A DNA stretch of 64,000 nucleotides, from sequence record NC_052654.1; one strand, given 5' to 3'. The translations under genes were made by a program, and so were the position numbers. The DNA comes from Escherichia phage vB_EcoM-Ro121c4YLVW. The notes under the pieces were generated by a model. It did no database searches and was not told the origin of the DNA. It was given only the letters and a program-made list of their open reading frames with translations. Shown here piece after piece: positions 1 through 64,000 of this stretch (its first letter is position 1; every line of letters begins with the position of its first letter).

Positions 1-253
1 CAAAGTAAGGTGTTACCAATTCTAAACGCTTATTCTTAGGGTTGTATTGGTAAATATCCTCTCCCGAATATTCACTAATCTGTTTCCAACCATCTTTTGT
101 AAGATATTCCGTTTCAGCAGAAACACATCCAGCGGCACCACCATAAATCATAACTTCTGGCATTAAATCCATTGCAAGAGTCTGTTTACCTGGTTGAGCC
201 TTTACTTCAATATCTACTCCAGCTAAACTACCTGCTGCCTTTTTCTTTGCCAC
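1..253 (-). CDS. 5' part of a gene continuing beyond the window start; N-terminus has a glycine-rich GGAAG followed by C-V-S-A-E-T (Hint/intein-like block A resemblance)
   Basis: Open minus-strand frame from GTG (253-251) to window edge, SD GGAGGG 3-4 nt upstream; translation (M)AKKKAAGSLAGVDIEVKAQPGKQTLAMDLMPEVMIYGGAAGCVSAETEYLTKDGWKQISEY... Confidence 0.35.
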   Translation of the reverse strand, partial: MAKKKAAGSLAGVDIEVKAQPGKQTLAMDLMPEVMIYGGAAGCVSAETEYLTKDGWKQISEYSGEDIYQYNPKNKRLELVTPYF

Positions 254-262
254 ATTCCCTCC

Positions 263-607
263 TTATTCAGCAATAATACCTTTTTCTTGCAGTGTTTTAA
301 TATATGTTTGTAAACCTAAAACCTTTCGTCTATCTTGCTCCCAAAGAGCGTTGTTTTGAGTTTGGTTGTTAACAACTTCAGATCTACTAACCCCTTTTGC
401 AATTTGATTTTTAGTGTATGGCACAGGTGTCGATACTTTATCCATCAAATCCGAATCTGGACCTTTAACCTTTTCTATGGCTACAGCCTTACACTCATCA
501 ATAAGAACTGGGGAAACTTTTGTTGATGATGAACAACCCGTCATCATTAGGGGCAAAGCAAGACATACTGCCAGAATTAGTTTTTGCATAATTCGTTGTA
601 TCCTCAT
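263..607 (-). CDS. outer-membrane lipoprotein, candidate o-spanin (signal peptide with lipobox-like LMMTGC)
   Basis: ORF track; N-terminal hydrophobic signal ending in Cys; overlaps the 3' end of the upstream TM/coiled-coil gene as in spanin pairs; true start may be the internal Met at 589. Confidence 0.45.
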   Translation of the reverse strand: MRIQRIMQKLILAVCLALPLMMTGCSSSTKVSPVLIDECKAVAIEKVKGPDSDLMDKVSTPVPYTKNQIAKGVSRSEVVNNQTQNNALWEQDRRKVLGLQTYIKTLQEKGIIAE

Positions 608-890
608 TGATCGTTTGTTTCTTCTTCTCTAAATCTGCTTTTAATTGTGCATTGTTTTTAGACAAGTTGTTTATTTGGGTATTTAATAATGCTCTTTCTT
701 CATCTGCTCTTTTTTGAAGAACATCAAAATCCTGTTTTGCTTTTGCTTGGGCTGCTTGATATAATTGCGCTTGATAGGCAACACCATCTTTGTAGCCAGA
801 CTCATGTATCTTGTTATAAGCAAACATTCCGGCAAGAATAAGAACAACAATTAAAACAAAACCTAATACAGTTTTAGTCTTTAGATTCAT
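498..890 (-). CDS. N-terminal transmembrane + coiled-coil protein, candidate i-spanin
   Basis: ORF track; TM helix (VLGFVLIVVLILAGMF) followed by Q/A/K-rich coiled coil; overlaps the lipoprotein gene. Confidence 0.45.
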   Translation of the reverse strand: MNLKTKTVLGFVLIVVLILAGMFAYNKIHESGYKDGVAYQAQLYQAAQAKAKQDFDVLQKRADEERALLNTQINNLSKNNAQLKADLEKKKQTINEDTTNYAKTNSGSMSCFAPNDDGLFIINKSFPSSY

Positions 891-1089
891 TATCTTCTAC
901 TTCCTCATAAAATTTTATTTTAGGAAGAGAAGGGGCGTTGTTAACTATCTTCTTCACTTCCATCGGTTGAGCCTCCACTAGGATCTCTTCCCACGTCTTC
1001 TCTGTCATCATAAAGTTCTTCCTCCAAGTTCCAAGCCCGTGTGTAATCATTCTTTTTATCTTTATGATAAGAAGAACGGTTAAAATCAT
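874..1089 (-). CDS. hypothetical protein
   Basis: ORF track; co-oriented with neighbours. Confidence 0.3.
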   Translation of the reverse strand: MILTVLLIIKIKRMITHGLGTWRKNFMMTEKTWEEILVEAQPMEVKKIVNNAPSLPKIKFYEEVEDNESKD

Positions 1090-1169
1090 TTTTAACTACA
1101 AAATTGCGCATATTTTATCCTCCTCATATCTGATCTTATCACAAAAGTATATACAATTGCAAGCATTAA

Positions 1170-1203
1170 AAATAAAAAGCCCCTAACCTTTCGGAGAGGG
1201 GTG
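1170..1203 (-). terminator. intrinsic terminator (GC hairpin CCCCT..AGGGG followed by T-tract on minus strand)
   Basis: Hairpin and CTTTTTATTTTT read on minus strand immediately downstream of the 1253..1549 gene stop. Confidence 0.45.
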
Positions 1204-1252
1204 TTAAAAATAACAAGGAGGAGGGGGGCAAAGCCCCAAGAGAGGAGAGGGA

Positions 1253-1549
1253 TTAGATTACGATCTTTTTAGGAACGTCATCTGTATTCTGCACGGCAGG
1301 AGTTTCTTCTTCCATAGCTTCATAATGTTCTTCTAACCATTCTTCTACTTGCTCTTTAATAGCTTTAGCTGCTTGGAAGCGGAGAGGTTTTGCTGCATCC
1401 TTATCATTAACAAGTTCAACAATATATCGCATAGCTTCTAAATAATGCTCTGCAAATAATTCTTTTACACTTGCTTGCGCCGCATCCATTGCGTAGATCT
1501 GTTGCATTTCGGCTGTTGGTCTTCCACGACCACGTTTTAGTTTAGGCAT
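1253..1549 (-). CDS. small DNA-binding protein with AT-hook-like motif (KRGRGRP)
   Basis: ORF track; N-terminal PKLKRGRGRPTA matches the AT-hook RGRP core; rest acidic helical. Confidence 0.45.
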   Translation of the reverse strand: MPKLKRGRGRPTAEMQQIYAMDAAQASVKELFAEHYLEAMRYIVELVNDKDAAKPLRFQAAKAIKEQVEEWLEEHYEAMEEETPAVQNTDDVPKKIVI

Positions 1550-1616
1550 AATAAAATCCTCCTAAACTTTATCTTAACATATAAAAAATAATAAGTCAAG
1601 TTTTATTCAATAGATA

Positions 1617-1641
1617 GCAAAAAGCCTCCAATAAGGAGGCT
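1617..1641 (-). terminator. intrinsic terminator closing the tRNA operon (AGCCTCC-aataa-GGAGGCT hairpin + TTTTT on minus strand)
   Basis: Perfect 7-bp inverted repeat followed, on the minus strand, by a T-run; lies downstream of the last tRNA. Confidence 0.55.
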
Positions 1642-1756
1642 AGTAAATACTGTTAAGTTGAAATGCTTTATTATAATTGTGCGTTAATGAGTCGCACCCC
1701 TCCATCTTAGAAGGAACCAGGCAAGGTCTTCAAAGATACCGCTGGCAAGCGATATT

Positions 1757-1835
1757 TGGAGGCGGGAATCGGATTTGAACCGATGATCTCCAGCATATGA
1801 AACTGGCGAGGACGACCAGACTCCTCTATCCCGCT
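1757..1835 (-). tRNA. tRNA with anticodon CAU (Met or Ile2/lysidine)
   Basis: Hand fold: T-arm ATCGG-TTCAAAT-CCGAT, anticodon stem CCAGT/GCTGG, loop TTCATAT, CCA encoded; A1-C72 mismatch at acceptor end. Confidence 0.6.
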
Positions 1836-1841
1836 ATTATG

Positions 1842-1911
1842 TATCCCGTGCTGGATTCGAACCAGCATCACAATAAGCTGTGGAACTCTTATCCTGTAAG
1901 TCTAACGGGAA
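1842..1911 (-). tRNA. tRNA-like gene with non-canonical anticodon arm (4-bp stem CACA/TGTG with 6-nt loop); possible pseudo-tRNA
   Basis: Canonical T-arm GCTGG-TTCGAAT-CCAGC and 6-bp acceptor pairing, but no 5-bp stem / 7-nt loop anticodon arm can be drawn; about 70 nt. Confidence 0.35.
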
Positions 1912-1913
1912 AC

Positions 1914-1987
1914 TGGTTGTTTCGACAAGAATCGAACTTGTGTCTCACGATTATCAGTCGTGGGTTCTACCATTGAACTACGAAACA
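1914..1987 (-). tRNA. tRNA-Ile (anticodon GAU)
   Basis: Hand fold: acceptor TGTTTCG/CGAAACA, D-arm GTTC..GAAC, anticodon stem CACGA/TCGTG, loop CTGATAA, T-loop TTCGATT, CCA encoded. Confidence 0.7.
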
Positions 1988-1993
1988 TTTAAT

Positions 1994-2070
1994 TGGTCGG
2001 GACGGAGTGATTCGAACACTCGACCTCTCGCTCCCAAAGCGAGCGCACTACCAAGCTGTGCTACGTCCCG
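1994..2070 (-). tRNA. tRNA-Pro (anticodon UGG)
   Basis: Hand fold: acceptor CGGGACG/CGTCCCG, anticodon stem CTCGC/GCGAG, loop TTTGGGA, T-arm GAGTG-TTCGAAT-CACTC, CCA encoded. Confidence 0.7.
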
Positions 2071-2163
2071 TGATAACATTCTAAAGGTACACCGCAAAAG
2101 AAAGTGTTCGGCGGCTCCTCGTTTTTAACTTCACACTTAAGGTAGTGACTCACCTTTGTTATA

Positions 2164-2239
2164 TGGCTGGTCTGTCTGGATTTGAACCAAACCTACGACA
2201 GTCAAAGTGTCGTGTGCTACCGGACTACACTACAAACCA
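2164..2239 (-). tRNA. tRNA-Gln (anticodon UUG)
   Basis: Hand fold: acceptor TGGTTTG/CAGACCA, anticodon stem CGACA/TGTCG, loop CTTTGAC, T-loop TTCAAAT, CCA encoded, 76 nt. Confidence 0.65.
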
Positions 2240-2337
2240 ATAAATCATTTAATGAAGGGCAACCAGAAGAAGTGTGAGAGAAGGAGAAAACCATGAGTAA
2301 AAGAGAAAGTTTTCTGGCAACCCTTTATTAAATAATT

Positions 2338-2411
2338 TGGAGCGTTCTACGAGGATCGAACTCGTGCCGCCGACTTGGAAGGACGGAATGCTACCGCTAC
2401 ACCAAGAACGC
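2338..2411 (-). tRNA. tRNA-Gly (anticodon UCC)
   Basis: Hand fold: acceptor GCGTTCT/AGAACGC, T-arm ACGAG-TTCGATC-CTCGT, anticodon loop CTTCCAA (one T-T in stem), CCA encoded. Confidence 0.6.
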
Positions 2412-2422
2412 CATATATATTT

Positions 2423-2452
2423 ACTATACTACATTTTACTATTTGTTGTCAA
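2423..2452 (-). promoter_or_regulatory. sigma70-like promoter inside the tRNA cluster (TTGACA-N18-TATAGT on minus strand)
   Basis: Consensus -35 with near-consensus -10 read on minus strand, directly upstream of tRNA-Gly. Confidence 0.5.
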
Positions 2453-2725
2453 GACTTTTATTGATTGGGACAGTGACGAGTATCCCGTTGGGTGACTAGC
2501 CCTACGTTCGGTAAGCTAACTTAAAATAATACAAAACCAAAGTCAAATATTATTCTTCGTTGCTGTCGATGGGAGAGCCGCTTCTCATTTTGCCCCATCC
2601 AACCCTACTCCGGTCAAGTTTCGGGTGACTCTTTTTGTGATCAACACAATACTAAGAACACTGTCTTTCGAGCAGACCTTGTGCACAGGATACGACGATC
2701 AATCACAGTGCTCTTAATGTTGTGT
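2453..2725 (-). ncRNA. non-tRNA spacer inside tRNA operon; candidate stable small RNA(s)
   Basis: About 270 bp between tRNA-Thr and the internal promoter with no ORF and no T-loop motif; T4 carries non-tRNA stable RNAs in its tRNA region. Confidence 0.25.
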
Positions 2726-2800
2726 TGGTGCTCCCACACTGAATCGAACAGAGATCCACGGATTACAAAACCGTTGTAATAGCCATTATACTATAGGAGC
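2726..2800 (-). tRNA. tRNA-Thr (anticodon UGU)
   Basis: Hand fold: acceptor GCTCCTA/TGGGAGC (one G-U), anticodon stem ACGGT/TCCGT, loop TTTGTAA, T-loop TTCGATT, CCA encoded. Confidence 0.6.
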
Positions 2801-2806
2801 AATGCT

Positions 2807-2884
2807 GGGACTCGGCAGGATTCGATACCTGCAATTCCAGAAGCCTATTGGCGACTGGGGGGTTTACCTTAACTCTACAAGTCC
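2807..2884 (-). tRNA. tRNA-like gene with aberrant D/anticodon region (anticodon not assignable)
   Basis: Good acceptor pairing GGACTTG/CGAGTCC and T-arm GCAGG..CCTGC (8-nt loop TATCGAAT), but the central region (CCCCCC run) does not give a canonical anticodon arm; no CCA encoded. Confidence 0.3.
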
Positions 2885-2891
2885 ATAATTC

Positions 2892-2977
2892 TGGCGATGA
2901 GTATAGGATTCGAACCTATATTGTTCTTTCGAACACGGATTAACAGTCCGCCGCTTAAACCATTCAGCCAACTCATC
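2892..2977 (-). tRNA. type II (long variable arm) tRNA with anticodon GUU (Asn-decoding anticodon on a Tyr-like body)
   Basis: Hand fold: acceptor GATGAGT/ACTCATC, anticodon stem GCGGA/TCCGT, loop CTGTTAA, variable-arm hairpin GTTC-GAAA-GAAC, T-arm ATAGG-TTCGAAT-CCTAT, CCA encoded. Confidence 0.5.
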
Positions 2978-2983
2978 TTAATT

Positions 2984-3071
2984 TGGTGGTGAGTGATGGA
3001 GTCGAACCACCCGAATCGCAATGATAACAGATTTACAGTCTGCCCCGCTACCCCTACGGAATTAACTCACC
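2984..3071 (-). tRNA. tRNA-Tyr (anticodon GUA), type II
   Basis: Hand fold: acceptor GGTGAGT/ACTCACC, anticodon stem GCAGA/TCTGT, loop CTGTAAA, long variable arm, T-loop TTCGACT, CCA encoded. Confidence 0.6.
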
Positions 3072-3201
3072 TAAATACTAATATTTAAATTCTTTTTAAA
3101 ATAGCCAGTGTTCACACCACTAACTATGAGGTATCGGTAAAGTGGTTACCGCCACTTGCCGAAGATTTACTCTGCTAAAGTAAGCTACATTAAAAAGAAC
3201 T

Positions 3202-3287
3202 TGGCGGTAGATGTAGGACTCGAACCTACACGCCGTTTCCGACTACAGTTTAGCAAACTGTCGTGGCTACCATTTCACCAATCTACC
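3202..3287 (-). tRNA. tRNA-Ser (anticodon GCU), type II
   Basis: Hand fold: acceptor GGTAGAT/ATCTACC, anticodon stem ACAGT/ACTGT, loop TTGCTAA, long variable arm, T-arm TGTAGG-TTCGAGT-CCTACA, CCA encoded. Confidence 0.65.
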
Positions 3288-3292
3288 TAATC

Positions 3293-3383
3293 TGGCGGAA
3301 GGAGGGAGAGTCGAACTCCCAAGGCTCTTTCAAGCTCGGCGGTTTTCAAGACCGTTTTCGTCGCCACATCGATTTGCCCTTCC
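3293..3383 (-). tRNA. tRNA-Ser (anticodon UGA), type II
   Basis: Hand fold: acceptor GGAAGGG/TCCTTCC, anticodon stem CGGT/ACCG, loop CTTGAAA, long variable arm, T-arm GGGAG-TTCGACT-CTCCC, CCA encoded. Confidence 0.6.
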
Positions 3384-3617
3384 ATACTTATAATCTAACA
3401 TAAAATAATGTTTGTTGTCAATAGTTTTTTAAAACATTTTACCATGAATGGTGACTCCACCAACCCCCGTTCTCCACGAACGGTGCTCTTCGAGCATTTA
3501 TGTCTTCTAATATAACCGTGGCCTTTGTTTATAATGTCTGACATACTTGCCTCATTCTCTGCCACCATGATCAGTAGTGGGTTCAAATCACTTGAGCTAA
3601 TTCATGTTAAAATGTTC

Positions 3618-3692
3618 TGGTGTCTTTACAAGGAATCGAACCTTGACTAAGAGTTTAGAAGACTCCTGTGCTATCCATTACACCATAAAGAC
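3618..3692 (-). tRNA. tRNA-Arg (anticodon UCU)
   Basis: Hand fold: acceptor GTCTTTA/TAAAGAC, anticodon stem GGAGT/ACTCT, loop CTTCTAA, T-arm CAAGG-TTCGATT-CCTTG, CCA encoded. Confidence 0.7.
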
Positions 3693-3694
3693 TT

Positions 3695-3769
3695 TGGTGG
3701 CCCTGGCTGGTTTCGATCCAGCTACCTATCGGTTATGAGCCGACAGCTCTCCCATTGAGCTACAGGGCC
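3695..3769 (-). tRNA. tRNA with anticodon CAU (Met elongator or Ile2)
   Basis: Hand fold: acceptor GGCCCTG/CAGGGCC, D-arm GCTC-AATGGGAGA-GC, anticodon loop CTCATAA, T-arm GCTGG-ATCGAAA-CCAGC, CCA encoded. Confidence 0.65.
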
Positions 3770-4015
3770 ATAAATGTGGTAACAGAGACGCTGACGATTG
3801 TAGAGAACCGCTACATTCTCTAAGACCAAGCCCAACTTTCAGCGTAAAAGTTCTTGAGCCGAGACTATTCCTTTTCCTCTTTGGTAGCTAACCTCTGAAG
3901 AAGTAGTCTCTAACACTACCGCAGTGCAAGCCCCTCTTAACAAAAGTCAACGACCCTGTTACCACACTTGATGAACGTATCCTAACATATGAAGGATACG
4001 TTTGTCAATAGTTAT

Positions 4016-4264
4016 TTAAGCATATTCTGCTACTTCTTCACTATCTTTCTTTTCCAGAAGAGCAACAACCAAAGCTTCTGCGTTAAAAGTGTTAATTTCA
4101 AGATCCATCTCTCGCATCAGAGCCAAGAAATCAATAACTTTAACATCTTTAGTGATTACAATAGAAGTTGTACCATTGTTTTCAGATGTGTATTTTTCTG
4201 GATGGAAAAGAAAAACTGCATTGCCGTTACCATCTTCAAACACGTGTTTTTCTAATAGAGACAT
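4016..4264 (-). CDS. hypothetical protein
   Basis: ORF track, start moved to internal Met (MSLLEKH) preceded by AGGAGG. Confidence 0.45.
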   Translation of the reverse strand: MSLLEKHVFEDGNGNAVFLFHPEKYTSENNGTTSIVITKDVKVIDFLALMREMDLEINTFNAEALVVALLEKKDSEEVAEYA

Positions 4265-4272
4265 TGTTCCTC

Positions 4273-4524
4273 CTAATCTGTTAGTTGTTCGTCCTCTACC
4301 AAGTTTGACACGAGAACGTCTGTTATACATTGATGCTGATAAACCCTTTCGGGACTATCATCAAAAGCCAAACCTGTGCAAATAGAACAGAGGTCTGATT
4401 CCTTGATGACTCCATTTTTATCACGTCTGGAGTGGTTTGTCAAATGCCTATTACAAGCACGGCACCTAAAATAAAAACTATTTTGCATATATCCTTCGAA
4501 CCCCAAATGGGGAGTGATCGGCAT
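4273..4524 (-). CDS. hypothetical Cys-rich (zinc-binding?) protein
   Basis: ORF track; CxxC...CxxC pattern. Confidence 0.3.
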   Translation of the reverse strand: MPITPHLGFEGYMQNSFYFRCRACNRHLTNHSRRDKNGVIKESDLCSICTGLAFDDSPERVYQHQCITDVLVSNLVEDEQLTD

Positions 4525-4561
4525 CTCCTCACTTCTAGTTTAGCACGAAGGATATCTTAAG

Positions 4562-4747
4562 TCAACTAGGAATAATTTTATCCTTTTTGGTTTCATAACC
4601 AGTCCAATCTAAATCCTCCCAGCCTTCATCATCGTCTAACACATTGTCATCGTCATAAGATGCAATGTTATAAATAGAACGTGGATTACAAGACATACAA
4701 TCTTTAATAGGTACATGATGCCATTTGCACGGATTCTCGCTAATCAT
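4562..4747 (-). CDS. hypothetical acidic protein
   Basis: ORF track; SD GGAGGTG 5 nt upstream of ATG. Confidence 0.45.
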   Translation of the reverse strand: MISENPCKWHHVPIKDCMSCNPRSIYNIASYDDDNVLDDDEGWEDLDWTGYETKKDKIIPS

Positions 4748-4772
4748 TGCACACCTCCATTCTTGTTAAGAT

Positions 4773-4977
4773 GTTCCGTACTGTACTTCATACTGATCTA
4801 TAGATCAAGTATTATTTATAATAATTTATTATTTTATTTTTAATTGATAGAAGTTGATCTGTACGTACCAGTTCTGATACACTGTACCTGTTTGTTAGAT
4901 CTAATAATTATTTATTATTAATATTTAATAATTATTAATCTAGTACGGAGTACAGTACTTGAGTACAGAGTACTACA
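4773..4977. repeat. AT-rich divergent intergenic region flanked by GTAC-rich imperfect inverted repeats (GTACTGTAC / GTACAGTAC) with GATC palindromes
   Basis: Direct reading: ccgtactgtacttcatactg at about 4775 and gtacggagtacagtacttgagtacagagtac at about 4945 flank about 150 bp of more than 85% A+T; sits between minus- and plus-strand gene blocks. Confidence 0.5.
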
Positions 4978-5227
4978 TCAACAACCTAAAACCTTAACTC
5001 GCTGCGCTCGTTAATAGATTTCTAGGGTAGCATACTTCGAACACAAAAGTCAAGAGTTTTATTAAAATTATTTTCTGTGTGCAAAAACCTTGCTTAAACA
5101 GGTAGCAATAGTATAGCCTATAACATAAGCTTCATAAGAGGCTCGTAGAGCAAGTTCACTTACTAGGTAAGGTGATTTATCATCTTATATATAAAAAGTG
5201 CGTCAGAGACGCGTTTAGGAGGCTAGA

Positions 5228-5551
5228 ATGAGATTTACAAGACAAGAGGTAGTTGTGCTGGACGAAGCAATGACAATGATCGTCTTTTACTACGAGGATA
5301 TCTTCTGTGCAGCATATCATTTAAATGACATTCAGATCGAATGGCAGCAGATAGCATTTTTGTTGGACAAGAGTACTCATTTGGATGGCTTTGAGTATTT
5401 GGAATGGGATGGTGCAAAGGAAGTTAAAATTGTAGGGTTAAATCACGATCAGATTGTTGACATGCAATGTAAGTTGTGTCATTATCAGTTCTCAAACAAA
5501 GTCAAACTCGAAAGGCAATTGGAGGTGGTTAAAGATGATAGCACTAATTAG
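5228..5551 (+). CDS. hypothetical protein
   Basis: ORF track; SD AGGAGG upstream. Confidence 0.5.
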   Translation: MRFTRQEVVVLDEAMTMIVFYYEDIFCAAYHLNDIQIEWQQIAFLLDKSTHLDGFEYLEWDGAKEVKIVGLNHDQIVDMQCKLCHYQFSNKVKLERQLEVVKDDSTN

Positions 5552-5651
5552 TGAGAATCCAGTCCTGACAACAATTGTTCTGATTTTTGCCATGTGTGTG
5601 GTTCACGATGTTCTGGTAAGTTATTTTGACAACAAAGGAGGTAAGAAATGA
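5535..5651 (+). CDS. small membrane protein (38 aa)
   Basis: Internal Met of ORF 5454..5651 preceded by GGAGGTGG; hydrophobic helix. Confidence 0.35.
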   Translation: MIALISENPVLTTIVLIFAMCVVHDVLVSYFDNKGGKK

Positions 5652-5842
5652 AAGACGTTATTCAAATGGTATTCCGTGTAACTCTAGATGGTATACACGT
5701 TGTTAAAGGCACACAGAACTACACAGAAGCGAAAGAACACTTCTTAGAGTGGATTGATACACTGAAGACACAAGATGTGTCCTACAGCCGTGTTACGCTT
5801 ACTGGCGACCATACCCCAATCATGGAGTACGTAAAGAAATGA
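5648..5842 (+). CDS. hypothetical protein
   Basis: ORF track; SD AAGGAGG; stop/start overlap with neighbours. Confidence 0.5.
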   Translation: MKDVIQMVFRVTLDGIHVVKGTQNYTEAKEHFLEWIDTLKTQDVSYSRVTLTGDHTPIMEYVKK

Positions 5843-6078
5843 GCAACTATCCAATTACAGGCGTAACCTATTCTTGTGTAGCAAAAGGTGGTTTATATAC
5901 GGTAGTGGAATTTCCAAAACCTGCCGGAATATCTAAAGTGTTTGATCCTGTGGTTATCTATGAAGATCTTAGAACAGGTCAACGTTACTGGAGATTTGTG
6001 AATGACTTTTTAGATCGTATGGAGGTAGTAAGTGGCGAAAACACCGAAGAAGTTATCAAAGCCAAAGAACGTTACTAA
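5839..6078 (+). CDS. hypothetical protein
   Basis: ORF track; start overlaps upstream stop. Confidence 0.45.
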   Translation: MSNYPITGVTYSCVAKGGLYTVVEFPKPAGISKVFDPVVIYEDLRTGQRYWRFVNDFLDRMEVVSGENTEEVIKAKERY

Positions 6079-6385
6079 GAAACCGAAAAACGAGGTTCTC
6101 AAAGTAGCCAAATCAGTTCCTAAGAAAGATAAATTTGATACGGAGGCATTCGTCTTTGACACACCAATCGAGAAGATTGAAGAAGCGTTGCAACGTCTTG
6201 AGGAGCAGGAGGCAGATCCAATGGCTGAACCACTCACGGCAGACCAAATTTATTGGTGGGGAATATGGACTTTGCAACTACCAGAAGCAAAAAGAAGGGG
6301 AATGACTTCGGTTCCTACTTGTGCAAAAGAAGCGGCTGTGTTAGGTTTGTATGAGAAATCTAAAAAGAGGAGCAAAAAGAAATGA
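6032..6385 (+). CDS. hypothetical lysine-rich protein (GTG start)
   Basis: ORF track; GGAGG upstream of GTG; overlaps 3' end of upstream gene by 47 nt. Confidence 0.4.
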   Translation: MAKTPKKLSKPKNVTKKPKNEVLKVAKSVPKKDKFDTEAFVFDTPIEKIEEALQRLEEQEADPMAEPLTADQIYWWGIWTLQLPEAKRRGMTSVPTCAKEAAVLGLYEKSKKRSKKK

Positions 6386-6663
6386 TCAAGACTTTCCTGA
6401 AGTGTGTAAAAGCAACAGATAACGAGTGGTACTCTGGATTATTCACTGCTGGCAAGAAATACGAGATCCTCAACGGGACAGGCAAGAAGTTTTCTCTCGT
6501 TGTAAACGATGAAGGCACGAAGCAAATGGTATTTGCTGAAAGTTCTGTTTATGGTATTTTTGAAGTAGTGCAAGAAGGCTCTCCAATGATTCTGGAATAT
6601 CATGGCACTAATAAACCATATACTACTATGGATGTTATCAACAATAAGAGGAATGCAAAATGA
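6382..6663 (+). CDS. hypothetical protein
   Basis: ORF track; ATGA stop-start overlap. Confidence 0.5.
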   Translation: MIKTFLKCVKATDNEWYSGLFTAGKKYEILNGTGKKFSLVVNDEGTKQMVFAESSVYGIFEVVQEGSPMILEYHGTNKPYTTMDVINNKRNAK

Positions 6664-6842
6664 TTTTACTTTATTCCGGTAAGGCGAAATACATGCAAGG
6701 TGTTAAACGTGTAGAGGTTACTAAGACAGTAACAATCGGAAAATCTTTTATAGTTTATTATTTCATTATTAATGGGAAGGAGTATGCTGTAGCAAAAACC
6801 TTGGTTGATAATGGTAAAACGTGGAAAGTGGAGGCACTATGA
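6660..6842 (+). CDS. hypothetical protein
   Basis: ORF track; ATGA overlap. Confidence 0.45.
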   Translation: MILLYSGKAKYMQGVKRVEVTKTVTIGKSFIVYYFIINGKEYAVAKTLVDNGKTWKVEAL

Positions 6843-7045
6843 TCCCTGTAGCTGGGTGGGTGGTATTGGCAACACTTAATGGGAATGTTACTGTGGAGAC
6901 TAAAACCATCTTCAAAGCACCAGAAGATTGCTATAACTCCTTGGTAACTTGGCCTCGTGATGATGATGATAAGGCAGAGTATCAGTGTTTTTACATTGAG
7001 GGTAATCCTGTAGAATTTGAGGTTAAAGTGAAGGAGGAAAAATGA
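6839..7045 (+). CDS. hypothetical protein
   Basis: Internal Met of ORF 6821..7045 preceded by GGAGG. Confidence 0.45.
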   Translation: MIPVAGWVVLATLNGNVTVETKTIFKAPEDCYNSLVTWPRDDDDKAEYQCFYIEGNPVEFEVKVKEEK

Positions 7046-7512
7046 GAATTAAAGTAACTAAAGCTTACGATGATAACCCGAAGTTTATCTCTTTGAATAA
7101 GAGTTATGGTGTCGAAAACGGCGATGAGTTCGAGGTTATCGATCTTTTTGAGGACCACGGTTATATTGTCAAAGCCCCAATCACAGAGCAGGCTATTATC
7201 ATCTTACGCACAGAGGCTGTTGAGGTAGGTTCTGATGAGCCTCAATATGACAGCCCATACATGACAGAGTGGATCGTAGCTGTGGATGTTGGAGGTATGG
7301 TTTCTGTACTGAAGGCTCCTAATCTCCATCCTAGTTTTACAGAGAACGGTAAGACAGCTTTGGATTATGGGTTGCCAGAAGATGTTGAGAATACACCGCC
7401 AGGTATGTACCGTTGGATTTGCTCTTTCCATGAAGAGAAGGATTGGGAATCAGGGCTTGTTGATGATTGGCATTTTGAAGTGGAAAGTTCTTTTTTAATC
7501 ATGCCAGCTTAA
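7042..7512 (+). CDS. hypothetical protein
   Basis: ORF track; SD GGAGG. Confidence 0.5.
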   Translation: MRIKVTKAYDDNPKFISLNKSYGVENGDEFEVIDLFEDHGYIVKAPITEQAIIILRTEAVEVGSDEPQYDSPYMTEWIVAVDVGGMVSVLKAPNLHPSFTENGKTALDYGLPEDVENTPPGMYRWICSFHEEKDWESGLVDDWHFEVESSFLIMPA

Positions 7513-7522
7513 AGGAGGTTAT

Positions 7523-7867
7523 ATGAAAGTTTGGATAGATGATATGCGGAACCCAGCCGACTATGGACAGGAGGATGCAATTTGGTTTAAAACGTCACAA
7601 GAAGCTATGGCCTTTCTCAACGATCCTGCTAAACTGTATCGAAGAGTAACCGAGTGGTCTTTTGACAATGATTTAGGTATGGAGTCAGACCAAGATGGGT
7701 ATGATGTTTTCCTGTACCTGGAAGAACTTCTGGCGTTTGGTAAACCTTGCTTTGGTTCACCCACCATTTTCGTGCATACTTCTAATCCCGCCGCTGGGGA
7801 TAAATTCATGCTTGCAAAAGAATCTATGCTGCGTTATGGTATTAAAATGATTCGTGTGCACTACTAA
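7523..7867 (+). CDS. hypothetical protein
   Basis: ORF track; SD AGGAGG. Confidence 0.5.
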   Translation: MKVWIDDMRNPADYGQEDAIWFKTSQEAMAFLNDPAKLYRRVTEWSFDNDLGMESDQDGYDVFLYLEELLAFGKPCFGSPTIFVHTSNPAAGDKFMLAKESMLRYGIKMIRVHY

Positions 7868-7876
7868 GGAGAGAAC

Positions 7877-8020
7877 ATGCATCATTCGGTTTGGTCGGAA
7901 CAAGAAGAGGACGAAGGTTACTTTATCTACCGAGAAGAAGAGGATTGGCCCGACACAAGTAATGATCTTTTACTTCCAGACACTAGTTTTTTCGAGGATA
8001 ACTTAAGAGAGGAGGATTAG
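7877..8020 (+). CDS. small acidic hypothetical protein (about 47 aa)
   Basis: ATG after GGAGAG; fills gap between genes. Confidence 0.3.
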   Translation: MHHSVWSEQEEDEGYFIYREEEDWPDTSNDLLLPDTSFFEDNLREED

Positions 8021-8026
8021 GAAACA

Positions 8027-8383
8027 ATGAGTGGTATTGAAAACAATATTTGTTACCAACCTCTTACCTGGATGGGTGAGGGTCATTATGCGCAACGTGT
8101 TATCGTCTGTGCTGCAAATAAGTATATTTTGAATAATGGTGAAGAGTTAATTATTCCTTGTGTTCGACATGCAAATCCTGTACTATATGCACAGTTAAAC
8201 GTGTTGAAAGAAGCAGGTGTAATCAACAAAACTTTGTGCACACCAGATAATCAAGGCTTTATCGATCAGTATTACAATTGGTGGAGTCGTGCGGATGCTT
8301 ACATCATCGCGGAAAATGCTGACCAGATCGACCATGAGCGTAATGGTCACGACCATGAATTATTTAGCGAGGGATTATACTAA
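8027..8383 (+). CDS. hypothetical protein
   Basis: ORF track; SD GGAGGA. Confidence 0.5.
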   Translation: MSGIENNICYQPLTWMGEGHYAQRVIVCAANKYILNNGEELIIPCVRHANPVLYAQLNVLKEAGVINKTLCTPDNQGFIDQYYNWWSRADAYIIAENADQIDHERNGHDHELFSEGLY

Positions 8384-8934
8384 TGTTTATTACAAGCGAT
8401 TTGCATTTTATGCATAAACGTATTCGAGAGTTTGCTCCTGAATATCGTCCGTGGGAAGATATGGACCACATGACAGAAGCCTTGATCGAAGCATGGAACA
8501 AATGTGCTACTACTCCTGGTGTTAAGATGTGGCATTTGGGCGACTTCTGTTTCGGAACTGAAGAAGATACCCGTAAAATTGCTTCTCGTCTCCAAGGAGA
8601 TATCACCTACTGTGTTGGGAACCATGACTACAGCAAACACCGAGAAGTGCTTGCAGAGTATGGTGAAGTGGTGTATTATGACGAAGTGAAATATCAGAAG
8701 CTGTTCTTCGTCTTAAGTCATTACCCTATGGCCTCCTGGAATAAACAAGGTCGTGGATCAATCATGCTACACGGGCATTCCCACGGATCTTTCCCTGATG
8801 AAGCTTATGGTAAAATGTTAGATGTGGGTTGGGATGCACACGGAAAAATCTTGCATTTTGATGAGATAATTTCTATGATGAGTAAACGAGATATCGTGAC
8901 TGTAGACCATCACAAAATAATCAAAGGAGAGTAA
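8383..8934 (+). CDS. calcineurin-like metallophosphoesterase
   Basis: Motifs SDLH, GDFxFG, GNHD, GHSHG (metallophosphatase signature); ATGA overlap with upstream gene. Confidence 0.65.
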   Translation: MFITSDLHFMHKRIREFAPEYRPWEDMDHMTEALIEAWNKCATTPGVKMWHLGDFCFGTEEDTRKIASRLQGDITYCVGNHDYSKHREVLAEYGEVVYYDEVKYQKLFFVLSHYPMASWNKQGRGSIMLHGHSHGSFPDEAYGKMLDVGWDAHGKILHFDEIISMMSKRDIVTVDHHKIIKGE

Positions 8935-8935
8935 T

Positions 8936-9868
8936 GTGACTAAATTTAATTGCGACGATTTGGTTGAAAAAGGTTTAGTTCATAAGAAAACATATAAAGA
9001 AGGAGAGTATTCTGGTCTATCTGTTCTTAAGTATAAGAACAAAGTTTTCTGGGATAACTTATGGAGCATTGATTCTCGTCTTCTAGAATGTCGCGGAATC
9101 GTTGTTGATGCTGATGACAATGTTGTTATTTGGCCTTTCACTAAGATTTTTAATCGTTTTGAGAATGGCACAGATCTACCATTGGATGAACTTGTAGATG
9201 TGGTTCGTAAAGTAAATGGTTTTATGGCCTCTGTAGGTGTATATAAAGGTCAACTTATTGTATCGACAACAGGAAGCCTTGAATCAGATTTTGCAAGTAT
9301 TGCAAAGAATCGTATTGTTTCAGAGTGTGATGACATAGAACATTTCATCAAATGGACAGAGAGTGCAAAAGCAACTTTCCTTTTTGAAATCTGTGATCCT
9401 TCTGATCCGCATATTGTCGAAGAAGAACCAGGTGCATACTTAATTGGTGCCAGAATTCAAAATCCTGATGGGACAAGTTTTATGTTACCTGAAGGTGCTC
9501 TTGATGGAATTGCTTCTGTCACCAAATTTAAGCGTCCTGAAGTTCATCCAATGGTTAAGTTTTCAGATGTTGTTGAAATGTCTAAACATTGTAAACACGA
9601 AGGGTTTGTAGTTCGTGAAACAAACTATCCGTTCAACTTACTTTTAAAAATTAAATCACCACACTATCTTACTAAGAAGTTTCTTATGCGCGGTGGAGAT
9701 AAAAAGTGGGATCTGATTTGGGATAATCCAAAAAATGCCAAACAAATGGTTGACGAAGAATATTACGCTTTGTTAGAATGGATTCGAAATAATTTTACGA
9801 AGACTCAATGGGCTGCTTTAAATCAGCAAGAGCGACGTGAAAAAATCGAAAACTTTTTTGGAGGATAA
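8936..9868 (+). CDS. ligase-family nucleotidyltransferase, RNA-ligase-like (motif I KVNG, motif V EGFVVRE)
   Basis: GTG start; lysine nucleotidyltransferase motifs with Asn in place of Asp in motif I; sits between phosphoesterase and polynucleotide kinase. Confidence 0.45.
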   Translation: MTKFNCDDLVEKGLVHKKTYKEGEYSGLSVLKYKNKVFWDNLWSIDSRLLECRGIVVDADDNVVIWPFTKIFNRFENGTDLPLDELVDVVRKVNGFMASVGVYKGQLIVSTTGSLESDFASIAKNRIVSECDDIEHFIKWTESAKATFLFEICDPSDPHIVEEEPGAYLIGARIQNPDGTSFMLPEGALDGIASVTKFKRPEVHPMVKFSDVVEMSKHCKHEGFVVRETNYPFNLLLKIKSPHYLTKKFLMRGGDKKWDLIWDNPKNAKQMVDEEYYALLEWIRNNFTKTQWAALNQQERREKIENFFGG

Positions 9869-10273
9869 ATGAAACAACTTATCATTTTACGTGGCGTTTC
9901 AGGTGCTGGTAAATCTACAGTAGCAGAAATTATTTCTGAAGGTTATTGGCCTATCTGTGAGGCAGATCAATATCATTACACAGAGAGTGGTGTTTACGAT
10001 TGGAAGCCAGAAAATGTAGGTAAAGCACACGCATGGTGTCAGGGTATTGTTCGTGATGCTATGGCATCTAATCTTAACAAGATTATTGTTTCTAATACTT
10101 CAACCACAGAGAAAGAACTTAAACCTTATCTAGCTCTTGCTGAAGAGTTTGGTTATCAAGTTATCTCTTTAATTGTTGAAAATAGGCACGGTAATGATTC
10201 AATTCACGAGGTTCCACAATATATCCGTGATCAGCAAGAGAAACGTCTTCGTGGTTCACTTAAACTTCAATAA
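9869..10273 (+). CDS. P-loop polynucleotide-kinase-like protein
   Basis: Walker A GVSGAGKST at N-terminus, size and layout like the T4 Pnk kinase domain. Confidence 0.55.
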   Translation: MKQLIILRGVSGAGKSTVAEIISEGYWPICEADQYHYTESGVYDWKPENVGKAHAWCQGIVRDAMASNLNKIIVSNTSTTEKELKPYLALAEEFGYQVISLIVENRHGNDSIHEVPQYIRDQQEKRLRGSLKLQ

Positions 10274-10282
10274 GGAGAAATA

Positions 10283-10609
10283 ATGCAGATTTATACAGAT
10301 GATCGTAAATATGAGACAATTTTAGATGAAGATACTGGACGAATTACCGTTCTCCGTCACGGTGAAGAGTGGCGTGATGAAACGGGAGACAATTATATCT
10401 TGTCTCTGATTCATCTTATTGAACAAATGCGTGATGATTACGCTGAACTGCATTATGAAAATGAGGCTAATAAAGTAAAATTTGAAAATGAATTAGAAGA
10501 GAAAGAATCCGAAATGGTATATCTAAAAGAAGAGATCTCCCGTTTGGAGGAAGAGATTGATGCTCTTCAAGAAGAGATTTACGAACTCAACAACGAACTG
10601 AACGCTTAA
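10283..10609 (+). CDS. hypothetical coiled-coil protein
   Basis: ORF track; E/L-rich heptads. Confidence 0.45.
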   Translation: MQIYTDDRKYETILDEDTGRITVLRHGEEWRDETGDNYILSLIHLIEQMRDDYAELHYENEANKVKFENELEEKESEMVYLKEEISRLEEEIDALQEEIYELNNELNA

Positions 10610-10618
10610 GGAGGGATT

Positions 10619-10810
10619 ATGAAAAAAGATATCGTTGTTGTTGGTTGGCTGACTTGCCCTTGTGGTAGTAATGACATAACTGTAAACACAGAGGGTGATA
10701 AAAATTATTTATTCTACGGGGATAAAATCACTTGCAATACCTGCGGACGTGTTGGTATTATAGAAACCGATGATTGTTGTGCTTTTGAATCTTGGGATGA
10801 AGAAGAATGA
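10619..10810 (+). CDS. small zinc-ribbon protein (CPCG...CNTCG)
   Basis: ORF track; two CxxC pairs. Confidence 0.45.
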   Translation: MKKDIVVVGWLTCPCGSNDITVNTEGDKNYLFYGDKITCNTCGRVGIIETDDCCAFESWDEEE

Positions 10811-11028
10811 GTACTGCATTTTATGTTCGTAGCGGAGACGAGGATTTTCTAGCTACTTTTGATGACGGTGATCTTGAAGATATGTATGAAGATATGCTTG
10901 ACTATGCCAAAGGGCAAGGTTTCACAAGCATTGATTATATGTTGGCAACATCTACAACGTTACTCGACGCAGATTTGGATGAAGTGTGTAACAGATTGAA
11001 AATTTCAGTTTTTAAATGGGAGGACTAA
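10807..11028 (+). CDS. hypothetical acidic protein
   Basis: ORF track. Confidence 0.4.
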   Translation: MSTAFYVRSGDEDFLATFDDGDLEDMYEDMLDYAKGQGFTSIDYMLATSTTLLDADLDEVCNRLKISVFKWED

Positions 11029-12143
11029 TGCAACAAACAAATCAAACGCTGTATGGTAAAGATTCAAAAGGAAAACTTAAACAGTGGACAGTATATACAG
11101 ATGGTGCAGTTGTTACTGTAGCTCATGGAAGAGTAGGTGGAAAGATCACAGAAAAATCTTATACAGCAGAAGCAAAAAACATTGGTCGTTCCAATGAAAC
11201 AACACCGGAAGAACAAGCTGAACTTGAAGCTTTTGCCAAATGGACAAAACAGTTAAAGAATGGCTATTATAAAACAAAAGAAGAAGCTGAAAACCATGTT
11301 CCTTCCACACCAATGAAATGCCAGGATTATAAAGATTATCCTGAAAGGGTTGTGTTCCCTGGTTATGCACAATACAAACTGAACGGGTTACGTTCTATGA
11401 TTAACATGAAAGGGGAGTGTTTATCAAAAGCTGGGGAAGTGTATAACCTGCCACCTCATTGGAAAGGTATTCCAAACTTTATTAGTGAAGTTGTTGGTCA
11501 TCCTCTTGATGGTGAAGTGTTTGCTGGGTTAGGTGTCCTTAGTCTGCAACAAATTAACAGTGCTTGGAAGAAGCATAATGCAAATACACCTTTGCTGAAT
11601 TATTACGTATACGATATTCCAGTTCCAGGTCTACCGTTTGAAAAACGTGTTGATGCTCTTGCTGCTCTTAAGGCAGTAGTTGAAGATTATGGTCTTGACG
11701 AGCTTATTTGTGTAGTTCATACAGAGTATATTGAAAACCAAGAGCAGTTTGACGCTTTCTATGAAAAAGCTTTACTTGAGAAAGCTGAAGGTGTAGTATA
11801 TCGTAATGCTCACGGAGTTTACGAATTTGATAAACGTTCTTATGACGTTATTAAACGTAAGCCTCGCCACACCCTTGAAGTTAAAGTAACAAATTCAAAA
11901 AGCGATAAAAATGGCGATGGAGTGTTGACAGGTGAGATGGAAAATGGTAAAGTAGTCGAATTCTTAATGCGTAAAGATGCTCATGAGACTATCAATTATC
12001 GTAAAGCAGAGAATGCTTCTACCTTGATTAATCAGTTCGTTGAAATAGAGTATGAAGAATTTTCAGATGAAGGTATTCCAACAAAACCTGTTGGTGTTCG
12101 TATTCGAGAAATGATCCTAGGCACTTGGGAACCAGCAGAGTAA
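11016..12143 (+). CDS. ATP-dependent nucleic-acid ligase-like nucleotidyltransferase (motif I KLNGLR, III LDGEV, V EGVVYR) with N-terminal WGR-like domain
   Basis: Covalent nucleotidyltransferase motifs in correct order; motif I Asp replaced by Asn. Confidence 0.5.
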   Translation: MGGLMQQTNQTLYGKDSKGKLKQWTVYTDGAVVTVAHGRVGGKITEKSYTAEAKNIGRSNETTPEEQAELEAFAKWTKQLKNGYYKTKEEAENHVPSTPMKCQDYKDYPERVVFPGYAQYKLNGLRSMINMKGECLSKAGEVYNLPPHWKGIPNFISEVVGHPLDGEVFAGLGVLSLQQINSAWKKHNANTPLLNYYVYDIPVPGLPFEKRVDALAALKAVVEDYGLDELICVVHTEYIENQEQFDAFYEKALLEKAEGVVYRNAHGVYEFDKRSYDVIKRKPRHTLEVKVTNSKSDKNGDGVLTGEMENGKVVEFLMRKDAHETINYRKAENASTLINQFVEIEYEEFSDEGIPTKPVGVRIREMILGTWEPAE

Positions 12144-12152
12144 GGAGGAAAA

Positions 12153-12347
12153 ATGTTCTTAGCCATTTTAATCGTTTTCAGTGTACTTTCTTTTTATTGT
12201 ATGAATGCTTCGGAAAACTTTCCTAAGAATTCAAAGAAAAGAACCGTATGTGTTGTGATTGATTCATGTATGTCTGGAGTTGGGTATGCGGTAGTTTCTT
12301 GTTTCTTAGCTTATCATTGTTCAAAATACCTGGAGGCATTTTTATGA
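12153..12347 (+). CDS. small membrane protein
   Basis: ORF track; SD AGGAGG; two hydrophobic helices. Confidence 0.45.
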   Translation: MFLAILIVFSVLSFYCMNASENFPKNSKKRTVCVVIDSCMSGVGYAVVSCFLAYHCSKYLEAFL

Positions 12348-12526
12348 TAATTTTAGCAACAATTCTTATGATGCTGATAGCAATTGCTATTGTAATTCTG
12401 GCATCTTTTCCAGCGGATAAATGGTATTTCAATATTCCACGTATGCTTGTTTTCGGTTTCGCAGGAATTTACATGGGTGAGACTGTAGTAAATATTAGCA
12501 ACTTTCTAGAAAGCTATTTTAAATAA
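12344..12526 (+). CDS. small membrane protein
   Basis: Internal Met of ORF 12266..12526 after GGAGG; hydrophobic. Confidence 0.4.
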   Translation: MIILATILMMLIAIAIVILASFPADKWYFNIPRMLVFGFAGIYMGETVVNISNFLESYFK

Positions 12527-12535
12527 GGAGTTATA

Positions 12536-13261
12536 ATGATCGAGAATTTTTTTAAAGATATTAAGTTCGATACTGAATTTTTCAAAAATGCAGCGAAGCA
12601 CGTGATTGATTGGAATGCTAAAGCACGAGGTGGTGAACAACCTGAATTCACTCAAGAGCTATTTATGTCCCAAATCGGATTCGTTCGTGAAGAGCTTAAA
12701 GAGTATGAAACAGCCGCGAAAGTAAACGATCATGTAGAACTCTTGGATGCAGCAGCGGATATTTTTGTAGTATCCAGTTATCTGACCTACATGTTCTTTG
12801 GTGAAGAACATACGATGAATTTCTTGGACTATGCTGTAGGCGATGTTTTTACTCCAACTGTGTATACTGATTTTGATGCTTTGGAACAAACATTTACAGA
12901 GCCAGTTCAAATGGCACTAATGGCTGCTGGTATTATGCGTATGTCTCGTGACACTCTAATCCGTTCAAAATATCCAGAAAAGAAAGTTATTAAAGAGGTA
13001 TTGAAAAGTAATGATTCCAAGTATCCAACTAAACAACAGTTGCTGAAAACTTGGAAAACTTCGGATATCGATTCAGCCATTGCACAAGAATGCGCTGCAA
13101 TTGAAGAACGAAATGCCAATCGTCCAGAAGGGGCATACACTGGTGTTCATGCTGTTTATAATGAAAAACAGAAAGTGTATGTGTTCTTTGATGATAAAGG
13201 TAAGATCATGAAACCATCGACCTTTGTCAAACCTAATATTGCAGGTATTATTAACAAGTAA
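12536..13261 (+). CDS. MazG-like nucleotide pyrophosphohydrolase (tentative)
   Basis: All-alpha profile with E-x-x-E...D acidic motif (EELKEYE...DAAADI). Confidence 0.35.
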   Translation: MIENFFKDIKFDTEFFKNAAKHVIDWNAKARGGEQPEFTQELFMSQIGFVREELKEYETAAKVNDHVELLDAAADIFVVSSYLTYMFFGEEHTMNFLDYAVGDVFTPTVYTDFDALEQTFTEPVQMALMAAGIMRMSRDTLIRSKYPEKKVIKEVLKSNDSKYPTKQQLLKTWKTSDIDSAIAQECAAIEERNANRPEGAYTGVHAVYNEKQKVYVFFDDKGKIMKPSTFVKPNIAGIINK

Positions 13262-13317
13262 TGTTGTAAGCCGCCCTTTACGGGCGGTAATGTGAGATGT
13301 ATTAAATAGGAGGAAAC

Positions 13318-14196
13318 ATGTTTGTAAAATCTTTTAAATCCGCTCTGCCTATGGTTGTTGGTGACAATGCTTCTGTAGCATCCCTTAACAGCATTACAGA
13401 TATTCCTCTGGAATTTGTAACAGCAGAAGGCTCCCAGTCACACACTATCGGTCTTGTTCGTTTCGAAGATGACTCTAAATTTGTAAAAGAGTTTTCAGAT
13501 CTTGAACTGCTTAATGTAGGTCAATCTGTGAAGAAGGTAGATAAAAAGAAAGTTAAACGTATTCTGAATGAACGTCTAGAAGAAATGCGTCAGGACATGG
13601 AGAGCGAAGGTAAAGAGTTTTATGTCGATAAAGAAGTAGTCAAAGCAATGAAGGAAGATATTGAATTTGCACTATTGCCTGAAACAGAACCTGAAGATTT
13701 CTTTAACTATGTTGTCTTGGATAAAACTACGAATCTTCTTTATGTTCTTAATGGAAGTAAAAAGGTTGCAGAAGAGATTACTTCTTTCCTCCGTTCCGTT
13801 CTGGGGACTTTCCCTTCGGTAGGTTTTAGTGTGCACGAAGAAGCTATTGTAAAAGGTTTTGGTGAATTGCTGGAGAATCACGAAGCAGATCGTATTACTC
13901 TCGGAAATTATATCAAAATGGAGGATAGCGAGGGCGTTGTTGTTTGGAGTAAAGAATCCCTATACGAGTCTAAAGCTGTCGAACTAAAAGAAGATGGTAA
14001 AGATGTTGTTGCAATCGGTCTTGAATATGACGGTGTTGTAGATTTCGTAGTGGATAAAGAGTTTAAACTTTCTAAACTACGTTTTCCGAAATATTTTGCA
14101 GACGAAGAAGGCAGTATTGAAGCTTCAGTCCTTCTGTGCTTCAATGAGATTCGAGGTCTGATGGAAGATTTAACCAAAGCAACAATCCTTAAATAA
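13318..14196 (+). CDS. rdgC: RdgC-like recombination-associated protein
   Basis: Length about 290 aa and internal block VVLDKTTNLLYVLNGSKKVAEEITSFLRSVLG resembling E. coli RdgC (recalled, not aligned). Confidence 0.45.
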   Translation: MFVKSFKSALPMVVGDNASVASLNSITDIPLEFVTAEGSQSHTIGLVRFEDDSKFVKEFSDLELLNVGQSVKKVDKKKVKRILNERLEEMRQDMESEGKEFYVDKEVVKAMKEDIEFALLPETEPEDFFNYVVLDKTTNLLYVLNGSKKVAEEITSFLRSVLGTFPSVGFSVHEEAIVKGFGELLENHEADRITLGNYIKMEDSEGVVVWSKESLYESKAVELKEDGKDVVAIGLEYDGVVDFVVDKEFKLSKLRFPKYFADEEGSIEASVLLCFNEIRGLMEDLTKATILK

Positions 14197-14200
14197 GTTC

Positions 14201-14229
14201 TTGACTTGCGGGATTAGTTATGATATTAT
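14201..14229 (+). promoter_or_regulatory. sigma70-like promoter TTGACT-N17-TATTAT
   Basis: Direct reading; followed immediately by hairpin 14230-14258. Confidence 0.5.
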
Positions 14230-14258
14230 GCCTACCTACTTAATGAGGTAGGCTTTTT
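14230..14258 (+). terminator. hairpin CCTACCT..AGGTAGG + TTTTT (terminator/attenuator in 5' leader)
   Basis: 7-bp inverted repeat followed by T-run, then SD of next gene. Confidence 0.4.
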
Positions 14259-14268
14259 AGGAGGCGTT

Positions 14269-14478
14269 ATGAAAAAGATTCTGACAGTCGTTCTTTTAGC
14301 TTTTAGTTTCACAGTAGCAGCAGGTCAAATTACTTTAATCTTGTCTGATTCTGAAGTTAATGGCAATACAAAATATTGCTACTATTCTAACGCTAACCAA
14401 GATGAAGTTATAGCAATCCCGAAAAGTCGTCAATGTCCGTATACTAAAACATTCTCAACAGAGGATGACGATGAATAA
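14269..14478 (+). CDS. small secreted protein (signal peptide)
   Basis: ORF track; N-terminal MKKILTVVLLAFSFTVAAGQ. Confidence 0.5.
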   Translation: MKKILTVVLLAFSFTVAAGQITLILSDSEVNGNTKYCYYSNANQDEVIAIPKSRQCPYTKTFSTEDDDE

Positions 14479-14490
14479 TTAGGGGGAAAT

Positions 14491-15609
14491 ATTAGCGGTT
14501 ATATTTTAATTAAACCTGAAGATCTTCATTTATATGTCAACGAAGAAACAATAGCTGCAATTGATTATGATCAGATCGCTTTCCAAGCAGCGTCTGCATT
14601 AGAGAAAAGAACAATCATTGCGAAGCACATCCCTTCAGGTGCTCAAAAGGAATTTAAAAATAAGACAGAGTTTTGGGGTAAAAGCAAGACTAAAATTGGA
14701 GGTTGGCTAGGAGATACAAATGCAGAAAGAGCCTCCAAAAACAAACGTCCCTTCACAAAGGAAGAGTTCGAAATCATTGATAAGCAATACCCGCCAGAAG
14801 ATATCGGACACACCTTCCAAGCAGCTAAAACAAAAGTCTTAGGTATTCTAAAACATCTACGTTTAGAAAAATATTGCGGAGTTATTGGCGTAGGAAAAAC
14901 TTTCAGACACGCCTTCAAAATGCCTGTAGAATATAAGTCTGAACGATTAGATATCAAACCACTTCAGCTTTCAGAAACCAAAGATTATCTTGTGGAGTTC
15001 CACAATGGTGATGTTGTTACTGTAATAGAGGCTGATGATGAGTTAGAGAAGTATGGTTTCCAAGGTTATAAAGATTATAAAAGGACGGGTAAATTTTCTT
15101 ATATCGTAGTGTCTATAGATAAAGATAGTTTACATACTCCTAGTATCCTTTTTAATTTCTACAAAGAGGATGGAGTATTTAAAAATCCAGATATAATTCT
15201 TATTGACGAGTCTATTGGCGATATATGGATCGTAGATAAAGGTAAAAAGAAAGAAGTTAAAGGTTGGGGCAGTTACTGGTTAGCATATCAGATGCTAATG
15301 GGAGATAAAACAGATAGTATCCGACCTTATCAAGATTTTGATATTAAGTTCGGAGATATTACTTGTTTTAATCTTCTTTCAGCTTGTAAAACTCAAGCAG
15401 AACTTTTCCAAACAGTTAAAGATACTTACTACTCATGGTTCCCAGATGGTGTTAATTTTACTTCTTGGGATGGAGAAGAAGTCCATATGACAACAGATGA
15501 ATGGATAGAAACAATTTTCCAGTTGGTATACATGAAACGCTGGGATAATGACGATACAACATTTGAGAGTATGCTTCAGTCATACATCTCGCAACAGGAG
15601 GCAGAGTGA
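14491..15609 (+). CDS. rnh: RNase H / 5'-3' exonuclease (T4 rnh, FEN family), apparently starting at a non-AUG (ATT) codon
   Basis: 147 sense codons upstream of the first ATG (14920); upstream part IAAIDYDQIAFQAA resembles T4 RNase H ICLIDFSQIALSTA; H3TH-like LMGDKTDSIRPY; SD AGGGGG 4 nt before ATT 14491. Confidence 0.6.
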   Translation: MSGYILIKPEDLHLYVNEETIAAIDYDQIAFQAASALEKRTIIAKHIPSGAQKEFKNKTEFWGKSKTKIGGWLGDTNAERASKNKRPFTKEEFEIIDKQYPPEDIGHTFQAAKTKVLGILKHLRLEKYCGVIGVGKTFRHAFKMPVEYKSERLDIKPLQLSETKDYLVEFHNGDVVTVIEADDELEKYGFQGYKDYKRTGKFSYIVVSIDKDSLHTPSILFNFYKEDGVFKNPDIILIDESIGDIWIVDKGKKKEVKGWGSYWLAYQMLMGDKTDSIRPYQDFDIKFGDITCFNLLSACKTQAELFQTVKDTYYSWFPDGVNFTSWDGEEVHMTTDEWIETIFQLVYMKRWDNDDTTFESMLQSYISQQEAE

Positions 15610-16565
15610 GCAGATTAACAGAAGAGCAGAAAGCAGATATCCTTAGTATGAGTGCAGAGGGTATGTCTTCTCGAAATATTGCAGCAATTGTTTTAGGTAG
15701 CCCAACAAGAAAAAGCACAGTAAATGATTTCCTTGCACGTTTCAGTGGAAGTAAACAAGAACCCGTTAAAAAGAAACAACCAGTTATTAAAATTATTGAT
15801 GTTGAAACTGCACCAGAGATTGCATATACTTTCCGTCGATTCAAAGCCTTCATTTCTCCAGACCAGGTGATTCGCAGAGGTTATTTGTTATCCTACTCTT
15901 CTGCTGACCTGTATACTGGTGAAGTGGAAGGTAAGAACTTGTCTTCTTATCCTCTTTTCGATATTGATCATACAGATGATTGGGAGCTTTGCCAAGATCT
16001 TTGGAACCTTCTGAATGAGGCAGATGTAGTTGTGGCACACAACGGATATAAGTTTGACCGTGCATACATTAACCAACGATTTGCATATCACGATATGGCT
16101 CCTCCTTCTAATTATGTAGTCGTTGATACATTGAAGGCAGCTAAGAAACAATTTGCACTTCCTTCCAACTCCCTTAAAGAAATGGGAGCATATTTCGAAA
16201 CAGAAAGTGAAAAACTGGATAACGAGGGGTTCCCTTTATGGAAAGCATGTTGTGAAGGTGATCGTGATGCTTTTGAACGTATGCAGATTTACAATGATGG
16301 CGATGTTGTTTCACTCCGTGATTTGTATATGAAAATCCTTCCGTGGATTCCACAGCATCCTAACTTATCCGCTTATTACCCAGATGAGAAAGTCCGTTGT
16401 TCTCGTTGCGGCAGTGATCATGTTCACGTTGTTACTGGTAAGCAATACCACACTGCGGTAAGTTCTTTCGATATCATTCGTTGTGAATCTTGTGGAGGTT
16501 TGTCACGTAGTAGAGCAAACACCAGATCCAAAGATAAACGAGCAGCAACTATTATTGGAATCTAA
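15606..16565 (+). CDS. DEDD-family (DnaQ-like) 3'-5' exonuclease with C-terminal zinc finger
   Basis: Motifs IIDVETAPE (exo I) and VVAHNGYKFDRAY (exo II/III); C-terminal CSRCG...CESCGG. Confidence 0.55.
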   Translation: MSRLTEEQKADILSMSAEGMSSRNIAAIVLGSPTRKSTVNDFLARFSGSKQEPVKKKQPVIKIIDVETAPEIAYTFRRFKAFISPDQVIRRGYLLSYSSADLYTGEVEGKNLSSYPLFDIDHTDDWELCQDLWNLLNEADVVVAHNGYKFDRAYINQRFAYHDMAPPSNYVVVDTLKAAKKQFALPSNSLKEMGAYFETESEKLDNEGFPLWKACCEGDRDAFERMQIYNDGDVVSLRDLYMKILPWIPQHPNLSAYYPDEKVRCSRCGSDHVHVVTGKQYHTAVSSFDIIRCESCGGLSRSRANTRSKDKRAATIIGI

Positions 16566-16570
16566 TAATC

Positions 16571-16594
16571 AGGGAGCTTATTGCTCCCTTTTTT
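16571..16594 (+). terminator. intrinsic terminator GGGAGC-ttatt-GCTCCC + TTTTTT
   Basis: Direct reading downstream of exonuclease gene. Confidence 0.6.
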
Positions 16595-16623
16595 ATTGAC
16601 AAAAATTTGATATTAGTGTATAC
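16595..16623 (+). promoter_or_regulatory. sigma70-like promoter TTGACA-N17-TATACT
   Basis: Direct reading. Confidence 0.55.
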
Positions 16624-16651
16624 TCTGCTAACCACAATAAAAGGAGGAAAT

Positions 16652-16879
16652 ATGAGCATTACATTAACAGGTAACGAAATTTTTGAACTGTTTGAAATGT
16701 TAGGTTTGAACTATACCATCGAGAAAGACCCAGATTTACTTGATGTTGAAATAACAATTCAAGAAGATACAGCAATCTACAATAATGATGGTGATGTTAT
16801 CTATCAAGGTAGGGTAGCTTATTATACAGACTACCCAGAAGAAGGCGCAGTAGGAATTCAGGAGGAAAATTATGTCTAA
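16652..16879 (+). CDS. hypothetical protein
   Basis: Internal Met of ORF 16607..16879 preceded by AAGGAGG. Confidence 0.45.
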   Translation: MSITLTGNEIFELFEMLGLNYTIEKDPDLLDVEITIQEDTAIYNNDGDVIYQGRVAYYTDYPEEGAVGIQEENYV

Positions 16880-17273
16880 TGCTTTTGATAATCAGGTTGA
16901 CGGTGATCACTACACAAAAATGGCAATGCAACCTATTGAACTAGCTTATTTGGTTGGTGGCACACCTTGTTTTTGCAAATTGGCAAAATACGCAACACGT
17001 ATTAAAGGTGAACGTCAGATTAACCTAGATAAAGCTATTCATTGTATTGAACTAGAAAGAACCCTTATGCAAAATAACACGTATATGGTTCGTGAAAATT
17101 ACCCATCTATGACAAATGCAGCTAAACATGATCAAGCTATGCTTCTTATTGATTTCTTCACAAAAGATCCTTTAATCCGAGTGGCACTGAAACACATGTA
17201 TAACTCTTCTTATGTAGATGCAGTTGAAGCTATTAAACAACTTAAGGAACGTATTAGTGGCGAGCAATACTAA
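16872..17273 (+). CDS. hypothetical protein
   Basis: ORF track. Confidence 0.45.
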   Translation: MSNAFDNQVDGDHYTKMAMQPIELAYLVGGTPCFCKLAKYATRIKGERQINLDKAIHCIELERTLMQNNTYMVRENYPSMTNAAKHDQAMLLIDFFTKDPLIRVALKHMYNSSYVDAVEAIKQLKERISGEQY

Positions 17274-17451
17274 ACAATATGGAGCAGGAGAAGTTTATAA
17301 AATATTCAACCGAAAAGGTGATAAACTTTTACTAACTTTGACTATTCCAGAAACAATGTGCAAGGCGGGGTTAGACCGCCTTTTGTTTTTTAAACACAAT
17401 ATCCCACCAGGGGAATATACAGCTAAAAAGGTGAGCAATATTGGCAGGTGA
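17218..17451 (+). CDS. hypothetical protein (start uncertain; overlaps upstream gene)
   Basis: ORF track. Confidence 0.3.
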   Translation: MQLKLLNNLRNVLVASNTKQYGAGEVYKIFNRKGDKLLLTLTIPETMCKAGLDRLLFFKHNIPPGEYTAKKVSNIGR

Positions 17452-18016
17452 ACCAAAAATAATGTGGGGTGAAGGAACACCCTGGAAAACACAAGCTGAA
17501 TTTTATACTTATCTTAGGGGATGTTTTAGAAAAGCATGGATGAGACACCCTAATAAAATTAAGGTTATCAATGCAAGGCGTTTTAAAGTTGATCGAGTAG
17601 ATAAAGACGGCAATGTGATGATAGACAAGAAAACTGGAAAACCAAAACAAGTTTGGAATTGTGAGTGCGAAATATGTGGACATAGAGGAGGAATGAAAGA
17701 CTTCCAAGTGGATCATATTCACGCAGCAAAACAACTTCAATGTTTTGATGATATTCCTCTTTTTGTTTTCCGTTTAATCTATGTGAAAGAAGAAGATTTG
17801 CGAATGGTTTGTAAATTGTGCAACTCTATTCTTGCTTATGCAGACAAGCAAGGCATATCTTTTGAAGAAGCAAAAGCTGAAAAAGAAGCGATAGCTTTGT
17901 GTAGAGCTAAGAAAGATAAAGCGTGGCTGAAGAAGCGTAAAATAGAACCTGAAAGCACAGTAGCAAAACGCCGTAAACAAATAGTCAAAATCCTATTGCA
18001 GGAAATTGAAAGTTAG
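17441..18016 (+). CDS. HNH-family nuclease
   Basis: CECEICGH...DHIHA motif; TTG start with AAGGTGA SD. Confidence 0.45.
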   Translation: MAGEPKIMWGEGTPWKTQAEFYTYLRGCFRKAWMRHPNKIKVINARRFKVDRVDKDGNVMIDKKTGKPKQVWNCECEICGHRGGMKDFQVDHIHAAKQLQCFDDIPLFVFRLIYVKEEDLRMVCKLCNSILAYADKQGISFEEAKAEKEAIALCRAKKDKAWLKKRKIEPESTVAKRRKQIVKILLQEIES

Positions 18017-18052
18017 TATAAGATAACTATACTGAAAGAGAGAGGAGGTTTT

Positions 18053-18661
18053 ATGCAGATAGTATGTGATTGGGATTTAGTTGTGGCTCCATTAGATGTT
18101 GCTTGGTTAGAATGGTTGAATAAGATTAGTGGACTTGGTGTTAAGATAGATACATTCACAAAAAATGCAGACTATGATCTTACCAACTACTTTCCTGGTT
18201 TCAGGGAGGAGTTCAATATAGATCCTTACGGATTTCTGGATAATCCTCATCTCTATGATACAATGGGTTTTGTTCCAGGTATGCCAGATTTCTTAAAGTA
18301 TGTTTCAAGGAAAGGTAGCAATCTTTTGATCGCAAGTGTGACAAAAGGTGGTCACTTAAGTTCTAAACATAAGCATGTTTTAAGAACGTTAGATACGATT
18401 GATTTTAGCAAAGGATCTGGTAACGGCTTTTTTGCTACGAAAGAAAAATACTTATTGCCTTGTGATATAGCAATAGATGACAGGGCTGATAACCTACTAT
18501 ATTTTCCAGATGAAGTGGTTAAAATATATTTTAATACGCCTTATAAAGATAACCATCTAGAAGAACTAAAGAAAAAACCAAATGTTGTGATCACAGGTTT
18601 AGAAGATCAGTGGCTAACATGTTTGGATGTTTTTAACACTTTGAACAATTTTAAAAACTAA
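18053..18661 (+). CDS. HAD-superfamily 5'(3')-deoxyribonucleotidase-like protein
   Basis: N-terminal DxD (VCDWDLV) and C-terminal IDDR motif typical of NT5C-type nucleotidases. Confidence 0.45.
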   Translation: MQIVCDWDLVVAPLDVAWLEWLNKISGLGVKIDTFTKNADYDLTNYFPGFREEFNIDPYGFLDNPHLYDTMGFVPGMPDFLKYVSRKGSNLLIASVTKGGHLSSKHKHVLRTLDTIDFSKGSGNGFFATKEKYLLPCDIAIDDRADNLLYFPDEVVKIYFNTPYKDNHLEELKKKPNVVITGLEDQWLTCLDVFNTLNNFKN

Positions 18662-18670
18662 GGAGAAAAA

Positions 18671-19669
18671 ATGACAAAACAGATTTCGGCTAGTATTATT
18701 GCGCATTCCATCACTGAAGACGGAAAAGAGATTGTAACTTTCGAACTTGAATATCCACGTATTATTCATTCAGAACTGATGACTCACCGCCTGTTCAGTC
18801 GTAACGCTGCTTCTAGCCGTGCTATACCTGTTAAAACATTGATCGAAATGGTGCGAAATCAGCCTGCTCGTCCTTATCGTTTTGGGGCTAACCAACCTGG
18901 TATGCAGGACAAAGGTGTTGACCATGATGCTCTTATTGATGCAGGTTATACTGCTCAAGAGTGGTGGGATCTTGCCGCGCTTAGTGCAGCACGTTTTGCA
19001 GAAGAATTCTCTTTGGCAGGGTACCACAAACAAGTTGCAAACCGTCTTCTGGAACCTTTCCAACGAATTAAAACAGTTCTGACAGCAACAGAATATGAAA
19101 ATTTCTGGTGGCTACGTGATGACAAAGAAGCCGATCCTACTATCGAAGCTTTGGCTAAAGAGATGCACAAAGAGTATGAAGGATCTACACCAGAAGTGCT
19201 GAAACCAGGGCAATGGCACACACCTTATGTAGACCATTTCTATGATAGTATTGGCACAGAAGGTGACGATCATTTTGTTTTTGGTGGATACTACGTTCAA
19301 GATGAATCTGGAGAAGTTGTTGTGCTTACTTTGGAAGAAGCCAAAGCTATTTCAGCTTCGTGTTGTGCACAGGTTAGCTATCGTCGTTTAAATGCAACTA
19401 AAGATAAAGCTTTAGATATCTATGGTCGTTTGCTGACTGGGCGTAAGGTTCATGCTTCTCCGTTTGAACATCAAGCTACTCCAATGCAAGAAACATGCGA
19501 ACAATATGGAGAGAACTGTTTTGAAGATTTGTTTATCAATGCTCCTTGGGATTTTAACTCTTGGGAACCAGGTATTACCCATGTAGATCGTAATGGTAAG
19601 TTTTGGTCTGGCAATTTCAAAGGCTGGATTCAACATCGTCAACTTTTAACAAATCATACTAAATGGTGA
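18671..19669 (+). CDS. thyX: flavin-dependent thymidylate synthase ThyX
   Basis: ThyX signature RHRLFSRNAASSRA (RHRx7-8S). Confidence 0.8.
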   Translation: MTKQISASIIAHSITEDGKEIVTFELEYPRIIHSELMTHRLFSRNAASSRAIPVKTLIEMVRNQPARPYRFGANQPGMQDKGVDHDALIDAGYTAQEWWDLAALSAARFAEEFSLAGYHKQVANRLLEPFQRIKTVLTATEYENFWWLRDDKEADPTIEALAKEMHKEYEGSTPEVLKPGQWHTPYVDHFYDSIGTEGDDHFVFGGYYVQDESGEVVVLTLEEAKAISASCCAQVSYRRLNATKDKALDIYGRLLTGRKVHASPFEHQATPMQETCEQYGENCFEDLFINAPWDFNSWEPGITHVDRNGKFWSGNFKGWIQHRQLLTNHTKW

Positions 19670-19685
19670 TCTGTTTAAATAGTTA

Positions 19686-19713
19686 TTGACTTTAGTATTA
19701 GTTTTAGTATAAT
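19686..19713 (+). promoter_or_regulatory. sigma70-like promoter TTGACT-N16-TATAAT, followed by leader hairpin GGGAGGA..TCCTCCC
   Basis: Direct reading. Confidence 0.55.
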
Positions 19714-19767
19714 ATAGCACAATACTGGGAGGAGGTGAGTCCTCCCATTCAAAATGAAGGAGAAAAT

Positions 19768-20178
19768 ATGTCATTAGTAAATACTACAACTTGGGCTACC
19801 GTAAGCATGTCTACTGTAATGTCTACCCCTATCTGGAAACTAGAATCAAATAAACACAATGGCAATATCCCACACGAGAAACAAAATGCTGTTATTAGAG
19901 CGTCGCTTGTAATGCTGGGTATGGCTGAAGATTCACACTATTCTGTTGAGCGTAATGTGAATATCCGAAGCAATAACGATAAGCGAGTAGTGTTTGCAAA
20001 TACAACGCTTTTCACTTTCCCTGTTTCACCTAATTGTGGTTTTAAACGAATCTACCAAGAAAATGATATTTTTCATTTTGGTGATGAAGAATTTACAGGT
20101 TGGGGTGCGTCACATATTAAGATGGATGATTTCGGTAACTCTTATGATCCTGCGAAAGCAGATGATACTAATCAATGA
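19768..20178 (+). CDS. hypothetical protein
   Basis: Internal Met of ORF 19735..20178 preceded by GAAGGAG. Confidence 0.45.
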   Translation: MSLVNTTTWATVSMSTVMSTPIWKLESNKHNGNIPHEKQNAVIRASLVMLGMAEDSHYSVERNVNIRSNNDKRVVFANTTLFTFPVSPNCGFKRIYQENDIFHFGDEEFTGWGASHIKMDDFGNSYDPAKADDTNQ

Positions 20179-20429
20179 GAGGGACAATGACTGATAATAA
20201 ATATGAAGGCTGTGAAATCGAAGTCTATTTTGATGAAACTGTTGGTTGTAATGTAACTGTAATTCTAGACACTTCAAAACGTTTATCTCCTAAAAGACAA
20301 GAAGCAGACCGTCGAGCAAAAGCAAAAGGGTTTGATGACATAACTCATTTTGAAGGTTTTCTATATGCTAATGGACTTTTTAATGAAATGAAGTTCGGTT
20401 ATGATGTAGATGTTTTGAATATGCATTAA
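20175..20429 (+). CDS. hypothetical protein
   Basis: ORF track; ATGA overlap. Confidence 0.45.
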   Translation: MRGTMTDNKYEGCEIEVYFDETVGCNVTVILDTSKRLSPKRQEADRRAKAKGFDDITHFEGFLYANGLFNEMKFGYDVDVLNMH

Positions 20430-20445
20430 TAATAGGGAGGAGAAG

Positions 20446-22686
20446 TTGATTCGTTTTGTAACTAAATCTAACGGTAAGACAGAGGAGTTTAATCCAGAAA
20501 AACTTCGTAAGTGGTCTGAATTTGCAGCAGGTAAACTAAACTGGTCTGAAATTGAATTAGAAGCTGTGAAGCGGTGTTATGACGGTGTGTCTACACGTGA
20601 TCTGCATAAAGCAATGATTGCAGCGTGTATTGACAAGAAAACACAAGCTTACAGTGATATGGCAGGAAGACTTCTTCTGGGTATGATTTACAAACAGGCT
20701 CATGGGGGATACCACAGTATCCCTTCACTGAATACCTTTTATCATGATATGGTAGAACGTGGACATTGGGCTAAAATGGATTATACCGATGAAGAGATCA
20801 AAGAAATCGGTAAGATTGTAAAGCATAATAAAAATCTAACTTATGGTTATTCTGTTTTACGTCAGATGGTAGATAAATATCTTATTCGAGATGCAGTAAA
20901 CGATGTGGTGCATGAGTCTCCACAGTTTCTTTTCATTGGTATCGCAATGAAGGTTATGGAGATCCAACCAAAAGAACGCCGTATAGAAGATATTAAAAAA
21001 CTTTATACTTATGTTAGCGATCTTAAGATTAATCTGCCATCGCCGTATCTGACAACTCTACGAACTCCAATCAAAGGAAGTGCGTCTTGTTGTTTATTCC
21101 GTGCAGACGATACGGCAGAGTCTTTAGCCATTGCTAATTACTTAGCTCATGAGTATACGTTGAATAACGCAGGTATTGGTGTTAATCTTCAAACTCGTGC
21201 CACAGGTCAAGGTGTTAAGAATAATCGTATTATTCATGGTGGTCTTCTTCCGTATCTGAAATGGATGGAAGATAGTGTTGGAGCTTCAAAGCAAGCAAGT
21301 CGTGGAGGTAGTGCTACAGTTACCTTTACCATACTTGAACCAGACTTCGACGATCTGATTCGACTGAAGAATCCAACAACACCTATAGATAAACGAGTAG
21401 ACAAACTGGATTATTCTATTGTTGTTAACCGTTCGTTCTTGCGTCGAGCAGCTAAAAACGAAGACTGGATGTTAGTTAGTTGTGATGATGCTCCTGAACT
21501 TTATGAAGCTTTGTATAAAAGTGAAGAAGAGTTTGATGCAGTTTATGACAAAGTAAGCCGACGTCGCATTAAGAAAAAATTCGTCAAGGCTCGTGATCTT
21601 CTTACAGAGATTATTGTTCAACGTGCAGAAACAGGACGTATTTACATGTTCTTTGCTGACAACGTTAACAACCATACACCTTTCTTGGATACGGTGTATC
21701 AATCAAACCTGTGTCAAGAGATCTTCTTACCAACTAAAGCTTTCCACAGTATGCCGGATCTCTTTACTGGTGAAAATACAGAAGATCAAGAATTGGCTTT
21801 ATGTTTCTTATCTTCTATTGTTGCTGGTCGTGTATTACCTGAAGAATATGAGGATGTTGCATACTACACTGTATTGACAATTGACAACGTTATTGAAACA
21901 ATGGATTATCCATTTAAACATAACGAAATAACTGCTAAAGCACGTAGATCTATTGGTGTAGGCATTACAAACTTAGCACATTACTTGGCAAGTAATTTTG
22001 TAAATTATTCAGATGATTATGCTAAAAAATTAATGCATGAACTTGCAGAACGTCATTACTTTTGGTTGGCAAAAGCCTCTTTGCGTCTGGCTAAGGAAAA
22101 AGGTAATGCAGAATGGATCGATAAGACCAAATGGCCTCAAGGTTGGCTACCAATTGACACCTATGCTAAAGCAGTAGATAGTGTCGGTAACTTTGATCTT
22201 AAAATGGACTGGGAAGGTTTACGTGCTGAAATCATTGAACAAGGTGGTATCCGTAATAGTGTCTTGGCTGCTATTGCACCTAATGAGTCCAGCAGTTTGG
22301 TAAGCAATACTACTAACTCTCTGTACCCTGTTCGTGATACTATTATGTATAAACAAAGTCAGAAAGGTAGTGTATTATTTATTGTTCCAGACTACGAAAA
22401 ACTGAAAATGTTCTACCAATCCGCCTGGGATACTCCGGCTAAAGATCTTGCAGAAATGTATGGTATCTTTACCAAGTTTACGGACCAAGGAATTTCTTGT
22501 GATTCTTGGCTAGATTATTCTAAATTGGTAGGTGGACGTTTATCAGTGAAAGCCGAGATGCAGTTTATTCTGAATTTTGCTAGATTGGGTGGCAAGTCAT
22601 TGTATTACCTTAATAGTAGAACAAAATCAGCAGATTCTTTAGCACAAGAAGATTCTGATGGTGGTTGTGAAGCTTGCAAGATGTGA
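20446..22686 (+). CDS. nrdA: ribonucleoside-diphosphate reductase large subunit (class Ia NrdA)
   Basis: N-terminal ATP-cone, active-site NLCQEI, size 746 aa; TTG start after GGGAGGAG. Confidence 0.9.
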   Translation: MIRFVTKSNGKTEEFNPEKLRKWSEFAAGKLNWSEIELEAVKRCYDGVSTRDLHKAMIAACIDKKTQAYSDMAGRLLLGMIYKQAHGGYHSIPSLNTFYHDMVERGHWAKMDYTDEEIKEIGKIVKHNKNLTYGYSVLRQMVDKYLIRDAVNDVVHESPQFLFIGIAMKVMEIQPKERRIEDIKKLYTYVSDLKINLPSPYLTTLRTPIKGSASCCLFRADDTAESLAIANYLAHEYTLNNAGIGVNLQTRATGQGVKNNRIIHGGLLPYLKWMEDSVGASKQASRGGSATVTFTILEPDFDDLIRLKNPTTPIDKRVDKLDYSIVVNRSFLRRAAKNEDWMLVSCDDAPELYEALYKSEEEFDAVYDKVSRRRIKKKFVKARDLLTEIIVQRAETGRIYMFFADNVNNHTPFLDTVYQSNLCQEIFLPTKAFHSMPDLFTGENTEDQELALCFLSSIVAGRVLPEEYEDVAYYTVLTIDNVIETMDYPFKHNEITAKARRSIGVGITNLAHYLASNFVNYSDDYAKKLMHELAERHYFWLAKASLRLAKEKGNAEWIDKTKWPQGWLPIDTYAKAVDSVGNFDLKMDWEGLRAEIIEQGGIRNSVLAAIAPNESSSLVSNTTNSLYPVRDTIMYKQSQKGSVLFIVPDYEKLKMFYQSAWDTPAKDLAEMYGIFTKFTDQGISCDSWLDYSKLVGGRLSVKAEMQFILNFARLGGKSLYYLNSRTKSADSLAQEDSDGGCEACKM

Positions 22687-22692
22687 TGAAAC

Positions 22693-22715
22693 TAGGGGCT
22701 TCGGCCCCTTTTTAT
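22693..22715 (+). terminator. intrinsic terminator AGGGGC-TTCG-GCCCCT + TTTTT
   Basis: Direct reading; same hairpin recurs at 28862 and 40961. Confidence 0.6.
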
Positions 22716-22730
22716 TGAGGAGAATTTTAA

Positions 22731-23816
22731 ATGGCAGCAATTAATTTACACAATGAAGTTTACAAAACAGGAAAATATCCAGTATTTTTAGGGGAACAAT
22801 TAGGGATTTTTGATTCTGTTAACGTAACTTATCCAGAGATGCACAAACTCTACAAACTTCAAAAAGCACAAGATTGGGATGAGAATGAAGTCAATCTGGA
22901 TCAAACACGTAAAGATTTCGTAGCTTGTTCTAAAAACAACTATGATGTTATGATTAAAAACTTATCGTTCCAATGGGAAAATGATTCTCTTGCAAAATCA
23001 ATCATCACTTTGTTCTCTCCATTCTTGAGTAACAATGAAGCCTGTGCTATGATGATGAAGCAGAGTGAAATGGAAGTTCTCCATGCGTTAACGTATTCTG
23101 AAATAATCCGTCAATGTACTCCAGATCCAATCGAAGTCATCAATCAGATTATGATTAATGATAAAATTTTCAATCGTATGGGTATCATTGCTGATATCAT
23201 GGGTCAGTTGGAAGAAGCTGGTCATAAGTATGCTCTAGGATTGATTGAAGCTAACGATGAACTTCGACTGCTGATTCTTAAAGGGATGGTAGCCCTGATT
23301 GGATTAGAAGGTATTCAGTTTATATCTTCCTTCTCTGCTACTTTTGCTATGGCAGAACAACAACTGTTTGTTGGGGCTTGTAAACTGATCCAGAAAATTA
23401 TGCTAGATGAAATCTTGCATGTTAAGATGGATTACGCTGTAATTGATGCATTGATGCATGACCCAATTTGGCGTAAAATTTACGAAGATAATATTGAAGA
23501 GTTGACTTTGATCCTCGACACTGTTGTTGAACAAGAGGAACAGTGGTGTGACTACCTGTTTAGTGAAGGGCGTTTTATTGTAGGTCTTAACGCCGAATTG
23601 TCTAAACAGTGGGTTTATTTCAATGCTGCTCCTATTTATCGTCGATTGAAAATGAAAGCCAAGTTTAAAGCACCTAAACATAGTCCTTTAGCTTGGATGG
23701 AAAAATGGTTGAATCCTGATTTGATTCAGTCAGCAGCCCAAGAGATTCAGTTAACTAATTACAAATTGAATTCAGCTAACAAAGATCTCTCTGATGATGA
23801 GGAGCTTGACTTCTAA
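22731..23816 (+). CDS. nrdB: ribonucleoside-diphosphate reductase small subunit NrdB
   Basis: Size and position after nrdA, ferritin-like helical profile with conserved E/H ligands. Confidence 0.8.
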   Translation: MAAINLHNEVYKTGKYPVFLGEQLGIFDSVNVTYPEMHKLYKLQKAQDWDENEVNLDQTRKDFVACSKNNYDVMIKNLSFQWENDSLAKSIITLFSPFLSNNEACAMMMKQSEMEVLHALTYSEIIRQCTPDPIEVINQIMINDKIFNRMGIIADIMGQLEEAGHKYALGLIEANDELRLLILKGMVALIGLEGIQFISSFSATFAMAEQQLFVGACKLIQKIMLDEILHVKMDYAVIDALMHDPIWRKIYEDNIEELTLILDTVVEQEEQWCDYLFSEGRFIVGLNAELSKQWVYFNAAPIYRRLKMKAKFKAPKHSPLAWMEKWLNPDLIQSAAQEIQLTNYKLNSANKDLSDDEELDF

Positions 23817-24025
23817 TGATTTTGAGATGTGTTGGTATAATCGACACATTCAAAGACGTTTTTGATAAAGGGGCTTCTTATGAAGCCTCTGAAATGAAGA
23901 ATGGTTTTTGTGATGTATTCGGTAAACGCCTGAAGAAAAACGGCGATCCTTGGCTAGGAGTTATGTCTTGTGGTCATATTATTGTAAATGGTGTTGCCAA
24001 ATTTGAAATAATTAAGGAGGAATAG
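23816..24025 (+). CDS. hypothetical protein
   Basis: ORF track; ATGA overlap with nrdB stop. Confidence 0.4.
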   Translation: MILRCVGIIDTFKDVFDKGASYEASEMKNGFCDVFGKRLKKNGDPWLGVMSCGHIIVNGVAKFEIIKEE

Positions 24026-24177
24026 TGGCTGAAAAACTTATTTTTTGTCCTGTGTGCGGTGGGACGGGACAGATGGAAGTGGAAATTATGGTAACATTTC
24101 CTTGCCTGAATTGTCATGGTGAGGGGCGAGTAGTAGTCTTTGAAAAAGAAGGGTTGGAGGTAGAAGATGGAGAGTGA
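24025..24177 (+). CDS. small zinc-ribbon protein (CPVCGG...CLNCHG)
   Basis: GTG after AAGGAGG; two CxxC pairs. Confidence 0.35.
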   Translation: MAEKLIFCPVCGGTGQMEVEIMVTFPCLNCHGEGRVVVFEKEGLEVEDGE

Positions 24178-24331
24178 AAAAGAGTATGTCCGCATTCCAC
24201 GAGAATTAACAGATCACATTGCAGAAGCAATAGCTTTCGAAGCTAGATGTTGTGGAGGTATTGCTTACGATATTTATGAAGCAATTATTAAAGCTGCTCA
24301 AGAAGAGGAGGAGATGAATAATGGGTATTGA
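24167..24331 (+). CDS. small hypothetical protein
   Basis: ATG after GGAGGT; overlaps neighbours at both ends. Confidence 0.3.
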   Translation: MESEKEYVRIPRELTDHIAEAIAFEARCCGGIAYDIYEAIIKAAQEEEEMNNGY

Positions 24332-24647
24332 TATCGAATGGCGTATGTTACAGGGTGCACCATATGATAAATGGAAAGAAATATTTGGAGACGACCCACA
24401 AGTTGAAGACCAGTTCGATGGGGACTTTAATTGGTTTCTCTGCGAAGGTTTGGGCTTGGAAAACATTTCCCCGTGGTACGATGCAGATCCTGAAGATTGT
24501 GTCTTCGGTGTCAAGCTGTGTAGCGGCTGTGGTGCTTGTGCCATAGACCTCACAAGCTTAAATAAAAAAGCGAATGAGATCTATTTTGAACTGCTTAATA
24601 AGTATAATATTGAAACTGAAACATTAGTATCACAAAACGTCTGGTAA
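24321..24647 (+). CDS. hypothetical Cys-containing protein
   Basis: ORF track. Confidence 0.45.
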   Translation: MGIDIEWRMLQGAPYDKWKEIFGDDPQVEDQFDGDFNWFLCEGLGLENISPWYDADPEDCVFGVKLCSGCGACAIDLTSLNKKANEIYFELLNKYNIETETLVSQNVW

Positions 24648-24656
24648 GGAGAACTG

Positions 24657-25649
24657 ATGCGCTATCTGGTAACAGGTGGTCTTGGTTTTATTGGGAGTGC
24701 CGTGGTGCGCTCTCTTTGTCAAGATCCTAATAACGAAGTTTTTGTCGTTGATAAGATGAGCTATGCAGCAGATATTGAGAATGTAGGCGATATCACTCAC
24801 GTTAAACTAAGCATGACAGATTTGGCAAACGAAGCCCAAGTAAAAAGTTTAGTAGTAGAGTGCAATCCCGATTTCATCATTCACTTAGCGGCAGAGAGTC
24901 ATGTGGATAATTCTATCAAGAATCCACGAGTTTTCATCGACTCCAATATTATTGGTACATACAATTTATTGGAAGCTGCAAGGCTCCTCCCAAAGAATAA
25001 ACTGAAGATGTTCGTACACGTCTCCACAGACGAAGTGTACGGCGATATGGCAGACTCTGGCGTTCCCTTTACCGAAGAGACAGCTTATGCCCCTTCAAGC
25101 CCATACAGTGCGTCTAAGGCAGCATCTGACCATCTTGTGAAAGCTTGGCACCGTACCTACGATTTGCCTGTTGTGATAACCAACTGCTCCAATAACTTTG
25201 GACCTTATCAACATCCAGAAAAGCTGATCCCAAAAATCATCACAAGTATTTTGACGAATAAAGAGATTCCGGTGTATGGTAAAGGCGATCAGGTGCGAGA
25301 CTGGCTTTTTGTTGAGGATCATGCGAGAGCTATTCTTCAAGTGGCAACAGGTGGAGAACCAGGCCAAACGTATAACGTTGGAACACGTAATCCCAAAACC
25401 AATATGGAGATCATCTATATGGTTTGTGACTACATGGATGCTGTACATCCAGAAGCAGGAACCTACCCTTCTTCCAACTTGATAACTTTTGTTGAAGATC
25501 GTAAAGGACATGACTTGCGTTATGAAATCAATCCTTCTAAGATAGAGTCTGAACTGGGTTGGAGTGCAAACTCTACATTTGAACAAGATCTCTACTCAAC
25601 GATTGAATGGTACTTAAACAACCCTCAATGGTGGAGTGAGAAGATTTAA
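24657..25649 (+). CDS. rmlB: dTDP-glucose 4,6-dehydratase
   Basis: Rossmann GGLGFIGS, catalytic YxxxK (YSASK), SDR-extended family length. Confidence 0.85.
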
Positions 25650-25657
25650 GGAGGGCT

Positions 25658-26536
25658 ATGAAAGGTATTATTTTGGCTGGAGGAAGTGGAACCCGCCTTC
25701 ATCCGGTAACACGCAGCGTGAGCAAGCAATTGCTCCCTGTGTATGACAAACCCATGATCTACTACCCTTTATCGGTATTGATGTTGGCTGACATTAAGGA
25801 TATCTTAATCATCACCACACCAGGCGATCAGGAAGACTTTGAGTATCTTCTCGGAGATGGGTCTATGTTTGGGATAAAACTCACTTACGCAATCCAATCC
25901 GAGCCACGAGGTCTTGCGGACGCTTTCATCATCGGTAAAGATTTTATCGGAGAAGACTCTGTTGCTCTTATTTTAGGTGACAACCTATTCTTCGGACAAA
26001 GCTTTGGTAAACTACTGATTAACGCCAGTGAGATGGTAGATGTTTGGGGCGGAGCTTGTATCTTCGGGTATTTGGTGAAAGATCCTGAACGATTCGGTGT
26101 GGTTGAATTTGGGAGTAATCGTCAAGCTATTTCTATTGAAGAGAAACCTGAAAATCCTAAATCAGATTACGCTGTCACAGGTTTGTATTTCTATGATAAC
26201 TCTGTTGTTCAACGTGCATTAGAAGTAACCCCTTCCGCGCGTGGAGAACTGGAGATCACAGATATCAATCGCAGCTACCTCGAAGACAGGAAGTTACAAG
26301 TGGAAGTTCTCGGACGAGGATTTACTTGGCTTGACACAGGAACACACGCCAGTCTGATGGAAGCTGGTCAATTCGTGCAGACTATTGAGAACCGGCAAGG
26401 ATTGAAGATTGCGTGCCTGGAAGAAATTGCTTTCAAAAAAGGGTGGATTTCTTTAGAGACTTTGGTGTATCATGGAAACTCACTGAAGAAAACAGAATAC
26501 GGGCAATACCTACTCAAATTAGCGGAGAGAAAATGA
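25658..26536 (+). CDS. rmlA: glucose-1-phosphate thymidylyltransferase
   Basis: N-terminal [16 protein letters not shown] nucleotidyltransferase signature; 292 aa. Confidence 0.85.
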
Positions 26537-27099
26537 AAGTAGAAAAAACAAAAATTGAAGGTGCGGTAATTATCAAACCAGACGTTTATAAAGATGATCG
26601 TGGTTTCTTTTTAGAAACATATAATGAACAAAAATACGAAGATATTATTGGTAGACAAACTTTCGTTCAAGATAACATGTCTAAATCAAACTTCGGTGTT
26701 TTGCGAGGAATGCACTTTCAAACAAATAATCCGCAAGGTAAGCTTGTTCGTTGTGTAAGTGGGGAAGTATTGGATTTCGCTGTAGACCTACGTAAAGATA
26801 GTCCTACTTACGGTGCTTGGGACGGTGTTGTTCTTCGTGCACGACACCATACACAGTTCTGGCTTCCACCTGGTTTGGCACATGGTTTTATAGTGTTGAG
26901 TATGGATGCTATCTTCGAATACAAATGCACAACTCCATACGACCCTTCCAGCGAACAAAGTTTACGTTGGGATGATCCTGATATAGGGATTGATTGGGGC
27001 TTCGATATGATTTTTGACGAAGATTTTAAACCTATCTTATCAACAAAAGATGCAATGGCTAAGTCTTTTCAACAGCTACGTAGCGAGGGTGTATGCTAA
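26533..27099 (+). CDS. rmlC: dTDP-4-dehydrorhamnose 3,5-epimerase
   Basis: Cupin-type RmlC (about 188 aa) beginning [14 protein letters not shown]; ATGA overlap with rmlA. Confidence 0.8.
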
Positions 27100-27935
27100 C
27101 ATATCTGGTATTGGGCGGTAATGGACAACTGGGACAAGCTTTACGTAAAGTGGCTCCTTCAAATGTATCTTTAATTTATCCTAAAGAACGTGTAGATATT
27201 ACAAATTTTGAAGCTGTGCGAAACGCTATTGTTGAAGATTATGTAGATGGTGTTATTAATTGCGCTGCTTATACGGCTGTAGATAAAGCAGAACATGATT
27301 TTGCTACTGCTTTGGCTGTTAATTCCTACGGCCCTGCAAACATTGCAGCAGTGTGCAGTAAACTTAAAATTGATTTTGTGCATATTTCTACAGACTATAT
27401 TTTTAATTACTCTCATCCTATTTTTGAAGATACTACACCTAACCCAATAAACAATTATGGGTATACGAAAGAACTTGGTGAAAAAATGGTGCGAGGAGTT
27501 AACCCAAATGCATATATTATTCGAACAGCCTCGGTATATAGCGAATTTGGAAATAACTTTCTAAAAACCATGTTGTCTCGCTATAATGATGGACAACGTG
27601 ATTTTATTATTGTTGCTGATCAGTTCTCTTGTCCAACATATGCTCCAGATTTAGCAGAAGCTATTTTTGAAGTATTAAAAACAGGTTGGTCAAGGTCTGT
27701 TAAGACTTACCATTTTGCAGGAAGCCATCTTATTTCTTGGGCGGAGTTTGCGGAAAAGATCTTGACACAGATGCCAGAACCTGTTAAGATATCGGCGGTA
27801 TCAGCTTCAACCTATAATGCTCCAGCAGCACGTCCGGTGAAGTCACAATTAGTAACCAGTCACTATCTTACAAAATCAGATTTAAATAAAGGTATTGAAC
27901 GGTCTTTAGCAGTATTACTTAATAAGGAGAGGTAA
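27093..27935 (+). CDS. rmlD: dTDP-4-dehydrorhamnose reductase
   Basis: Rossmann LVLGGNGQLG; completes the B-A-C-D operon. Confidence 0.75.
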   Translation: MLTYLVLGGNGQLGQALRKVAPSNVSLIYPKERVDITNFEAVRNAIVEDYVDGVINCAAYTAVDKAEHDFATALAVNSYGPANIAAVCSKLKIDFVHISTDYIFNYSHPIFEDTTPNPINNYGYTKELGEKMVRGVNPNAYIIRTASVYSEFGNNFLKTMLSRYNDGQRDFIIVADQFSCPTYAPDLAEAIFEVLKTGWSRSVKTYHFAGSHLISWAEFAEKILTQMPEPVKISAVSASTYNAPAARPVKSQLVTSHYLTKSDLNKGIERSLAVLLNKER

Positions 27936-28195
27936 TGGAATTTGTAATTTTTGGTAAACCTAACTGTCAATTTTGCGAAATGTCAAAACAACTATTAACC
28001 ATGCGCAATAAACAGTTTGAATATTTAAGTCTTGACCAAGACTACGATTTAGAATCAATGACTAAAACAGTTGTTGATCTTACCGGAGTTCCTCCACGCA
28101 CATTTCCACAAATTCTGTCTGAAGTGAACGGGGAGGTAACATACGTAGGCGGTTTTACCGAACTGCGTGATCTCATGGCTCAAATTGCGGAGTAA
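27935..28195 (+). CDS. glutaredoxin/NrdH-like thioredoxin-fold protein (CQFC)
   Basis: CxxC after beta-strand near N-terminus; 86 aa. Confidence 0.55.
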   Translation: MEFVIFGKPNCQFCEMSKQLLTMRNKQFEYLSLDQDYDLESMTKTVVDLTGVPPRTFPQILSEVNGEVTYVGGFTELRDLMAQIAE

Positions 28196-28199
28196 CACT

Positions 28200-28349
28200 T
28201 ATGAAAAGTAAACAGAAACGTAAGATCTTTTCTCGTGCTTTGGCAAATGAGCTGAAGTCCAACATAAAGAAAACGAAACCAAAACGTGAAACTTCTCCAG
28301 AACATCTGTTGTTTAATGAGTTGGATCACGGAGTAGGAGACGACGAATA
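28200..28349 (+). CDS. small basic hypothetical protein
   Basis: Short ORF filling gap. Confidence 0.25.
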
Positions 28350-28357
28350 GGAAGTAA

Positions 28358-28858
28358 ATGGCTAAAGTAGTAGATGAGTTTGATATGCTACGAGTCGATG
28401 AAGGACTGAAGCTTACTGTTTATCAAGACCATCTTGGTTATTGGACAGTCGGCATAGGACACCTTCTGACTAAAATAAAAGATAAAGCAAAGGCTATTCA
28501 AATCTTAGATAATCTCCTTGGTCGTAAGACCAATGGAGTTATCACAGAAAAAGAAGCCCGTCAAATCTTTGCTGACGATGTTGCAAAAGTGAAGAGAGAC
28601 ATAAAAAACAGTGCTATCTTATCACCAATCTATGATAAGGTGAGTGATACTCGTAAATTGGGAATAATCAACATGGTTTTCCAGTTGGGGTTAAAAGGTG
28701 CTGAAGGGTTTAAAAATAGCTTGACTTTAATCAGCAATGCATATTATACTCAAGCAGGTAAAAACATGCGTAAAAGCCGATGGTATAGCCAGACGCCAAA
28801 CCGTGCTGAACGAGTAATTAAAGTTCTGACTTCTGGAACTTTAGATGCTTACAACTAA
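28358..28858 (+). CDS. e: T4-type lysozyme (endolysin, gene e homolog)
   Basis: EMLRVDEGLKLTVYQD..GYWTVGIGHLLTK matches T4 lysozyme catalytic region (Glu, Asp, Thr). Confidence 0.9.
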   Translation: MAKVVDEFDMLRVDEGLKLTVYQDHLGYWTVGIGHLLTKIKDKAKAIQILDNLLGRKTNGVITEKEARQIFADDVAKVKRDIKNSAILSPIYDKVSDTRKLGIINMVFQLGLKGAEGFKNSLTLISNAYYTQAGKNMRKSRWYSQTPNRAERVIKVLTSGTLDAYN

Positions 28859-28860
28859 TA

Positions 28861-28880
28861 AAGGGGCTTCGGCCCCTTCT
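28861..28880 (+). terminator. hairpin AGGGGC-TTCG-GCCCCT
   Basis: Direct reading. Confidence 0.45.
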
Positions 28881-28895
28881 AAAAGGAGTGCTACT

Positions 28896-29654
28896 ATGGG
28901 AAATAAAACCGCAGCTAAAACACAACGGCAGAAACTGGCTAATTCAGCAAAGATTGAAAGCCGTTATGCAGCAAAAGCGGTAGGTAATGACGATTACCGT
29001 TTAGATGAATTTATGCCTGAAGGGGACCAAAATAAGATTGTTCAAAGCATGATTTGGAATGATCTGACTGTTGTAAATGCTCCGGCAGGGACTGGTAAAA
29101 CCTCTGTTGCTTTATGGAAAGCTTTGCAGATGCTTCGTTCAGGAGACTTCCGTAAACTACTTTTTATCAAGAACCCTACTGAAGTCGGAGATGACCAGAT
29201 TGGTTTCTTGTCTGGGGATAAAACAGATAAACTAGCAGCACACTATGAATCTACAAAACGTATTTTCCAGCAATTCATGACAGCCAACAAATTGGAAAAC
29301 GATATTGGATCAGGTAAGATCGAATTGAATATTCCTAACTATTTGTTGGGGGCTACCCTGGATAATACAATCGTCATTATTGACGAAGCACAACTCATGT
29401 CAACAGAAACACTTAAACTTCTTATTGAACGTGCAGGTATTAATACGCATGTTATTGTATTAGGCGATGTTCGCCAGACATATGCAATTAAAAAACGTAG
29501 CAATGGTCTGCATCAAATTTTGGAACTTTTATATCCAGAAAATGAAGAAGGTGTTCGTGAGCCAATTGTAGATTTTATTGGATACGTTGAACTGACAACG
29601 GACGATAATAAACGTGGACGTTTGTCTAAACTGATTACTGAAGTGTTTATTTAA
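28896..29654 (+). CDS. phoH: PhoH-like ATPase
   Basis: Walker A NAPAGTGKTS; start moved to Met after AAAAGGAG. Confidence 0.75.
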   Translation: MGNKTAAKTQRQKLANSAKIESRYAAKAVGNDDYRLDEFMPEGDQNKIVQSMIWNDLTVVNAPAGTGKTSVALWKALQMLRSGDFRKLLFIKNPTEVGDDQIGFLSGDKTDKLAAHYESTKRIFQQFMTANKLENDIGSGKIELNIPNYLLGATLDNTIVIIDEAQLMSTETLKLLIERAGINTHVIVLGDVRQTYAIKKRSNGLHQILELLYPENEEGVREPIVDFIGYVELTTDDNKRGRLSKLITEVFI

Positions 29655-29686
29655 TAATGTGGCAGGGAAGCCATTTATAAGGAGGA

Positions 29687-30190
29687 TTGATGGGTGTAGC
29701 AACAATAGCTATCGGAAGAAGCGGTATAGATGAGTGCTATCAAACGGGACTCGTAAAACCTAACGAATTTCGTCAAATTTGTGTAAACCATATTGAAAAA
29801 GAGATTGCTCTTACTTTAGAGAATATGACCCTCCGAGATAAACTGGAAATGTTTAAATGTTGGTGTCTAGGAGAAGATTGGCTTTTAAACCATTTTCAAG
29901 AACTTTCTGATAGTAAAGAAAGCTTGTTTGATTGTATAATAGGAATAGCTGGCTCCGATCCTAGCCTTCTGCACATAACAGAAGAAGAGGCGAAGTTACT
30001 GTTCTTAAGTAATTTGTTTAATAAGAAAGCACTGCTTGTTCGTGATTGTAGTGATCTTCTTAATAACCCGCTCGCAACGTCTGATCAAATTTTTGTTGAC
30101 AAAGAGACACTACGTGCGATAGAATACATCTGCAAATATGTGAATGGCGGGAAAGCGGTTCTTAAAACATTAACAGAGGAGGAAGAATAG
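29687..30190 (+). CDS. hypothetical protein
   Basis: ORF track. Confidence 0.45.
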   Translation: MMGVATIAIGRSGIDECYQTGLVKPNEFRQICVNHIEKEIALTLENMTLRDKLEMFKCWCLGEDWLLNHFQELSDSKESLFDCIIGIAGSDPSLLHITEEEAKLLFLSNLFNKKALLVRDCSDLLNNPLATSDQIFVDKETLRAIEYICKYVNGGKAVLKTLTEEEE

Positions 30191-30882
30191 TGACGACAAT
30201 TATTGCAACCAAAAATAAGATTTTGAGTGACGGTAAGGTAACTTTTGGTGGACGTGTAGATTCTATTAATTTCAAAAAGGTCCGAAAAATTGGAGATTAC
30301 CTTGTAGGTGGTGCTGGTCGTCTGACCTCCGTGCTTTCTTTCTTTCAATGGTTTGAACAAAATCTACAGTGCGAAGCAGCACGTGATGCTGTCCCTGGTT
30401 TGATGATTCACTCTGATCCAGATAAAGAAGATGAAGAGTTTATTGCACTTGTTGTTCATCCAGACGGACGTATTTTCCTGCACGAAGGTAATAACCCAAC
30501 ACGTGCATATCCGATTGATGAAGAATATTATGCGGTAGGAAGCGGGTCAGACTTTGCTTTAGCTGCTCTTGATGCAGGGGCAACACCAGAACAGGCTATG
30601 GAAGTAGCTAAAAAGCGAGATGCTTTTTCTGGTGGTGAAACATTTATTGAAGAACAAGACGAGATTATTGAATTAACAGATGATGATTTAGAAAACTTCT
30701 CCAAAGAAGAATTGATCAATCTTTTGAAATTCGGTAATCCCTACGGTGAAGAAGAACCTCGTAACGTGGCAGGTAACGAGGCGGATACTGAAGAAAAATC
30801 TGTTGCAGAAAACAACTTGACTTCTAAATCTGAAAATATTAATCTCGTAAATGTGGCGGATTTCGAAGGAACCGCTATTTAA
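30190..30882 (+). CDS. HslV-like Ntn-hydrolase peptidase
   Basis: N-terminal MTTIIAT (Thr nucleophile after Met), GG and AVGSGSDFALAA blocks; acidic C-terminal extension. Confidence 0.5.
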   Translation: MTTIIATKNKILSDGKVTFGGRVDSINFKKVRKIGDYLVGGAGRLTSVLSFFQWFEQNLQCEAARDAVPGLMIHSDPDKEDEEFIALVVHPDGRIFLHEGNNPTRAYPIDEEYYAVGSGSDFALAALDAGATPEQAMEVAKKRDAFSGGETFIEEQDEIIELTDDDLENFSKEELINLLKFGNPYGEEEPRNVAGNEADTEEKSVAENNLTSKSENINLVNVADFEGTAI

Positions 30883-30887
30883 CAAAC

Positions 30888-30908
30888 TGCCCCTTCGGGG
30901 GCATTTCT
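30888..30908 (+). terminator. intrinsic terminator GCCCC-TTCG-GGGGC + TTTCTT
   Basis: Direct reading. Confidence 0.5.
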
Positions 30909-30927
30909 TAAACATAGGAGATTAATA

Positions 30928-31362
30928 ATGTTACAAGTTCCTGCTAAGTTTGTTGAAGGCGCTATCCACTCTTACCGTCAAACATGTAAGAGGGCAAGAA
31001 ACTGTTTAGATGGTCTGGTGGCAAAAACCTATACTGTTGAAAAGAAGAAACGTTGGTTTGGCAAAGATGTTTACGAAGTTAATATTTTTGGTGAACATAA
31101 ACTAAACCACGATACTCCTGAAAACATGTTAGAAATATTTCTAAGAGATGACAAAATATCTCCTATGGATTACCAACTTTTAAAATTTTATGATTCTTCT
31201 TTGGCTATTGATAAGTTTGTTGAAGATATTCTGTCTAGAAAAACAGATAAAAACACTTATCCTCTAGAGGCTGATCAAATAGGATTATTAAACGAGATTT
31301 CATCCTTTAAAGAGTTGGATAATATTACAAAAGAGGAGATTTTAGATGGCATTAGATTATGA
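30928..31362 (+). CDS. hypothetical protein
   Basis: ORF track. Confidence 0.45.
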   Translation: MLQVPAKFVEGAIHSYRQTCKRARNCLDGLVAKTYTVEKKKRWFGKDVYEVNIFGEHKLNHDTPENMLEIFLRDDKISPMDYQLLKFYDSSLAIDKFVEDILSRKTDKNTYPLEADQIGLLNEISSFKELDNITKEEILDGIRL

Positions 31363-31855
31363 TCGCCCAACGAGCGATTATTATCCGACACCGCAAAAAG
31401 CAATCAATAGTTTGTTTAGTGTTATAGATTTCAAAAATCTAAAGGAAGAAGGTTGGGTTTTTGCAGAACCTTGCAGAGGTGAAGCTGAAGCGATTTATCG
31501 CCATTTTCCTGAAGGTTCAGAATATTGCGAACTTGAAGAAGGTAAAGATTATTTTAGTCATGAATGGGAAAATCGTCCCGACATTATAATCACAAATCCT
31601 CCATTTAAGTTAGCAATGGAGTTCTTGGAAAAGAGCTTAAAAGAGGCGGATGTTTGTATTTATCTTCTTCGGTTGGGCTTCTTGGAGTCAAAGAAACGAC
31701 GAGAGTTCCATCAAAAGAATCCACCAACAAACCTTATAGTCCTTTCAGAACGGCCTTCGTTTGTTGCAGGTGGAACAGATAAGACAGCATACGCTTGGTA
31801 TGTATACGACCCAAAGAATCGTTTGGGCCTCTCTCAACCATTTTATTTTGTTTAA
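31346..31855 (+). CDS. phage Dam-type N6-adenine DNA methyltransferase (small, NPPF motif)
   Basis: IIITNPPF catalytic motif in about 170-aa protein. Confidence 0.5.
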   Translation: MALDYDRPTSDYYPTPQKAINSLFSVIDFKNLKEEGWVFAEPCRGEAEAIYRHFPEGSEYCELEEGKDYFSHEWENRPDIIITNPPFKLAMEFLEKSLKEADVCIYLLRLGFLESKKRREFHQKNPPTNLIVLSERPSFVAGGTDKTAYAWYVYDPKNRLGLSQPFYFV

Positions 31856-31867
31856 GGAGTGTGAACT

Positions 31868-32104
31868 ATGGGTAAACTAATTATGACAGTGGCTATTGAT
31901 TTTGATGAAGTAGATGAAAGCCTCAACCTTTCACTTTCTACTGACGTAGATGGCGAAATGGATAATATTGAAGCAGCTACTGCTCTTTTCTTCAAAAAAG
32001 CCATTGAAGTTTATGCCGAACATGCTGCAAATCAGGCAGTAGATTACGGTGGTATCGTGCGAGCTTTAGTTCACTCTACCGAGGGCAATGACTGGGAAGA
32101 TTAA
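31868..32104 (+). CDS. hypothetical acidic protein
   Basis: ORF track. Confidence 0.4.
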   Translation: MGKLIMTVAIDFDEVDESLNLSLSTDVDGEMDNIEAATALFFKKAIEVYAEHAANQAVDYGGIVRALVHSTEGNDWED

Positions 32105-32307
32105 TGGCTTACAATTATTACTGCATTTATGCACATGAAAAGAAAAAAGGTGACACTGGGACTAACGTTTATGCAGAGTCCGAATCTCATGCAAAAGAGA
32201 TTGGTGCTATCCTTTTATCACGCTGGACTGGAAATAATTACAGTGCAGAAGATATGTTTGCAGAAGTGGATTCTAGTATCCAAGAAGACAACATAACAAC
32301 TACGTGA
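32104..32307 (+). CDS. hypothetical protein
   Basis: ORF track. Confidence 0.4.
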   Translation: MAYNYYCIYAHEKKKGDTGTNVYAESESHAKEIGAILLSRWTGNNYSAEDMFAEVDSSIQEDNITTT

Positions 32308-32352
32308 TATACTTATACTCCCTTTTCGGAGGGAGTATTTTAAGGAGGGATT

Positions 32353-32547
32353 ATGCAGAGCGGAGAAGAACTTTTAGAGAAACAATTCTCAACGCGTCAA
32401 CAAGCTTTAAGTTATATGGTTTTTCTAAGCAATCTTGATGTGAATGAGATACTTTTACGGCGCGAAGGTAATTTCTGGAGCGTTAAATATCATGCAACAA
32501 GGTCTGTAATCTACCTGGAAGAGGCGGAATTCTCTTTGGTAGAATGA
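32353..32547 (+). CDS. hypothetical protein
   Basis: ORF track; SD AAGGAGGG. Confidence 0.45.
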   Translation: MQSGEELLEKQFSTRQQALSYMVFLSNLDVNEILLRREGNFWSVKYHATRSVIYLEEAEFSLVE

Positions 32548-33134
32548 TCCGAGGAGTAGTTATGCGTTCAACTTTCACTGGCAAAATAAATGCTGGTTTG
32601 ATTTTTACAGCAGTAAGCATTCTTAGCAAAAAGTTTAAAGTTGTTAACTTACCTGTGTGTGTCGATTTCGATCATGTTTTTGATCCTTCGAACCCCACTC
32701 GTTGCATAGTAAGGAGTAATGTTGAAAACCCAACAGAAAATCTTTTTTATGTAACAAAACCATCTCAAAGCATACTTAACCAGGTTGAGGCGAAATTGAT
32801 ACCTAACGGTAAATATTACTCCTTTTTACCTTGTAAGTCGGTTGAAGTAGAGAATAGCAATACTTTCGCTAATAACTTGTCTGTATTCGTTTTCTTTGTT
32901 TCACAGGAAGACGAAACAGATGAAATGGTAGCAACAGTGAGATCACTTTATGACTCTTTAGGGGTTGTTTATAGTCAACAGGTGTGCGAAAATAATAAAT
33001 CCTGTGTAGATTTCATTATCAACGGTATTTGTGTTTGTAGAGTAGAATCTTTTTGGCTGCACGATACATATGTGACTGTAGCAGAGGTTATATCTGAACC
33101 AAGATTTAGTCATGCGGTTTCGTTAATAATTTGA
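32544..33134 (+). CDS. hypothetical protein
   Basis: ORF track. Confidence 0.45.
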   Translation: MIRGVVMRSTFTGKINAGLIFTAVSILSKKFKVVNLPVCVDFDHVFDPSNPTRCIVRSNVENPTENLFYVTKPSQSILNQVEAKLIPNGKYYSFLPCKSVEVENSNTFANNLSVFVFFVSQEDETDEMVATVRSLYDSLGVVYSQQVCENNKSCVDFIINGICVCRVESFWLHDTYVTVAEVISEPRFSHAVSLII

Positions 33135-33144
33135 GGAGGAAGGA

Positions 33145-33474
33145 ATGGAAATTACTACAGAACAAGCCCTTATCGACGAGGGTCGTAAAATCTTAGAAAA
33201 GTATTTAGGGGAGATTCATAAAACCCCTGGCTATTTGGGTTGGAGAATTGTTGAAGCTGTAGATTTCCTTCCTCGTAACAGTAAAAGCGTCGAAATGCGA
33301 TCTCTTTTCTTATTAGTAAAGGTGGACGGGGATACACCTTTTAAAGATGCCGCAGAACATATTGAAAAAGTTGAAGAGAAAGCTTATGCAGAATTTGCCG
33401 ATCTTGTTTTAGAACAAGAGATTGAAGGAAAGGTGAATATTTTTATTTTCTTAGATTTTGAGGAGGATAAGTGA
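33145..33474 (+). CDS. hypothetical protein
   Basis: ORF track. Confidence 0.45.
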   Translation: MEITTEQALIDEGRKILEKYLGEIHKTPGYLGWRIVEAVDFLPRNSKSVEMRSLFLLVKVDGDTPFKDAAEHIEKVEEKAYAEFADLVLEQEIEGKVNIFIFLDFEEDK

Positions 33475-34214
33475 TCATACACAGAGAAATTACTGTTAAA
33501 AGCGATCAAGATCTTTTTATAATTGGAGATCTACACGGTTGTTATAATTTGTATGAAAAAGGAAAGGCAAAGTTAGGTATCCGAGATACAGATGTGGTTG
33601 TATCTCTAGGAGATCTTACTGACCGTGGAAAGCAAAACTTTCGTTGTGTTTTAGAATTTACTCGTAAACACAATCGCTACGCTATTCGTGGCAATCATGA
33701 AGACATGATGATTAAAGGTATGCTGGAAGGAGATCGTAGCTACTACGAGTGTTGGTATCAAAATGGAGGATATACGGTCTTTGAAGAATGTGGTGAAGAA
33801 GGAGCTACAGCCTTAGCAATGATGACAGAAGATTTACCTGTTGTTCTCATTGTTAACTACAGAGGCATGAAACTTGCGTTTATTCATGGTGGGTATCCAT
33901 CTTCTTTGGAATATCTCCCTGTAACAGATATTCCAGAATACATTTCGAAGATGACAAAAACACAGGAAAACCGTTTTGCTGAAGCACTTATGTGGGACAG
34001 AGATATGGTAGACTGTGCTAAAGAGGGAATGAAACTTCCTGTTGTGATGGGTGTGGATTATGTGTTTCATGGACACTCTTATGTAAAAACACCTATTATC
34101 AATGCGAATCGTGTTTATATGGATACTGGATCTGTGTTCAATAATAACTTAACATTTGCTTATTTCGATATGGACGGTGGTCTTCAATTTTATTCAACTC
34201 TTGAGGAGGATTAA
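33471..34214 (+). CDS. PPP-family Ser/Thr protein phosphatase (lambda-phosphatase-like)
   Basis: GDLHG, GDLTDRG, GNHE metallophosphatase motifs. Confidence 0.7.
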   Translation: MIIHREITVKSDQDLFIIGDLHGCYNLYEKGKAKLGIRDTDVVVSLGDLTDRGKQNFRCVLEFTRKHNRYAIRGNHEDMMIKGMLEGDRSYYECWYQNGGYTVFEECGEEGATALAMMTEDLPVVLIVNYRGMKLAFIHGGYPSSLEYLPVTDIPEYISKMTKTQENRFAEALMWDRDMVDCAKEGMKLPVVMGVDYVFHGHSYVKTPIINANRVYMDTGSVFNNNLTFAYFDMDGGLQFYSTLEED

Positions 34215-34522
34215 TGTATAAGATTACAATTATTCAAAGTGTAGGTAATATCCGTAAAGAAGTTATCTTAGAAACAGAAGATGTTAATCTTGTTCGTGAG
34301 ATTGTTCTTAAGGAAGATAACCTGCAAGCTGTAGAATCAGATGCACCGAATCTTATGGTGGATCAAGAATATTCTGAACTTCGTCGTATTTTTGAAGAGA
34401 TTCAGAAGAAAGAAACACAACCTACCATAAAACCTTTTGGCCCTTATGATCCGAGCAATCCTAGCAGTCCTTGGATCATGAGAAATACGGAACCCTATAC
34501 ACCTTTTGAAATTACTTGTTGA
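34214..34522 (+). CDS. hypothetical protein
   Basis: ORF track. Confidence 0.4.
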   Translation: MYKITIIQSVGNIRKEVILETEDVNLVREIVLKEDNLQAVESDAPNLMVDQEYSELRRIFEEIQKKETQPTIKPFGPYDPSNPSSPWIMRNTEPYTPFEITC

Positions 34523-34529
34523 GGTGATT

Positions 34530-35111
34530 ATGGCAGAACTGTTCTATACGGGAGTTGGAAGTAGAGACATATCCGAAGAAGAGTGGGCTTTGATGGTAGG
34601 CATAGGGAAATGGCTTTCAAACCTTGGGTTTAAATTAAGGTCTGGGAAGGCAGAGGGTAGTGATTCTGCTTTTGAAACAGGTGTCCAAGAGTCTGAAAAT
34701 CCTACTAACAAGGAGATTTATGTTCCTTGGGAAAATTTCAAAGGTAATCAGATTCCAGGGGATGTTATTGTTCTTGCAAAACCAGATACAATGAACTATG
34801 CTATCTCTGTGCAATGGATCAAAGATGTTCACCCAGCCTATGAAAAGCTTAAGCAGGGTGCTAGAAAATTGCACCAACGTAATGTGCATCAAGTGTTAGG
34901 TAGAGATTTGGAGAATCCTGCTCCATCATGTTTCTTGTTGGCTTGTGCTAATACTGATAAACATGGAGATGCAAAAGGTGGAACAGCTACGGCTTGGAAG
35001 ATAGCTAAAGCCAATAATGTTCCTTGTTTAAACATTCGTGGGAAAACAAAACAAGAGATTTACGATTTTCTACGACCTTTGGTAATGAGGGCAATAACAA
35101 GTGATTCCTAA
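34530..35111 (+). CDS. Rossmann-like SLOG/DprA-like nucleotide-binding protein (tentative)
   Basis: GVGSR...SGKAEGSD glycine-rich pattern; start moved to Met after GAGGTG. Confidence 0.3.
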   Translation: MAELFYTGVGSRDISEEEWALMVGIGKWLSNLGFKLRSGKAEGSDSAFETGVQESENPTNKEIYVPWENFKGNQIPGDVIVLAKPDTMNYAISVQWIKDVHPAYEKLKQGARKLHQRNVHQVLGRDLENPAPSCFLLACANTDKHGDAKGGTATAWKIAKANNVPCLNIRGKTKQEIYDFLRPLVMRAITSDS

Positions 35112-35613
35112 ACGTAAACGTGGTGAACAAAGAACAAACTTGGCAGAAATCTTAGATTACAACATGGTTAATGATGTGACAAAAGAAATTCTGCCTGTTG
35201 TAGAAGATATTCTTCAAAGAGGGTTACGATTCTGCTCGGATCGGGTGCATTTCATGTGGACACATAAAAGTGACTCCGCTTTGAATTTCTATCCTTTGGA
35301 TTATACTCTGAACAATACAGAGATGAAAGATATCAACAAATACTTAATGGGATATAAAGATATAACCGAAACCGTTCTTGGAGAATTGGCAGAAATCTTG
35401 GCTAACGATATCCTTAGAAATATTAATAAGGCTCTTGACAGAAGCCCAGCAGGAGTAGTAGTATCTTTTGCTGTGCCAGATATGGTTAAATATGAGTCTA
35501 CAATACCTAATAAAGCTTATGCCTTTCTTCGGAGAGACGTTCGTGGAAATGTGTTGGAGATGGAGTCAAACTACAAGATTGAGGAGGTTTTATGGCAGAG
35601 TTCGGATCAGTAA
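35101..35613 (+). CDS. hypothetical protein (GTG start)
   Basis: ORF track. Confidence 0.4.
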   Translation: MIPKRKRGEQRTNLAEILDYNMVNDVTKEILPVVEDILQRGLRFCSDRVHFMWTHKSDSALNFYPLDYTLNNTEMKDINKYLMGYKDITETVLGELAEILANDILRNINKALDRSPAGVVVSFAVPDMVKYESTIPNKAYAFLRRDVRGNVLEMESNYKIEEVLWQSSDQ

Positions 35614-35882
35614 CAAGTTTTGAAAGTAACTTCGTTACCGCTTGGGAAGCTTGGGATGAAATGGGTGTTGGGGAACTTTATTTTTACAATGTAACACTAC
35701 GTCCAGAGTATGCTTACCTGGTACCAGAAGGAACAGTTCAAATTGGCATGTATCTGTCTTCTCAAGACGGTGTTGTTCAATTTGAGTTTTATTCAAACAC
35801 AACGGACAACGAATTTACATATCGTGCATTTCATGTCAACATGTCTTTAGGAGAGGAGAAATTTTATGACGACCAAGTTTAA
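35592..35882 (+). CDS. hypothetical protein
   Basis: ORF track. Confidence 0.4.
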   Translation: MAEFGSVTSFESNFVTAWEAWDEMGVGELYFYNVTLRPEYAYLVPEGTVQIGMYLSSQDGVVQFEFYSNTTDNEFTYRAFHVNMSLGEEKFYDDQV

Positions 35883-36063
35883 AACAGTAGAAGAAGCCGT
35901 AAAAGCAGCTTATGAGGCTTTAGCGGAAGCAGAGCAGTTAGCAGATGAGACTGGTAAAGGTTTCCGTTTCTCCCCTGAATATGGGATGGGTGGCTATTAT
36001 GATCCAGAAGATGAAAATGAGAATACTGGAACAAATTGGCATCCATCTTCTTTAAGTTGTTAA
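35866..36063 (+). CDS. small protein, C-terminal W-H-P-S-S-L-S-C family member 1
   Basis: ORF track; shares C-terminal WxSSxC tail with two downstream genes. Confidence 0.45.
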   Translation: MTTKFKTVEEAVKAAYEALAEAEQLADETGKGFRFSPEYGMGGYYDPEDENENTGTNWHPSSLSC

Positions 36064-36074
36064 TAGGAGGTAGA

Positions 36075-36350
36075 GTGGGAATCGAAGATATCAAAGGTTA
36101 TAAGGCGCATACTGACGATAAGATTGGCAAGGTTAACGCTATTAAAGATGCAGAAGAGCGTTTAGGTTTAATCTTCAAAGCTTTAGAGGAAGAGTATTGT
36201 GAAGCATATCATGGGTCTTTTGACGGCACAGAAAAAGAATTAGGTCTTGCATACGAACGTATTGATCAAATCCGTTGTGCTATTAGACATTTAAAAGAAG
36301 CTAGTATGTGGGCTTGTCGTTCAGTTTTCCAACCAGAGGAGAAATACTAA
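36075..36350 (+). CDS. hypothetical protein (GTG start)
   Basis: GTG after AGGAGG within ORF 36036..36350. Confidence 0.4.
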   Translation: MGIEDIKGYKAHTDDKIGKVNAIKDAEERLGLIFKALEEEYCEAYHGSFDGTEKELGLAYERIDQIRCAIRHLKEASMWACRSVFQPEEKY

Positions 36351-36568
36351 TGAGTGATCGTAATGTTGAAGAATTAACTGAAAAAGCCCAAGCTATTATG
36401 GCTTTAGTGGACGAACTTACAAAAGAAGCTGAAGATGCTGGTTTTGGTCTTAGTTTAGAAAATGACGCAATCTGTTTTGAAGATTGGCAATCCTCTTCTT
36501 GTTATGGTGAAGGTGATGATGGTTTCGTCGTTAATTCTCAAGGTGTTTGGCACAGTAGTAGCTGTTAA
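36350..36568 (+). CDS. small protein, C-terminal W-H-S-S-S-C family member 2
   Basis: Internal Met after GAGGAG. Confidence 0.45.
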   Translation: MSDRNVEELTEKAQAIMALVDELTKEAEDAGFGLSLENDAICFEDWQSSSCYGEGDDGFVVNSQGVWHSSSC

Positions 36569-36577
36569 GGAGAGATT

Positions 36578-36850
36578 GTGGAGTCTGAAGGCGAACTGCT
36601 GATAAAAAAGAAAGTTAAAGAGATGGAACAAGCACAAAGAAAGTTTCGTAAGGAGATTGAAGAACTTTGTGAACAGTTTCAGGAACAAGCTTGGATAGGT
36701 GACTACGGTAACGGAGAAACTTATTACCCTACAGGAACGCCAGCCGCAGATCACTATATTGATTTCATTTGTGAAGATTATGGTGTAGAGTTGGATGAAA
36801 ATGGTTTAACCACAAGAGGTGTTTGGATCTCTTCTTCCTCAATGTGTTAG
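36578..36850 (+). CDS. small protein, C-terminal W-I-S-S-S-S-M-C family member 3
   Basis: ORF track; GTG start after AAGGAGAG. Confidence 0.45.
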   Translation: MESEGELLIKKKVKEMEQAQRKFRKEIEELCEQFQEQAWIGDYGNGETYYPTGTPAADHYIDFICEDYGVELDENGLTTRGVWISSSSMC

Positions 36851-36858
36851 TAAATAAT

Positions 36859-36881
36859 AACCCGCTTCGGCGGGTTTTTTA
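36859..36881 (+). terminator. intrinsic terminator ACCCGC-TTCG-GCGGGT + TTTTTT
   Basis: Direct reading. Confidence 0.6.
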
Positions 36882-36910
36882 TTGACAGGAATCTGGAAGC
36901 TTGATAAACT
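36882..36910 (+). promoter_or_regulatory. sigma70-like promoter TTGACA-N17-TAAACT
   Basis: Direct reading. Confidence 0.45.
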
Positions 36911-36940
36911 TAACCTATCAACCAATAGAGGAGAAATATT

Positions 36941-37882
36941 ATGGTGTTAATTGGTAGCCGTGCATTGCAAATTCATGCTATGGACATGGGAAAAGACTTG
37001 TATCGCCCTTGTGTAGATTTAGATTACCTGTGTACAGAACAAGAGTGGGAAGAATTATCAAAAATGTTCTCTCAAGAGGAGTTTGTTGAACTTGTAGAAC
37101 GTAAAGGAAACAAAGGCCATGTCAAAATGATAGCTGGTGCACATTTGGAATACGATATTGCTTCTCAAGGAGATAGCACAGAAGCTTTGATTAGTTATTG
37201 TGAAGATTCTGATGATGTTCGTCGAACTTACGCTGGACATGTTGTTGCTCCTTTAGATGTGCTCTACCTTCTTAAAATGAGTCATCGTTTTAAAAAGGAT
37301 AGTCCTCACTTCTTTAAAACTATGAAAGATATTCATTTCATGCGGTCACTGGGCGCAAAGATCCCAGAAAATCTTAAGAGTATTTATGAGTTGCGTGAGA
37401 AAGAAACATACACTTACTCTCATCCGAACTTAAACGTAAAAAGTAAAGACTTTTTTAAAGGTGATGAGGTTCCGTATGTTTATGATCATGATTCTATCCA
37501 TGAAGCAATCGCGGTAATGGATGCTCCGGCATATAAATCTTATATGAAAGATGGAAGTGAAGTTATGACCAGCAAAGAAAAGTTTTTTGCTCAACCAAAA
37601 CATGTGCGCCTGTTAGGTGTTTATGAAGAAGCGTGTGTTTTGGCTTTGGAACGTTCACAAATTCCTTTCGGTGGAGAGATCGGAGGTCCAACCCCTAAGC
37701 AAAGTTTTATAATGGCTTTATCTAAAGTCTGCACATCCATCACTAGTGGTTGGTTTAGGGAATATGCTTGGGAAAACTTTTATGTTGTTATTAAGCTATA
37801 TGAAAACATGGGCGAAAACGACTATGTTGAACGTTTTAAAGCTAATCAACATGTAGTAAAGCCTTTTGAAGGAGGTTATTAA
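36941..37882 (+). CDS. hypothetical protein (313 aa)
   Basis: ORF track. Confidence 0.5.
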   Translation: MVLIGSRALQIHAMDMGKDLYRPCVDLDYLCTEQEWEELSKMFSQEEFVELVERKGNKGHVKMIAGAHLEYDIASQGDSTEALISYCEDSDDVRRTYAGHVVAPLDVLYLLKMSHRFKKDSPHFFKTMKDIHFMRSLGAKIPENLKSIYELREKETYTYSHPNLNVKSKDFFKGDEVPYVYDHDSIHEAIAVMDAPAYKSYMKDGSEVMTSKEKFFAQPKHVRLLGVYEEACVLALERSQIPFGGEIGGPTPKQSFIMALSKVCTSITSGWFREYAWENFYVVIKLYENMGENDYVERFKANQHVVKPFEGGY

Positions 37883-37883
37883 T

Positions 37884-38279
37884 ATGTGTGGATATCTTTC
37901 AGAAAGTTATTTCAAAGTGACGCACGAGGATTTAGAAAAAGCACGATTGAAACTGACAGCTATTATTGAATACTCTAATACTGTTGATCACAGATTAAAG
38001 ACTACTAAAGTATCTGTTCCTTGTTGGTTAGGTTTACGGCATAAAATAATGTCTCAACATGACCATGTTGTTCGAGAGATGCATGGTTGGTGTTGGTTTC
38101 ACGATGTGGCTCTGCATTTTGGTTATATTACAGAAGAAGAGCATAGATTCTGTGAACTAACATATCGTATTCCAACCCTTCACGATTTAGATTTGTGGAA
38201 GAAAGCAAACGAGATTTTTCTTACAGAAAGTGATTGGCGTAAAGTTATGGCTTGTCTTGAATGGAGGGGTAATGAGTAA
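37884..38279 (+). CDS. hypothetical protein
   Basis: Internal Met of ORF 37866..38279 after GGAGG. Confidence 0.45.
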   Translation: MCGYLSESYFKVTHEDLEKARLKLTAIIEYSNTVDHRLKTTKVSVPCWLGLRHKIMSQHDHVVREMHGWCWFHDVALHFGYITEEEHRFCELTYRIPTLHDLDLWKKANEIFLTESDWRKVMACLEWRGNE

Positions 38280-38955
38280 AACAGTTTTGTCTATGTTTGA
38301 CGGATCTGGGATCATGGTGTTACGTTATGCCGAAGCAGGTCACAAGTGTTTTTGTGTAAACGCTGATGAAGGGGATCACGGTAAATACGAGGTTAGGATG
38401 GAGCACCCAAACATAACCTATGTGAATGCCTGGATAGATTCTACATTCAACCCTGAAGATCATGGGATACCTAAACCCGATATTATTTTTGGATTTCCAC
38501 CTTGCACTATGTTAGCAGGTAGTGGTAGCAAACACGAACGCAGCACAGAGGAATTGGATGAAGCTTTAGCTAATATTCGTGTAGTGGAAGCTTTGGGTAA
38601 CAAATATAATGTTCCTTGGATGATTGAGAACCCAGTAGGTAAACTTTCAACCTTATGGCGTAAACCCGATTTTTACTTTGATCCTTATGAGTATGGTGGG
38701 TATTTGTTTGAAGAGGAAGGAAGCTTTCATCCTAAAATGCCTACCCGTGATGGGTATACAAAGAAAACTTGTATTTGGCACGGCAATGGTTTTGTTCAAC
38801 CAGTGAAGAAACCAGTAGATCATATAGGCTGCTTCTGGGGTTGGAAAAGCTTAGGTGGAGCTAGTGCAAAAACAAAACAACTTAGATCACTAACCGCACG
38901 TGGTTTTGCTCGTGCAGTGTTTTTGTCTAACAATCTTCTAGATAAGGAGAAATAA
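38272..38955 (+). CDS. C5-cytosine-methyltransferase-like SAM-dependent enzyme (tentative)
   Basis: Motif order FDGSG (I), GFPPC (IV, PC), ENP (VI-like), R-rich C-terminus; short for a complete Dcm. Confidence 0.4.
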   Translation: MSKTVLSMFDGSGIMVLRYAEAGHKCFCVNADEGDHGKYEVRMEHPNITYVNAWIDSTFNPEDHGIPKPDIIFGFPPCTMLAGSGSKHERSTEELDEALANIRVVEALGNKYNVPWMIENPVGKLSTLWRKPDFYFDPYEYGGYLFEEEGSFHPKMPTRDGYTKKTCIWHGNGFVQPVKKPVDHIGCFWGWKSLGGASAKTKQLRSLTARGFARAVFLSNNLLDKEK

Positions 38956-39608
38956 TGTTAAATTCAAAACCAGTGGTTGCTTATCAAGTAGATCGTAATG
39001 ATGGTGAAGGAAGTGTTGTTATTTTCAGTACACACGGTCTTGAGGCTCGTCGAAAAGGTGCATATCGTTTAGAATGTGAGTTTGAAGACTGCACAAGCCA
39101 CCGTGTCAAACAATTCGATCAATATGCTGATAAAGGCTTCGTCCCTATCAAAGCGTTACTGGAAGATGGTTGGTGGGTATATTCTGCTTTTGATTACTCA
39201 AAACTGGAGGAGTCAGCTTCGTGCGCCTCCGAGATCGAATATGATGATTACTATGACACTCTATACCTTCCAGAATGGCTTGTCTTTTCTCCTGATGAGA
39301 GAAGTGTCTGGAAAACGTGGGAAGAAATGGAGAGACATGCGTATAGCATCAATGAAGCTTTAGATCGTAAAACTTGGTTTATTGAGGCAGTAAAGGCGGC
39401 ATACCCCCAATTCTCATTCTGTGATTTCACTGGCGGCCCAGGATACATTACACATACAGCCTCTTTTGAGTTTCCTGGTTCACGTTATAAGGGTAATGTT
39501 TATTGGGACTGGGATGAAAATAAACAACCTTCGGCTCAAGACTTCCGTTGCTATGTTTGTCAAGGCGATCAAGAAGCCCTTGACAAATACCTACAAAATC
39601 TGGTATAG
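38955..39608 (+). CDS. hypothetical protein
   Basis: ORF track. Confidence 0.45.
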   Translation: MLNSKPVVAYQVDRNDGEGSVVIFSTHGLEARRKGAYRLECEFEDCTSHRVKQFDQYADKGFVPIKALLEDGWWVYSAFDYSKLEESASCASEIEYDDYYDTLYLPEWLVFSPDERSVWKTWEEMERHAYSINEALDRKTWFIEAVKAAYPQFSFCDFTGGPGYITHTASFEFPGSRYKGNVYWDWDENKQPSAQDFRCYVCQGDQEALDKYLQNLV

Positions 39609-39624
39609 TGCCAGCATCTGAACA

Positions 39625-39653
39625 AAGCCTCCTGTTTCAGGGGGCTTTTCTTT
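39625..39653 (+). terminator. intrinsic terminator AGCCTCCTG-tttc-AGGGGGCT + TTTTCTTTT
   Basis: Direct reading. Confidence 0.55.
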
Positions 39654-39666
39654 TATAGGAGGGAAT

Positions 39667-40152
39667 ATGTTTCAAGTAAATGTCAATGTGCATAATAGTT
39701 ACTCTGATTGTGAAACGTGTGGCTATAATTCATCTAATGTTATTCGTATTAGTGGCGATTTAGGAGAAGCTTCTTTTGGAGAAGAAGCAAGTTGCTTTAG
39801 TGGTATGGATGCAGAATGGAATGATATTGCACATTGGTTAGTGAGCAAACTAAAAGAAAAAGAGAAACCATTTCCTACTCTGCTTGATCGTTCTCTTGTG
39901 GAAGATGCAGGTAAAGCATATGCAGACTATGCGTATGCAGACGGGAAATATTTGGAAGATGATAAGGCTAACCATTTGCTTTATGTTTACTATGAAGCTG
40001 AATCTGCCTACGATAATTATTACAGCATGTCTAACATCCTACGTCTGTTTGCAGAGTTTGATATTTATTTCGAAGTAGAATTTTCAGAAGATGATACTTA
40101 CGAGTACAATTCTTATGATCCATTTGAGGAGGAAGAATGCCAAGACGAGTGA
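39667..40152 (+). CDS. hypothetical acidic protein
   Basis: ORF track. Confidence 0.45.
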   Translation: MFQVNVNVHNSYSDCETCGYNSSNVIRISGDLGEASFGEEASCFSGMDAEWNDIAHWLVSKLKEKEKPFPTLLDRSLVEDAGKAYADYAYADGKYLEDDKANHLLYVYYEAESAYDNYYSMSNILRLFAEFDIYFEVEFSEDDTYEYNSYDPFEEEECQDE

Positions 40153-40952
40153 TTTTTGTAAGCGGTGCAGGTTTAAGTGCAGACAGTGGGATTCGAACAT
40201 TTAGAACAGACACAGATAGTGGTCGTGCTTTATGGGAAGAATATGATTTAGAAGAGGTCTGCGATATTGGAGCTTTCCAAGCAGGTTATCGTGTTAGAAC
40301 ATCTCCAGATCTTCCAGTGGTCGGTGGTGTAGACGAGAACGGTATGGATTTGTATGCCAAAACACACGAATTTTATAACAAAAGACGTGTTGAGCTTAAA
40401 GATGTACAACCTAATGCTGCACATATTCAAATAGCAAAGTGGTTTAAGGAATATCCTAACCAAATAGTAAACTTGACAACAAACGTTGATGATCTACTAG
40501 AGCGAGCAGGTGTAGACAGAGATTCTGTTATTCACGTACACGGATATCTTCCTGAAGTAGTTTACCGTATGCATCCCGGAGATTACAAAACACTGGTAGA
40601 TATTGGTTACAATAGTATAAACATAGATGATTATAACTGGGTGAAGCCTAATGTTGTATTTTTTGGTGAGGCTGCACCTTTGTATGCAGATATGGCTCAC
40701 TTGTTCGATACTTTGACCATGCAAGATTTGGTTGTAGTAGTAGGATGTTCAAACCAAGTTATCAATTTTAATTGGGAATTATTTCCTGCACTTAGTATGG
40801 GTACAAAAATGGTTGTAGTTAACCCTGGAGTTAATTACGAAGAAACACTTCTCTATGAAGATCGTGGAGTTTTTGTTTACCGAGAAAAAGCTGCAACAGC
40901 CTTCAGCAATGAAGGTTTCATTAAAATGGTCGAAGACCACTTAAACAAATAA
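40137..40952 (+). CDS. Sir2-family (sirtuin-like) NAD-dependent protein
   Basis: N-terminal FVSGAGLSADSGIRTFR matches sirtuin NAD-binding signature; VHVHGYL catalytic His region. Confidence 0.65.
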   Translation: MPRRVIFVSGAGLSADSGIRTFRTDTDSGRALWEEYDLEEVCDIGAFQAGYRVRTSPDLPVVGGVDENGMDLYAKTHEFYNKRRVELKDVQPNAAHIQIAKWFKEYPNQIVNLTTNVDDLLERAGVDRDSVIHVHGYLPEVVYRMHPGDYKTLVDIGYNSINIDDYNWVKPNVVFFGEAAPLYADMAHLFDTLTMQDLVVVVGCSNQVINFNWELFPALSMGTKMVVVNPGVNYEETLLYEDRGVFVYREKAATAFSNEGFIKMVEDHLNK

Positions 40953-40960
40953 ACCACTCA

Positions 40961-40983
40961 AGGGGCTTCGGCCCCTTTCTTAT
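40961..40983 (+). terminator. intrinsic terminator AGGGGC-TTCG-GCCCCT + TTTCTT
   Basis: Direct reading. Confidence 0.55.
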
Positions 40984-40995
40984 TAGGAGAATAAA

Positions 40996-41268
40996 ATGAC
41001 TGAAGAAATCCGTGATTACTACCTTGCACATTACGTTTACTACTTTGCCAATGCTACACAAAAAGGGGAAGGTAATCTTTACTTGGCAACAGGACATGGA
41101 ACAGGCGTTAGGAAATCAAATATTGATAATGCCTTGGCTCAAGTGGCTGCGGGGCTAGAAGATAAACTTCAAACACCTGTAGTTGTAGTGATGCAAAATA
41201 TAAATTACCTAGCAAGTTGTACTGAAACCGAATTTAACGCGTCTGAGACGCAATCTAACGAAGAATAA
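40996..41268 (+). CDS. hypothetical protein
   Basis: ORF track; SD AGGAGAA. Confidence 0.45.
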   Translation: MTEEIRDYYLAHYVYYFANATQKGEGNLYLATGHGTGVRKSNIDNALAQVAAGLEDKLQTPVVVVMQNINYLASCTETEFNASETQSNEE

Positions 41269-41282
41269 AACAAAGGCACCCA

Positions 41283-41312
41283 AGTGGGTGCCTTTTCTAT
41301 TTTAGAGCGTCT
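41283..41312. terminator. bidirectional terminator between convergent gene blocks (GGCACCC-aagt-GGGTGCC flanked by T/A runs)
   Basis: Direct reading. Confidence 0.55.
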
Positions 41313-41337
41313 CTGTTCGATTTAGGTGGGTTCTAGC

Positions 41338-41568
41338 TTACTTGTGTAGTGCTCTCTCGTATAACTCAATGATCAATTCATCCTCTACTGTAATACGCGC
41401 CATTTGATCCGTCTTAAGTATTGTTGGTTGGTAGTGGTGCATTTCACTATTGATACTACAATCCCATTCGTCATAACCTAAATACTCTCCTACATGGACC
41501 TTAACCATAAAGGGAAACGGGTTATCTACCAAAAATGCCATACAACCTTCTTCGATTTTATTTAACAC
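41338..41568 (-). CDS. hypothetical protein
   Basis: ORF track. Confidence 0.4.
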   Translation of the reverse strand: MLNKIEEGCMAFLVDNPFPFMVKVHVGEYLGYDEWDCSINSEMHHYQPTILKTDQMARITVEDELIIELYERALHK

Positions 41569-41596
41569 ACGACCTCCTATTGCTACAGATATGAAA

Positions 41597-41620
41597 AAAC
41601 CCGCCGAAGCGGGTTCTATT
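41597..41620 (-). terminator. intrinsic terminator ACCCGC-TTCG-GCGGGT + TTTTTT (minus strand), flanked by 10-bp direct repeat ctattgctac
   Basis: Direct reading. Confidence 0.5.
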
Positions 41621-41659
41621 GCTACGATAGGATCACTATCCTATAGTATTGTTTCTGTG

Positions 41660-41941
41660 TCAAGCCTTAGCGTAGAAAAACTTCTCATATTCAGATTTTG
41701 TTACGATTGTGGGGCAATCTTTTGTTCCATCCTCGATAACAGGGGCTTCTACCATTCTGGTGTTGAATAAGCAATAAGTTCCACGCATGTAAATACCCAG
41801 TTTTGTTTCTACGATGTGCTCTTTACTTACGCTTGAAAACTTAATCTCACCATCGGAGTCTCTTATAGCAATAAGCGCATGTTCGGGCCAATCTTTTCCT
41901 TTTGCTCCTAAAGCATTATACAATTCTTGAACGAGTTCCAT
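41660..41941 (-). CDS. hypothetical protein
   Basis: ORF track. Confidence 0.4.
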   Translation of the reverse strand: MELVQELYNALGAKGKDWPEHALIAIRDSDGEIKFSSVSKEHIVETKLGIYMRGTYCLFNTRMVEAPVIEDGTKDCPTIVTKSEYEKFFYAKA

Positions 41942-41953
41942 ATGACCTCCTTA

Positions 41954-42127
41954 TTAAATAACAAATTTTTCTTCTTCTGGCTTATCGTAATCTGGAGAAT
42001 AAACATGTGCGGGATTAAAACCTTTAAAATTTCCGCGACCTTTACGTGGACAGTTGAATGTGCGAGCTTGATGATCCCCAAAAGATTTCCCACAATGCAT
42101 ACATTTAAAATCAGTGCGTTTAGTCAT
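41954..42127 (-). CDS. small zinc-finger protein
   Basis: Internal Met (MTKRTDFKCMHCG) after AAGGAG; CxxC...C motif. Confidence 0.4.
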   Translation of the reverse strand: MTKRTDFKCMHCGKSFGDHQARTFNCPRKGRGNFKGFNPAHVYSPDYDKPEEEKFVI

Positions 42128-42182
42128 GCCATATCTCCTTTTAAAAGGCTGCACCTATTGAAGATGCAGCTTTGATAGATTA

Positions 42183-42284
42183 TTTAGATGAGTCTAAAAT
42201 GTCTTTTACTTTTGCCGTGATAACGTCTTGATATTTGTTAATAAGATAGCCTACAACTACACCTACGATAAATGAAACCATTAT
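42183..42284 (-). CDS. small membrane peptide (about 33 aa)
   Basis: ATG after AAGGAGAAATA; single hydrophobic helix. Confidence 0.25.
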
Positions 42285-42290
42285 TTCTCC

Positions 42291-42899
42291 TTATTTAAGT
42301 GGTGAGAGAACAATCTCTCGGTTTTTTAAGAACCAAAGCACGTCATCTTGATCATAGTCTGATCCCTCTGTAGTAGAATTTTTGATAGAATCAAAAAACC
42401 AACGAGGTATACCAAAACAACTTCCAGATGACTGCATGTCTTTCTGCGACATTTTAAATGTGATTGGAAAATCACAATTATCAATCTCTCGGATATCTGC
42501 TGAAGATAAGATTGTAACTTCAACCAGTTCGTCGTTAGATGTAGTATCGTTGTCTTCCTGAATAATGTCAAATGCTTTTTGCACATCTTTTGCATCTAAT
42601 GTTAAACCTGTGGCTTTCTGAAAAGCCGAAACAAAAATTAGAGCTTCTTCAGAGCAAGGGGCTTCCAGCAAATGAGCCATAATAGGTGACAAGCAAATGT
42701 TAAGATCTTTGTCATACCAACGAACAATCCACACAGGCGTTGCTCCGTTTTGTTTGTCACGAGCCAAAATTGTAACGTGCTGACCTTCTTCTGGTATATG
42801 ATACAAACCAGAAAAACCAGGACCTGTAGTAGATTTTTTGACACGCGCTACGTGTCCAACTTCTAAAGGATCTTTACCATCCCAAATCTTCTCTTCCAT
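42291..42899 (-). CDS. hypothetical protein (202 aa)
   Basis: ORF track. Confidence 0.45.
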   Translation of the reverse strand: MEEKIWDGKDPLEVGHVARVKKSTTGPGFSGLYHIPEEGQHVTILARDKQNGATPVWIVRWYDKDLNICLSPIMAHLLEAPCSEEALIFVSAFQKATGLTLDAKDVQKAFDIIQEDNDTTSNDELVEVTILSSADIREIDNCDFPITFKMSQKDMQSSGSCFGIPRWFFDSIKNSTTEGSDYDQDDVLWFLKNREIVLSPLK

Positions 42900-42907
42900 A
42901 TAACCTC

Positions 42908-43171
42908 CTAAATAACATCTTTGAAATAGTGAATCACTTCAATATTATGGTACAAAGTGCTTCGCTCTTTTGTGTACTCTGTTTTAGTAACAAACACTTT
43001 TGCAATACCGTACTTATGCGCTGGTAGGCTTGGATTGGTTTGCATAATTTCTTTCACTACACTTATAGTTTCGTGCTCGGATTCCCAATAAGTGAAGTAA
43101 CCCTCACCATCAACGATTAAAGACTCGTTTTCAAGATCTACAAAACAGAAAAATATTGACGGATGGCTCAT
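42908..43171 (-). CDS. hypothetical protein
   Basis: ORF track. Confidence 0.4.
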   Translation of the reverse strand: MSHPSIFFCFVDLENESLIVDGEGYFTYWESEHETISVVKEIMQTNPSLPAHKYGIAKVFVTKTEYTKERSTLYHNIEVIHYFKDVI

Positions 43172-43335
43172 TCTTTTTCTTCAACCTTCCTCAAAGCTTT
43201 TTGATCGAATATGGCGTGTTGCAATTCCCCGTTTTCATCGAACCAAGTTACTTTACAAGATTCACCATAACTTTCTATTACTGTCATTTGTTTGTTTGCA
43301 CCTTTAAGGCAAACCACATCACCTACTTGCATCAT
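43168..43335 (-). CDS. small hypothetical protein (about 55 aa)
   Basis: ATGA stop-start coupling at both ends. Confidence 0.3.
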   Translation of the reverse strand: MMQVGDVVCLKGANKQMTVIESYGESCKVTWFDENGELQHAIFDQKALRKVEEKE

Positions 43336-43781
43336 GATTGAGTTCCTTTTTGTTTTTCAATAGCTGCACGAATTTCTGCTAAAGGTTCTGCTACCAAGTC
43401 TTCAACTTCTTGGATTTGTTCATTCATCACATCACGAACCATTTGAATACGCTCTTCAAGGGAAACAGCAAGTTCATCTGCATAAGCCATATTAAGAACG
43501 TGGTAGAAATTTTCTTGTGCACTTAAAGCACCAGATAACAAATAATCCTGATCTTCCTCTGGTAAAAGCATGTGTTGCTCATATTCAGCAAAAGTGTTTT
43601 TGTTAATCTCAAGCAAAGCACCCATCATAACATCATACTGATAATCTTTATGACCAGGGTTGTTTAAAATAACATCTTCAAAAATATTAAGAAGAATCTT
43701 AGTAACAAAAGCATTGTTTTCGGCACCTTCCATCTGACGGATTACCGTGATTACTTCTTTTTCTTTAGCGTTTTGGCTCAT
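43332..43781 (-). CDS. hypothetical protein
   Basis: ORF track. Confidence 0.45.
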   Translation of the reverse strand: MSQNAKEKEVITVIRQMEGAENNAFVTKILLNIFEDVILNNPGHKDYQYDVMMGALLEINKNTFAEYEQHMLLPEEDQDYLLSGALSAQENFYHVLNMAYADELAVSLEERIQMVRDVMNEQIQEVEDLVAEPLAEIRAAIEKQKGTQS

Positions 43782-43971
43782 AGTGTTTCTCCTCTGATTC
43801 TATTTGGATATAACCTGTGGTTTTGCACGGGTTACACTCGTAAATTTGACCTACGTCCGCCATAACATATCCTGCACCACCACAATAGGGGCAAGGCATA
43901 GGAGGACAAGGTATGGACGTAGTGATTGTTACGACATTATCAATTTCCAACATTTTCGCCATTACTACCAT
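43765..43971 (-). CDS. small zinc-ribbon protein
   Basis: ORF track; CPYCGG...CNPCK. Confidence 0.4.
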   Translation of the reverse strand: MVVMAKMLEIDNVVTITTSIPCPPMPCPYCGGAGYVMADVGQIYECNPCKTTGYIQIESEEKHYEPKR

Positions 43972-44213
43972 TCCGCTATTAACGTCAAACCAAGTGCATC
44001 GTTAAAACGCTCAACATTTGAGTATAGGTATGGAGGGGTTATTTGCTCTAAAATTTGTGCTGCTTCCACTTGGTGTTCTATGTTTTGAGAAGTTCGGGCA
44101 TAAACTAAGACACCCATTTTATTCAAAATAAAAACAGAATCAGACCCATCCAGCTTATCAACGGCTGCATACATTTTAGTCATATTTTCTCCTGGATTAC
44201 CATTCAGCAACAA
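43965..44213 (-). CDS. hypothetical protein
   Basis: ORF track. Confidence 0.4.
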   Translation of the reverse strand: MLLNGNPGENMTKMYAAVDKLDGSDSVFILNKMGVLVYARTSQNIEHQVEAAQILEQITPPYLYSNVERFNDALGLTLIAEW

Positions 44214-44412
44214 GACTAGGATTCATAGCAAAAGCTTTGAAAGTTGTTATGTCATGACTAACATTAAAACTAACACCTTTTACTTTCTCTAGTATTTGAA
44301 CTTTTGTCTCTCCGTCCCACGGTAGGATGATAACACCATCTCCTGTGATCAACCACCAATGGTTCTCTCCATCTCGTGAATCTTTTGCTTTGTATAGAAA
44401 ATTGGAACTCAT
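44197..44412 (-). CDS. hypothetical protein
   Basis: ORF track; SD AGGAGGAAG. Confidence 0.45.
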   Translation of the reverse strand: MSSNFLYKAKDSRDGENHWWLITGDGVIILPWDGETKVQILEKVKGVSFNVSHDITTFKAFAMNPSLVAEW

Positions 44413-44450
44413 TCTTCCTCCTGTTCGGTATTATTCACCTGTGAGACACA

Positions 44451-44479
44451 ATGTAACACAAGCTTTGTGAGTTTGTCAA
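44451..44479 (-). promoter_or_regulatory. sigma70-like promoter TTGACA-N17-TTACAT (minus strand)
   Basis: Direct reading within 360-bp intergenic region with short direct repeats (TTGATAGGT x2, ACTATAGG x2). Confidence 0.4.
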
Positions 44480-44772
44480 GGATCTAATTACATTCTACAG
44501 AAGAAGAGGGTTAATAACTATAGGAATAGTCTTACTATAGGTGCAATACTAGTTAAGACTTAGATTGATAGGTAAGACTTATCTTAAACAGATAATTGAT
44601 AGGTGAATCAGCATTGACTTTTTCAAAAAAATATGGTACCCTAAACATATGTTTACGAGCGATAGCGAGTAGTAGATTTCTATATAATAATGTTTCATGT
44701 TACTCACGATAGTGAGGTATGAAACGTAAGTGAAGGTAGATAAACTATGATCATCTATCTACCATCTATTAA

Positions 44773-44982
44773 TCAGTATAGATCCAATGTTAGACTAACA
44801 GTTATCCAACAAACAATAACAGTCCATATAACAAGTAATGATCTACAAACTACATCCCATTCAAATACATTGTATGTTAACCATTCTCCCATCACAACAC
44901 AAGAACCTAACCAACATCCAACAATAACTATAATCCAATAAAAGAATCCTACAGTAGAGTATATAGCAAAAGCTTTTAACAT
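44773..44982 (-). CDS. small membrane protein
   Basis: ORF track; SD GGAGGAAAG; two TM helices. Confidence 0.45.
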   Translation of the reverse strand: MLKAFAIYSTVGFFYWIIVIVGCWLGSCVVMGEWLTYNVFEWDVVCRSLLVIWTVIVCWITVSLTLDLY

Positions 44983-45395
44983 CTTTCCTCCAGAAGTTGT
45001 TCAACAGTTTGACGAGTATGATTGTCCCAGTAAACCTTAGTGAAGTCAAGAGTCCCTTGTTCGTTTCTCTTAGTTTCGAAGAAGTATCCGCCTTCTCTTT
45101 CTACTCTGTCTCTAATGTGCTCTATAAGGTGCTTTTTACAAGATGCTGATAAACAATAGTCATACTCCCCACGAAGCAATGCTATAGCTGCAAGCCTGTT
45201 ATCACCAACTTGAGATATTGTCCAAGAAAGCATACTACCTTTTATACCTAAAGGTGTTTGTCGAATGGAATATCCACCATGCCGACTGATAGAAATTATG
45301 GCAAGTGGTTCTCCTGTTAGGGATCTTCCTAATGCACCTTCTGTTGGACTTCCTTCAATAACACGTTTGAAAAAAGCTTTGATCTTACCTAACAT
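44976..45395 (-). CDS. hypothetical protein
   Basis: ORF track. Confidence 0.45.
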   Translation of the reverse strand: MLGKIKAFFKRVIEGSPTEGALGRSLTGEPLAIISISRHGGYSIRQTPLGIKGSMLSWTISQVGDNRLAAIALLRGEYDYCLSASCKKHLIEHIRDRVEREGGYFFETKRNEQGTLDFTKVYWDNHTRQTVEQLLEERC

Positions 45396-45413
45396 AAGTC
45401 CCCCTTAAAAACT

Positions 45414-45548
45414 TACTTGTTTAAAGTATCTCTTACTTGTTCTGCTTGACGTTTAGTAATAAAAGTCCCAACCGAAACGTTAAATTCATTGACTACAGAG
45501 AACGATCCATCACGATTCTCACGAATATTAAACAATTTCTTACTCATT
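45414..45548 (-). CDS. small hypothetical protein (about 44 aa)
   Basis: ATG after GGAGGTAGAA. Confidence 0.25.
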
Positions 45549-45743
45549 TCTACCTCCTTCGATGCTTTGTGCCGTACCATCCCAAGCCATTAGAATATTT
45601 GCCAATAGTTCACGAGGCTCTTTAAACCAAACTTCCATTTCATCAAGAATCTCGTCCGTGTCGTAAGTATAACCTGGAACACCAAGTTCGCATTTCTTAA
45701 GATAGCTTTCTAACCAGCGGTGATAATTCTTAACCCCATTCAT
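45540..45743 (-). CDS. hypothetical protein
   Basis: ORF track. Confidence 0.4.
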   Translation of the reverse strand: MNGVKNYHRWLESYLKKCELGVPGYTYDTDEILDEMEVWFKEPRELLANILMAWDGTAQSIEGGRNE

Positions 45744-46068
45744 ACTGTGCTACCTTTTCTTTTACCCAATCTACACGATCTTTATCATAATGTTGAGTGC
45801 CAAGGAAAAGACCATTGTGGAAACTTTCCTCACCGAAAGGATAAATCGGATCTAAACCATCTTCTTCAAATAACATTTTTAGTCTCTGTGATGTAGATTT
45901 CTTAGTTTCTGAGTTGTAGTTTGTGGTTATAAGCCAATCTTCCAAACAACGACACAAACCTTGACGAGAATCCCAAGGAAAAACACAATCTCCGACAGGA
46001 GCTTGTTCAGCCCATTTCAACCAGCCTTTAAAAAAGTTATACAGTATGTAGTCTTCAGTGTAATACAT
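45730..46068 (-). CDS. paralogous family A member (GLCxCL / PF(N,G) / R-x-x-WVKDR motifs)
   Basis: Start moved to Met after AAGGAGGAG; shares motifs with five other ORFs in this block. Confidence 0.5.
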   Translation of the reverse strand: MYYTEDYILYNFFKGWLKWAEQAPVGDCVFPWDSRQGLCRCLEDWLITTNYNSETKKSTSQRLKMLFEEDGLDPIYPFGEESFHNGLFLGTQHYDKDRVDWVKEKVAQYEWG

Positions 46069-46119
46069 TATCTCCTCCTTTACGTATACAATAACACCCC
46101 GAAGAACGGGGTGCAACTG

Positions 46120-46731
46120 TTATTTAATCTGTTTGAAAATTTCGTTTGGAACGGTACCGTTTAAAATACCTTCTACGATCTCCTGTGCAGACGTGTAAGA
46201 GAGTCCAAAAGAAGCTACGCCTAAAATTGCCTCCTTCAAAGGATCTGGCAGGGGTTCAAAATTACCTGCAACAAAGCCACCTGCACAAGCAGCGCCTTCA
46301 TCATCCCAGAAAACAACTGCTACATCGTTACCATGCGAAGTTGTGCGATGTGCAATAACTTCAACTTCTGTTCCTTCTTTAGGAACAGAATAAGAACTGT
46401 CCCAAGAATATCTTTCCAAATCAGGAACAAAGATAACCTTTTCACCTACTGGCGGCAGTTCACAACGATAATACCAAGAATTTTTTTCGTTCATTGTTTT
46501 ATTTTCCTCCACGTCTTCAAAAGTAACGATCCAATCGTAGCCGTAAGAAAACGGATATTTTAGATCTAAAGAATAAGTTTGACCTAGATCGTCCTCAACA
46601 AGAACCATCCTGTCAAAGTTTGCGATGTTAGGATTATGTTTAATGATAGGGTATGTTTCCCCTACAGTAAATTGCCCCAAATGGTAAAGTTCATCTCTCC
46701 AAGTAATTTGGATATGAGTGCATTGAATCAT
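46120..46731 (-). CDS. hypothetical protein (203 aa)
   Basis: ORF track. Confidence 0.45.
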   Translation of the reverse strand: MIQCTHIQITWRDELYHLGQFTVGETYPIIKHNPNIANFDRMVLVEDDLGQTYSLDLKYPFSYGYDWIVTFEDVEENKTMNEKNSWYYRCELPPVGEKVIFVPDLERYSWDSSYSVPKEGTEVEVIAHRTTSHGNDVAVVFWDDEGAACAGGFVAGNFEPLPDPLKEAILGVASFGLSYTSAQEIVEGILNGTVPNEIFKQIK

Positions 46732-46735
46732 AAAA

Positions 46736-47008
46736 TCACCCCCAAGAAATATTTATATATCTTACAATGTTTGCACTGTCTAAAGCCATGTTTGCACCAC
46801 ACCCACGCTCGCGCCAGTAACTAACAATACCTTCACAGATACTCTCTTGTATCTTCTTATCACTTGGCATTTCTAGTATAAGACTTGGATTGTGGATGTT
46901 TATGTTATAATATCCTTCCTCTGCGGCTTGAGCTACCAATTTACTTACTTTTTCAAAGTACGGGGAATTAGTGGCATCTGCCATTGTTTTTAAGGTTTGT
47001 CTATCCAT
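46736..47008 (-). CDS. hypothetical protein
   Basis: ORF track. Confidence 0.4.
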   Translation of the reverse strand: MDRQTLKTMADATNSPYFEKVSKLVAQAAEEGYYNINIHNPSLILEMPSDKKIQESICEGIVSYWRERGCGANMALDSANIVRYINISWG

Positions 47009-47373
47009 TATTCTGCCTCATCATAGAAGAAATCCAACTCTTGTTCCAGTTGTTTAACTCGATCCTTAACCCACTGTACACGTTTTTCATTAAACATGCA
47101 ACGTTTTTCCTTACACTCTTGCTCAAAAGATTTTGCTGTGTTAAACGGGAAAGTTGTATCTAAACCAGCATTTTCAAAACTGGCTAATTGCATACCATAA
47201 ACAGAATATGCTAAAGAATGATCGGCTCGAAATTCATCACTTATATACATACGTAGACCTCGGCATAAGCCAACATCAGCGTAACCACTTTCTCGTGGAA
47301 AGAGACGGAGGTGTTCTAACCAATTATTATAGAAATCTAAAAGAATCCTCTTACACTTCAAATCAATTGTCAT
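47008..47373 (-). CDS. paralogous family A member
   Basis: Start moved to Met after GAAGGAGAAAC; motifs FYNNWL, GLCRGL, FPFN, VQWVKDRV. Confidence 0.5.
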   Translation of the reverse strand: MTIDLKCKRILLDFYNNWLEHLRLFPRESGYADVGLCRGLRMYISDEFRADHSLAYSVYGMQLASFENAGLDTTFPFNTAKSFEQECKEKRCMFNEKRVQWVKDRVKQLEQELDFFYDEAE

Positions 47374-47773
47374 AAAAAGTTTCTCCTTCATCGAACAAGT
47401 TGGCAAGATTGTTCACCGCAATTTGGGTGGAAAGAAGACAACTGTTTGCAGACACATAAGCACGGGCTATTTTGTAAACATAAGCTTTCGTATTGCAATC
47501 TTCTAAAATCGGAAGACTTTCATCGATAGCATCTATAACACTAAACATTACATCTAAAACTTTAATGGTGAGTGTTGTATTTGTATCTTCGTAACCTTTT
47601 TCAATCCGACCTGAATAGAAAGTATAGTCCTCAACAGTTCGTCGTTTAAATTGGCGCATAAAATCAGAACCATCTGTAGCAGAATTGAACAAATTTTCAA
47701 AAAATACCTCCCATCCGGCAAAAAGGGCTGACAGCATGATTAAGTGGTCTACAGATTCATTTTCTTGTTTCAT
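47363..47773 (-). CDS. hypothetical protein
   Basis: ORF track. Confidence 0.4.
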   Translation of the reverse strand: MKQENESVDHLIMLSALFAGWEVFFENLFNSATDGSDFMRQFKRRTVEDYTFYSGRIEKGYEDTNTTLTIKVLDVMFSVIDAIDESLPILEDCNTKAYVYKIARAYVSANSCLLSTQIAVNNLANLFDEGETFYDN

Positions 47774-47781
47774 ATCCTCTC

Positions 47782-48459
47782 CTATTTAATGTTCAATCTA
47801 GCACACAAGCGAGAAACAGTTTTAGCATCCCACTTACCACCACGTGCTGTTGCGATTTTCTTACTATTGAATTTTTCAGCAATAGTTTTGTAAGGTGTAT
47901 TTAAATCTCTAAGGATCTCCAAGCGTTCACGGAATGTCTCTGCAAAAGCGTCTGCTTTAACAGAATTGTATTCCATTTTTCCTTTTCTACGTGCAGCGGC
48001 AGTTTTAGGATTAGCACTGCCTAATAAAACACCTTTGCTTTTTGCTACAGCAAGACCCTTTTTAATACGATCAGCAATACCTCTGACTTCTTGTTCAGCC
48101 AGAACAGACAGAAGCTGTATAACCATTTTATCTGCATCTGGCATGATGGCTATCTTAACATCGATCATTTCTAGAAGAGTTGCTACGGAGGCGTTGTTAC
48201 GACCCAAGCGGTCAACTTTAGCTACCAATAAAGTTGCTCCGGTAGCTTTACACATTTCAACCGCTTTGACCAGTTCCTTACGTTGCTTCCAATCGCCCTT
48301 ACCCGAATAGTATTCAGAAAATTGACCAATAACTTCAGCATCAGGCACAGAGTCTAAGAAGTAACGGATATCGTTCTCTTGGCTCTCCATACCATATTGT
48401 GCCTCACCTTTTTTCTGTTTAGAAAGACGACTGTAAACAACAAACTTTTTCATAACCAC
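47782..48459 (-). CDS. small serine recombinase (resolvase/invertase family)
   Basis: N-terminal VYSRLSKQKK (catalytic Ser region), LLVAKVDRLGRN, C-terminal HTH-like basic tail; 225 aa. Confidence 0.7.
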   Translation of the reverse strand: MVMKKFVVYSRLSKQKKGEAQYGMESQENDIRYFLDSVPDAEVIGQFSEYYSGKGDWKQRKELVKAVEMCKATGATLLVAKVDRLGRNNASVATLLEMIDVKIAIMPDADKMVIQLLSVLAEQEVRGIADRIKKGLAVAKSKGVLLGSANPKTAAARRKGKMEYNSVKADAFAETFRERLEILRDLNTPYKTIAEKFNSKKIATARGGKWDAKTVSRLCARLNIK

Positions 48460-48482
48460 TCCTAAACCATTGCTGTATTCTC

Positions 48483-48511
48483 ACTTTACAAAACGAATAA
48501 ACACTTGTCAA
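48483..48511 (-). promoter_or_regulatory. sigma70-like promoter TTGACA-N17-TAAAGT driving the recombinase gene
   Basis: Direct reading on minus strand. Confidence 0.45.
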
Positions 48512-48523
48512 GGTATTTATTAT

Positions 48524-48736
48524 TTACAGCCATTCTACTTTTAAGCAGTATTCTTCGACATGTTGTTTACGCTTGTTTTTGTCTATGTAAGTGTATTCAA
48601 CAAATGTCCCAAGATAATCCTTGTCCACATTGTGTTGGCTATTAATTGGACATTTAGTACGACAAACCCGTTGCCACTGACGAAGAATTACGGCTTTGTT
48701 TTTAGGATCAAAGGGATGAGGGTAATGTGCCTTCAT
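48524..48736 (-). CDS. hypothetical protein
   Basis: ORF track. Confidence 0.4.
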   Translation of the reverse strand: MKAHYPHPFDPKNKAVILRQWQRVCRTKCPINSQHNVDKDYLGTFVEYTYIDKNKRKQHVEEYCLKVEWL

Positions 48737-49060
48737 TCACGCCTCCTGTTTTAGTCGAAAAATATTTTGAATAACTAGAGATGTATAGTTATCACTTAGT
48801 CCCATAAGTTCTACTTCCAAGTTTCGAATATCTTCCACCGTAGGAGGATATGTTGGTAAAAATGCTTGAGCATTGCCAGATCCGACCTCATTGCTGTAAG
48901 CAGTTGTAAAATTGTAAGATACAAAACATGAAACACCTTTTTGTCGGTACCCGATTAATCGACGAATACACCAGATAAGAGCCAAACCTATGAGAACACC
49001 TCCTAAACCAGCCAACAAGAAGGATAAGTTCATAATAGCTTCGTTAACAACTGCTTGCAT
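48737..49060 (-). CDS. membrane protein
   Basis: ORF track; TM helix. Confidence 0.4.
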   Translation of the reverse strand: MQAVVNEAIMNLSFLLAGLGGVLIGLALIWCIRRLIGYRQKGVSCFVSYNFTTAYSNEVGSGNAQAFLPTYPPTVEDIRNLEVELMGLSDNYTSLVIQNIFRLKQEA

Positions 49061-49070
49061 TCTTTTCTCC

Positions 49071-49418
49071 TTAGTTATGTAAACCCAAATGTGCTACAAC
49101 TTCTCTACGATAAGATAACTGCATAGCGATTTTATAGCCAGGATGAAAACCATTTACATCAATGTCATCAAACCAAACCTCAAACGAACCGTGCTTAAGG
49201 GTCATTAAGTTGATATACCATTCGATAGTATAATGATCGTTAGCAATACCTTCGATGTAAAACTCTCGGCAACAATGAGATAAATCTTCACTTGTTTCAC
49301 GTTTCCAGTCTTTGATAGCACCCTTCTCTTTAGCTTTATTCAGAATGTGGATCAGGTCTTCAACTTGCATATTCTCTCCTTTAGTTCCAACTAATAACGA
49401 TGTGTTTGATAATCCCAA
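49071..49418 (-). CDS. hypothetical protein
   Basis: ORF track. Confidence 0.4.
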   Translation of the reverse strand: MGLSNTSLLVGTKGENMQVEDLIHILNKAKEKGAIKDWKRETSEDLSHCCREFYIEGIANDHYTIEWYINLMTLKHGSFEVWFDDIDVNGFHPGYKIAMQLSYRREVVAHLGLHN

Positions 49419-49935
49419 AAATACTGTGCTCTGCGGTTGCCAATGTTACATCCAAACCTTTTGCACGTAGCATTGTAGCTACAACATTTGCCCCTCTTTT
49501 CTGTTCACTTATCTGTTCATAAGAAGAAGGGTTATTGCACAAACCAAAACTGGAAGGTTCAAAGTATTTTTCAAACTTCCCTTGTTCTGCACAATCTTCA
49601 ATCTCTAATAGAACGGCGTCTACCATTTCAGTAAAATGGGAATTTGCTTGCAGTGCTTTATTACGCAGTTTATCACGTAAACTTCCCGTAGATTCTTCCT
49701 GCTCTTCTGTCTGTCCATCTTCACAGAAAGGATGAAGTTCAGCCCAGTCCCAAGCATCTCCTTCTAAAGCAAATGGAGTGTTGTAATTGAAGAAAGTGCA
49801 GCGCGGATATTCCCCGTTGAAAGAATCTTTCAGCAGAATATATTTCTTACCGTTTGCATGGAAGAGTTCTCCTTTGATAACCTTACCTACAAGGATATCA
49901 CTGTTAGTGGAACGGGTGCAAATAAATTTTTTCAT
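49381..49935 (-). CDS. hypothetical protein
   Basis: ORF track. Confidence 0.4.
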   Translation of the reverse strand: MKKFICTRSTNSDILVGKVIKGELFHANGKKYILLKDSFNGEYPRCTFFNYNTPFALEGDAWDWAELHPFCEDGQTEEQEESTGSLRDKLRNKALQANSHFTEMVDAVLLEIEDCAEQGKFEKYFEPSSFGLCNNPSSYEQISEQKRGANVVATMLRAKGLDVTLATAEHSIFGIIKHIVISWN

Positions 49936-49997
49936 GATTTTCTCCTCTTTGTTTCGATGAGATGATTATGACAAAGACAGATCCTTCTGTCAACTAT

Positions 49998-50219
49998 TTA
50001 TTTCCATTCCCCTTGGTGTTCTTTGATCTCATAAGAGTAGTATTCGAACATGCTCATACAAACCACACCAGACATTTCTAAACAAAGAGGTTTACTATTA
50101 TAAAAGGCACTTATCATTCTTCCAGCTTTATCTGCTGACTCTTTAGTATCACATCCGCAAACTGTTCTCACCCAAGGATTAGGGCCATCATACTTAAGAC
50201 GCACAATCCACATGATCAT
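49998..50219 (-). CDS. hypothetical protein
   Basis: ORF track. Confidence 0.4.
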   Translation of the reverse strand: MIMWIVRLKYDGPNPWVRTVCGCDTKESADKAGRMISAFYNSKPLCLEMSGVVCMSMFEYYSYEIKEHQGEWK

Positions 50220-50443
50220 TCTTCCATCTCAAACCATTCAGGGAACACTTTGCGGAAGACCCGCGTGTTTTCTAAGAGAAATTCCAACTCTTTTTCCAAA
50301 TCTGCGTTCCAACCGTTTATTTTAACACGGATTGCCAATGCACTTGCACGGCGACTCAATTCTTGACAGATTGGATCACGCAGAACTATTGAGTCATAAA
50401 ACTGACAAACAGCCTCAAGTTCATACCAGTTATAATCCGACAT
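50216..50443 (-). CDS. hypothetical protein
   Basis: ORF track. Confidence 0.4.
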   Translation of the reverse strand: MSDYNWYELEAVCQFYDSIVLRDPICQELSRRASALAIRVKINGWNADLEKELEFLLENTRVFRKVFPEWFEMEE

Positions 50444-50769
50444 TATTCATCCTCCTCTGCAATACGATCTCTTACCCAATTAATCCTGTCCACGTTCAGG
50501 TGACATACCTCTGCATCTGATTCTAAGATATATGCATCGTAGTTCTCATTGAAAGGGAGTGCTTGACTCAACCCTTTGTGGTAAAACTGTGCGTGCATTT
50601 CATCTGACAAGATTGTTATAATGGGGTTGTAATTACCTCTGTGCACATAATCGAACAAGTTGGCACACAAACCACAATCCCGCCGAAAAGGTTTACCATC
50701 AGGAGCACCAACATCAATCCATGCTAGATAAATTTTATAAAACTCCATCAACCTTGTGCTTGTTTTCAT
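50443..50769 (-). CDS. paralogous family A member
   Basis: SD GAGGTGG; motifs FYKIYLAWI, GLCANL, LPFN, INWVRDRI. Confidence 0.5.
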   Translation of the reverse strand: MKTSTRLMEFYKIYLAWIDVGAPDGKPFRRDCGLCANLFDYVHRGNYNPIITILSDEMHAQFYHKGLSQALPFNENYDAYILESDAEVCHLNVDRINWVRDRIAEEDE

Positions 50770-51007
50770 TTAGCCACCTCGTTAGTTTTTCTTGCTCTTT
50801 GTTTGCGCGTTCTAAGCTTCTGAACTTTAAACAGAGGGAACGAGAATCCCTACCCATGCACAAGCTTTCATCTAAGCTGTGCTCCCCAACCAACCAAAGA
50901 GAGTATGTTTGAACATCTAACCCATAGTTTCTGTCTTTCCATAATCTCACCCCAAGAACATCAAAAGGAGCTTCCGCGACTAAAGAAAGAAACCGATCTT
51001 TATTCAT
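50735..51007 (-). CDS. hypothetical protein
   Basis: ORF track. Confidence 0.35.
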   Translation of the reverse strand: MNKDRFLSLVAEAPFDVLGVRLWKDRNYGLDVQTYSLWLVGEHSLDESLCMGRDSRSLCLKFRSLERANKEQEKLTRWLNENKHKVDGVL

Positions 51008-51069
51008 ATTACACCACCTTGCTCACGTTGATAATGTATGTATACCATACATAAAATAAATGTCAAGGC

Positions 51070-51270
51070 TTATCGACACAGATAGTTGTAACGATCTGCT
51101 TTATCCTCGGCTTCAGCAAAGTCAGCAATCAAGGAAGTTTTGAGTTCTTCCAACTCTTTCACCCAAGAGTCGTAATCGTTCTGTGTTTCTCCAATAGTTT
51201 GGAGAAAACAATCGTCGTAGCCAATAGACATGGCTAACTCGATAATACGTTCCAGTTTTTCTTCCATCAC
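51070..51270 (-). CDS. hypothetical protein
   Basis: ORF track. Confidence 0.4.
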   Translation of the reverse strand: MMEEKLERIIELAMSIGYDDCFLQTIGETQNDYDSWVKELEELKTSLIADFAEAEDKADRYNYLCR

Positions 51271-51629
51271 TTCTCTCCTTCTACAGACTTCTGTTTAACA
51301 TAAAAGTAAGCACCACGAGCAAGATACAAATCATGTTCAATATCGCTCACAGGAAAACCATCTGGATTTTTAAAACCGTCTTCTACAGCCAAAATGAGAG
51401 ATCGTAAACTGATAGCTAACAACTCCATTTGATCTTGTAGTTTTCTATTTTCTGCATAAAGGTTTTTGCATTTTTGTTCTGCATTTTTCCATTGTTCTAA
51501 TGCATGATCATAGTTTCGCATAAGGATAGCTTTTTCTTGTTCACGTTTAAAAGTTTCTTCACAAATGAAACCCGTGCCTAAACCAGTTTCTTCATCTTTG
51601 ACAAACACTTCAACAAAATCTTTAGACAT
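51267..51629 (-). CDS. hypothetical coiled-coil protein
   Basis: Start moved to internal Met after AGGAGATAAT. Confidence 0.4.
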   Translation of the reverse strand: MSKDFVEVFVKDEETGLGTGFICEETFKREQEKAILMRNYDHALEQWKNAEQKCKNLYAENRKLQDQMELLAISLRSLILAVEDGFKNPDGFPVSDIEHDLYLARGAYFYVKQKSVEGEK

Positions 51630-51630
51630 A

Positions 51631-51894
51631 TTATCTCCTATTTGCTTTTGGATACTCCCAACCCTCTGGGAGATCTTCTTTACACATCCACTCAAAAGGC
51701 CAGCGACAATAACTGTGCCACTTTCCATCGAGATACAAGCAATCTTCATCCACTGGTCCACAAGGGTTGATAACTACAACACACCCTTTTGCTCGCCAAT
51801 ATTGAACTATTTCAGGGTAAAAACAAGAAACGTCGGTCCACTCCCAAATACGTTCATCATTCAAACGGTATGCTGCTGGCAATGTCTCTTTCAT
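51631..51894 (-). CDS. Cys/Trp-rich hypothetical protein
   Basis: ORF track. Confidence 0.4.
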   Translation of the reverse strand: MKETLPAAYRLNDERIWEWTDVSCFYPEIVQYWRAKGCVVVINPCGPVDEDCLYLDGKWHSYCRWPFEWMCKEDLPEGWEYPKANRR

Positions 51895-51898
51895 ATTA

Positions 51899-52345
51899 TT
51901 AAACCTCTGTCAAAGAGAAACGCCAATCCTTACTACTACCTACACCAAGGAAGATATAGTCTCCGGTACTAACGGAATATCTCCAAGCGGGAATCCAATC
52001 AGGAATCTCTGGCTTATGGCTGTAGCCATAACGCTCGCCACTCGAATCTGTTGCAATATAATTAACAAATTCAGGAACCTCTAAAGTTTCACCTTGATAC
52101 TCTACACGCTTGAAGCCATCTTCCACTTCTTTCTCACCTTCTACCAGAAGGGCAAGAAATTTGATGTGAGGGCAAGTGAAATCTTGTCCTGGATAACGTG
52201 AACGGATATCTGTTAACAATGCGACTACAGCATCCGATAACTCTTTATAATCCTCATATCTTACAAATGTGCCTTCTGTCGGATCATCAGGACACAAACG
52301 CCAAACATCGTTGCAGTTTACAGCGTAATGTCTCATTTTAGTCAT
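51899..52345 (-). CDS. hypothetical protein
   Basis: ORF track. Confidence 0.45.
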   Translation of the reverse strand: MTKMRHYAVNCNDVWRLCPDDPTEGTFVRYEDYKELSDAVVALLTDIRSRYPGQDFTCPHIKFLALLVEGEKEVEDGFKRVEYQGETLEVPEFVNYIATDSSGERYGYSHKPEIPDWIPAWRYSVSTGDYIFLGVGSSKDWRFSLTEV

Positions 52346-52354
52346 AAATCCCCC

Positions 52355-52753
52355 TTATCGTTGCGTACAATCAGCTTCTAGAGTAAGAACATTCGTTATT
52401 GTTTTATCATTTTTTAGAAATGCAAACCAAGCCAAAGTGTCTCGATACTCTGTGCGCATCATTACTACTTCAGTAGTGCCAATAAATTGTTGTGAACCGT
52501 ACATAGCACTACCATCTTTACTTTTTTCTCCTGTGTATTGCAGAATGCCACTCATCAAAGCACCACCTGAATTTTTAAGGATAAAGGAGTTATCTTTATT
52601 AATGACAACAGAAGCCATTTTCTTAGGACCAGAAATCACTTCACCTTTCAGATTTTTAACAACCACATCTGACACACACTCATAAACTTGAGACGCATTT
52701 GCTGTTCCAAGTGATGCAACGAGTAGCAATAAACCTACAATGATCTTTTTCAT
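52355..52753 (-). CDS. secreted protein (signal peptide)
   Basis: ORF track; N-terminal MKKIIVGLLLLVASLGTANA. Confidence 0.45.
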   Translation of the reverse strand: MKKIIVGLLLLVASLGTANASQVYECVSDVVVKNLKGEVISGPKKMASVVINKDNSFILKNSGGALMSGILQYTGEKSKDGSAMYGSQQFIGTTEVVMMRTEYRDTLAWFAFLKNDKTITNVLTLEADCTQR

Positions 52754-52848
52754 ATAAACTCTCCTCTTTATTTACCCGACGCGCCCCTGTTGGGCGGAAA
52801 GGGTTGTACGCAAAATTTTTAGCTCCAATCGTCGGGTGTCCCGACTCC

Positions 52849-53055
52849 TTACGCTTTTAATGTTTTAACAGAATGACAAGCTTTGCAAACCATAACCGGA
52901 ACAAGTTCATCTCCATTATCCGCATAAATCACTGTTTTCTTCATTCTGCCACCGCATGAACAATACTCTGTATGATCCGCAGGAATATTAAATATTCCGT
53001 AATCACTTTCATACTGTTTCTTACATATGGACACTGCTTTCGTAAAACAAGACAT
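52849..53055 (-). CDS. small zinc-ribbon protein
   Basis: ORF track; CxC...CxxC. Confidence 0.4.
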   Translation of the reverse strand: MSCFTKAVSICKKQYESDYGIFNIPADHTEYCSCGGRMKKTVIYADNGDELVPVMVCKACHSVKTLKA

Positions 53056-53057
53056 GC

Positions 53058-53279
53058 CTACTCCGCAAGAACCTTCACTTCGTCAGAGAAGAATACGTAA
53101 TCACAACCTTCCCAAACATCTTCTTCAAACCACTCCCATCCCTCGACTTTGGACATTTCTTCTATCGTAACAAAGAATGTTGTCATATCCTCACTAACAA
53201 GATGTGCTTCAACAACAAAAGGAATCTGAACATTCTCAAAACCAACATAACCCAATACATCACAAACTCTAATTTTCAT
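53058..53279 (-). CDS. paralogous family B member (MKIR..., W-x-W-F-E-E, DYVFF)
   Basis: ORF track; similar to 56571..56792. Confidence 0.45.
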   Translation of the reverse strand: MKIRVCDVLGYVGFENVQIPFVVEAHLVSEDMTTFFVTIEEMSKVEGWEWFEEDVWEGCDYVFFSDEVKVLAE

Positions 53280-53280
53280 A

Positions 53281-53481
53281 TTATGCTCCTTTGTAGATTA
53301 TGTTGGTGCGTTCACACTCTGCCACCAGCAAGCGATTAGCAATGTTGTCCATAGGAACATCAATCTCTACGCTCCAAGCGTTGATATACACTTCTTCAAT
53401 CTTTGCTCCAAGCATTTGTGCGATCAGAGCAACAGCGCCAGCATACTCAAGTTTAATCTCAATTACCATTTTGCACCTCAA
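53281..53481 (-). CDS. hypothetical protein
   Basis: ORF track. Confidence 0.4.
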   Translation of the reverse strand: MRCKMVIEIKLEYAGAVALIAQMLGAKIEEVYINAWSVEIDVPMDNIANRLLVAECERTNIIYKGA

Positions 53482-53483
53482 GG

Positions 53484-53720
53484 TTATTTGTCTTGCTTGT
53501 ATCTTACAAGGCGATCACACTCCAGGTCAAGAAATTTCTCCGCATTTCGTTCATGTTTGAGCACAATACATTGTTCTTTCCAGTCTGTAGCTCTTTGCTG
53601 CGCTGCTCCTGGGTCAAAATCCCAAAGCCATGCCGCGAAAAGAACAACCATAACAATTACCAAGAAACTAAACACTATTGGCATTGCACATCCTCCTGTG
53701 TAGCATGATCTTTTACCCAT
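53484..53720 (-). CDS. small membrane protein
   Basis: ORF track; TM helix. Confidence 0.4.
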   Translation of the reverse strand: MGKRSCYTGGCAMPIVFSFLVIVMVVLFAAWLWDFDPGAAQQRATDWKEQCIVLKHERNAEKFLDLECDRLVRYKQDK

Positions 53721-53989
53721 TTTATACGGGCAGCATTCAAATGCAATAGCCCGTTTCTTTGTGCAAAATCATATTTAAACCAGTCTCCGTCATCAAACGG
53801 GTATTCTTCAGACAATCCTGCTTCTCGAAATTGCATTTGCATTTCATAATTTAGGTCATCATAACCACCAGACCAAAGATAGAGGCAACTGCACAAACCT
53901 TTATCGTGCCAGAAAGGATTATTATCTGGAGCACCAGCTAACAGCCAATTATGATAGGCTTGATAAAATTCTTTAAGTTCTTCTGACAT
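53675..53989 (-). CDS. paralogous family A member
   Basis: SD AGGGGG; motifs FYQAYHNWL, GLCSCL, YPFD, IKWVKDH. Confidence 0.5.
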   Translation of the reverse strand: MSEELKEFYQAYHNWLLAGAPDNNPFWHDKGLCSCLYLWSGGYDDLNYEMQMQFREAGLSEEYPFDDGDWFKYDFAQRNGLLHLNAARIKWVKDHATQEDVQCQ

Positions 53990-54187
53990 TTAACCCCCTG
54001 TGTACAGTGTTGAAAGATACACAGCAAAAGCATTCTCGGCTGTTTTAACCTCCTCTTCAAGATCTTCACGCTCTGCTGGCGTTAGCGCATTTCGCACAGC
54101 AGCGTCTGCTTCTCGGATTTTTCTTACTAAACGTGAAACATCTTTCAGTTGTTGAAAAGTAGCCATAATCTTCCTCCTTTTAGTCAA
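53990..54187 (-). CDS. hypothetical protein
   Basis: ORF track. Confidence 0.4.
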   Translation of the reverse strand: MTKRRKIMATFQQLKDVSRLVRKIREADAAVRNALTPAEREDLEEEVKTAENAFAVYLSTLYTGG

Positions 54188-54479
54188 ACCAGTTGTATTC
54201 GGAAGGGTAACGAGCGTAGTTTGGCTTGTACCCCAGTCTTTTCATCTTAACAGACATACGAGTGAAGCCAAAGGTTGTTTTGCCCTTAGACATAAACTTC
54301 TTCCCACTCTTCATTGGCTTCTTAGGGTTTTTGATCGTCTGGTGTAACGCTCGCGCAAGCCACAAAGTGTATGCGCTCGGCACTTGATTAACTTTCATCT
54401 TGTTACCTTTCATCGAAACCTCCTCAGTGAACTTCGTGCCAAGTGCCAAACTCTTCTGCTGATACTTTAGGAACGGCAT
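54180..54479 (-). CDS. hypothetical basic protein
   Basis: ORF track. Confidence 0.4.
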   Translation of the reverse strand: MPFLKYQQKSLALGTKFTEEVSMKGNKMKVNQVPSAYTLWLARALHQTIKNPKKPMKSGKKFMSKGKTTFGFTRMSVKMKRLGYKPNYARYPSEYNWFD

Positions 54480-54651
54480 GAGTTTCTCGGTATTTGTTTA
54501 AAGCTTTCTCAATGGCTGTAGCAAAAACATCTTGTGATTTATAAGGCATATAATAAGAGCGTCCCATGTATGCCACTGCATCACGTAATTCTTCTGCTTG
54601 CTCTTGTGTAACTGTCAATGTGATAGTAACCATTATTTCACCTCCGACCAA
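54424..54651 (-). CDS. hypothetical protein
   Basis: ORF track. Confidence 0.35.
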   Translation of the reverse strand: MVGGEIMVTITLTVTQEQAEELRDAVAYMGRSYYMPYKSQDVFATAIEKALNKYRETHAVPKVSAEEFGTWHEVH

Positions 54652-54932
54652 TCAATAGTGATCCACTCGTATGCCCCGTTCAGATCCATTTCTTTATAAA
54701 CAATAAGCCCACGCTCACGAAGAATTGCTACTGCTTCATCCATCCACTTCACCTGATTGTAGATCTCCCCTGGGTGGGTAGGGGAATTATCCAGACCAAA
54801 ATCAGATGGCGTGAAATTTCTTGAAGAGTTTCCCGCTCGTGCTTCAGCAAAACATGTCTCGATCACTTCTTCAACAGGGAAGTTGAAGGAAGCTTCTTTT
54901 GCAATACGGCGTAACTGTTCGGTCAGATTCAT
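54633..54932 (-). CDS. hypothetical protein
   Basis: ORF track. Confidence 0.4.
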   Translation of the reverse strand: MNLTEQLRRIAKEASFNFPVEEVIETCFAEARAGNSSRNFTPSDFGLDNSPTHPGEIYNQVKWMDEAVAILRERGLIVYKEMDLNGAYEWITIDWSEVK

Positions 54933-54959
54933 TTTATTCTCCTTTCGTTGTGCGAAACA

Positions 54960-55397
54960 TTACAGCAGATCTAATGCTTTCAACTCTTCTTTCAATGATT
55001 CAGGCAGGTCACATTCAATGTCAATCAGAGATAACAAGTGACCAACAATGCCTTCCAGATGTTGATACTCACTATAACTTATAAATTCAGAATTGTAAAC
55101 AGAAACATCCTTAGTTTCTTTCACAACTTCCCCCGCAGACACGCACATAAAAAAGTTACGCTCTCCGCGAGCTAACAATATCTCCCAACTTCTGAACGGA
55201 TACTGTCCAGCTTCAATAATATCTCCGCTGTCCAATAAGGTCAATGAGCAAACAGACCCTGATTCACTAACATCTTCGACGCGGAAACAAGACCCTTCAA
55301 TCAAAGCTGCCATTTTGAAATTTTCATCAGAGATCATAGAGAAAGCTTCACATGCAGCTTTGCTTTTGAAACAGTAAACAGCATTAATTTTAAACAT
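54960..55397 (-). CDS. hypothetical protein
   Basis: ORF track. Confidence 0.45.
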   Translation of the reverse strand: MFKINAVYCFKSKAACEAFSMISDENFKMAALIEGSCFRVEDVSESGSVCSLTLLDSGDIIEAGQYPFRSWEILLARGERNFFMCVSAGEVVKETKDVSVYNSEFISYSEYQHLEGIVGHLLSLIDIECDLPESLKEELKALDLL

Positions 55398-55409
55398 AAC
55401 ATTCTCCTT

Positions 55410-55868
55410 TTAAACAAAAGATACGCCGATGGTAGCAACAACCAAACGTTTATAAACTTCAACCTCTTCTGTAGGATTAGCCATTTTATGCTCCGCTGCT
55501 TCTTTCAAAGCTTCTTCATAATTTTGAGATCCAGAAATACAGGTGTCACCAGTCATTACAACATACCACTCTTCTTTTGTTGTATCAACAGGTTCTTCTT
55601 GGGGTTTTCCACGACCACCACGAACACCACCGTCAACAAAATAATCTATATGAGCAGAATTGATTATGTAACGATCCCCATCACCAGCAGTGATAATACC
55701 ATCTCTCATACCTATTACAACCATTGACAAGATATTACCATTTGCATCAGTGCTCAACACCTCGAAAAAATTCTCTCCAATGATAGCCGCAATACTGTTA
55801 TCAAAGGTAGAATATAGTCGCATATAATCCTCATCCTGGAAACGGTAGACATGACCTTCTTTAAACAT
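55410..55868 (-). CDS. hypothetical protein
   Basis: ORF track. Confidence 0.45.
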   Translation of the reverse strand: MFKEGHVYRFQDEDYMRLYSTFDNSIAAIIGENFFEVLSTDANGNILSMVVIGMRDGIITAGDGDRYIINSAHIDYFVDGGVRGGRGKPQEEPVDTTKEEWYVVMTGDTCISGSQNYEEALKEAAEHKMANPTEEVEVYKRLVVATIGVSFV

Positions 55869-56322
55869 TGCTCTCTCCTCCTAGTTCATCATACCATTTC
55901 AAAGCGTCTTTTGGAAGCATACCAAAATCTTCTTTTAGCTCTTTTTCAATCTCTTCTTGCATTTCCATCAGCATTTTCAATTGACGGACTTTTTTGTGCA
56001 TAGCCACATTCCTTTCATTAAGGTTTGTCACTACATTATTTGCACGACTCGGTGGAAACGACAAAGGTTTCACGGGAAGATAATCTTCGATATTATCTAG
56101 TGCGTTACGAAAATTATGATCCAAGAAACGCACATCTACACGATTGTAATCGGCAGCTACAACAGTGAACACTTTAAACGGCACATTGGATAAAGTATGT
56201 TGCACACAGACAGTACCCATATTACCTTCAATTTTACTGGTAACTTCCAGCACACCTGTATGAGCACTAACATAATCGTGAACACATTGCACATAGGCTG
56301 CCAGTATAGTGAATTGTCTCAT
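55861..56322 (-). CDS. hypothetical protein
   Basis: ORF track. Confidence 0.45.
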   Translation of the reverse strand: MRQFTILAAYVQCVHDYVSAHTGVLEVTSKIEGNMGTVCVQHTLSNVPFKVFTVVAADYNRVDVRFLDHNFRNALDNIEDYLPVKPLSFPPSRANNVVTNLNERNVAMHKKVRQLKMLMEMQEEIEKELKEDFGMLPKDALKWYDELGGESNV

Positions 56323-56567
56323 TTTCTACCTCCCCATAATGCTAACATTTTATTGAAAATGGAAACGCGTCGTGCGCGAGATGCCATATCATAATTCATT
56401 CTTTCCGTCTCTGCAAGAAATTGATCTACGGTAATCAACGCTTTTGTCTTCTCTTTCAGAGTTTGCATATTCATCCATTCACATTCAGAGTACCAATTAT
56501 CGAAATACAAACTATCGAGAAGATCCATTGCTGCTTCATTCTGTTGTGGTGTGATCATTGCACACAA
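56319..56567 (-). CDS. hypothetical protein
   Basis: ORF track. Confidence 0.4.
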   Translation of the reverse strand: MCAMITPQQNEAAMDLLDSLYFDNWYSECEWMNMQTLKEKTKALITVDQFLAETERMNYDMASRARRVSIFNKMLALWGGRK

Positions 56568-56570
56568 CCC

Positions 56571-56792
56571 TTAATAGACAATTTCATATTCGTGAGGAAA
56601 GAAAACATAATCTTCCCCTTCTCGTGCATCTATCTCGTCCCAAAACCATTCCTGCACTTCCATCATCTTCGAGAATCGCACATGAGCAAGCCCACTGTAT
56701 TCCACCGTAGCTTCCAACACAAGTGGGAATTTTGCACGGGTAAGTCCTTTATAACCACCATCATTCTCAATACGAATTTTCATGCGTTTCAT
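56571..56792 (-). CDS. paralogous family B member
   Basis: ORF 56571..56801 with probable start at second Met; MKIRIENDGG...VQEWFWDEID...DYVFF. Confidence 0.45.
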   Translation of the reverse strand: MKRMKIRIENDGGYKGLTRAKFPLVLEATVEYSGLAHVRFSKMMEVQEWFWDEIDAREGEDYVFFPHEYEIVY

Positions 56793-56793
56793 G

Positions 56794-57003
56794 TTATGCA
56801 TCCTTCAGACCCTTAATAAAGTAACGACCAACCGGATTCCCTCGGAAGTATTCGTTAATGAAATCGATAACACACGTTTCACTGCCTGTCACAACGGACG
56901 GCTTAAAGTTTTGGAATTCTACAGCTACACGGCTGGCTTTAGCCAGTGCTTGCACACGTGTAGGATCAGTCAAGAACATTGTGACAGTTTTCAAATTCTT
57001 CAT
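56794..57003 (-). CDS. hypothetical protein
   Basis: ORF track. Confidence 0.4.
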   Translation of the reverse strand: MKNLKTVTMFLTDPTRVQALAKASRVAVEFQNFKPSVVTGSETCVIDFINEYFRGNPVGRYFIKGLKDA

Positions 57004-57052
57004 TTCATCTCCTCATTGGCTATCTGCTATGTCATCCATTATACAAACATCT

Positions 57053-57436
57053 TTATTCAATGCAAGCATTATTTGCATCTTCAATGCGATCTTTCACCCA
57101 TTGCACACGAAACTTGTTGGTATGACACGCTAAAGCTATACACTCTGAAAGGTAATCCATGCAATCTGCATTGAACGGAAGATTGTAGTCCAGCCCTGCA
57201 CATGTAAATTGTTTCCTCATTTCATATTTCAAACGGTCTAACAAATGATCACGCCATCTTCTATCTTCTTCTCTAGTTGTCTCACCAACAAAATCATCTA
57301 CATAGTCTACCAGACAACCACATAAGCCACTCGTTGTGCGATTCATTGCAGGATAGTTGGCAATCCATGCTTTATAGAAGCGAAGCAATGTTGCACTACT
57401 CAACGGAATACTATTTGTCATTTTTCTCTCCTTCAT
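57053..57436 (-). CDS. paralogous family A member
   Basis: SD AAGGAGAG; motifs FYKAWI, GLCGCL, LPFN, VQWVKDRI. Confidence 0.5.
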   Translation of the reverse strand: MKERKMTNSIPLSSATLLRFYKAWIANYPAMNRTTSGLCGCLVDYVDDFVGETTREEDRRWRDHLLDRLKYEMRKQFTCAGLDYNLPFNADCMDYLSECIALACHTNKFRVQWVKDRIEDANNACIE

Positions 57437-57755
57437 AATCTTGAATTCTATCTAGCACCCATTGTATACGATGTTTGTTTTTATGGCAAATATGTTTTTT
57501 ATGTTCGAAGGTGTATTCCTCATAACCACCTTCATTAAACGGGAAATTGTAATCCAATCCTGCACCAATAAACTGTGATTTCATCTCCTGTTGTAGACGA
57601 GGTAACAGTTCATCAGGATATGTTCCCTCTACATACTTAATCAAACATATGCACAAACCACTCGTTGTGTGACCTTCTACCTCACCAGCAAGCCAAGCTT
57701 TGTAAAACTTCATTAGACGTAAACTGCTCAACGGAACATTTTTACTCTTTTGCAT
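57411..57755 (-). CDS. paralogous family A member
   Basis: SD GAGGAGA; motifs FYKAWL, GLCICL, FPFN, IQWVLDRI. Confidence 0.5.
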   Translation of the reverse strand: MQKSKNVPLSSLRLMKFYKAWLAGEVEGHTTSGLCICLIKYVEGTYPDELLPRLQQEMKSQFIGAGLDYNFPFNEGGYEEYTFEHKKHICHKNKHRIQWVLDRIQDYEGEKNDK

Positions 57756-57759
57756 GACA

Positions 57760-59270
57760 ATCTCCTCTCATCGTTAGCCATCTTTCATGGCAATCATCAA
57801 TCACCAACATCATACGATCAATCTTAGGGAATTACAATCGAATTATCATAGGGGATTCCTATCAATTATCCCATATATACCGATTATTTTTGACACCCCA
57901 CTCTTGTATAAAAAGTAACCCAAAATATCTACGGGGAGAGATTATTTCGGGACACCCTGTTTCATAGCAATCATGGCAAGAATATCTAATAGAATCAATA
58001 TGATATGGCAAAAATCATGGCGCATACGTAAGAAGTGCTTAACGCGAATTTTCGGGCCGTCAGGTCCACGCAGCGACAATTCCCAAATATCATGCGAATG
58101 AGAATAATTATCATTCGTATTCAATGACTTATGCAAGGCTCATGCCAACATAGCGACAAGGTGGGCCACTTGATTATAAATCACACAAACACTTATTTAT
58201 CAATGGTTTGGCAACTTCATCATATGACGGAACAATGTCAACTGATCCCGCTCATGACAAGCAGACTATTATTTATATGAGAATGATTATTATTTAAACG
58301 TTTATTAACATATAAACTAAAATAAATCAAGAATTTTCTGATTTTATTTACGTTTAAGAGAAGGTGCTCAACATATCGCTACGCGATAGTATTCGCCCCC
58401 AAAAGATTAGCCTTTATTTTCTTGTATGTTTATACACTGCGTGTACATCTATGTGCACACTATGCAACCTGTCGCTATTCGCTCATGTTGCTACGTGCAA
58501 TTATTCATCTTGCTAATGATTTCATATTGTAACTATTACAATGACTATTGTTATTGCGCTAATGTTATGATCTTGGTAATTACATATAATGCTAATAATA
58601 AGCCAGCGCAATAAGTGTAAGCGTCATTACGCTTGCAATTATTGCAAGCTACGCAGTAACAAGAAATAACCGTCACCGATGGTTATGATTGTTGGGGTGT
58701 AGTTGGCTTATTATTAGCTCGCTATGTGTCCGGCATAGCGTGCTAATGATGACTCTGTGAATGATTCGTTTTGTAATGATTTCATTCAGGCACTATTTTG
58801 CTAATAGTTATTATTTTAATGGTTTCGTTTGTTATTGTTCGTTAGTTGGTTGTTTTGTCGTGTTATCGTTATCTTGCTTAGTATTCATCATGGTTTGATT
58901 GTTTGTCATTATCAATCATCTTGCTATTATTCCTTTGATTATGATTAGTTTGCTTATTGTTTTAGGTTGTTGGTTGGTTAGTTGTTGCGAACTATTATCA
59001 ACATTATAGTTATGCACTTATATTGCATAGATAAACATGGATAGATGATAATGGTTATCATTGCACCAGAAAGGAGGTAAAAGGGTGTTTTTGATGGTTT
59101 GTTGTTGGTTGTTGATCGATTTTAACCGCTTTAAATGGCTCTCTAACAGCCTGTTACCCTGGGAGGTATGGTTATTCATTTAATGGTTGATTAGCTTGAT
59201 ACCACTATTTATTCAGTTTTGTTCTGTGTCGGTTTTCCATAGGCGGAATCTATCAACATTGTTCGGGCAA
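57760..59270. repeat. 1.5-kb non-coding, repeat-rich region (GCTAAT-type short direct repeats, palindromes, G+T-skewed tract)
   Basis: No credible ORF; repeated gctaatg / gtaatgatttcat / ttgttattg motifs; palindromes aagcgtcattacgctt and cttgcaattattgcaag; long GT-rich tract 58800-59000. Confidence 0.5.
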
Positions 59271-59297
59271 AAAGAAAGGGCGCTTGGTGCGCCCCTT
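59271..59297 (-). terminator. intrinsic terminator GGGCGC-ttggt-GCGCCC + TTTCTTT (minus strand)
   Basis: Direct reading. Confidence 0.55.
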
Positions 59298-59310
59298 GTT
59301 TTGTTGTCGA

Positions 59311-59730
59311 TTATAACGCTTCATAGATTGAGTAGATCCGGTTTGCCAGGTCATTACGAAAGCGGAATTTTTCATCACGTTTAATCATCAGATCCTTAAA
59401 ACCGCATTCTTTCAAGGCTTCATTAACTTTATGGCGGCAAACGTTCATATTATCCTGCGCGTCACCAATAAACTTATTACTGTGATGCATTGCTTTGATC
59501 TCTTCCTCTAATACCAGGGCAACTACACGGACCGGATCAAGCTGATATGCGGTAACATCCATGCGGCATTGTAAACGGCTTTTAACATCGTTTACAGGAT
59601 ACACTGCAACCTCTTCCCCGTCAACGTTCACGATAACCAATTTACCATCGATTTCGAAGCCTTTGGCGGCGCTACCGTGACAAAAAGCGTTATCGAAGGA
59701 GTAAGCTGGATTATTTGATTTAATGTTCAT
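59311..59730 (-). CDS. hypothetical protein
   Basis: ORF track; own promoter and terminator. Confidence 0.5.
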   Translation of the reverse strand: MNIKSNNPAYSFDNAFCHGSAAKGFEIDGKLVIVNVDGEEVAVYPVNDVKSRLQCRMDVTAYQLDPVRVVALVLEEEIKAMHHSNKFIGDAQDNMNVCRHKVNEALKECGFKDLMIKRDEKFRFRNDLANRIYSIYEAL

Positions 59731-59775
59731 GATGTTGTCCTTTGTTTCGTTTCGTTGTTTGCTGCCAGTAAGTTA

Positions 59776-59804
59776 AATATAATATAACGCCGATCCCCTG
59801 TCAA
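59776..59804 (-). promoter_or_regulatory. sigma70-like promoter TTGACA-N17-TATATT (minus strand)
   Basis: Direct reading. Confidence 0.55.
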
Positions 59805-59837
59805 TAGGGGATAGCGCATTATTTACATTTCTTTACG

Positions 59838-59865
59838 TTAAAGGGCGCTTAGTGCGCCCTTGTAT
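59838..59865 (-). terminator. hairpin GGGCGC-ttagt-GCGCCC (terminator between monocistronic units)
   Basis: Direct reading. Confidence 0.45.
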
Positions 59866-59869
59866 AATC

Positions 59870-60238
59870 TTACTTTGTGCTGTTGTAAACGTTATCGCGT
59901 TCAACCATCAGGGCAAGGCGGATCAGTTGATCAGTTGTATCGCTTAAGCTTTTAGGCCATGTTTTACTGTTCCAGCTATCAAGATTAGATTGAATATATG
60001 TATCAATGGCTTGATCCATGTTGTCAAACAAGTTTTCTTCTAAGCTCTCGGCTGTTTCACACTGGAAAGCATTAGCCACACTATTAATCAGTAAGCAAGC
60101 CAGTAAATCAGCGTTACGCCAATTTTTACGGATAGTTTCATCTGTCAGATAACCAACGAGATTAACCTTTGCGCCAGTGGTGGACGTTGCGATCACTTCT
60201 TGCGCTTTTTCAACTGCTTTAATTGCTGATTTGCTCAT
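59870..60238 (-). CDS. hypothetical protein
   Basis: ORF 59870..60316 with start moved to Met after AGAGGAAAATAAA; upstream part overlaps promoter. Confidence 0.45.
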   Translation of the reverse strand: MSKSAIKAVEKAQEVIATSTTGAKVNLVGYLTDETIRKNWRNADLLACLLINSVANAFQCETAESLEENLFDNMDQAIDTYIQSNLDSWNSKTWPKSLSDTTDQLIRLALMVERDNVYNSTK

Positions 60239-60287
60239 TTTATTTTCCTCTTTGTGGGCTTGCTGTATTGCTTGCCCTACGAGATAA

Positions 60288-60316
60288 ATAATAATATAAG
60301 GGTGATCCGGTGTCAA
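60288..60316 (-). promoter_or_regulatory. sigma70-like promoter TTGACA-N17-TATTAT (minus strand)
   Basis: Direct reading. Confidence 0.55.
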
Positions 60317-60490
60317 TAGGTAGAATTGTAAAGATTCGATAGTTTATCTCTTTGATGTTTTGTTGTTTGATAGGTGTTAGCTATCAATATATAGCGGGGT
60401 CGTCCGGTGATTATCTTCCCTGTTGCCAGTGCCGCCCGTTCAATAAGCATAACAAAAAACAGGACAAAAACAAGCCCTGTTTTGTAAAGA

Positions 60491-60694
60491 TTAGATGATC
60501 TGCATATCCTCCACGATAATTTCTAATTTCCAAACAAGATGATCTAAGCTCCCTGATAAAAATGATTCCGATACATAACCGCCATCGGATACCGTAGCAA
60601 GGATCTCGCCATTTGCTTGCTCTTTGATTTGAACATCCAGGCGGTTAGCCTTTGCTTTATTCAGGACGGCGATCAGGCGGTTAGCTGTAGTCAT
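60491..60694 (-). CDS. hypothetical protein
   Basis: ORF 60491..60745; first 17 codons are translation of the leader hairpin repeat, so start moved to internal Met. Confidence 0.4.
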   Translation of the reverse strand: MTTANRLIAVLNKAKANRLDVQIKEQANGEILATVSDGGYVSESFLSGSLDHLVWKLEIIVEDMQII

Positions 60695-60699
60695 GGTGT

Positions 60700-60728
60700 T
60701 TCCTTCCAGTGGTGAGCGGCACCATTGC
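60700..60728 (-). repeat. GC-rich 5'-leader hairpin repeat (GTAGGGCGGCAATGGTGCCGCTCAC family), copy 1
   Basis: Near-identical copies at about 62040, 63285 and 63650, each 10-30 nt upstream of a minus-strand start codon. Confidence 0.55.
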
Positions 60729-60777
60729 CGCCCTACAAAACACATCTTACACTATCCGGCACATTGTGCAAGCTATT

Positions 60778-60969
60778 TTAAATCTTATCGCCAATATAAT
60801 CTGATCTGTTCTTCTCTGTCATGCGCTTTAATAATTCTTGCATATTGCTTATAGCTTGCAAGGTGTCTTCTTCCAGACTTGAATCAACATAATCAGGATC
60901 ATTCTTCACCTTGCTATAGTTGTGATAGCGTAACGCTGCTAATACCTTTCTAACTTGTTCCACGTTCAT
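60778..60969 (-). CDS. hypothetical protein
   Basis: ORF track. Confidence 0.4.
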   Translation of the reverse strand: MNVEQVRKVLAALRYHNYSKVKNDPDYVDSSLEEDTLQAISNMQELLKRMTEKNRSDYIGDKI

Positions 60970-61115
60970 AATGTACCCTTAAAATAGTGTGCCGATGGAA
61001 GATAGCAGGTCACTAACAACTAAAACCAGATCTACTATCACATATCTAATCAGGAAGGGGATAAGCGCCAGCGTCGCTACTATGATCCCCATTGTGATGA
61101 TCACCTTTCTCATCG

Positions 61116-61400
61116 TTAGCGGCTTACGTAGGCTTTACCGTTTACGGTCATCGGTATGGCTTCAAGGTCTGGATCTTCCTTAAGGTCGCGTGCAAGCTCA
61201 CCGCAGCGGATACCCTCGAATCCGTGATATTCTGTTACACCGTCGTTAAATGTTTTAGCGGCAAGGCATAGGCGATAATTAACGCCGATCCGGTTTATTG
61301 CGTTGATATCGGTTAGCGTGATGGATTCTGGCAACTCATTAGCCAGTACAGGCGCGTTAATACCAACAACCAGGGCAACTACTGCGATCATCTTTTTCAT
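61116..61400 (-). CDS. secreted protein (signal peptide)
   Basis: ORF track; MKKMIAVVALVVGINAPVLA. Confidence 0.45.
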   Translation of the reverse strand: MKKMIAVVALVVGINAPVLANELPESITLTDINAINRIGVNYRLCLAAKTFNDGVTEYHGFEGIRCGELARDLKEDPDLEAIPMTVNGKAYVSR

Positions 61401-61454
61401 GTGTCTATCCTCTTCCTATTGCGTTTAATGGGGCGTTACCGCCCCGCTTATGGT

Positions 61455-61691
61455 TTATTGATTGATGTTATGATGAAAGTTATTTTCTTCAATAGCTTTT
61501 AAAATAAAAGCCGTGATCGCTTTCGTGTCTACTTGTTCGAACGTATCAGAATAAGCCCAATAATAATCATCCCCTACTTTCGGCGGGTAAACCTGGACAA
61601 GGAGATCGCCACCTGGTTGATCTATAAGCTCAACATGCAAGCCGGATGATTCAGCGGTTTTAACGGCGTTTAATACTGTTGCAATACTCAT
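61455..61691 (-). CDS. hypothetical protein
   Basis: ORF track. Confidence 0.4.
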   Translation of the reverse strand: MSIATVLNAVKTAESSGLHVELIDQPGGDLLVQVYPPKVGDDYYWAYSDTFEQVDTKAITAFILKAIEENNFHHNINQ

Positions 61692-61735
61692 AATCTTTCC
61701 CTTTCTGATGTGGGGCGTTGCCGCCCCTTTGTTGA

Positions 61736-62035
61736 TTAGATCGCTGTTTCCAGTAGTTCGGCTAACGTCTTACCGCCTGATAGTTGGTCTAACGTTTGCT
61801 CTTCTGGCAAGAAATTAGCTGATATTAATCCGACTTGATTTCCTTTGTGCCAATTAGCTTGACGGATGATTCCATCCTTTAAAGATTTTACCGCCATTGT
61901 GCAACCGTCGCCAAATGATTCATTTTTATGATCCATTACTTCATAAGCGCCCAGCTTGCTGCTGTTAGGCACCATTAATGCGAATACATCACCAACAACC
62001 AGTTTTTCTACGGTAACAATAGCGATAGTTTCCAT
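61736..62035 (-). CDS. hypothetical protein
   Basis: ORF track. Confidence 0.4.
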   Translation of the reverse strand: METIAIVTVEKLVVGDVFALMVPNSSKLGAYEVMDHKNESFGDGCTMAVKSLKDGIIRQANWHKGNQVGLISANFLPEEQTLDQLSGGKTLAELLETAI

Positions 62036-62116
62036 TTTACTTTCCTCATTATCGGCGGCACCATTGCCGCCCTACGTGGTAAATATTAGCACACTGGCGA
62101 TCTGTGTCAATACTTT

Positions 62117-62503
62117 TTATTCAATATAAATCAAATTATCTTCACCAATGTAAGCCGACACGTTCGGCATAAACTTAGCTGCATTGGTTAGGCGGTTCGC
62201 CGTGTTAGTGGTGTATATTTCAGGGCGATCCCAAAAGCCTACGCCGTGACTGTTACGGGTAAAATGTAAATCATTCCCGATCTGGTTGGCTGTTGCGCCG
62301 TCGCTCATTGCCTCAGAGATAGCGGCATTATTGGCATCACAAAACGCCGCCACGTCACGTATGATCCGCTGATGGGCTTGATCTGAAAATTCATAATCAG
62401 TCATGTCATCTATAAAATTACCTTCATGATCCCTTGCGGATTCAGCAAAAATAAAGGCTTCTTTATAACCGTTGATGATTTCAATAATGATTTCTGTTTT
62501 CAT
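62117..62503 (-). CDS. hypothetical protein
   Basis: ORF track. Confidence 0.45.
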   Translation of the reverse strand: MKTEIIIEIINGYKEAFIFAESARDHEGNFIDDMTDYEFSDQAHQRIIRDVAAFCDANNAAISEAMSDGATANQIGNDLHFTRNSHGVGFWDRPEIYTTNTANRLTNAAKFMPNVSAYIGEDNLIYIE

Positions 62504-62724
62504 GCTGTACGCTCGACAATAATAATGGTTTGCGGTATCTCGTTTTCTACTACTAATAAGGCTTTTTTCTGCGTGATAGATATTTTAACACGTTGTAAAG
62601 TAGCGGTAAAATCTTTCATTTCATTATGCGCGGATTTAGTGCAATGCCAGATCTCAGGCTTACCTATTTGCAAGCCGCGTAAAAATTCTGTTTTACCTGT
62701 CTTATTCGTGATCATTTGATTCAC
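62500..62724 (-). CDS. hypothetical protein
   Basis: ORF track; ATGA overlap. Confidence 0.4.
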   Translation of the reverse strand: MNQMITNKTGKTEFLRGLQIGKPEIWHCTKSAHNEMKDFTATLQRVKISITQKKALLVVENEIPQTIIIVERTA

Positions 62725-62902
62725 CTTAACCGATACCGTGGGAAGATAGGATCATATTAGCCATAGTTGCAACCACTCCAACCGATAACGCCAGGCCCAC
62801 TATTACAACCGTGAAAATTTTCTCTAACATGATTCTACCCTCATTAATGGGCGTTGCCTTATTGCCCCGCCCTACGAAATACATTCTATCAGATAACAAA
62901 TT

Positions 62903-63049
62903 ATCGTCAAGATTTATTTTTTACTTCCCAAACGGAAAATTCGCTGCCTGTTGGGATCATCTTTTTAATCTTGTTTGCTGCCGCTACCAGGTCAACGGCT
63001 TGCACTGTAATAATATAACCAATTGTCGAGGCTGTTGCGTTGAAAGTTT
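62903..63049 (-). CDS. small hypothetical protein (about 48 aa)
   Basis: Minus-strand ATG downstream of hairpin GGCGGGA-TTAA-TCCCGCC. Confidence 0.25.
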
Positions 63050-63097
63050 TCATTATATTACCCTTTAATACAGGCGGGATTAATCCCGCCTTGTTGA

Positions 63098-63268
63098 TTA
63101 CTCTTCATCGTCGCCGTTATAGTATTCAATGCCATTTTCATCGGTTACGGTGATGTTAACGCCACCGATAGCAACACGATCACGGGCAAACGTCATGGCT
63201 TCATTTAAATCTTCAGACCAAAAAATATTGTGACCTTTGCGCGATACATAAAACATAGTCGGGATCAT
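63098..63268 (-). CDS. hypothetical protein
   Basis: ORF 63098..63352 with start moved to internal Met (upstream codons are the hairpin repeat). Confidence 0.35.
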   Translation of the reverse strand: MIPTMFYVSRKGHNIFWSEDLNEAMTFARDRVAIGGVNITVTDENGIEYYNGDDEE

Positions 63269-63353
63269 GATTTGTTTCTCTTCTGTTGTGAGCGGTGGAC
63301 CATTCCGCCGCCCTATGTGGTAAACTTTACTACGTTGTTTGCGTGCTGTCAAA

Positions 63354-63638
63354 TTATTTTTTAATGTTTTGCCCTACAAAATTAATCATTTCCTTAAGCT
63401 GTCTCTCTGTCATGATCGTACCTGGTAACTCTTCTTTAATTTCTTCCGGTAAATAAATATTACCGCGCCAGGTTAACAAACAACCGTTTTGATCTTCGCA
63501 GATAGAATAGGAAAACATCCACTCGCAATCATTTTCAAGCTCCCAAAAACACAAAAAGTCTTCTTTCCCTAAGTTTTCAACGGTTAAACATAATCCGCGA
63601 CGTGCTGCATAATTAGTTAGGCTTTTTGTGATTTTCAT
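63354..63638 (-). CDS. hypothetical protein
   Basis: ORF 63354..63689 with start moved to internal Met (MKITKSL). Confidence 0.4.
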   Translation of the reverse strand: MKITKSLTNYAARRGLCLTVENLGKEDFLCFWELENDCEWMFSYSICEDQNGCLLTWRGNIYLPEEIKEELPGTIMTERQLKEMINFVGQNIKK

Positions 63639-63717
63639 GATTTTTCTCTCTTCTTGTGAGCGGCACCATTGCCGCCCTACAAGATACATATTACCAGACT
63701 AAGCCGACTTGTCAAAC

Positions 63718-63828
63718 TATTTTTTCTTTTTCTTTGCTTCCAACCGTCTAAGGTTACGGCTTGACTTATTGCGCAAGGCGCTTAGATCGTCGTACCCTTT
63801 CCATGCTTGCATATCTTTCGGATTCATG
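63718..63828 (-). CDS. small basic hypothetical protein (about 36 aa)
   Basis: ATG after AAGGGGATAAC. Confidence 0.2.
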
Positions 63829-63840
63829 TTATCCCCTTAC

Positions 63841-63957
63841 TTGTTAGCCGGATTATATGCCAGGACCGCGCCGCTTGCTTTCACGCTTTCCGCTTCATAG
63901 TTGCGCAGATCGTTTTCTGTAAGGTTGAGCGCGATCACTTCCTCGATCTCAACGTCA
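63841..63957 (-). CDS. small hypothetical protein, may extend beyond the window
   Basis: Minus-strand ORF at window edge. Confidence 0.2.
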
Positions 63958-64000
63958 GCGGCAAGGGCGATCTCTTTGATAATGTCTGCTGTTTTCATAG

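Follow-up and report, generated by a model that had tools for sequence, protein, structure and literature searches.

The 64,000-nucleotide stretch of phage DNA analysed here (the window) encodes a complete and intact predicted dTDP-L-rhamnose pathway, rmlB-rmlA-rmlC-rmlD, with the catalytic motifs of all four enzymes kept. The four genes very probably encode active RmlB, RmlA, RmlC and RmlD, which together would make dTDP-L-rhamnose from glucose-1-phosphate and dTTP in the infected cell. The operon itself is not new: it has been annotated since 2012, its functions are given in GenBank and they are discussed in PMC7552041, PMC8594841, PMC10269720 and PMC10844046. The present analysis adds the location of a glycosyltransferase (GT) block, the insertion history of the operon, the pattern of an indel that removes rmlB and rmlA (rmlBA), and a parallel to this pattern in host gene content. 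As a whole, the best explanation we can offer is that the operon supplies rhamnose for the phage's own GTs and that the acceptor is something other than DNA, with a virion protein as the leading guess; we hold this composite reading to be plausible but somewhat short of probable.

The rml operon and its phage carrier

The window is Phapecoctavirus DNA from a phAPEC8-like lytic myovirus of E. coli (about 98% nucleotide identity over the full length), and across the operon the Phapecoctavirus records are 97–99% identical to it. Lytic phage genomes match the segment at 98% identity and the nearest E. coli rff/rfb genes at only about 65%, so that it is phage DNA and host DNA or contamination is ruled out, which bears out the view of the carrier as a lytic phage taken in an earlier note on this DNA. 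The same operon is present in phAPEC8 (JX561091, 2012), phi92 and other Stephanstirmvirinae, with orthologous genes in the same order in phi92. In the window the operon does not differ materially from those of phAPEC8 and phi92; the DNA represents a further isolate of Phapecoctavirus, carrying the four-gene form in contrast to the rmlCD-only form of some relatives.

Family assignments were made with the curated NCBIfam equivalog cut-offs. All four proteins exceed them: RmlB at 431.6 bits (TIGR01181, cut-off 365.1), RmlA at 468.4 bits (TIGR01207, cut-off 360.65), RmlC at 225.4 bits (TIGR01221, cut-off 155.75, and its sole NCBIfam family match) and, by a narrow margin, RmlD at 235.9 bits (TIGR01214, cut-off 224.05). 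With E-values from 1e-67 to 1e-141 these matches are far beyond chance, and a Pfam search agrees with NCBIfam on the assignments. The complete set of four same-strand reading frames (24657–27935) that the earlier note had described, and for which it had proposed profile searches against the RmlA–D families, is confirmed in this way, and all of the motifs it quoted (39 residues) are present in the translations.

RmlB can be aligned end to end with PDB 1g1a (E=3e-111), keeping 15 residues of signature motif together with YSASK; the GxxGxxG, Thr-Asp-Glu triad and YxxxK of extended SDR enzymes are all found, with STDEVYG and YSASK aligned to 1g1a. RmlA matches 4ho0 (E=6e-126) and keeps GGSGTRL, SKQLLPV, LGDN, EEKP and WLDTGT, that is, the GGxGTRL motif, the catalytic Arg/Lys, and the Asp of LGDN and of WLDTGT. 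In RmlC, which matches 1dzr (E=4e-56), the catalytic His (RGMHFQ), Lys (GKLVRC), Tyr (EYK) and Asp (TKDA) of the cupin 3,5-epimerases are kept. Its ATG at 26533 aligns from TIGR01221 residue 2, and a longer GTG-initiated frame from 26413 was set aside as an artefact. RmlD matches 3sc6 (E=1e-43) with GGNGQLG, STDY and YGYTK kept, the last two being conserved in 1vl0 as well, and contains the expected GxxGxxG, Thr and YxxxK. Of the four proteins it has diverged furthest (54% amino acid identity to phi92) and, as it lies only just above the TIGR01214 cut-off, its product may conceivably be 6-deoxy-L-talose instead of L-rhamnose.

At equivalog level, bacterial rml/rfb operons and the phage operon share all four enzyme families, and the catalytic residues agree. 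The phage order B-A-C-D differs from that of E. coli K-12 rfbBDAC (B-D-A-C), whereas its B-then-A order matches rffG-rffH of the enterobacterial common antigen (ECA) cluster; the phage operon further differs in being inserted between nrdB and grx of a lytic phage, with no adjacent O-antigen genes. At the junctions, an 8-nt gap containing AAGGAGG separates rmlB from rmlA, while rmlA and rmlC overlap by 4 nt (ATGA), rmlC and rmlD by 7 nt, and rmlD and grx by 1 nt (TAATG). The genes had been called translationally coupled, which is apt for the rmlA/rmlC and rmlC/rmlD overlaps but not for rmlB-rmlA, where there is a short gap and no overlap. Promoter and terminator scans around the operon gave background level only. 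ThyX, a 5′-nucleotidase, NrdAB and glutaredoxin (Grx) are all present beside the operon, as had been noted, and the 108-aa ORF upstream of rmlB has no Pfam match.

Table 1. Features of the rml region (window coordinates)
Feature	Position	Strand	Description
NT5C	18053–18661		5′-nucleotidase
ThyX	18671–19669		PF02511; only thymidylate synthase found
nrdA + nrdB	20446–23816	+	Class Ia ribonucleotide reductase; backbone upstream of insertion
Four small ORFs	23816–24647	+	69, 50, 54 and 108 aa; part of nrdB-grx insertion block
Left GGAGA copy	24648–24652	+	Shine-Dalgarno-like; edge of rmlBA cassette
rmlB	24657–25649	+	dTDP-glucose 4,6-dehydratase, 330 aa
rmlA	25658–26536	+	Glucose-1-phosphate thymidylyltransferase, 292 aa
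Right GGAGA copy	26524–26528	+	Edge of rmlBA cassette; 1,876 bp from left copy
rmlC	26533–27099	+	dTDP-4-dehydrorhamnose 3,5-epimerase, 188 aa
rmlD	27093–27935	+	dTDP-4-dehydrorhamnose reductase, 280 aa
grx	27935–28195	+	Glutaredoxin, 86 aa; PF00462, 38.1 bits

Insertion of rml and loss of rmlBA

In the rml-less relative KpS8 the gene order is ThyX-nrdA-nrdB-grx-...-endolysin-phoH, with grx directly after nrdB and zero intervening genes. This order indicates an insertion of rml between nrdB and grx and makes Grx the partner of NrdAB, not of the rml enzymes; glutaredoxin is thus part of the NrdAB backbone, though it is translationally coupled to rmlD. The nucleotide-metabolism neighbourhood, in which the earlier note had seen a functional clue, is a weak one for the same reason. 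Both rml and the GT block described below are insertions into backbones that are conserved in rml-less Vequintavirinae, and both are near-universal in Stephanstirmvirinae, where the records number about 131 for NrdB, 128 for RmlC and 125 for gp217, one of the GTs. Across Phapecoctavirus, the phiWec group and the phi92-like phages the gene order of the operon is conserved at 54–71% amino acid identity. The NrdB proteins of the window and phi92 are 84% identical, and the four small ORFs that precede rmlB have counterparts in phi92 (gp068-072). The rmlBA pair has a raised GC3, which might hint at recent capture from bacteria. RmlA, however, is so strongly conserved that its bacterial homologues (about 70%) match it about as well as the phi92 orthologue (71%), and never better. 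An apparently independent phage rml locus, in 'Acinetobacter phage MD-2021a', was rejected, as the record looks bacterial (aspS, ilvE and an outer-membrane B12 transporter).

rmlB and rmlA have been lost together in about a third of the Phapecoctavirus records (~23 of 69). These records keep rmlC, rmlD and grx, and rmlC, rmlD and the GTs are retained in every related record seen. The indel is a clean 1,876 bp between GGAGA repeats: comparison of the junctions shows that Mt1B1_P17 has a single GGAGA where the window has two, and the breakpoint agrees with query position 1868, which is common to the ~23 records.

The loss of rmlBA and retention of rmlCD mirror the gene content of the host. An RmlB/RmlA-type pair is found in 5,422 of 5,426 complete E. 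coli genomes, compared to 2,386 with rfbD and 2,348 with rfbC, so that about 44% have rmlC/rmlD. Host RffH and RffG, which serve ECA, would already provide dTDP-4-keto-6-deoxy-D-glucose in nearly all E. coli. RmlC and RmlD would then be the indispensable core of the phage pathway, with RmlB and RmlA merely raising flux and open to loss. Since over half of E. coli strains are without RmlC/RmlD, the phage rmlCD genes would free the rhamnose supply from host serotype. Natural rmlBACD and rmlCD-only phages, combined with hosts with or without rfbCD and rffGH, constitute a ready-made genetic matrix.

A block of four glycosyltransferases

The earlier note recognised no GT and regarded the acceptor as obscure on that account. 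The domain scan of the window ORFs agrees that none lies within the window, but the obscurity is a window artefact: a search beyond it, which the note had itself suggested, located four consecutive GT genes (gp216-219) in the genome of the close relative ukendt, about 70 kb from the rml operon and adjoining the primase/helicase and DNA polymerase genes. The cluster is full length in all 69 related records, including those without rmlBA, and is orthologous in phi92; it is also kept in the metagenomic relatives L009 and L010, of which the 20 kb examined end short of any rml locus and so do not bear on co-occurrence of the two modules. Two enzymes of the cluster are small and of GT-A type with DxD motifs, the other two are GT4-like GT-B paralogues, and gp217 carries an invariant FIFDDD motif.

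Searches of NCBIfam with all four GTs, and of PDB sequences with gp217 and gp219, gave no meaningful match. In fold searches gp217 appeared as a GT-A enzyme, with the viral GT A197 of STIV as its best solved match, followed by collagen, mucin-type and teichoic-acid GTs, and gp219 appeared as GT4-like, its top matches including GtfC, Gtf3 and SdgB, which glycosylate proteins. These predicted matches are generic GT-A and GT4 and do not identify donor or acceptor. Distant homologues of gp217 include ~350 mycobacteriophage GTs, some from cluster F (27–28% identity over ~125 aa, E~1e-8). The match to the Che8 GT gp108 is marginal (E=0.02), too weak for direct homology to the virion-glycosylation GTs of that phage, and we claim no membership of that group. 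Three of the GTs also form a colinear cassette in an unrelated temperate Serratia prophage, placed in the late region between the lysis and the terminase/capsid genes, and no rml genes are visible on its 16.8-kb contig.

We propose that the sugar nucleotide is the donor for this block, and it is reasonably probable that dTDP-rhamnose feeds the four GTs, which were gained on the same evolutionary branch as rml. The proposed link draws on this one joint acquisition and on a donor-supply argument. Counting against it, no GT can be assigned to dTDP-rhamnose from sequence or fold, the two loci are widely separated and the Serratia contig shows the GT cassette but no rml genes.

Candidate acceptors of the rhamnose

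The acceptor may be a protein or a glycan, most likely a virion protein of the phage, rather than bulk DNA, although we put this forward as a tentative assignment. The earlier argument that a phage has no envelope to decorate starts from a false premise, as the capsids of cluster-F mycobacteriophages are reported to be glycosylated (PMC11256854). For the cluster F1 phage Che8, virion glycosylation is attributed in PMC11256854 to Freeman et al. 2023; both Che8 and the phages studied here encode a cluster of several GTs without polysaccharide export machinery, and in the Che8 region inspected there is no sugar-nucleotide pathway. Glycosylation of the coliphage virion would resemble that of these capsids and also the rhamnose-containing virion glycans of giant viruses. 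In Mimivirus and the chloroviruses, virus-encoded rhamnose synthesis and GTs feed the glycans of the virion. Giant viruses and the phages here both supply themselves with rhamnose and GTs independently of the host, but the former use UDP-L-rhamnose, a UGD/UGER-type route and eukaryotic hosts, whereas the tailed phage has the bacterial dTDP pathway.

We advance with reserve the possibility that these coliphages, which are in wide therapeutic use, decorate their virions with a glycan whose rhamnose they make themselves. Speaking against a virion acceptor, the neighbours of the rml and GT modules are early/middle DNA-metabolism genes, not late ones. No obvious Ser/Thr-rich tail is seen in the major capsid and decoration proteins of ukendt, and in the literature we found no experiment on the role of rhamnose or the GTs in these phages, including virion glycosylation in Stephanstirmvirinae. 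Were the virion the acceptor, antibody recognition and pharmacokinetics of therapeutic phages would be affected, as reported for mycobacteriophages, and this would be the first case in phages of Gram-negative bacteria. Members of the lineage, which keep a private rhamnose supply and four GTs, are often isolated for phage therapy and biocontrol.

A second reading, also raised in the earlier note, is that the phage GTs remodel the host envelope by placing rhamnose on a glycan that is lipid-linked or at the cell surface (ECA, the LPS core or an O-antigen unit); masked receptors, for instance, would spare progeny or superinfecting phages from loss on infected cells and debris. We consider this reading rather unlikely, though still a serious rival. 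Polysaccharide assembly typically employs GT4-like and GT-A folds, and PglA, PimA/PimB′, TarM, TarP and TarS are among the gp217 and gp219 fold matches; among the fibres of these phages, which recognise glycans on the cell surface, are depolymerase types (such as a colanic-acid-degrading protein and a tail spike). The Serratia cassette occupies a moron-like site after the lysis genes, compatible with lysogenic conversion, and in a cyanophage rml-like genes are contiguous with a GT and an O-methyltransferase, beside tail-fibre genes. However, an obligately lytic phage has little time for new LPS or ECA to surface, no flippase, Gtr-type protein or O-acetyltransferase is annotated in the genome, and K-12, without O-antigen, is a good host for many isolates. 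If the envelope were the acceptor, this would be a lytic-phage version of serotype conversion.

It is improbable that the operon has no link to the GTs, acting either metabolically, for instance by diversion of the ECA/O-antigen precursor dTDP-4-keto-6-deoxyglucose or buffering of dTTP, or through glycosylation of host protein, RNA or small molecules as a takeover or anti-defence device. The embedding of the operon in a dNTP-supply module (ThyX, NT5C, NrdAB and Grx), the 70 kb between the rml and GT loci and the report of ECA as primary receptor for relatives (PMC8594841) are consistent with such a role. A metabolic sink, however, needs no full pathway ending in a specific reductase that is kept across three genera, and the use of dTTP during phage DNA synthesis looks counter-productive. 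Moreover, the retention of rmlCD where rmlBA is lost points to dTDP-L-rhamnose as what matters.

The remaining reading concerns DNA. T-even phages glucosylate hmC with UDP-glucose by means of α- and β-glucosyltransferases; the donor sugar of T4 is taken from the host and T4 is not known to encode a sugar-nucleotide pathway. The phages here share with them a lytic lifestyle, their own GTs, a nucleotide-sugar donor and an early/DNA-metabolism gene setting, but have no recognised hydroxymethylase, show no T4 AGT/BGT among the top fold matches and belong with restriction-sensitive relatives. The transfer of rhamnose from dTDP-rhamnose to a base of phage DNA, evading restriction or other defences, was conjectured in 2020 (PMC7552041), repeated in PMC10844046 and suggested again in the earlier note; we regard it as very unlikely. 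It gains some support from the position of the rml operon and the GT block among DNA-metabolism/replication genes and from gp217, which matches the TAGT family PF20691 at 19.2 bits (below the cut-off of 27.5) and phrog_842, the PHROG of T-even β-glucosyl-HMC-α-glucosyltransferase, at E=5.5e-6 over ~40 residues, and in whose viral fold search TAGT-domain proteins rank 23–24.

In contrast, Vequintavirinae and phi92-like relatives are described as 'exceptionally susceptible' to RM systems (PMC8594841, PMC10844046), and the phi92-like phages so described carry the same rml and GT modules (PMC8594841). A Pfam scan of 75 window ORFs (5 + 10 + 55, plus re-scans) found no ThyA-type hydroxymethylase or TET/JBP, none is annotated in the rest of the ukendt genome, and ThyX yields ordinary dTMP. 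The closest fold matches of gp219 are GT4 enzymes, its top 50 containing no T4 α/β DNA GT, and in a temperate prophage the GT cassette belongs to the late region. The restriction-sensitive relatives, the failure to find a hydroxymethylase or TET and the protein/glycan-like GT folds together make bulk DNA glycosylation unlikely, and the hypermodification suggested earlier is disfavoured. The weak TAGT match led us to consider a Dcm + TET + GT system, which was rejected for now: the ORF annotated 'Dcm' (38230–38955) has no Pfam match, and no TET/JBP is found nearby or elsewhere in the window. It is likewise highly doubtful that rml and the GTs attach a rhamnose-containing glycan to sparse or sequence-defined positions in the DNA, or to an acceptor generated by some enzyme that escaped recognition. 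Such a modification need not conflict with the sensitivity seen towards the particular restriction systems tried to date, and an acceptor in DNA would mean a new base modification with a dTDP-sugar donor.

Identity and origin of the rml operon

ORF calling placed five closely packed genes on one strand at 24657–28195, and the curated NCBIfam equivalog cut-offs were used as the standard for naming the four rml genes. All four passed, Pfam was concordant, and the fifth gene codes for a glutaredoxin. Alignment to solved structures showed that the catalytic residues of RmlB are conserved, that RmlC keeps all of its catalytic His, Lys, Tyr, and Asp, and that the motifs of RmlA (GGSGTRL, SKQLLPV, LGDN, EEKP, and WLDTGT) and RmlD (GGNGQLG, STDY, and YGYTK) are intact. 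The four-gene dTDP-rhamnose operon that an earlier note had read from the sequence alone is thus borne out. As RmlD clears its cut-off by little and has diverged most among the four proteins, a related 6-deoxy-L-hexose might conceivably be the product instead of rhamnose. An 8-nt gap containing AAGGAGG separates rmlB from rmlA, and the later junctions overlap by 4 nt (rmlA/rmlC), 7 nt (rmlC/rmlD), and 1 nt (rmlD/grx). A longer GTG ORF was rejected as rmlC, whose true start is the ATG at 26533.

Over its whole length the region shares 97.5–98.6% identity with phAPEC8-like phages (genus Phapecoctavirus, subfamily Stephanstirmvirinae), ~150-kb lytic Escherichia coli myoviruses in which the rml genes are annotated with exactly these functions. 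In contrast, the closest counterparts in E. coli (rffG/rffH and rfbB/rfbA) reach only ~65% nucleotide identity, and an origin of the segment from host DNA was rejected. The operon had therefore already been annotated, and it had been discussed, although we found no experimental test of rml function in the published literature on these phages. Elsewhere, rml-type genes occur in other phages, including one cyanophage in which they are contiguous with a glycosyltransferase (GT) and an O-methyltransferase and adjoin tail-fibre genes.

The GC3 values split the operon, with 0.40 for rmlB and 0.42 for rmlA, against 0.28 for rmlC and 0.23 for rmlD. Most measured neighbours lie at 0.28–0.34, the 108-aa ORF directly upstream of rmlB is at 0.39, and all four rml genes of the relative phi92 are at 0.18–0.25. 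The rmlBA pair may have been replaced in Phapecoctavirus; RmlA is too conserved to discriminate a replaced from a native copy, as its bacterial homologues (~70% identity) are as close as that of phi92 (71%).

Coordinates and assignments of features in the window
Feature	Position	Strand	Family or annotation	Score
tRNA cluster, 11 genes	1760-3769	-	Rfam RF00005	39-72 bits
RNA-repair cluster (apparent)	7523-10273	+
cREC_REC cyclic-phosphate-processing receiver domain	7523-7867	+	RNA-repair cluster
Metallophosphoesterase	8383-8934	+	RNA-repair cluster
T4-type RNA ligase	8936-9868	+	RNA-repair cluster
AAA_33 kinase-like protein	9869-10273	+	RNA-repair cluster
50-aa ORF	24025-24177	+	two CxxC pairs
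rmlB, dTDP-glucose 4,6-dehydratase	within 24657-26536	+	TIGR01181 (NCBIfam equivalog)	431.6 bits (cut-off 365.1)
rmlA, glucose-1-phosphate thymidylyltransferase	within 24657-26536	+	TIGR01207 (NCBIfam equivalog)	468.4 bits (cut-off 360.65)
rmlC, dTDP-4-dehydrorhamnose 3,5-epimerase	within 26533-27935	+	TIGR01221 (NCBIfam equivalog)	225.4 bits (cut-off 155.75)
rmlD, dTDP-4-dehydrorhamnose reductase	within 26533-27935	+	TIGR01214 (NCBIfam equivalog)	235.9 bits (cut-off 224.05)
HslV/proteasome-like peptidase	30190-30882	+	PF00227	E=1e-5
104-aa ORF, Acb2/Tad1 hairpin domain	36036-36350	+	PF24729	E=9e-17
DUF7277+DUF7275 protein	36941-37882	+
ORF annotated 'Dcm' in relatives	38230-38955	+	no Pfam match
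SIR2-family protein	40137-40952	+
Serine recombinase/resolvase N-terminal domain	47782-48459	-	PF00239	E=5e-18
Interval without ORF >=70 aa	~57755-59311

Gene-content history of the rml and GT modules

The earlier note had recognized no GT in the window, and this held when another 55 ORFs (100 aa or longer) were scanned against Pfam and when the window was searched by tblastn with the GTs described here as queries. A search beyond the window did find them: in ukendt, a close relative, gp216–219 are four consecutive GT genes between the endolysin and the primase/helicase–DNA polymerase genes. Gp218 and gp219 are paralogues (41% identity) with weak GT-B Pfam matches, and PHROGs recognize gp216 and gp217, both of them small proteins of the GT-A type. 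The block is full-length in 69/69 related records, orthologous in phi92 (66–76% amino acid identity), and, in metagenomic relatives (49–57% identity), kept between the same flanking genes. Furthermore, a colinear three-GT cassette homologous to gp216, gp217, and gp219 (41%, 37%, and 39% identity) lies in an unrelated Serratia prophage (Serratia sp. M24T3 contig AJHJ01000054, 5589–7670), flanked by holin/endolysin/spanin and HNH–terminase–capsid genes. The module is thus passed on among phages that are not related, and it works away from DNA-replication genes.

Both modules are near-universal across Stephanstirmvirinae and were not found in the Vequintavirinae relatives at the thresholds used. 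The rml-less KpS8 (Vequintavirinae) runs from thymidylate synthase through nrdA, nrdB, and glutaredoxin to, further on, endolysin and phoH, while in the window the nrdB-to-grx interval holds four small ORFs and rmlBACD. This comparison argues that the glutaredoxin belongs with the ribonucleotide reductase as its partner, and that the nucleotide-metabolism genes are the backbone that received the operon. The nucleotide-metabolism neighbourhood remarked on in the earlier note is real, but as the place where the operon landed it would say little about rml function; Olsen et al. had termed the operon's location among DNA-metabolism genes 'peculiar' (PMC7552041). In PVP-SE1, a Vequintavirinae-type relative, one 93-aa ORF stands between the homologues of the genes that flank the four GTs of phi92, so that the GT block, like rml, is an insertion. 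The distribution of the rml genes and the GT block would fit their joint gain, although a single event gives weak statistical support. Inside the block inserted with rml, the 50-aa ORF (CPVCGGTG...CLNCHGEG) resembles a DnaJ-type zinc finger, and the annotation of phi92 gp070 reads 'putative DnaJ chaperone'.

The complete rml operon is covered by 45 of the 69 records, and in ~23 the match begins only at query position 1868, i.e. it takes in rmlC, rmlD, and grx. The two forms differ by a clean indel of 1,876 bp, bounded by Shine–Dalgarno-like repeats: GGAGA occurs at 24648–24652 and 26524–26528, and the short form has a single copy at the joint. In the short-form phage Mt1B1_P17, the upstream gene stops 9 nt ahead of rmlC, and one paper noted that phage ESCO37 is without rmlA and rmlB (PMC10269720). 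As phi92 and the phiWec group share the full set of four genes and its order, a deletion is the simplest reading of the short form; all short-form phages retain the GT block. Of 5,426 complete E. coli genomes, 5,422 have an RmlB/RmlA-type pair, the ECA genes rffG/rffH, whereas K-12-type rfbD (2,386) and rfbC (2,348) were detected in ~44%, counts that the sensitivity of blastn makes minimum values. The host can thus always supply the first two steps and often not the last two, which explains why only rmlBA is lost. That rmlCD is kept while rmlBA is dispensable, matching host content, speaks for a need of the phage for dTDP-L-rhamnose, the end product.

Among the records compared, 'Campylobacter phage B15', 'Acinetobacter phage vB_AbaM_ABPW7', and 'Klebsiella phage ZCKP1' look mislabelled, since the regions used in the comparison share 97–99% identity with E. 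coli phapecoctaviruses. So does contig 2 of 'Acinetobacter phage MD-2021a', which resembles bacterial chromosome in having aspS, ilvE, and a gene for an outer-membrane B12 transporter.

Candidate acceptors of the sugar

The predicted gp217 model (pLDDT 87) has a GT-A fold, and its FIFDDD motif is invariant. Among solved structures, A197 of STIV, a viral GT, matches the fold best, followed by collagen, mucin-type, and teichoic-acid GTs, with a TDP-rhamnose transferase at rank 48; against the viral structure library, TAGT proteins appear at ranks 23–24 only. The gp219 model (pLDDT 92.6) is GT4-like and nearest to BshA, PglA, TreT, MshA, the protein-glycosylating GtfC, Gtf3, and SdgB, and T4 DNA glucosyltransferase is absent among its top 50 fold matches. 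These models speak for enzymes that act on proteins or glycans, without settling the acceptor. A precedent comes from cluster-F mycobacteriophages, in which the capsid is reported to be glycosylated (PMC11256854). Among ~350 mycobacteriophage GTs, gp217 has distant homologues, with marginal similarity to Che8 gp108 itself.

We tentatively favour a virion or other protein as the acceptor. A host envelope glycan, proposed in the earlier note as glycan remodelling, would also suit enzymes of the predicted kind, and we regard it as rather doubtful. Some other acceptor, or no link between the operon and the GTs, ranges from unlikely to doubtful. The reading preferred in the earlier note, hypermodification of DNA, was already a published conjecture: Olsen et al. 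proposed hydroxymethylated nucleotides as the rhamnosylation target, as in T4 (PMC7552041). In the work of Maffei et al. 2021 (PMC8594841), Vequintavirinae and the phi92-like relatives proved 'exceptionally susceptible' to restriction–modification 'despite ... a putative dTDP glycosylation machinery', and Vitt et al. 2024 (PMC10844046) added this caveat when they took up the 'rhamnose modification' idea again. In our searches, signal for a DNA GT was limited to a sub-threshold TAGT/phrog_842 match, ~40 residues long, in gp217. Bulk DNA modification is unlikely, because neither a hydroxymethylase nor TET/JBP was found in Pfam scans of the window ORFs or in the ukendt annotation elsewhere, ThyX is present, and relatives are reported to be restriction-sensitive; DNA as the acceptor is improbable. 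The GT module outside the window, the insertion history, and an rmlBA/rmlCD polymorphism that complements host gene content are added here, and make the question of why a phage makes rhamnose cleanly testable without answering it.

Other features of the window

The ukendt annotation describes the 104-aa ORF as similar to T-even vs.4; its probable role is that of a sponge that takes up cyclic-nucleotide immune signals (anti-CBASS/Thoeris). The tRNA genes correspond to the tRNA cluster annotated in ukendt. The serine recombinase domain occurs in an obligately lytic phage, and phi92 also has a 'DNA invertase', at another position. The ORF-poor interval of ~1.5 kb lies at a strand switch, with strongly negative AT skew further on; its counterpart in ukendt (record 37840–39375) is unannotated, and it gave no Rfam match and only short, imperfect direct and inverted repeats. 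Finally, the peptidase gene, annotated 'peptidase HslV family' in relatives, is kept downstream of phoH in Phapecoctavirus and phi92.

Follow-up and report, generated by a model that had tools for sequence, protein, structure and literature searches.

A predicted proteasome/HslV-like threonine peptidase with an acidic C-terminal tail in a Phapecoctavirus

Gene content of the locus

The DNA analysed here, a 64-kb stretch that we call the window, belongs to a Phapecoctavirus (phAPEC8 type). It contains a gene for a small threonine peptidase, with a PhoH-like ATPase gene and a second gene upstream and a hairpin downstream. The features discussed below are:

28896..29654, + strand, PhoH-like P-loop ATPase, a recurrent neighbour of tail-bearing family members
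29690..30190, + strand, upstream gene (phAPEC8 gp174, phrog_14834), whose stop overlaps the peptidase start; a neighbour and candidate partner
30177..30182, + strand, ribosome-binding site AGGAGG as read from the sequence, 7 nt 5' of the GTG start
30190..30882, + strand, coding sequence of the putative PPH-type proteasome/HslV-like Thr peptidase, 230 aa
30190..30663, + strand, predicted catalytic core, residues 1-158, delimited by invariant columns, the AF2 model and Foldseek
30193..30195, + strand, codon of Thr2, aligned to HslV Thr1 and the predicted Thr1 nucleophile after fMet removal
30415..30441, + strand, acidic segment D76-PDKEDEE-F84 before strand S7, aligned to the pore-lining Arg86/Arg89/Lys90 of HslV
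30664..30753, + strand, proximal tail or 'neck', residues 159-188, pLDDT about 88-91, with a conserved motif
30754..30879, + strand, distal tail, residues 189-230, predicted to be disordered; acidic, variable in length and poorly conserved
30888..30909, + strand, putative intrinsic-terminator hairpin TGCCCC-TTCG-GGGGCA followed by TTTCTT, 6 nt 3' of the peptidase stop

The peptidase gene is the orthologue of phAPEC8 gp175 (YP_007348462.1), and an identical protein is labelled "peptidase HslV family" (phrog_1040) in RefSeq. What had been noticed in the sequence was thus correct, but it concerns a gene that was already annotated and not a new system. No other peptidase paralog was found within the 64-kb window. 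The reading frame opens with GTG, the G of which is also the last base of the TAG stop of the upstream frame (a 1-base overlap). Since relatives carry ATG at this very position and all share an MTT N-terminus, the start call is right; GGAGGA is likewise kept at the position of the ribosome-binding site in diverged relatives. The first residues of the product are M-T-T-I-I-A (MTTIVSV in E. coli HslV), and it contains the blocks G40-G41-A42-G43 and A115-VGSGSDFALAA-A126. A preliminary description of this DNA had proposed an HslV-like protein starting MTTIIA at 30190-30882, with a GG block and a second HslV-like block, and this is borne out by the reading frame, by the presence of both blocks and by the profile and structure matches given below.

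The hairpin behind the stop codon is stable (dG = -15.1 kcal/mol, z = -4.5), and of 13 diverged relatives, 11 likewise have a hairpin with a T-run after the stop, with stems that differ but compensate; loci L026 and L027 are those without one. This conserved hairpin suggests that the peptidase gene is the last of its transcription unit. It sits among genes for RNR, ThyA, PhoH, lysozyme and methylase, with the terminase, portal and capsid genes about 28 kb off, and from this neighbourhood early or middle expression might be expected. A sigma70 promoter candidate at 30096-30125 (11/12 match) was rejected: its hexamers lie inside the codons of an invariant stretch of gp174 (VDKETLRAIEY) and vary at synonymous sites, so that the match is probably incidental.

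Fold, active site and relatives

In profile searches the protein scored 25.6 bits against Pfam PF00227 (gathering cutoff 22.4, E=1.1e-5) and matched phrog_1040 of PHROGs with E=1.6e-63 over residues 1-229, tail included. The top sequence matches in the PDB were HslV chains, the best being T. maritima HslV (1m4y, E=4.9e-9); similarity to the Betaproteobacteria proteasome homolog BPH was marginal at this level (E=1). The AlphaFold (AF2) model of the core has a pLDDT mostly above 90, and its best Foldseek matches were HslV (6kui, 1m4y and 3ty6) and BPH (5ovt), with E~1e-10 and a probability of 1.00, a probability also reached by 20S beta subunits. The scores for PF00227, phrog_1040, 1m4y and Foldseek together place the match far beyond chance. 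The comparison of the AF2 model with HslV and BPH, which had been proposed as a check, returned the alpha-beta-beta-alpha Ntn fold and not a non-Ntn one. By profile and predicted structure, the protein is a phage-encoded member of the proteasome-beta/HslV Ntn fold. Helices H1 (45-67), H3 (120-128) and H4 (133-143) are present in the modelled core, and helix H2 is absent, residues 68-83 being predicted as coil.

The catalytic residues can be read from the alignment as T2 (Thr1 in proteasome/HslV numbering), D14 (Asp17), K30 (Lys33), G43 (the oxyanion Gly, Gly47) and S118, the Ser of the GSG motif Gly117-Ser118-Gly119. Their conservation was counted in 150 representatives of family clusters at the 50% identity level. 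The Thr1 position holds Thr in 139 of 141 aligned representatives and Ser in 2, and 121 of the 150 start with MTT. The catalytic Asp was found in 145 representatives, with Glu in a further 2, the Lys in 149/149, the oxyanion Gly in 149/150 and the G-S/T-G motif in about 144-150 of 150. Such conservation points to a complete proteasome-type catalytic set under strong purifying selection. The preliminary description had named absence of the Lys/Asp partners as evidence against its assignment; both are present and near-invariant across the family. Its proposal that the Thr following Met is the nucleophile agrees with the alignment to HslV Thr1 and the near-invariance of this position, Met removal itself being a prediction.

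Homologs were found in 232 phage records, including phages of Escherichia, Vibrio, Caulobacter, Aeromonas and Rhizobium, with 123 family clusters at E<=1e-10; the fold is shared by 46 viral structure clusters. The tailed form is common to about 60 clusters of relatives and tail-less members are numerous; the nearest remote relatives are proteins of 135-160 aa that match residues 1-150 at 35-44% identity. A search of 185,579 species genomes for the tailed form in bacteria or prophages returned only a stray fragment of 425 bp, which suggests that this form is confined to phages in the sequences searched.

In 2021 Fuchs et al. (PMC8665760) described minimal proteasome homologs of phages as a family (PPH/RPC). 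They characterized PPH as proteins of about 140 residues, lacking H2 and S12/H5, in tailed phages and prophage regions of Proteobacteria, and cautioned that stacked rings may be lacking in some homologs (PMC8665760). Judged by these described features (the PPH reference WP_042125023.1 was compared by description), the window protein appears to be of the PPH type. Both are phage-encoded and free of a propeptide, with a compact core lacking H2 and S12/H5 and an intact Thr1/Asp17/Lys33/Gly47 set; the window peptidase differs from the ~140-residue PPH in its core of 158 aa and in the additional 72 residues of neck and acidic tail. RPC, likewise compared by description (reference WP_140207863), also lacks H2 and has an additional C-terminal stretch, in which its authors see a likely outward-facing interaction site (PMC8665760). 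However, RPC is listed only for Proteobacteria and not for phages, whereas the tailed form of the window appears to be phage-only. BPH resembles the window peptidase in that it derives from HslV, has no propeptide, shows an acidic pore region and lacks an ATPase of its own, but it has long pore loops, keeps H2, lacks a tail, is cellular and forms tetradecamers (PMC5777263). Although its active site is intact, it was inactive on standard substrates; it has lost the HslU-interface residues and gave no HslU pull-down (PMC5777263).

Pore segment and C-terminal tail compared with HslV

HslV (ClpQ) shares with the phage peptidase the MTTI... N-terminus, the fold and the catalytic residues, and it provides the best matches among solved structures. 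The phage core is, however, shorter (158 aa against about 175), lacks H2 and has shorter loops in the N-terminal hairpin and between H3 and H4. It also differs in its acidic instead of basic pore segment, in its C-terminal tail and in having no adjacent HslU. The position aligned to HslV Lys28, which we take to be a contact for the HslU C-terminus, is not conserved in the family. HMMER and a smaller alignment agree in placing K79/E82/E83 opposite HslV R86/R89/K90, a charge reversal, although one large MAFFT run placed the pore segment differently against E. coli HslV. A (D/E)(D/E)(D/E)F motif is conserved here, and in 130 of 150 clusters the net charge of segment 68-83 is negative. In HslV the basic cluster Arg86/Arg89/Lys90 lines the pore and responds to HslU (PMC5777263). 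Scores against the HslV equivalogs of NCBIfam were 32.2 bits for NF003964 (cutoff 137) and 31.4 bits for TIGR03692 (cutoff 157.75). No HslU/ClpX-type gene was found in the phAPEC8 genome, and none adjoins the family members in the Vibrio, Aeromonas, Pseudomonas, Caulobacter and Rhizobium phages sampled; the same pattern, an HslV-like gene without HslU, has been noted in the literature for a Salmonella jumbo phage. Because the equivalog scores lie far under their cutoffs, the pore cluster is acidic and the phage has no HslU, the peptidase is, by sequence comparison, not a true HslV or an HslV orthologue.

The chains of HslV (171-183 aa) end opposite residue ~160 of the peptidase. The remaining 72 residues are 25% Asp/Glu and carry a net charge of -13, so that the roughly 70-residue acidic tail without HslV counterpart that had been proposed is indeed there. 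Its description as novel does not hold for the sequence: an identical protein is in RefSeq, phrog_1040 spans the tail, and tails occur in the ~60 clusters mentioned above. The neck is the conserved part (mean identity to the query 39%, occupancy 91%). Two helices are predicted at 164-169 and 172-181 (AF2), and the conserved two-helix region, spanning about 163-186, bears the motif T-x-E-x-L-x-x-F-S/T-K/R-E-E/Q-L-I/L-N-L-L-x-x-G-x-P-x-G, which is kept down to about 42% identity. The distal tail has a pLDDT of about 41-51, a mean identity of 9% and an occupancy of 57%. Among close homologs, every one of the 75 tails that reach 20 aa or more has a negative net charge.

A suspected resemblance of the neck to SAP/HeH/Rho_N-like motifs was dropped when permissive Pfam scans of seven isolated tails gave no match. 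Where distant homologs have longer C-terminal regions, these likewise matched no known Pfam domain. A C-terminal docking motif of the HbYX or HslU-like kind was also discarded, the last residues of the peptidase not being conserved.

Possible roles during infection

We put the probability at roughly 75% that the gene encodes a PPH-type core of HslV/BPH descent, predicted to be catalytically competent, with a C-terminal appendage. Its biological role as an accessory, HslU-independent peptidase is a considerably more tentative proposal, to which we would give well under even odds. According to this proposal, host deformylase and Met-aminopeptidase would strip fMet and expose Thr1, which would attack the peptide bond with the help of Lys30 (=Lys33) and Asp14 (=Asp17), while Gly43 would form the oxyanion hole and Ser118 would support Thr1. 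By analogy to HslV (12-mer) or BPH (14-mer), the subunits probably assemble into ring-shaped homo-oligomers, which would fit the self-compartmentalising peptidase of the preliminary description and from which the two-helix necks might project the disordered polyanionic tails outward as arms for interaction or recruitment. The peptidase, made from the last gene of an early or middle unit, would act on host or phage proteins during infection as an accessory factor, neither essential nor structural. It probably works without a phage-encoded unfoldase and independently of HslU. As the pore segment and the tail are both acidic, basic or unstructured proteins or peptides might be the most plausible clients, which is speculative.

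Phage proteasome homologs are widespread and have been catalogued bioinformatically, and we found in the literature searched neither an experimental study of the function of this peptidase or any PPH nor a paper giving any of them a substrate or phenotype. That a proteasome active site is kept while HslU-facing elements are shed suggests proteolysis in infection that is ATPase-independent or differently coupled. The E. coli phage version is experimentally tractable, since it grows on a laboratory host, has simple genetics and comes with a naturally occurring deletion mutant, and might serve as an entry point to viral 'mini-proteasomes'.

In an alternative reading, the phage protein would take the place of host HslV, or mix with it, and E. 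coli HslU would drive it, so that the ATP-dependent protease of the host is redirected to substrates chosen by the phage. The hosts of PPH-type proteins, E. coli among them, carry HslUV. HslV is the closest solved relative, the phage has no unfoldase, so that the host ATPase would do the unfolding, and PPH-type proteins have been reported essentially from Proteobacteria and their phages (PMC8665760). However, helix H2 on the apical face is missing, the pore cluster that responds to HslU is acidic here, the scores remain far under the HslV equivalog cutoffs, the Lys28 position is not conserved, and BPH sets a precedent for an HslV descendant without HslU-interface residues that did not pull down HslU (PMC5777263). 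We consider such a hijack of host HslU unlikely. Little credence is also given to the idea that the protein is not degradative, being a connectase-like ligase or transpeptidase, an enzyme that processes its targets at specific sites, or a largely inert scaffold that functions through its tail. Ligation is within reach of the fold, as connectase demonstrates, BPH is inert in standard assays (PMC5777263), and neck and tail are a lineage-specific innovation; but an inert protein would not be expected to keep the full catalytic set under strong purifying selection, connectase is a group II homolog without the first helix pair (PMC8665760) whereas H1 is present here, and the many tail-less members imply that the core alone must be functional.

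A role in virion or prohead maturation, which the preliminary description had offered as one possibility, is extremely improbable. A head-maturation protease is required by many tailed phages; phAPEC8 has none annotated, and a gene between portal and decoration protein there has no assigned function. The gene of a prohead protease would be expected in the head module between portal and capsid genes, and the known prohead proteases have other folds. The peptidase gene, however, lies ~28 kb from the terminase-portal-capsid genes, in a nucleotide-metabolism region and a separately terminated unit, and the phages that carry the family are unrelated in morphotype and size, its members lying in every case within early-type gene clusters. 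In addition, the propagated isolate VEcB is viable with a deletion, which could be an assembly artefact, that removes residues 1-62 and hence the catalytic N-terminus. It is the location of the gene and this loss in VEcB that make maturation unlikely.

The neighbouring genes allow for a functional pair of the peptidase with the PhoH-like ATPase and/or gp174, the tail being a docking element. PhoH lies within about 0.2-3 kb at 22 of 22 tail-bearing loci sampled, among them those of Vibrio and Aeromonas phages as well as L026 and L027 (in reversed order in L027), and near the peptidase at 0 of 13 tail-less loci; the gp174 stop overlaps the peptidase start, and PhoH, gp174 and peptidase are all hit by the one deletion in VEcB. 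However, the tail-bearing members may all belong to one phage lineage, so that their synteny is perhaps inherited and not selected, PhoH/YbeZ is tied to RNA and ribosome maturation and not to unfolding, and gp174 is lineage-restricted, all-alpha and without structural match, and we find such a pair hardly probable. A bolder version of the HslU-independent peptidase, a polyanionic mini-proteasome (~-24 charge per subunit) with an acidic pore segment, whose outward acidic tails mimic nucleic acid as bait and capture basic host DNA- or RNA-binding proteins (nucleoid, ribosomal, defence nucleases) to be degraded, maybe together with the neighbouring PhoH-like ATPase as a new ATPase-peptidase pair for host takeover or counter-defence, is very unlikely.

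With respect to gp174, an Aeromonas phage has two adjacent family genes and the gp174 frame starts 'MGVATIAIG', and both observations motivated a comparison of gp174 with the peptidase as a hidden alpha-like second subunit. This candidate was rejected: there is no pairwise similarity and no profile match even at E<=100, and the AF2 model of gp174 (pLDDT 91.6) is almost all-alpha, with no match in the PDB. As a family-wide partner gp174 was set aside as well, since it occurs only within the lineage, among relatives whose peptidases are at least about 47% identical. The only AAA protein of phAPEC8, gp014, was considered as a phage-encoded unfoldase and dismissed, as it is clamp-loader/DnaC-like and encoded ~40 kb away; its gene adjoins that of a CapR-domain endonuclease.

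Identity of the peptidase

The ORF and the hairpin that follows it are placed as follows:
30190-30882, plus strand: peptidase coding sequence, 230 aa, GTG start
30888-30909, 3' of the peptidase stop codon: terminator hairpin with T-run, GC-rich, dG -15.1, z -4.5

An AGGAGG lies 7 nt before the GTG, whose first G overlaps by one base the TAG stop of the preceding ORF. The start is secure, since in diverged relatives an ATG occupies this position and the proteins open with MTT. In the vB_EcoM-Ro121c4YLVW record (P0023) the same gene is annotated as 159 aa from internal Met72, which costs it the catalytic N-terminus; either a mis-called start or a frameshift in that record is the likely reason.

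The preliminary description, made from sequence alone, had proposed an HslV-like N-terminal-nucleophile peptidase on the basis of its MTTIIA start and two sequence blocks. All three are present (GGAG at residues 40-43, AVGSGSDFALAA at 115-126), and four independent lines agree on a predicted proteasome/HslV-type identity: Pfam PF00227 (Proteasome; 25.6 bits vs a cutoff of 22.4), PHROG phrog_1040 ('peptidase HslV family'; E=1.6e-63, spanning residues 1-229), the top PDB sequence matches (13 HslV sequences, the best being T. maritima 1m4y, E=4.9e-9, residues 12-160) and an AlphaFold2 model. This model, built from 34 homologs (mean pLDDT 84.8, core mostly >90), retrieved both HslV and Betaproteobacteria proteasome homolog (BPH) structures in Foldseek (E~1e-10, probability 1.00).

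The protein aligns exactly with the HslV catalytic set (T2=Thr1, D14=Asp17, K30=Lys33, G43=oxyanion Gly), and its G117-S118-G119 aligns with Gly123-Ser124-Gly125. Across 1.84 billion cluster representatives, HMMER gave 2334 matches at E<=1e-3, of which 123 reached E<=1e-10 and 12 reached E<=1e-30. Among the best 150 of the 2334, Thr1 was kept in 139 of 141, the oxyanion Gly in 149/150 and G-S/T-G in about 144-150 of 150; the Lys and Asp partners, whose absence had been named as speaking against the assignment, were found as well (Lys 149/149; Asp 145, plus two Glu). Because the catalytic set is so strongly conserved across these matches, the sequences indicate an active enzyme.

The closest remote relatives in the scan were proteins of 135-160 aa matching residues 1-150. 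Fuchs, Alva and Lupas (2021) defined phage proteasome homologs (PPH) and a related group with an extra C-terminal region (RPC), both of which uniquely are without helix H2 (PMC8665760). Our model likewise has H1 (45-67), H3 (120-128) and H4 (133-143), with residues 68-83 as coil. Since the H2 position is coil and the nearest remote relatives are this short, we would file the protein as a PPH-type protein bearing a tail, and we put the probability that it is a PPH-type Thr1 peptidase, in identity and catalytic chemistry, at about 0.75.

The novelty claimed for it is not supported: the peptidase is already annotated and belongs to a family that was described in 2021, and finding it here is a rediscovery. 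The window is a phAPEC8-like Phapecoctavirus: of the 69 phage records that matched, 58 share at least 99% identity with it across 3 kb (vB_EcoM_3A1_SA_NWU 100%). The orthologue is phAPEC8 gp175 (YP_007348462.1). Public labels include 'peptidase HslV family', 'putative ATP-dependent protease subunit', 'putative proteasome component', 'putative 20S proteasome' and 'nucleophile aminohydrolase'. The homologs are spread over 232 phage records (Escherichia, Vibrio, Caulobacter, Aeromonas, Klebsiella, Rhizobium and other phages), and the fold is common to 46 viral structure clusters (BFVD). Some of the records matching positions 29000-32000, several of them at >=99%, bear the names Campylobacter phage B15/C3, Klebsiella phage ZCKP1 and those of Acinetobacter and Pseudomonas phages, probably through host mislabelling or contamination.

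Acidic tail and pore segment

An acidic tail of roughly 70 residues that HslV lacks had been described, and it is there: the last 72 residues are 25% Asp/Glu with net charge -13 (whole protein -24 vs -3 for E. coli HslV), and HslV chains of solved structures stop opposite residue ~160. The proximal tail (about 159-188) is predicted to form two short helices (pLDDT about 88-91) and carries the motif T-x-E-x-L-x-x-F-S/T-K/R-E-E/Q-L-I/L-N-L-L-x-x-G-x-P-x-G, recognisable down to about 42% identity; the distal tail (189-230), predicted to be disordered, shows poor conservation. Against the query, mean identity falls from 70% (core) to 39% (proximal) and 9% (distal). Tails of at least 20 aa occur in 75 of 83 close homologs (median 59, maximum 221). 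As all 75 are net negative, and 68/78 in a broader sample, the acidity is conserved and the sequence not.

In distant relatives larger regions replace the distal tail, some with CxxC...CxxC and Trp-rich ends, as in the metagenomic homologs P0061-P0071 (264-379 aa; e.g. ...KWRLHNA). Neither these regions nor isolated tails matched a Pfam family. The final residues are not conserved among homologs, so a docking tip of the HbYX or HslU kind is absent. In representative genomes from 185,579 species of bacteria and archaea the tailed form was not found; the single hit was a 425-bp contig (L007, JAPMLR010000072.1, 'Lysobacteraceae bacterium JHOS43'), 100% identical to residues 68-208 and almost certainly a stray phage fragment in a bacterial assembly.

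The peptidase is not an HslV orthologue, and NCBI HslV equivalog models score 32.2 and 31.4 bits vs cutoffs of 137 and 157.75. The HslV pore residues Arg86/Arg89/Lys90 are required for activity and are remodelled by the ATPase partner HslU; BPH, by contrast, works independently of HslU and its pore loop is acidic (PMC5777263). In the peptidase these positions align instead to K79/E82/E83, inside DPDKEDEEF; the (D/E)(D/E)(D/E)F motif is a conserved feature, and 130/150 clusters have a net negative charge over the segment. One large MAFFT run placed the E. coli row differently here; HMMER and a smaller alignment concur with each other on K79/E82/E83, and strand counting in the model backs them.

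Genomic setting and possible role

The peptidase stands in a plus-strand run with ribonucleotide reductase, thymidylate synthase, dTDP-sugar enzymes, glutaredoxin, lysozyme, PhoH, methyltransferases and a phosphatase, about 28 kb from the terminase/portal/capsid genes. The order Grx-lysozyme-PhoH-gp174-peptidase-gp176-methylase is kept down to 47% peptidase identity. The hairpin with T-run recurs in 11 of 13 diverged relatives (all except the tailed-homolog loci L026 and L027); since its stems are different and compensating, it is by sequence comparison a genuine terminator closing the transcription unit. A strong sigma70-like match at 30096-30125 was rejected as promoter: it lies in conserved gp174 codons whose synonymous sites vary in relatives.

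We found no HslU/ClpX-type gene in phAPEC8, nor any adjoining the family genes of Vibrio, Aeromonas, Pseudomonas, Caulobacter and Rhizobium phages; the absence of HslU has likewise been remarked in a Salmonella jumbo-phage paper. The sole AAA protein of phAPEC8, gp014, was rejected as unfoldase; it resembles clamp-loader/DnaC-type ATPases and adjoins a CapR-domain endonuclease. The peptidase would probably form rings, with the acidic tails as outward arms on a conserved neck, and would probably act independently of HslU. That it hijacks the HslU of the host, which would supply the ATPase, we regard as unlikely, and a non-degradative or ligase-like activity as more doubtful still.

In Escherichia phage VEcB (NC_052663.1, Justusliebigvirus) a single 267-aa fusion (L039:2501-3304) joins PhoH 18-133 to the peptidase from residue 63 onward, and it still carries the RefSeq label 'peptidase HslV family'. 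In its close relative, phage muut, PhoH, the gp174-like gene and the peptidase are all intact (L040:1535-3468). About 1.1 kb is deleted in frame, and with it gp174 and the peptidase Thr1, Asp17, Lys33 and oxyanion Gly are lost. Unless this is an assembly artefact, the peptidase is dispensable for propagation; either PhoH, gp174 and the peptidase are all dispensable or the deletion is such an artefact. If real, it argues against the virion-maturation role that the preliminary description had allowed for, which finds no support here and seems very remote, and it would suit an accessory role in interaction with the host.

Every tailed homolog sampled, those of Vibrio, Aeromonas, L026 and L027 (order reversed in the last) among them, has PhoH at a distance of about 0.2-3 kb, and none of the tail-less family loci examined has it nearby. 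This proximity may simply be common descent, and PhoH/YbeZ proteins have been associated with RNA and ribosome maturation; a functional pairing of the peptidase with PhoH or gp174 has little probability in our view. We tentatively prefer an accessory early/middle factor working without a phage-encoded unfoldase, a role that is possible at best.

Neighbouring and related genes

The upstream gp174 (29690-30190, phrog_14834) is predicted to be almost all-alpha (pLDDT 91.6), and its model had no structural match in the PDB (best E 0.24). Its Cys16 and Cys120 are invariant, and its motifs are VKPNEFRQ, VRDCSD and VDKETLRA; within its lineage it always adjoins the peptidase. Roughly at its place, between PhoH and peptidase, Vibrio phage qdvp001 (L002:4289-4519) and the unrelated viral contig L026 (3783-4010) share a conserved ORF of ~76 aa (...PW-x-x-YSRE-x-LEYS...). 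The longest PhoH ORF (28845-29654) overlaps the lysozyme gene end at its start; the start of the RefSeq orthologue, 17 codons later (about 28896, MGNKTAAK...), is more probable.

Aeromonas phage 2L372D has two different proteasome-like genes in tandem, whose products may be a hetero-oligomeric pair. The tail-less 183-aa paralog (L003:4432-4983) keeps Thr1/Asp/Lys, with Thr for the oxyanion Gly, GCG for GSG and longer HslV-like loops; the second (L003:5001-5885) is a 294-aa tailed form. Unusual auxiliary genes of phAPEC8 encode a dTDP-rhamnose-type sugar-nucleotide pathway (thymidylyltransferase and epimerases) and four glycosyltransferases in a row (L001:15658-18936, L006:3618-6765), and may serve in DNA or surface glycan modification.

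Follow-up and report, generated by a model that had tools for sequence, protein, structure and literature searches.

Gene positions and conserved motifs

The 64,000-nucleotide stretch of Escherichia phage vB_EcoM-Ro121c4YLVW analysed here (NC_052654.1; hereafter the window) is part of the ~150-kb genome of a Phapecoctavirus, an E. coli myovirus resembling phAPEC8. Its plus strand carries ORF-A (31346-31855), encoding a minimal SAM methyltransferase of the N6-adenine type (169 residues) that lacks a target-recognition domain, and ORF-B (38272-38955), encoding a 227-residue short Dcm-like C5-cytosine DNA methyltransferase. Both open reading frames are confirmed: they stand in the ORF list as originally predicted and coincide with CDSs annotated by RefSeq in Mt1B1_P17, a nearly identical phage. 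Phage vB_EcoM-Ro121lw is 99.8% identical to the window across this region. Both are core genes of the genus. Their conservation of at least 99% across 63 records, together with a change of neighbouring genes in a distant phage, indicates that they stand alone. Their reality is far above chance, as judged from PHROG E-values, numbers of homologues (hundreds to thousands in these families) and confident AF2 folds. The two genes are real and encode stand-alone phage DNA methyltransferases (probable, in the case of ORF-A) of an ordinary kind; annotations of both exist in E. coli phage genomes almost identical to this one.

ORF-A has a Shine-Dalgarno sequence (GAGGAG, 31333-31338, read from the sequence) 7 nt upstream of its ATG, and shares its first 17 nt with the end of the preceding gene, at 31362. 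Motif X (D11-Y-Y-P-T-P16, 31376-31393), in which Y13, T15 and P16 vary little or not at all, aligns with QYFTP of EcoKI HsdM, and is followed by the SAM-binding loop of motif I (E41-P-C-R-G-E-A47, 31466-31486), with E41, P42 and C43 invariant and G45 nearly invariant in 51 homologues. The IIITNPPF signature from which an amino-methyltransferase had been proposed is present as the catalytic motif IV (residues 80-87, 31583-31606); T83, N84, P85 and P86 are invariant across the 51 homologues, and N84 and P86 remain so among 56 distant members. The protein matches phrog_799 (E = 2.8e-59), and its AF2 model (pLDDT 90) matches the methyltransferase fold. The family is a very large one found in 542 phage records, overwhelmingly phage-borne and spread over phages of unrelated hosts, and is without a Pfam model.

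ORF-B, preceded by the Shine-Dalgarno sequence GGAGGGG (38263-38269, read from the sequence), starts at an ATG and overlaps both adjacent genes, the stop codon of the upstream gene lying at 38277-38279. The FDGSG, GFPPC and ENP motifs of the original prediction lie at residues 9-13, 74-78 and 119-121, with key positions invariant in 46 homologues. Motif I (F9-D-G-S-G13, 38296-38310; D10, G11, S12 and G13 invariant) aligns with FSGAG of M.HaeIII, while motif IV (G74-F-P-P-C78, 38491-38505; P76 and C78 invariant) contains the catalytic cysteine, aligning with PPC of M.HaeIII and C82 of the K42/KarlJaspers Dcm. Motif VI (E119-N-P121, 38626-38634, canonically ENV; invariant) aligns with E128 of KarlJaspers Dcm and ENV of phi92 gp043, and K164-K165 (38761-38766) align with K175/K176, the substrate-binding lysines of K42 Dcm. 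Only ~85 residues separate motif VI from a motif-IX-like RSLTxRGFARA, leaving no place for a normal target-recognition domain, which bears out the suggestion that the protein is too short to contain one. The assignment draws on phrog_757 (E = 1.8e-84; the family is present in 1486 phage records), on the AF2 model (pLDDT 88), on homology to KarlJaspers Dcm and on synteny with phi92, where a PF00145 methyltransferase (gp043, 329 residues, E = 3e-44) occupies the ORF-B slot with homologous genes on both sides. An RNA-methyltransferase fold had been named as the outcome that would tell against ORF-B as a DNA enzyme; the best Foldseek matches of the model are DNMT3A/B and M.HaeIII (E ~1e-6, probability 1.0), and the predicted fold is that of a C5-cytosine DNA methyltransferase, not of an RNA methyltransferase.

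Relation to characterised methyltransferases

Neither protein meets a Pfam or NCBIfam threshold, and neither has a significant match among PDB sequences. The closest characterised relative of ORF-B is the Dcm of phages K42 and KarlJaspers; the K42 enzyme produces 5mC detectable by LC-MS, loses activity in a quadruple mutant and triggers retron Ec86 (bioRxiv 10.1101/2023.08.16.553469). Along its whole length ORF-B has 50% identity to KarlJaspers (Bas06) bas06_0055 Dcm, also of phrog_757 (E = 1e-71; 236 residues), and shares its stand-alone status, its DNMT3A-like predicted fold and the equivalents of C82, E128, K175 and K176 (C78, E119, K164 and K165 in ORF-B). The K42/KarlJaspers enzyme is carried by siphoviruses (Drexlerviridae), whereas ORF-B belongs to a myovirus, and residues 173-200 diverge from KarlJaspers Dcm, so specificity could differ. 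Compared with the canonical PF00145 enzymes M.HaeIII, M.HhaI, E. coli Dcm and phi92 gp043, ORF-B retains the catalytic-domain fold and the order of motifs I (FxGxG), IV (PC) and VI (EN-), but is ~100 residues shorter, has ENP instead of ENV in motif VI and lacks the GNAV motif X. It falls below the PF00145 threshold, its match to E. coli Dcm being limited to motif IV.

ORF-A had been labelled Dam-type, and this label does not hold. It shares N6-adenine chemistry and a (D/N)PP(Y/F) motif with the Dam enzymes (the alpha-class GATC enzymes of E. coli and T4, and the T1 type, PF05869), and 11 of 56 distant relatives weakly match PF05869, but a Pfam search with ORF-A itself gave no Dam match, while the true PF05869 Dam of KarlJaspers scores 2.3e-60. 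In alpha-class Dam enzymes the target-recognition domain is inserted after motif I and before motif IV; in ORF-A motifs X-I-II-III-IV are contiguous, with no such insertion. This is the order of the gamma-class enzymes M.TaqI, EcoKI HsdM, Eco57I/MmeI and CamA, with X (YxTP) first and IV (NPPF) last, and ORF-A is an N6-adenine-type amino-methyltransferase of this arrangement. It differs from them in its length (169 residues against 380-550 or more), in having neither a C-terminal target-recognition domain nor an adjacent specificity subunit, and in lying under all Pfam thresholds.

DNA is the likely substrate of ORF-A. A reading in which it is instead a small rRNA or tRNA m6A or m2G methyltransferase of the METTL5, PH1948 or RsmC kind, modifying the host or phage translation apparatus, appears unlikely, although several observations suit it. 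METTL5, an rRNA m6A enzyme, matches the ORF-A fold equally well, and the METTL5/PH1948 proteins have a similar size (~170-200 residues) and the NPPF motif; KsgA, Erm and TrmM are among the structural matches, hhalign against RsmC gives 80% probability around NPPF, the target-recognition domain is missing, and the phage genome contains 10 tRNA genes as well as genes for RNA repair. METTL5, however, requires the partner TRMT112, whereas ORF-A belongs to a phage-borne family in which most of the weak sequence similarities point to DNA methyltransferases. The top structural neighbours are all N6-adenine methyltransferases, with DNA enzymes scoring essentially equally (MmeI 13.0, M.TaqI 12.9) and HsdM and CamA leading the Foldseek list. 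Weak Pfam matches among the 56 distant members (EcoRI_methylase 13, Dam 11, Eco57I 8, N6_Mtase 5, MTS 7, UPF0020 3) favour DNA m6A families by 37 to 12, and the PADLOC matches are Type II DNA methyltransferases only. Spread through phages of unrelated hosts is also typical of anti-restriction DNA methyltransferases.

Restriction-site avoidance and the dTDP-rhamnose genes

In the genome, depletion of more than two-fold affects 16 of 54 six-mer palindromes, compared with 1.3% of six-mers that are not palindromic, and GTAC stands at 0.31 of expectation. Such strong depletion is characteristic of DNA open to cutting by restriction enzymes. CCWGG (0.93) and GATC (1.02) are, unlike other palindromes, not avoided. 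Homologues of these methyltransferases occur in Justusliebigvirus and Vequintavirinae relatives, in the former together with rmlBACD; these relatives are described as 'exceptionally susceptible' to RM systems (PMC8594841), so any protective effect would be narrow. In Certrevirus CB7, a related phage with both of these methyltransferase types, the DNA is cleaved by ordinary restriction enzymes (PMC7344957).

That methyltransferase-bearing relatives are still strongly restricted, and that in Drexlerviridae of the BASEL collection restriction resistance does not simply follow from carrying methyltransferase genes (PMC8594841), would also suit enzymes active on DNA which methylate host or phage DNA mainly for regulation, for example, as P1 Dam does, of the timing of replication or packaging, or which provide a signal sensed by host defence, as the homologous K42 Dcm, toxic when overexpressed, does in triggering retron Ec86 (bioRxiv 10.1101/2023.08.16.553469). 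We regard this as highly improbable: there is no known regulatory target, the palindromes that escape avoidance are precisely CCWGG and GATC, and the swapping of C5 methyltransferase types in one slot between sister genera is typical of arms-race genes.

The original prediction placed both genes in the same block as a dTDP-sugar operon and, with ThyX, a 5'-nucleotidase and a MazG-like protein as context, proposed extensive DNA modification, possibly beyond simple methylation. All of these genes are present in the window: the MazG-like gene (12536-13261), NT5C (18053-18661), the ThyX-like gene (18671-19669) and a complete rmlBACD set (rmlB, rmlA, rmlC and rmlD, 24657-27935). The nucleotide-pool genes ThyX, NT5C, MazG and Nrd are of an ordinary kind. 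The shared block stands insofar as all lie on the same strand in a ~35-kb early/middle gene block, but linkage is no closer than this: numerous unrelated genes separate rmlD from ORF-A (3.4 kb downstream) and from ORF-B (10.3 kb downstream), and neither methyltransferase gene has a mechanistic tie to the dTDP-rhamnose genes.

Multi-step hypermodification, in which 5mC or another base is processed and then rhamnosylated by phage glycosyltransferases using dTDP-rhamnose, was suggested in earlier papers (PMC7552041; PMC10844046), with rhamnose on DNA published as speculation (PMC7552041), and could draw on the rml set, on four glycosyltransferase genes adjoining the replication genes outside the window and on weak matches of the gp103 glycosyltransferase family to TET-associated PF20691 (15 of 16 members, best E = 1.1e-4); but it is scarcely credible here, given that every TAGT match falls under the curated cut-off (19.5 against 27.5 bits) in proteins that also match generic GT2, that no TET/JBP, TET/2OG oxygenase or ThyA-type hydroxymethylase is among the genome annotations, that restriction sites are strongly avoided, and that phi92-like phages that combine rmlBACD with a C5 methyltransferase show exceptional sensitivity to RM systems 'despite a putative dTDP glycosylation machinery' (PMC8594841). 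About one third of Phapecoctavirus genomes, moreover, are without rmlB and rmlA, yet keep both methyltransferases (at least 99% identical).

Putative role in restriction-site masking

We therefore consider it probable that ORF-A and ORF-B are two independent orphan SAM-dependent DNA methyltransferases of the early/middle block that mask some restriction sites after replication, with no part played by the rml genes. ORF-B would use Cys78 of motif IV and Glu119 of motif VI to form 5-methylcytosine in double-stranded DNA, with a putative specificity region that is short and conserved throughout the family. By analogy with the characterised homologue its target is probably a CCWGG-like site; the CCWGG specificity of K42 Dcm was itself assumed from the E. 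coli Dcm analogy, not mapped, and the host used was dcm+. ORF-A would most likely form m6A on phage DNA, at a motif that is probably short or relaxed. Acting after replication, the two enzymes may thus shield a subset of restriction sites, while the remaining protection of the genome would be provided by restriction-site avoidance.

Genomic setting of the two methyltransferase genes

ORF-A (31346-31855, plus strand), a putative minimal methyltransferase of the N6-adenine type with 169 residues, and ORF-B (38272-38955, plus strand), a predicted Dcm-like C5 methyltransferase of 227 residues, are two ordinary orphan phage methyltransferases that have already been annotated. Dozens of Phapecoctavirus records name identical proteins as DNA methyltransferases, and in the RefSeq entry of the near-identical phage Mt1B1_P17 both are labelled 'DNA methyltransferase' with the same gene boundaries. 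The surrounding segment (31000-39700) shares 99.8% identity with Escherichia phage vB_EcoM-Ro121lw and over 98% with dozens of further genomes of Phapecoctavirus, a genus of the Stephanstirmvirinae made up of phAPEC8-like E. coli myoviruses of ~150 kb. A further Mt1B1_P17 gene, gp148 (L002:392-871, outside the window), was considered as a third DNA methyltransferase and rejected on finding an XkdF-type phage protease domain (PF14550, E 1.4e-11); its RefSeq name of 'DNA methyltransferase' is probably a misannotation.

GC skew and the ORF list delineate a single long block of plus-strand genes from ~6 kb to 41 kb of the window. Pfam matches identify a MazG-like protein (12536-13261), the nucleotidase NT5C (18053-18661), a divergent, putative ThyX-like protein of 332 residues (18671-19669) and a full set of dTDP-rhamnose pathway genes, rmlB, rmlA, rmlC and rmlD (24657-27935). 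In the ThyX-like protein, similarity to Thy1 is confined to residues 22-174, which correspond to the C-terminal two-thirds of that profile (E 5e-8). Nearer to the methyltransferases lie genes for a PhoH-like ATPase (28845-29654), an HslV/proteasome-like peptidase (30190-30882), a NinI-type Ser/Thr phosphatase (33471-34214), a DprA-like protein (34527-35111, phrog_768) and a Sir2-family protein (40137-40952), while ORF-A itself is flanked by small proteins with no assigned function in the ORF list and PHROG. A distant metagenomic phage has a comparable early-gene set, with Sir2, Metallophos and resolvase among its members. The PHROG-derived label 'histidyl tRNA synthetase' (phrog_4806) of the 196-residue product of 32544-33134 looks unreliable, there being no Pfam match to this protein.

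Elsewhere in the window, 8383-9868 and the next gene form a row with a calcineurin-like phosphoesterase, a T4 Rnl1-type RNA ligase and, in the equivalent region of Mt1B1_P17, a small AAA_33 kinase-like ATPase; the trio looks like an RNA (tRNA) repair cassette. Ten tRNA genes (two for Met and one each for Ile, Pro, Gln, Gly, Thr, Asn, Ser and Arg) are clustered on the minus strand at 1757-3769.

ORF-B and the short phage C5 methyltransferases

The ORF-B gene has a GGAGG ribosome-binding site and overlaps both of its neighbours, and its ATG start at 38272 agrees with the N-termini of homologues, which an upstream GTG at 38230 does not. The C5 motifs lie where the original prediction placed them (FDGSG, residues 9-13; GFPPC, 74-78; ENP, 119-121). 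Motif I, the FxGxG SAM-binding loop, reads F9-D-G-S-G13, with D10-G13 invariant among 46 homologues, and pairs with the FSGAG of M.HaeIII; motif IV holds the catalytic cysteine in P76-P77-C78, of which P76 and C78 are invariant, and pairs with the M.HaeIII PPC. The motif VI glutamate of C5 methyltransferases contacts the target cytosine, and in ORF-B this motif is present as ENP rather than ENV (E119-N120-P121, invariant), pairing with the LENV of gp043, a C5 methyltransferase of the Justusliebigvirus comparison phage phi92. Towards the C-terminus the sequence LRSLTxRGFARAV (204-216) resembles motif IX; QxRxR (VIII) and GNAV (X) could not be identified by eye in the alignment.

A biochemical counterpart is available in the Dcm of K42, a phage of the Drexlerviridae with 95% genome identity to KarlJaspers. 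The product of the 711 bp K42 'Dcm' gene is the phage trigger of retron Ec86; it raises 5mC in msDNA, as measured by LC-MS, and needs C82, E128, K175 and K176 for activity. Its CCWGG specificity was assumed from the analogy to E. coli Dcm, the one test being mutation of the msDNA site in a dcm+ host (bioRxiv 10.1101/2023.08.16.553469). ORF-B is 50% identical across its full length to the KarlJaspers orthologue, bas06_0055 (E 1e-71), and its C78, E119, K164 and K165 align with C82, E128, K175 and K176 of K42 Dcm, respectively. By this analogy ORF-B is predicted to form 5mC in DNA, and it belongs to an experimentally characterised short C5 family. Indirect evidence on a CCWGG target and retron triggering by ORF-B itself is limited to CCWGG not being avoided in the genome (ratio 0.93).

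This family is widespread. At least 870 homologues of ORF-B were found, the best 120 of which are at least 60% identical and 210-267 residues long, and tblastn located the gene in 1486 phage records, among them Drexlerviridae, Vequintavirus, Krischvirus, Dhillonvirus and Webervirus; in the BASEL phage collection its members are annotated as 'Dcm-like C5 cytosine methyltransferase'. The match to phrog_757 'DNA methyltransferase' extends over residues 1-225 (E 1.8e-84). Pfam (E <= 0.01) and NCBIfam scans of ORF-B were empty, the PF00145 threshold not being reached, and one homologue (P0064) carries a precomputed PF00145 match. A profile search of PDB sequences gave nothing significant, nor were the best matches from PDB sequence searches with the two ORFs, M.HaeIII (E 0.08) and DpnA (E 0.027), significant. 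Comparison of the family with the single E. coli Dcm sequence (hhalign) yielded a short motif match only, placing it at some distance from that enzyme. The AF2 model of ORF-B (pLDDT 88) matches DNA C5 enzymes in Foldseek, its top 50 PDB hits being DNMT3A/B, M.HaeIII and MET1 (E 9e-7 to 4e-5, probability 1.0). An RNA-methyltransferase fold, the outcome named in the original prediction as refuting it, did not emerge.

As originally proposed, ORF-B has no room for a target-recognition domain of ordinary size: ENP and the motif-IX-like RSLTxRGFARA lie only about 85 residues apart, and the chain has 227 residues as against the 329 of phi92 gp043. This stretch is strongly conserved family-wide, which suggests that the family shares one specificity.

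The phi92 gene occupies the same slot. It encodes a canonical PF00145 C5 methyltransferase (gp043, L010:25718-26707; 329 residues, E 3e-44) between homologues of the 137-residue upstream gene (E 1e-13) and the 217-residue downstream gene (67% identity) of ORF-B, and gp043 and ORF-B can be aligned across motifs I-VI only, with 25% identity. Since the flanks are homologous and the C5 methyltransferases differ, one type has replaced the other, and the ORF-B position is a C5-methyltransferase slot with type replacement between Phapecoctavirus and its sister genus Justusliebigvirus. A conserved module around ORF-B was considered and rejected, because its homologue in a distant metagenomic phage has other neighbouring genes; ORF-B is therefore a stand-alone enzyme. 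Two genes upstream of ORF-B, the 313-residue product of 36941-37882 matches DUF7275 (E 7.5e-76) and DUF7277 (E 1.1e-13).

ORF-A and a large family of minimal N6-adenine-type methyltransferases

A GAGGAG ribosome-binding site precedes ORF-A, which shares 17 nt with the end of the gene before it. The IIITNPPF signature is found where it had been reported, at residues 80-87, and is invariant in the family, within a wider set of conserved positions comprising D-x-Y-P-T-P (11-16), E-P-C-R-G (41-45), E62, D68-Y69 and T-N-P-P-F (83-87). These fall in gamma-class order, with D11-YYPTP16 as motif X, E41-PCRG45 as motif I and N84-PPF87 as motif IV, all conserved; motifs X and I pair with those of EcoKI HsdM, and the X-I-II-III-IV arrangement is like that of the gamma-class enzymes M.TaqI and HsdM. 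The fold, likewise, is that of a gamma-class catalytic domain. The initial description of a 'Dam-type NPPF' enzyme therefore holds for the amino-methyltransferase but not for Dam, as there is no match to a Dam profile and the arrangement is not alpha-class: in contrast to alpha-class Dam, which carries its target-recognition domain between motifs I and IV, motif X is N-terminal and only 37 residues lie between motif I (41-47) and NPPF (84-87). KarlJaspers, by comparison, encodes a genuine phage Dam that matches PF05869 with an E-value of 2.3e-60, where ORF-A gives no match.

No target-recognition domain or specificity subunit was found for ORF-A: with the β-strands of the Rossmann fold complete, the chain stops at residue 169. 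The 150 best representatives of the family are short, with the exception of one 560-residue protein, and a search of fused or longer relatives for DNA-binding domains revealed no informative domains. Pfam and NCBIfam scans were empty and no PDB sequence match was significant; phrog_799 'DNA methyltransferase' is matched with an E-value of 2.8e-59. Among phages, 542 records contain a homologue, and these cover Stephanstirmvirinae and Vequintavirinae as well as phages of Vibrio, Aeromonas, Listeria and Staphylococcus, among others. When 1.84 billion representatives were searched with a profile, 13,701 clusters were collected at E <= 1e-3 (436 at E <= 1e-30); ORF-A belongs to a huge minimal N6-adenine-type family.

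All of the top structural neighbours of ORF-A are N6-adenine methyltransferases, which supports this chemistry well. Among them, however, DNA and rRNA enzymes score equally, and the fold therefore cannot settle the substrate; comparison of the family with the single E. coli HsdM and RsmC sequences (hhalign) gave short matches to one or two motifs, unable to separate DNA from RNA enzymes. Other signals lean towards DNA. Sub-threshold Pfam matches among 56 distant members (EcoRI_methylase 13, Dam 11, Eco57I 8, N6_Mtase 5, MTS 7, UPF0020 3) appear to favour a DNA substrate, and PADLOC returned Type II methyltransferase models only. Given also the phage-wide distribution, we consider a DNA m6A methyltransferase the best and a reasonably probable reading of ORF-A, while an RNA methyltransferase is a genuine though unlikely rival. 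No methylome data for Phapecoctavirus were found in the literature.

Restriction sensitivity and the case for hypermodification

The original prediction extended to chemical modification beyond methylation, on the strength of ThyX, NT5C, MazG and the rhamnose genes, and this we could not uphold. ThyX, NT5C, MazG and Nrd are nucleotide-pool enzymes. No ThyA-type hydroxymethylase and no TET/JBP/2OG dioxygenase, either of which could create a hydroxymethyl pyrimidine, is annotated in the four stretches that cover Mt1B1_P17 up to position 150,200 of 151,202, at the sensitivity of the annotation and Pfam; the window itself offers only the ThyX-like protein.

Restriction sites are strongly avoided in the window and in the 150 kb genome of Mt1B1_P17. 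Of the 54 six-mer palindromes that should occur at least 5 times in Mt1B1_P17, 16 fall below half their expectation, compared with 1.3% of non-palindromic six-mers, and CTGCAG, GGATCC, CAGCTG, CCATGG, GCATGC, TCCGGA and GGCGCC are absent altogether. GTAC reaches 0.31 of its expected count (z -14.6), and for GGCC and CCGG the ratio is 0.38, with GATC (1.02) and CCWGG (0.93) not avoided, a pattern expected for DNA that can be cut by restriction enzymes apart from a few methylated motifs. Vequintavirinae and phi92-like phages were described as 'exceptionally susceptible' to RM 'despite a putative dTDP glycosylation machinery' (BASEL, PMC8594841), and the phi92-like phages carry an ORF-A homologue (85% identity), a C5 methyltransferase and rmlBACD. 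A later study grouped the Stephanstirmvirinae with phages hit by nuclease defences whose presumed target is unmodified DNA. The related Certrevirus CB7 encodes both of these methyltransferase types, and BglII, SspI, BamHI and ClaI all cut its DNA (PMC7344957). Palindrome avoidance, the RM-sensitive relatives and the cutting of CB7 DNA all speak against DNA that is broadly refractory to restriction, as hypermodified DNA should be. A literature search found no LC-MS or restriction-digest data for Phapecoctavirus DNA itself.

Nor are the rhamnose genes distributed like the methyltransferases. Both methyltransferases are present at 99% identity or more in 63 records, whereas the rml region is covered to 80% or more in 40 of 70 Phapecoctavirus records, about 25 retain rmlC and rmlD alone, and roughly one-third lack rmlB and rmlA. 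The rmlB/rmlA segment (24657-26536) is a 1.9-kb presence/absence polymorphism within the genus, the records with rmlC and rmlD only including Mt1B1_P17, ZCKP1, anhysbys and nepoznato. Outside the window, four consecutive glycosyltransferase genes (L006:47-3191; NC_052662.1 45046-48190) adjoin those for primase-helicase and DNA polymerase.

Virion proteins or host surface glycans would be more conventional targets for the rhamnose and glycosyltransferase genes. Rhamnose on DNA has already been published as speculation (PMC7552041; PMC10844046), and could be accommodated if the C5 methyltransferase marked cytosines for an unrecognised oxidase and the glycosyltransferase cluster, giving a motif-restricted rhamnose adduct that would leave most restriction sites exposed. 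In such a scheme the sugar would come from the phage rmlBACD, and one glycosyltransferase is faintly TAGT-like: 15 of 16 members of the gp103 family weakly match PF20691 (TET-associated glycosyltransferase; best E 1.1e-4, below threshold), with generic GT2 matches as well. Only 17 gp103 homologues were found, none of them named or with a Pfam domain, and there was no PDB sequence match. Lacking both an oxidase and a supporting phenotype, this motif-limited glycosylation is in our view highly improbable, and the methyltransferases offer no handle on the target of the phage rhamnose and glycosyltransferase genes.

Taken as two ordinary orphan methyltransferases, ORF-A and ORF-B are of little significance as they stand. 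For ORF-B, the prediction that these broad-host-range therapeutic phages make 5mC means that, in hosts with retron Ec86 (Eco1), they may set it off. The one point that would repay experimental work is what the ORF-A family acts on and with which specificity: ORF-A represents a very large set of ~170-residue proteins (13,701 clusters at 50% identity) without a target-recognition domain, a Pfam model, a solved structure or a known specificity, and finding its substrate would fill a real gap in annotation.
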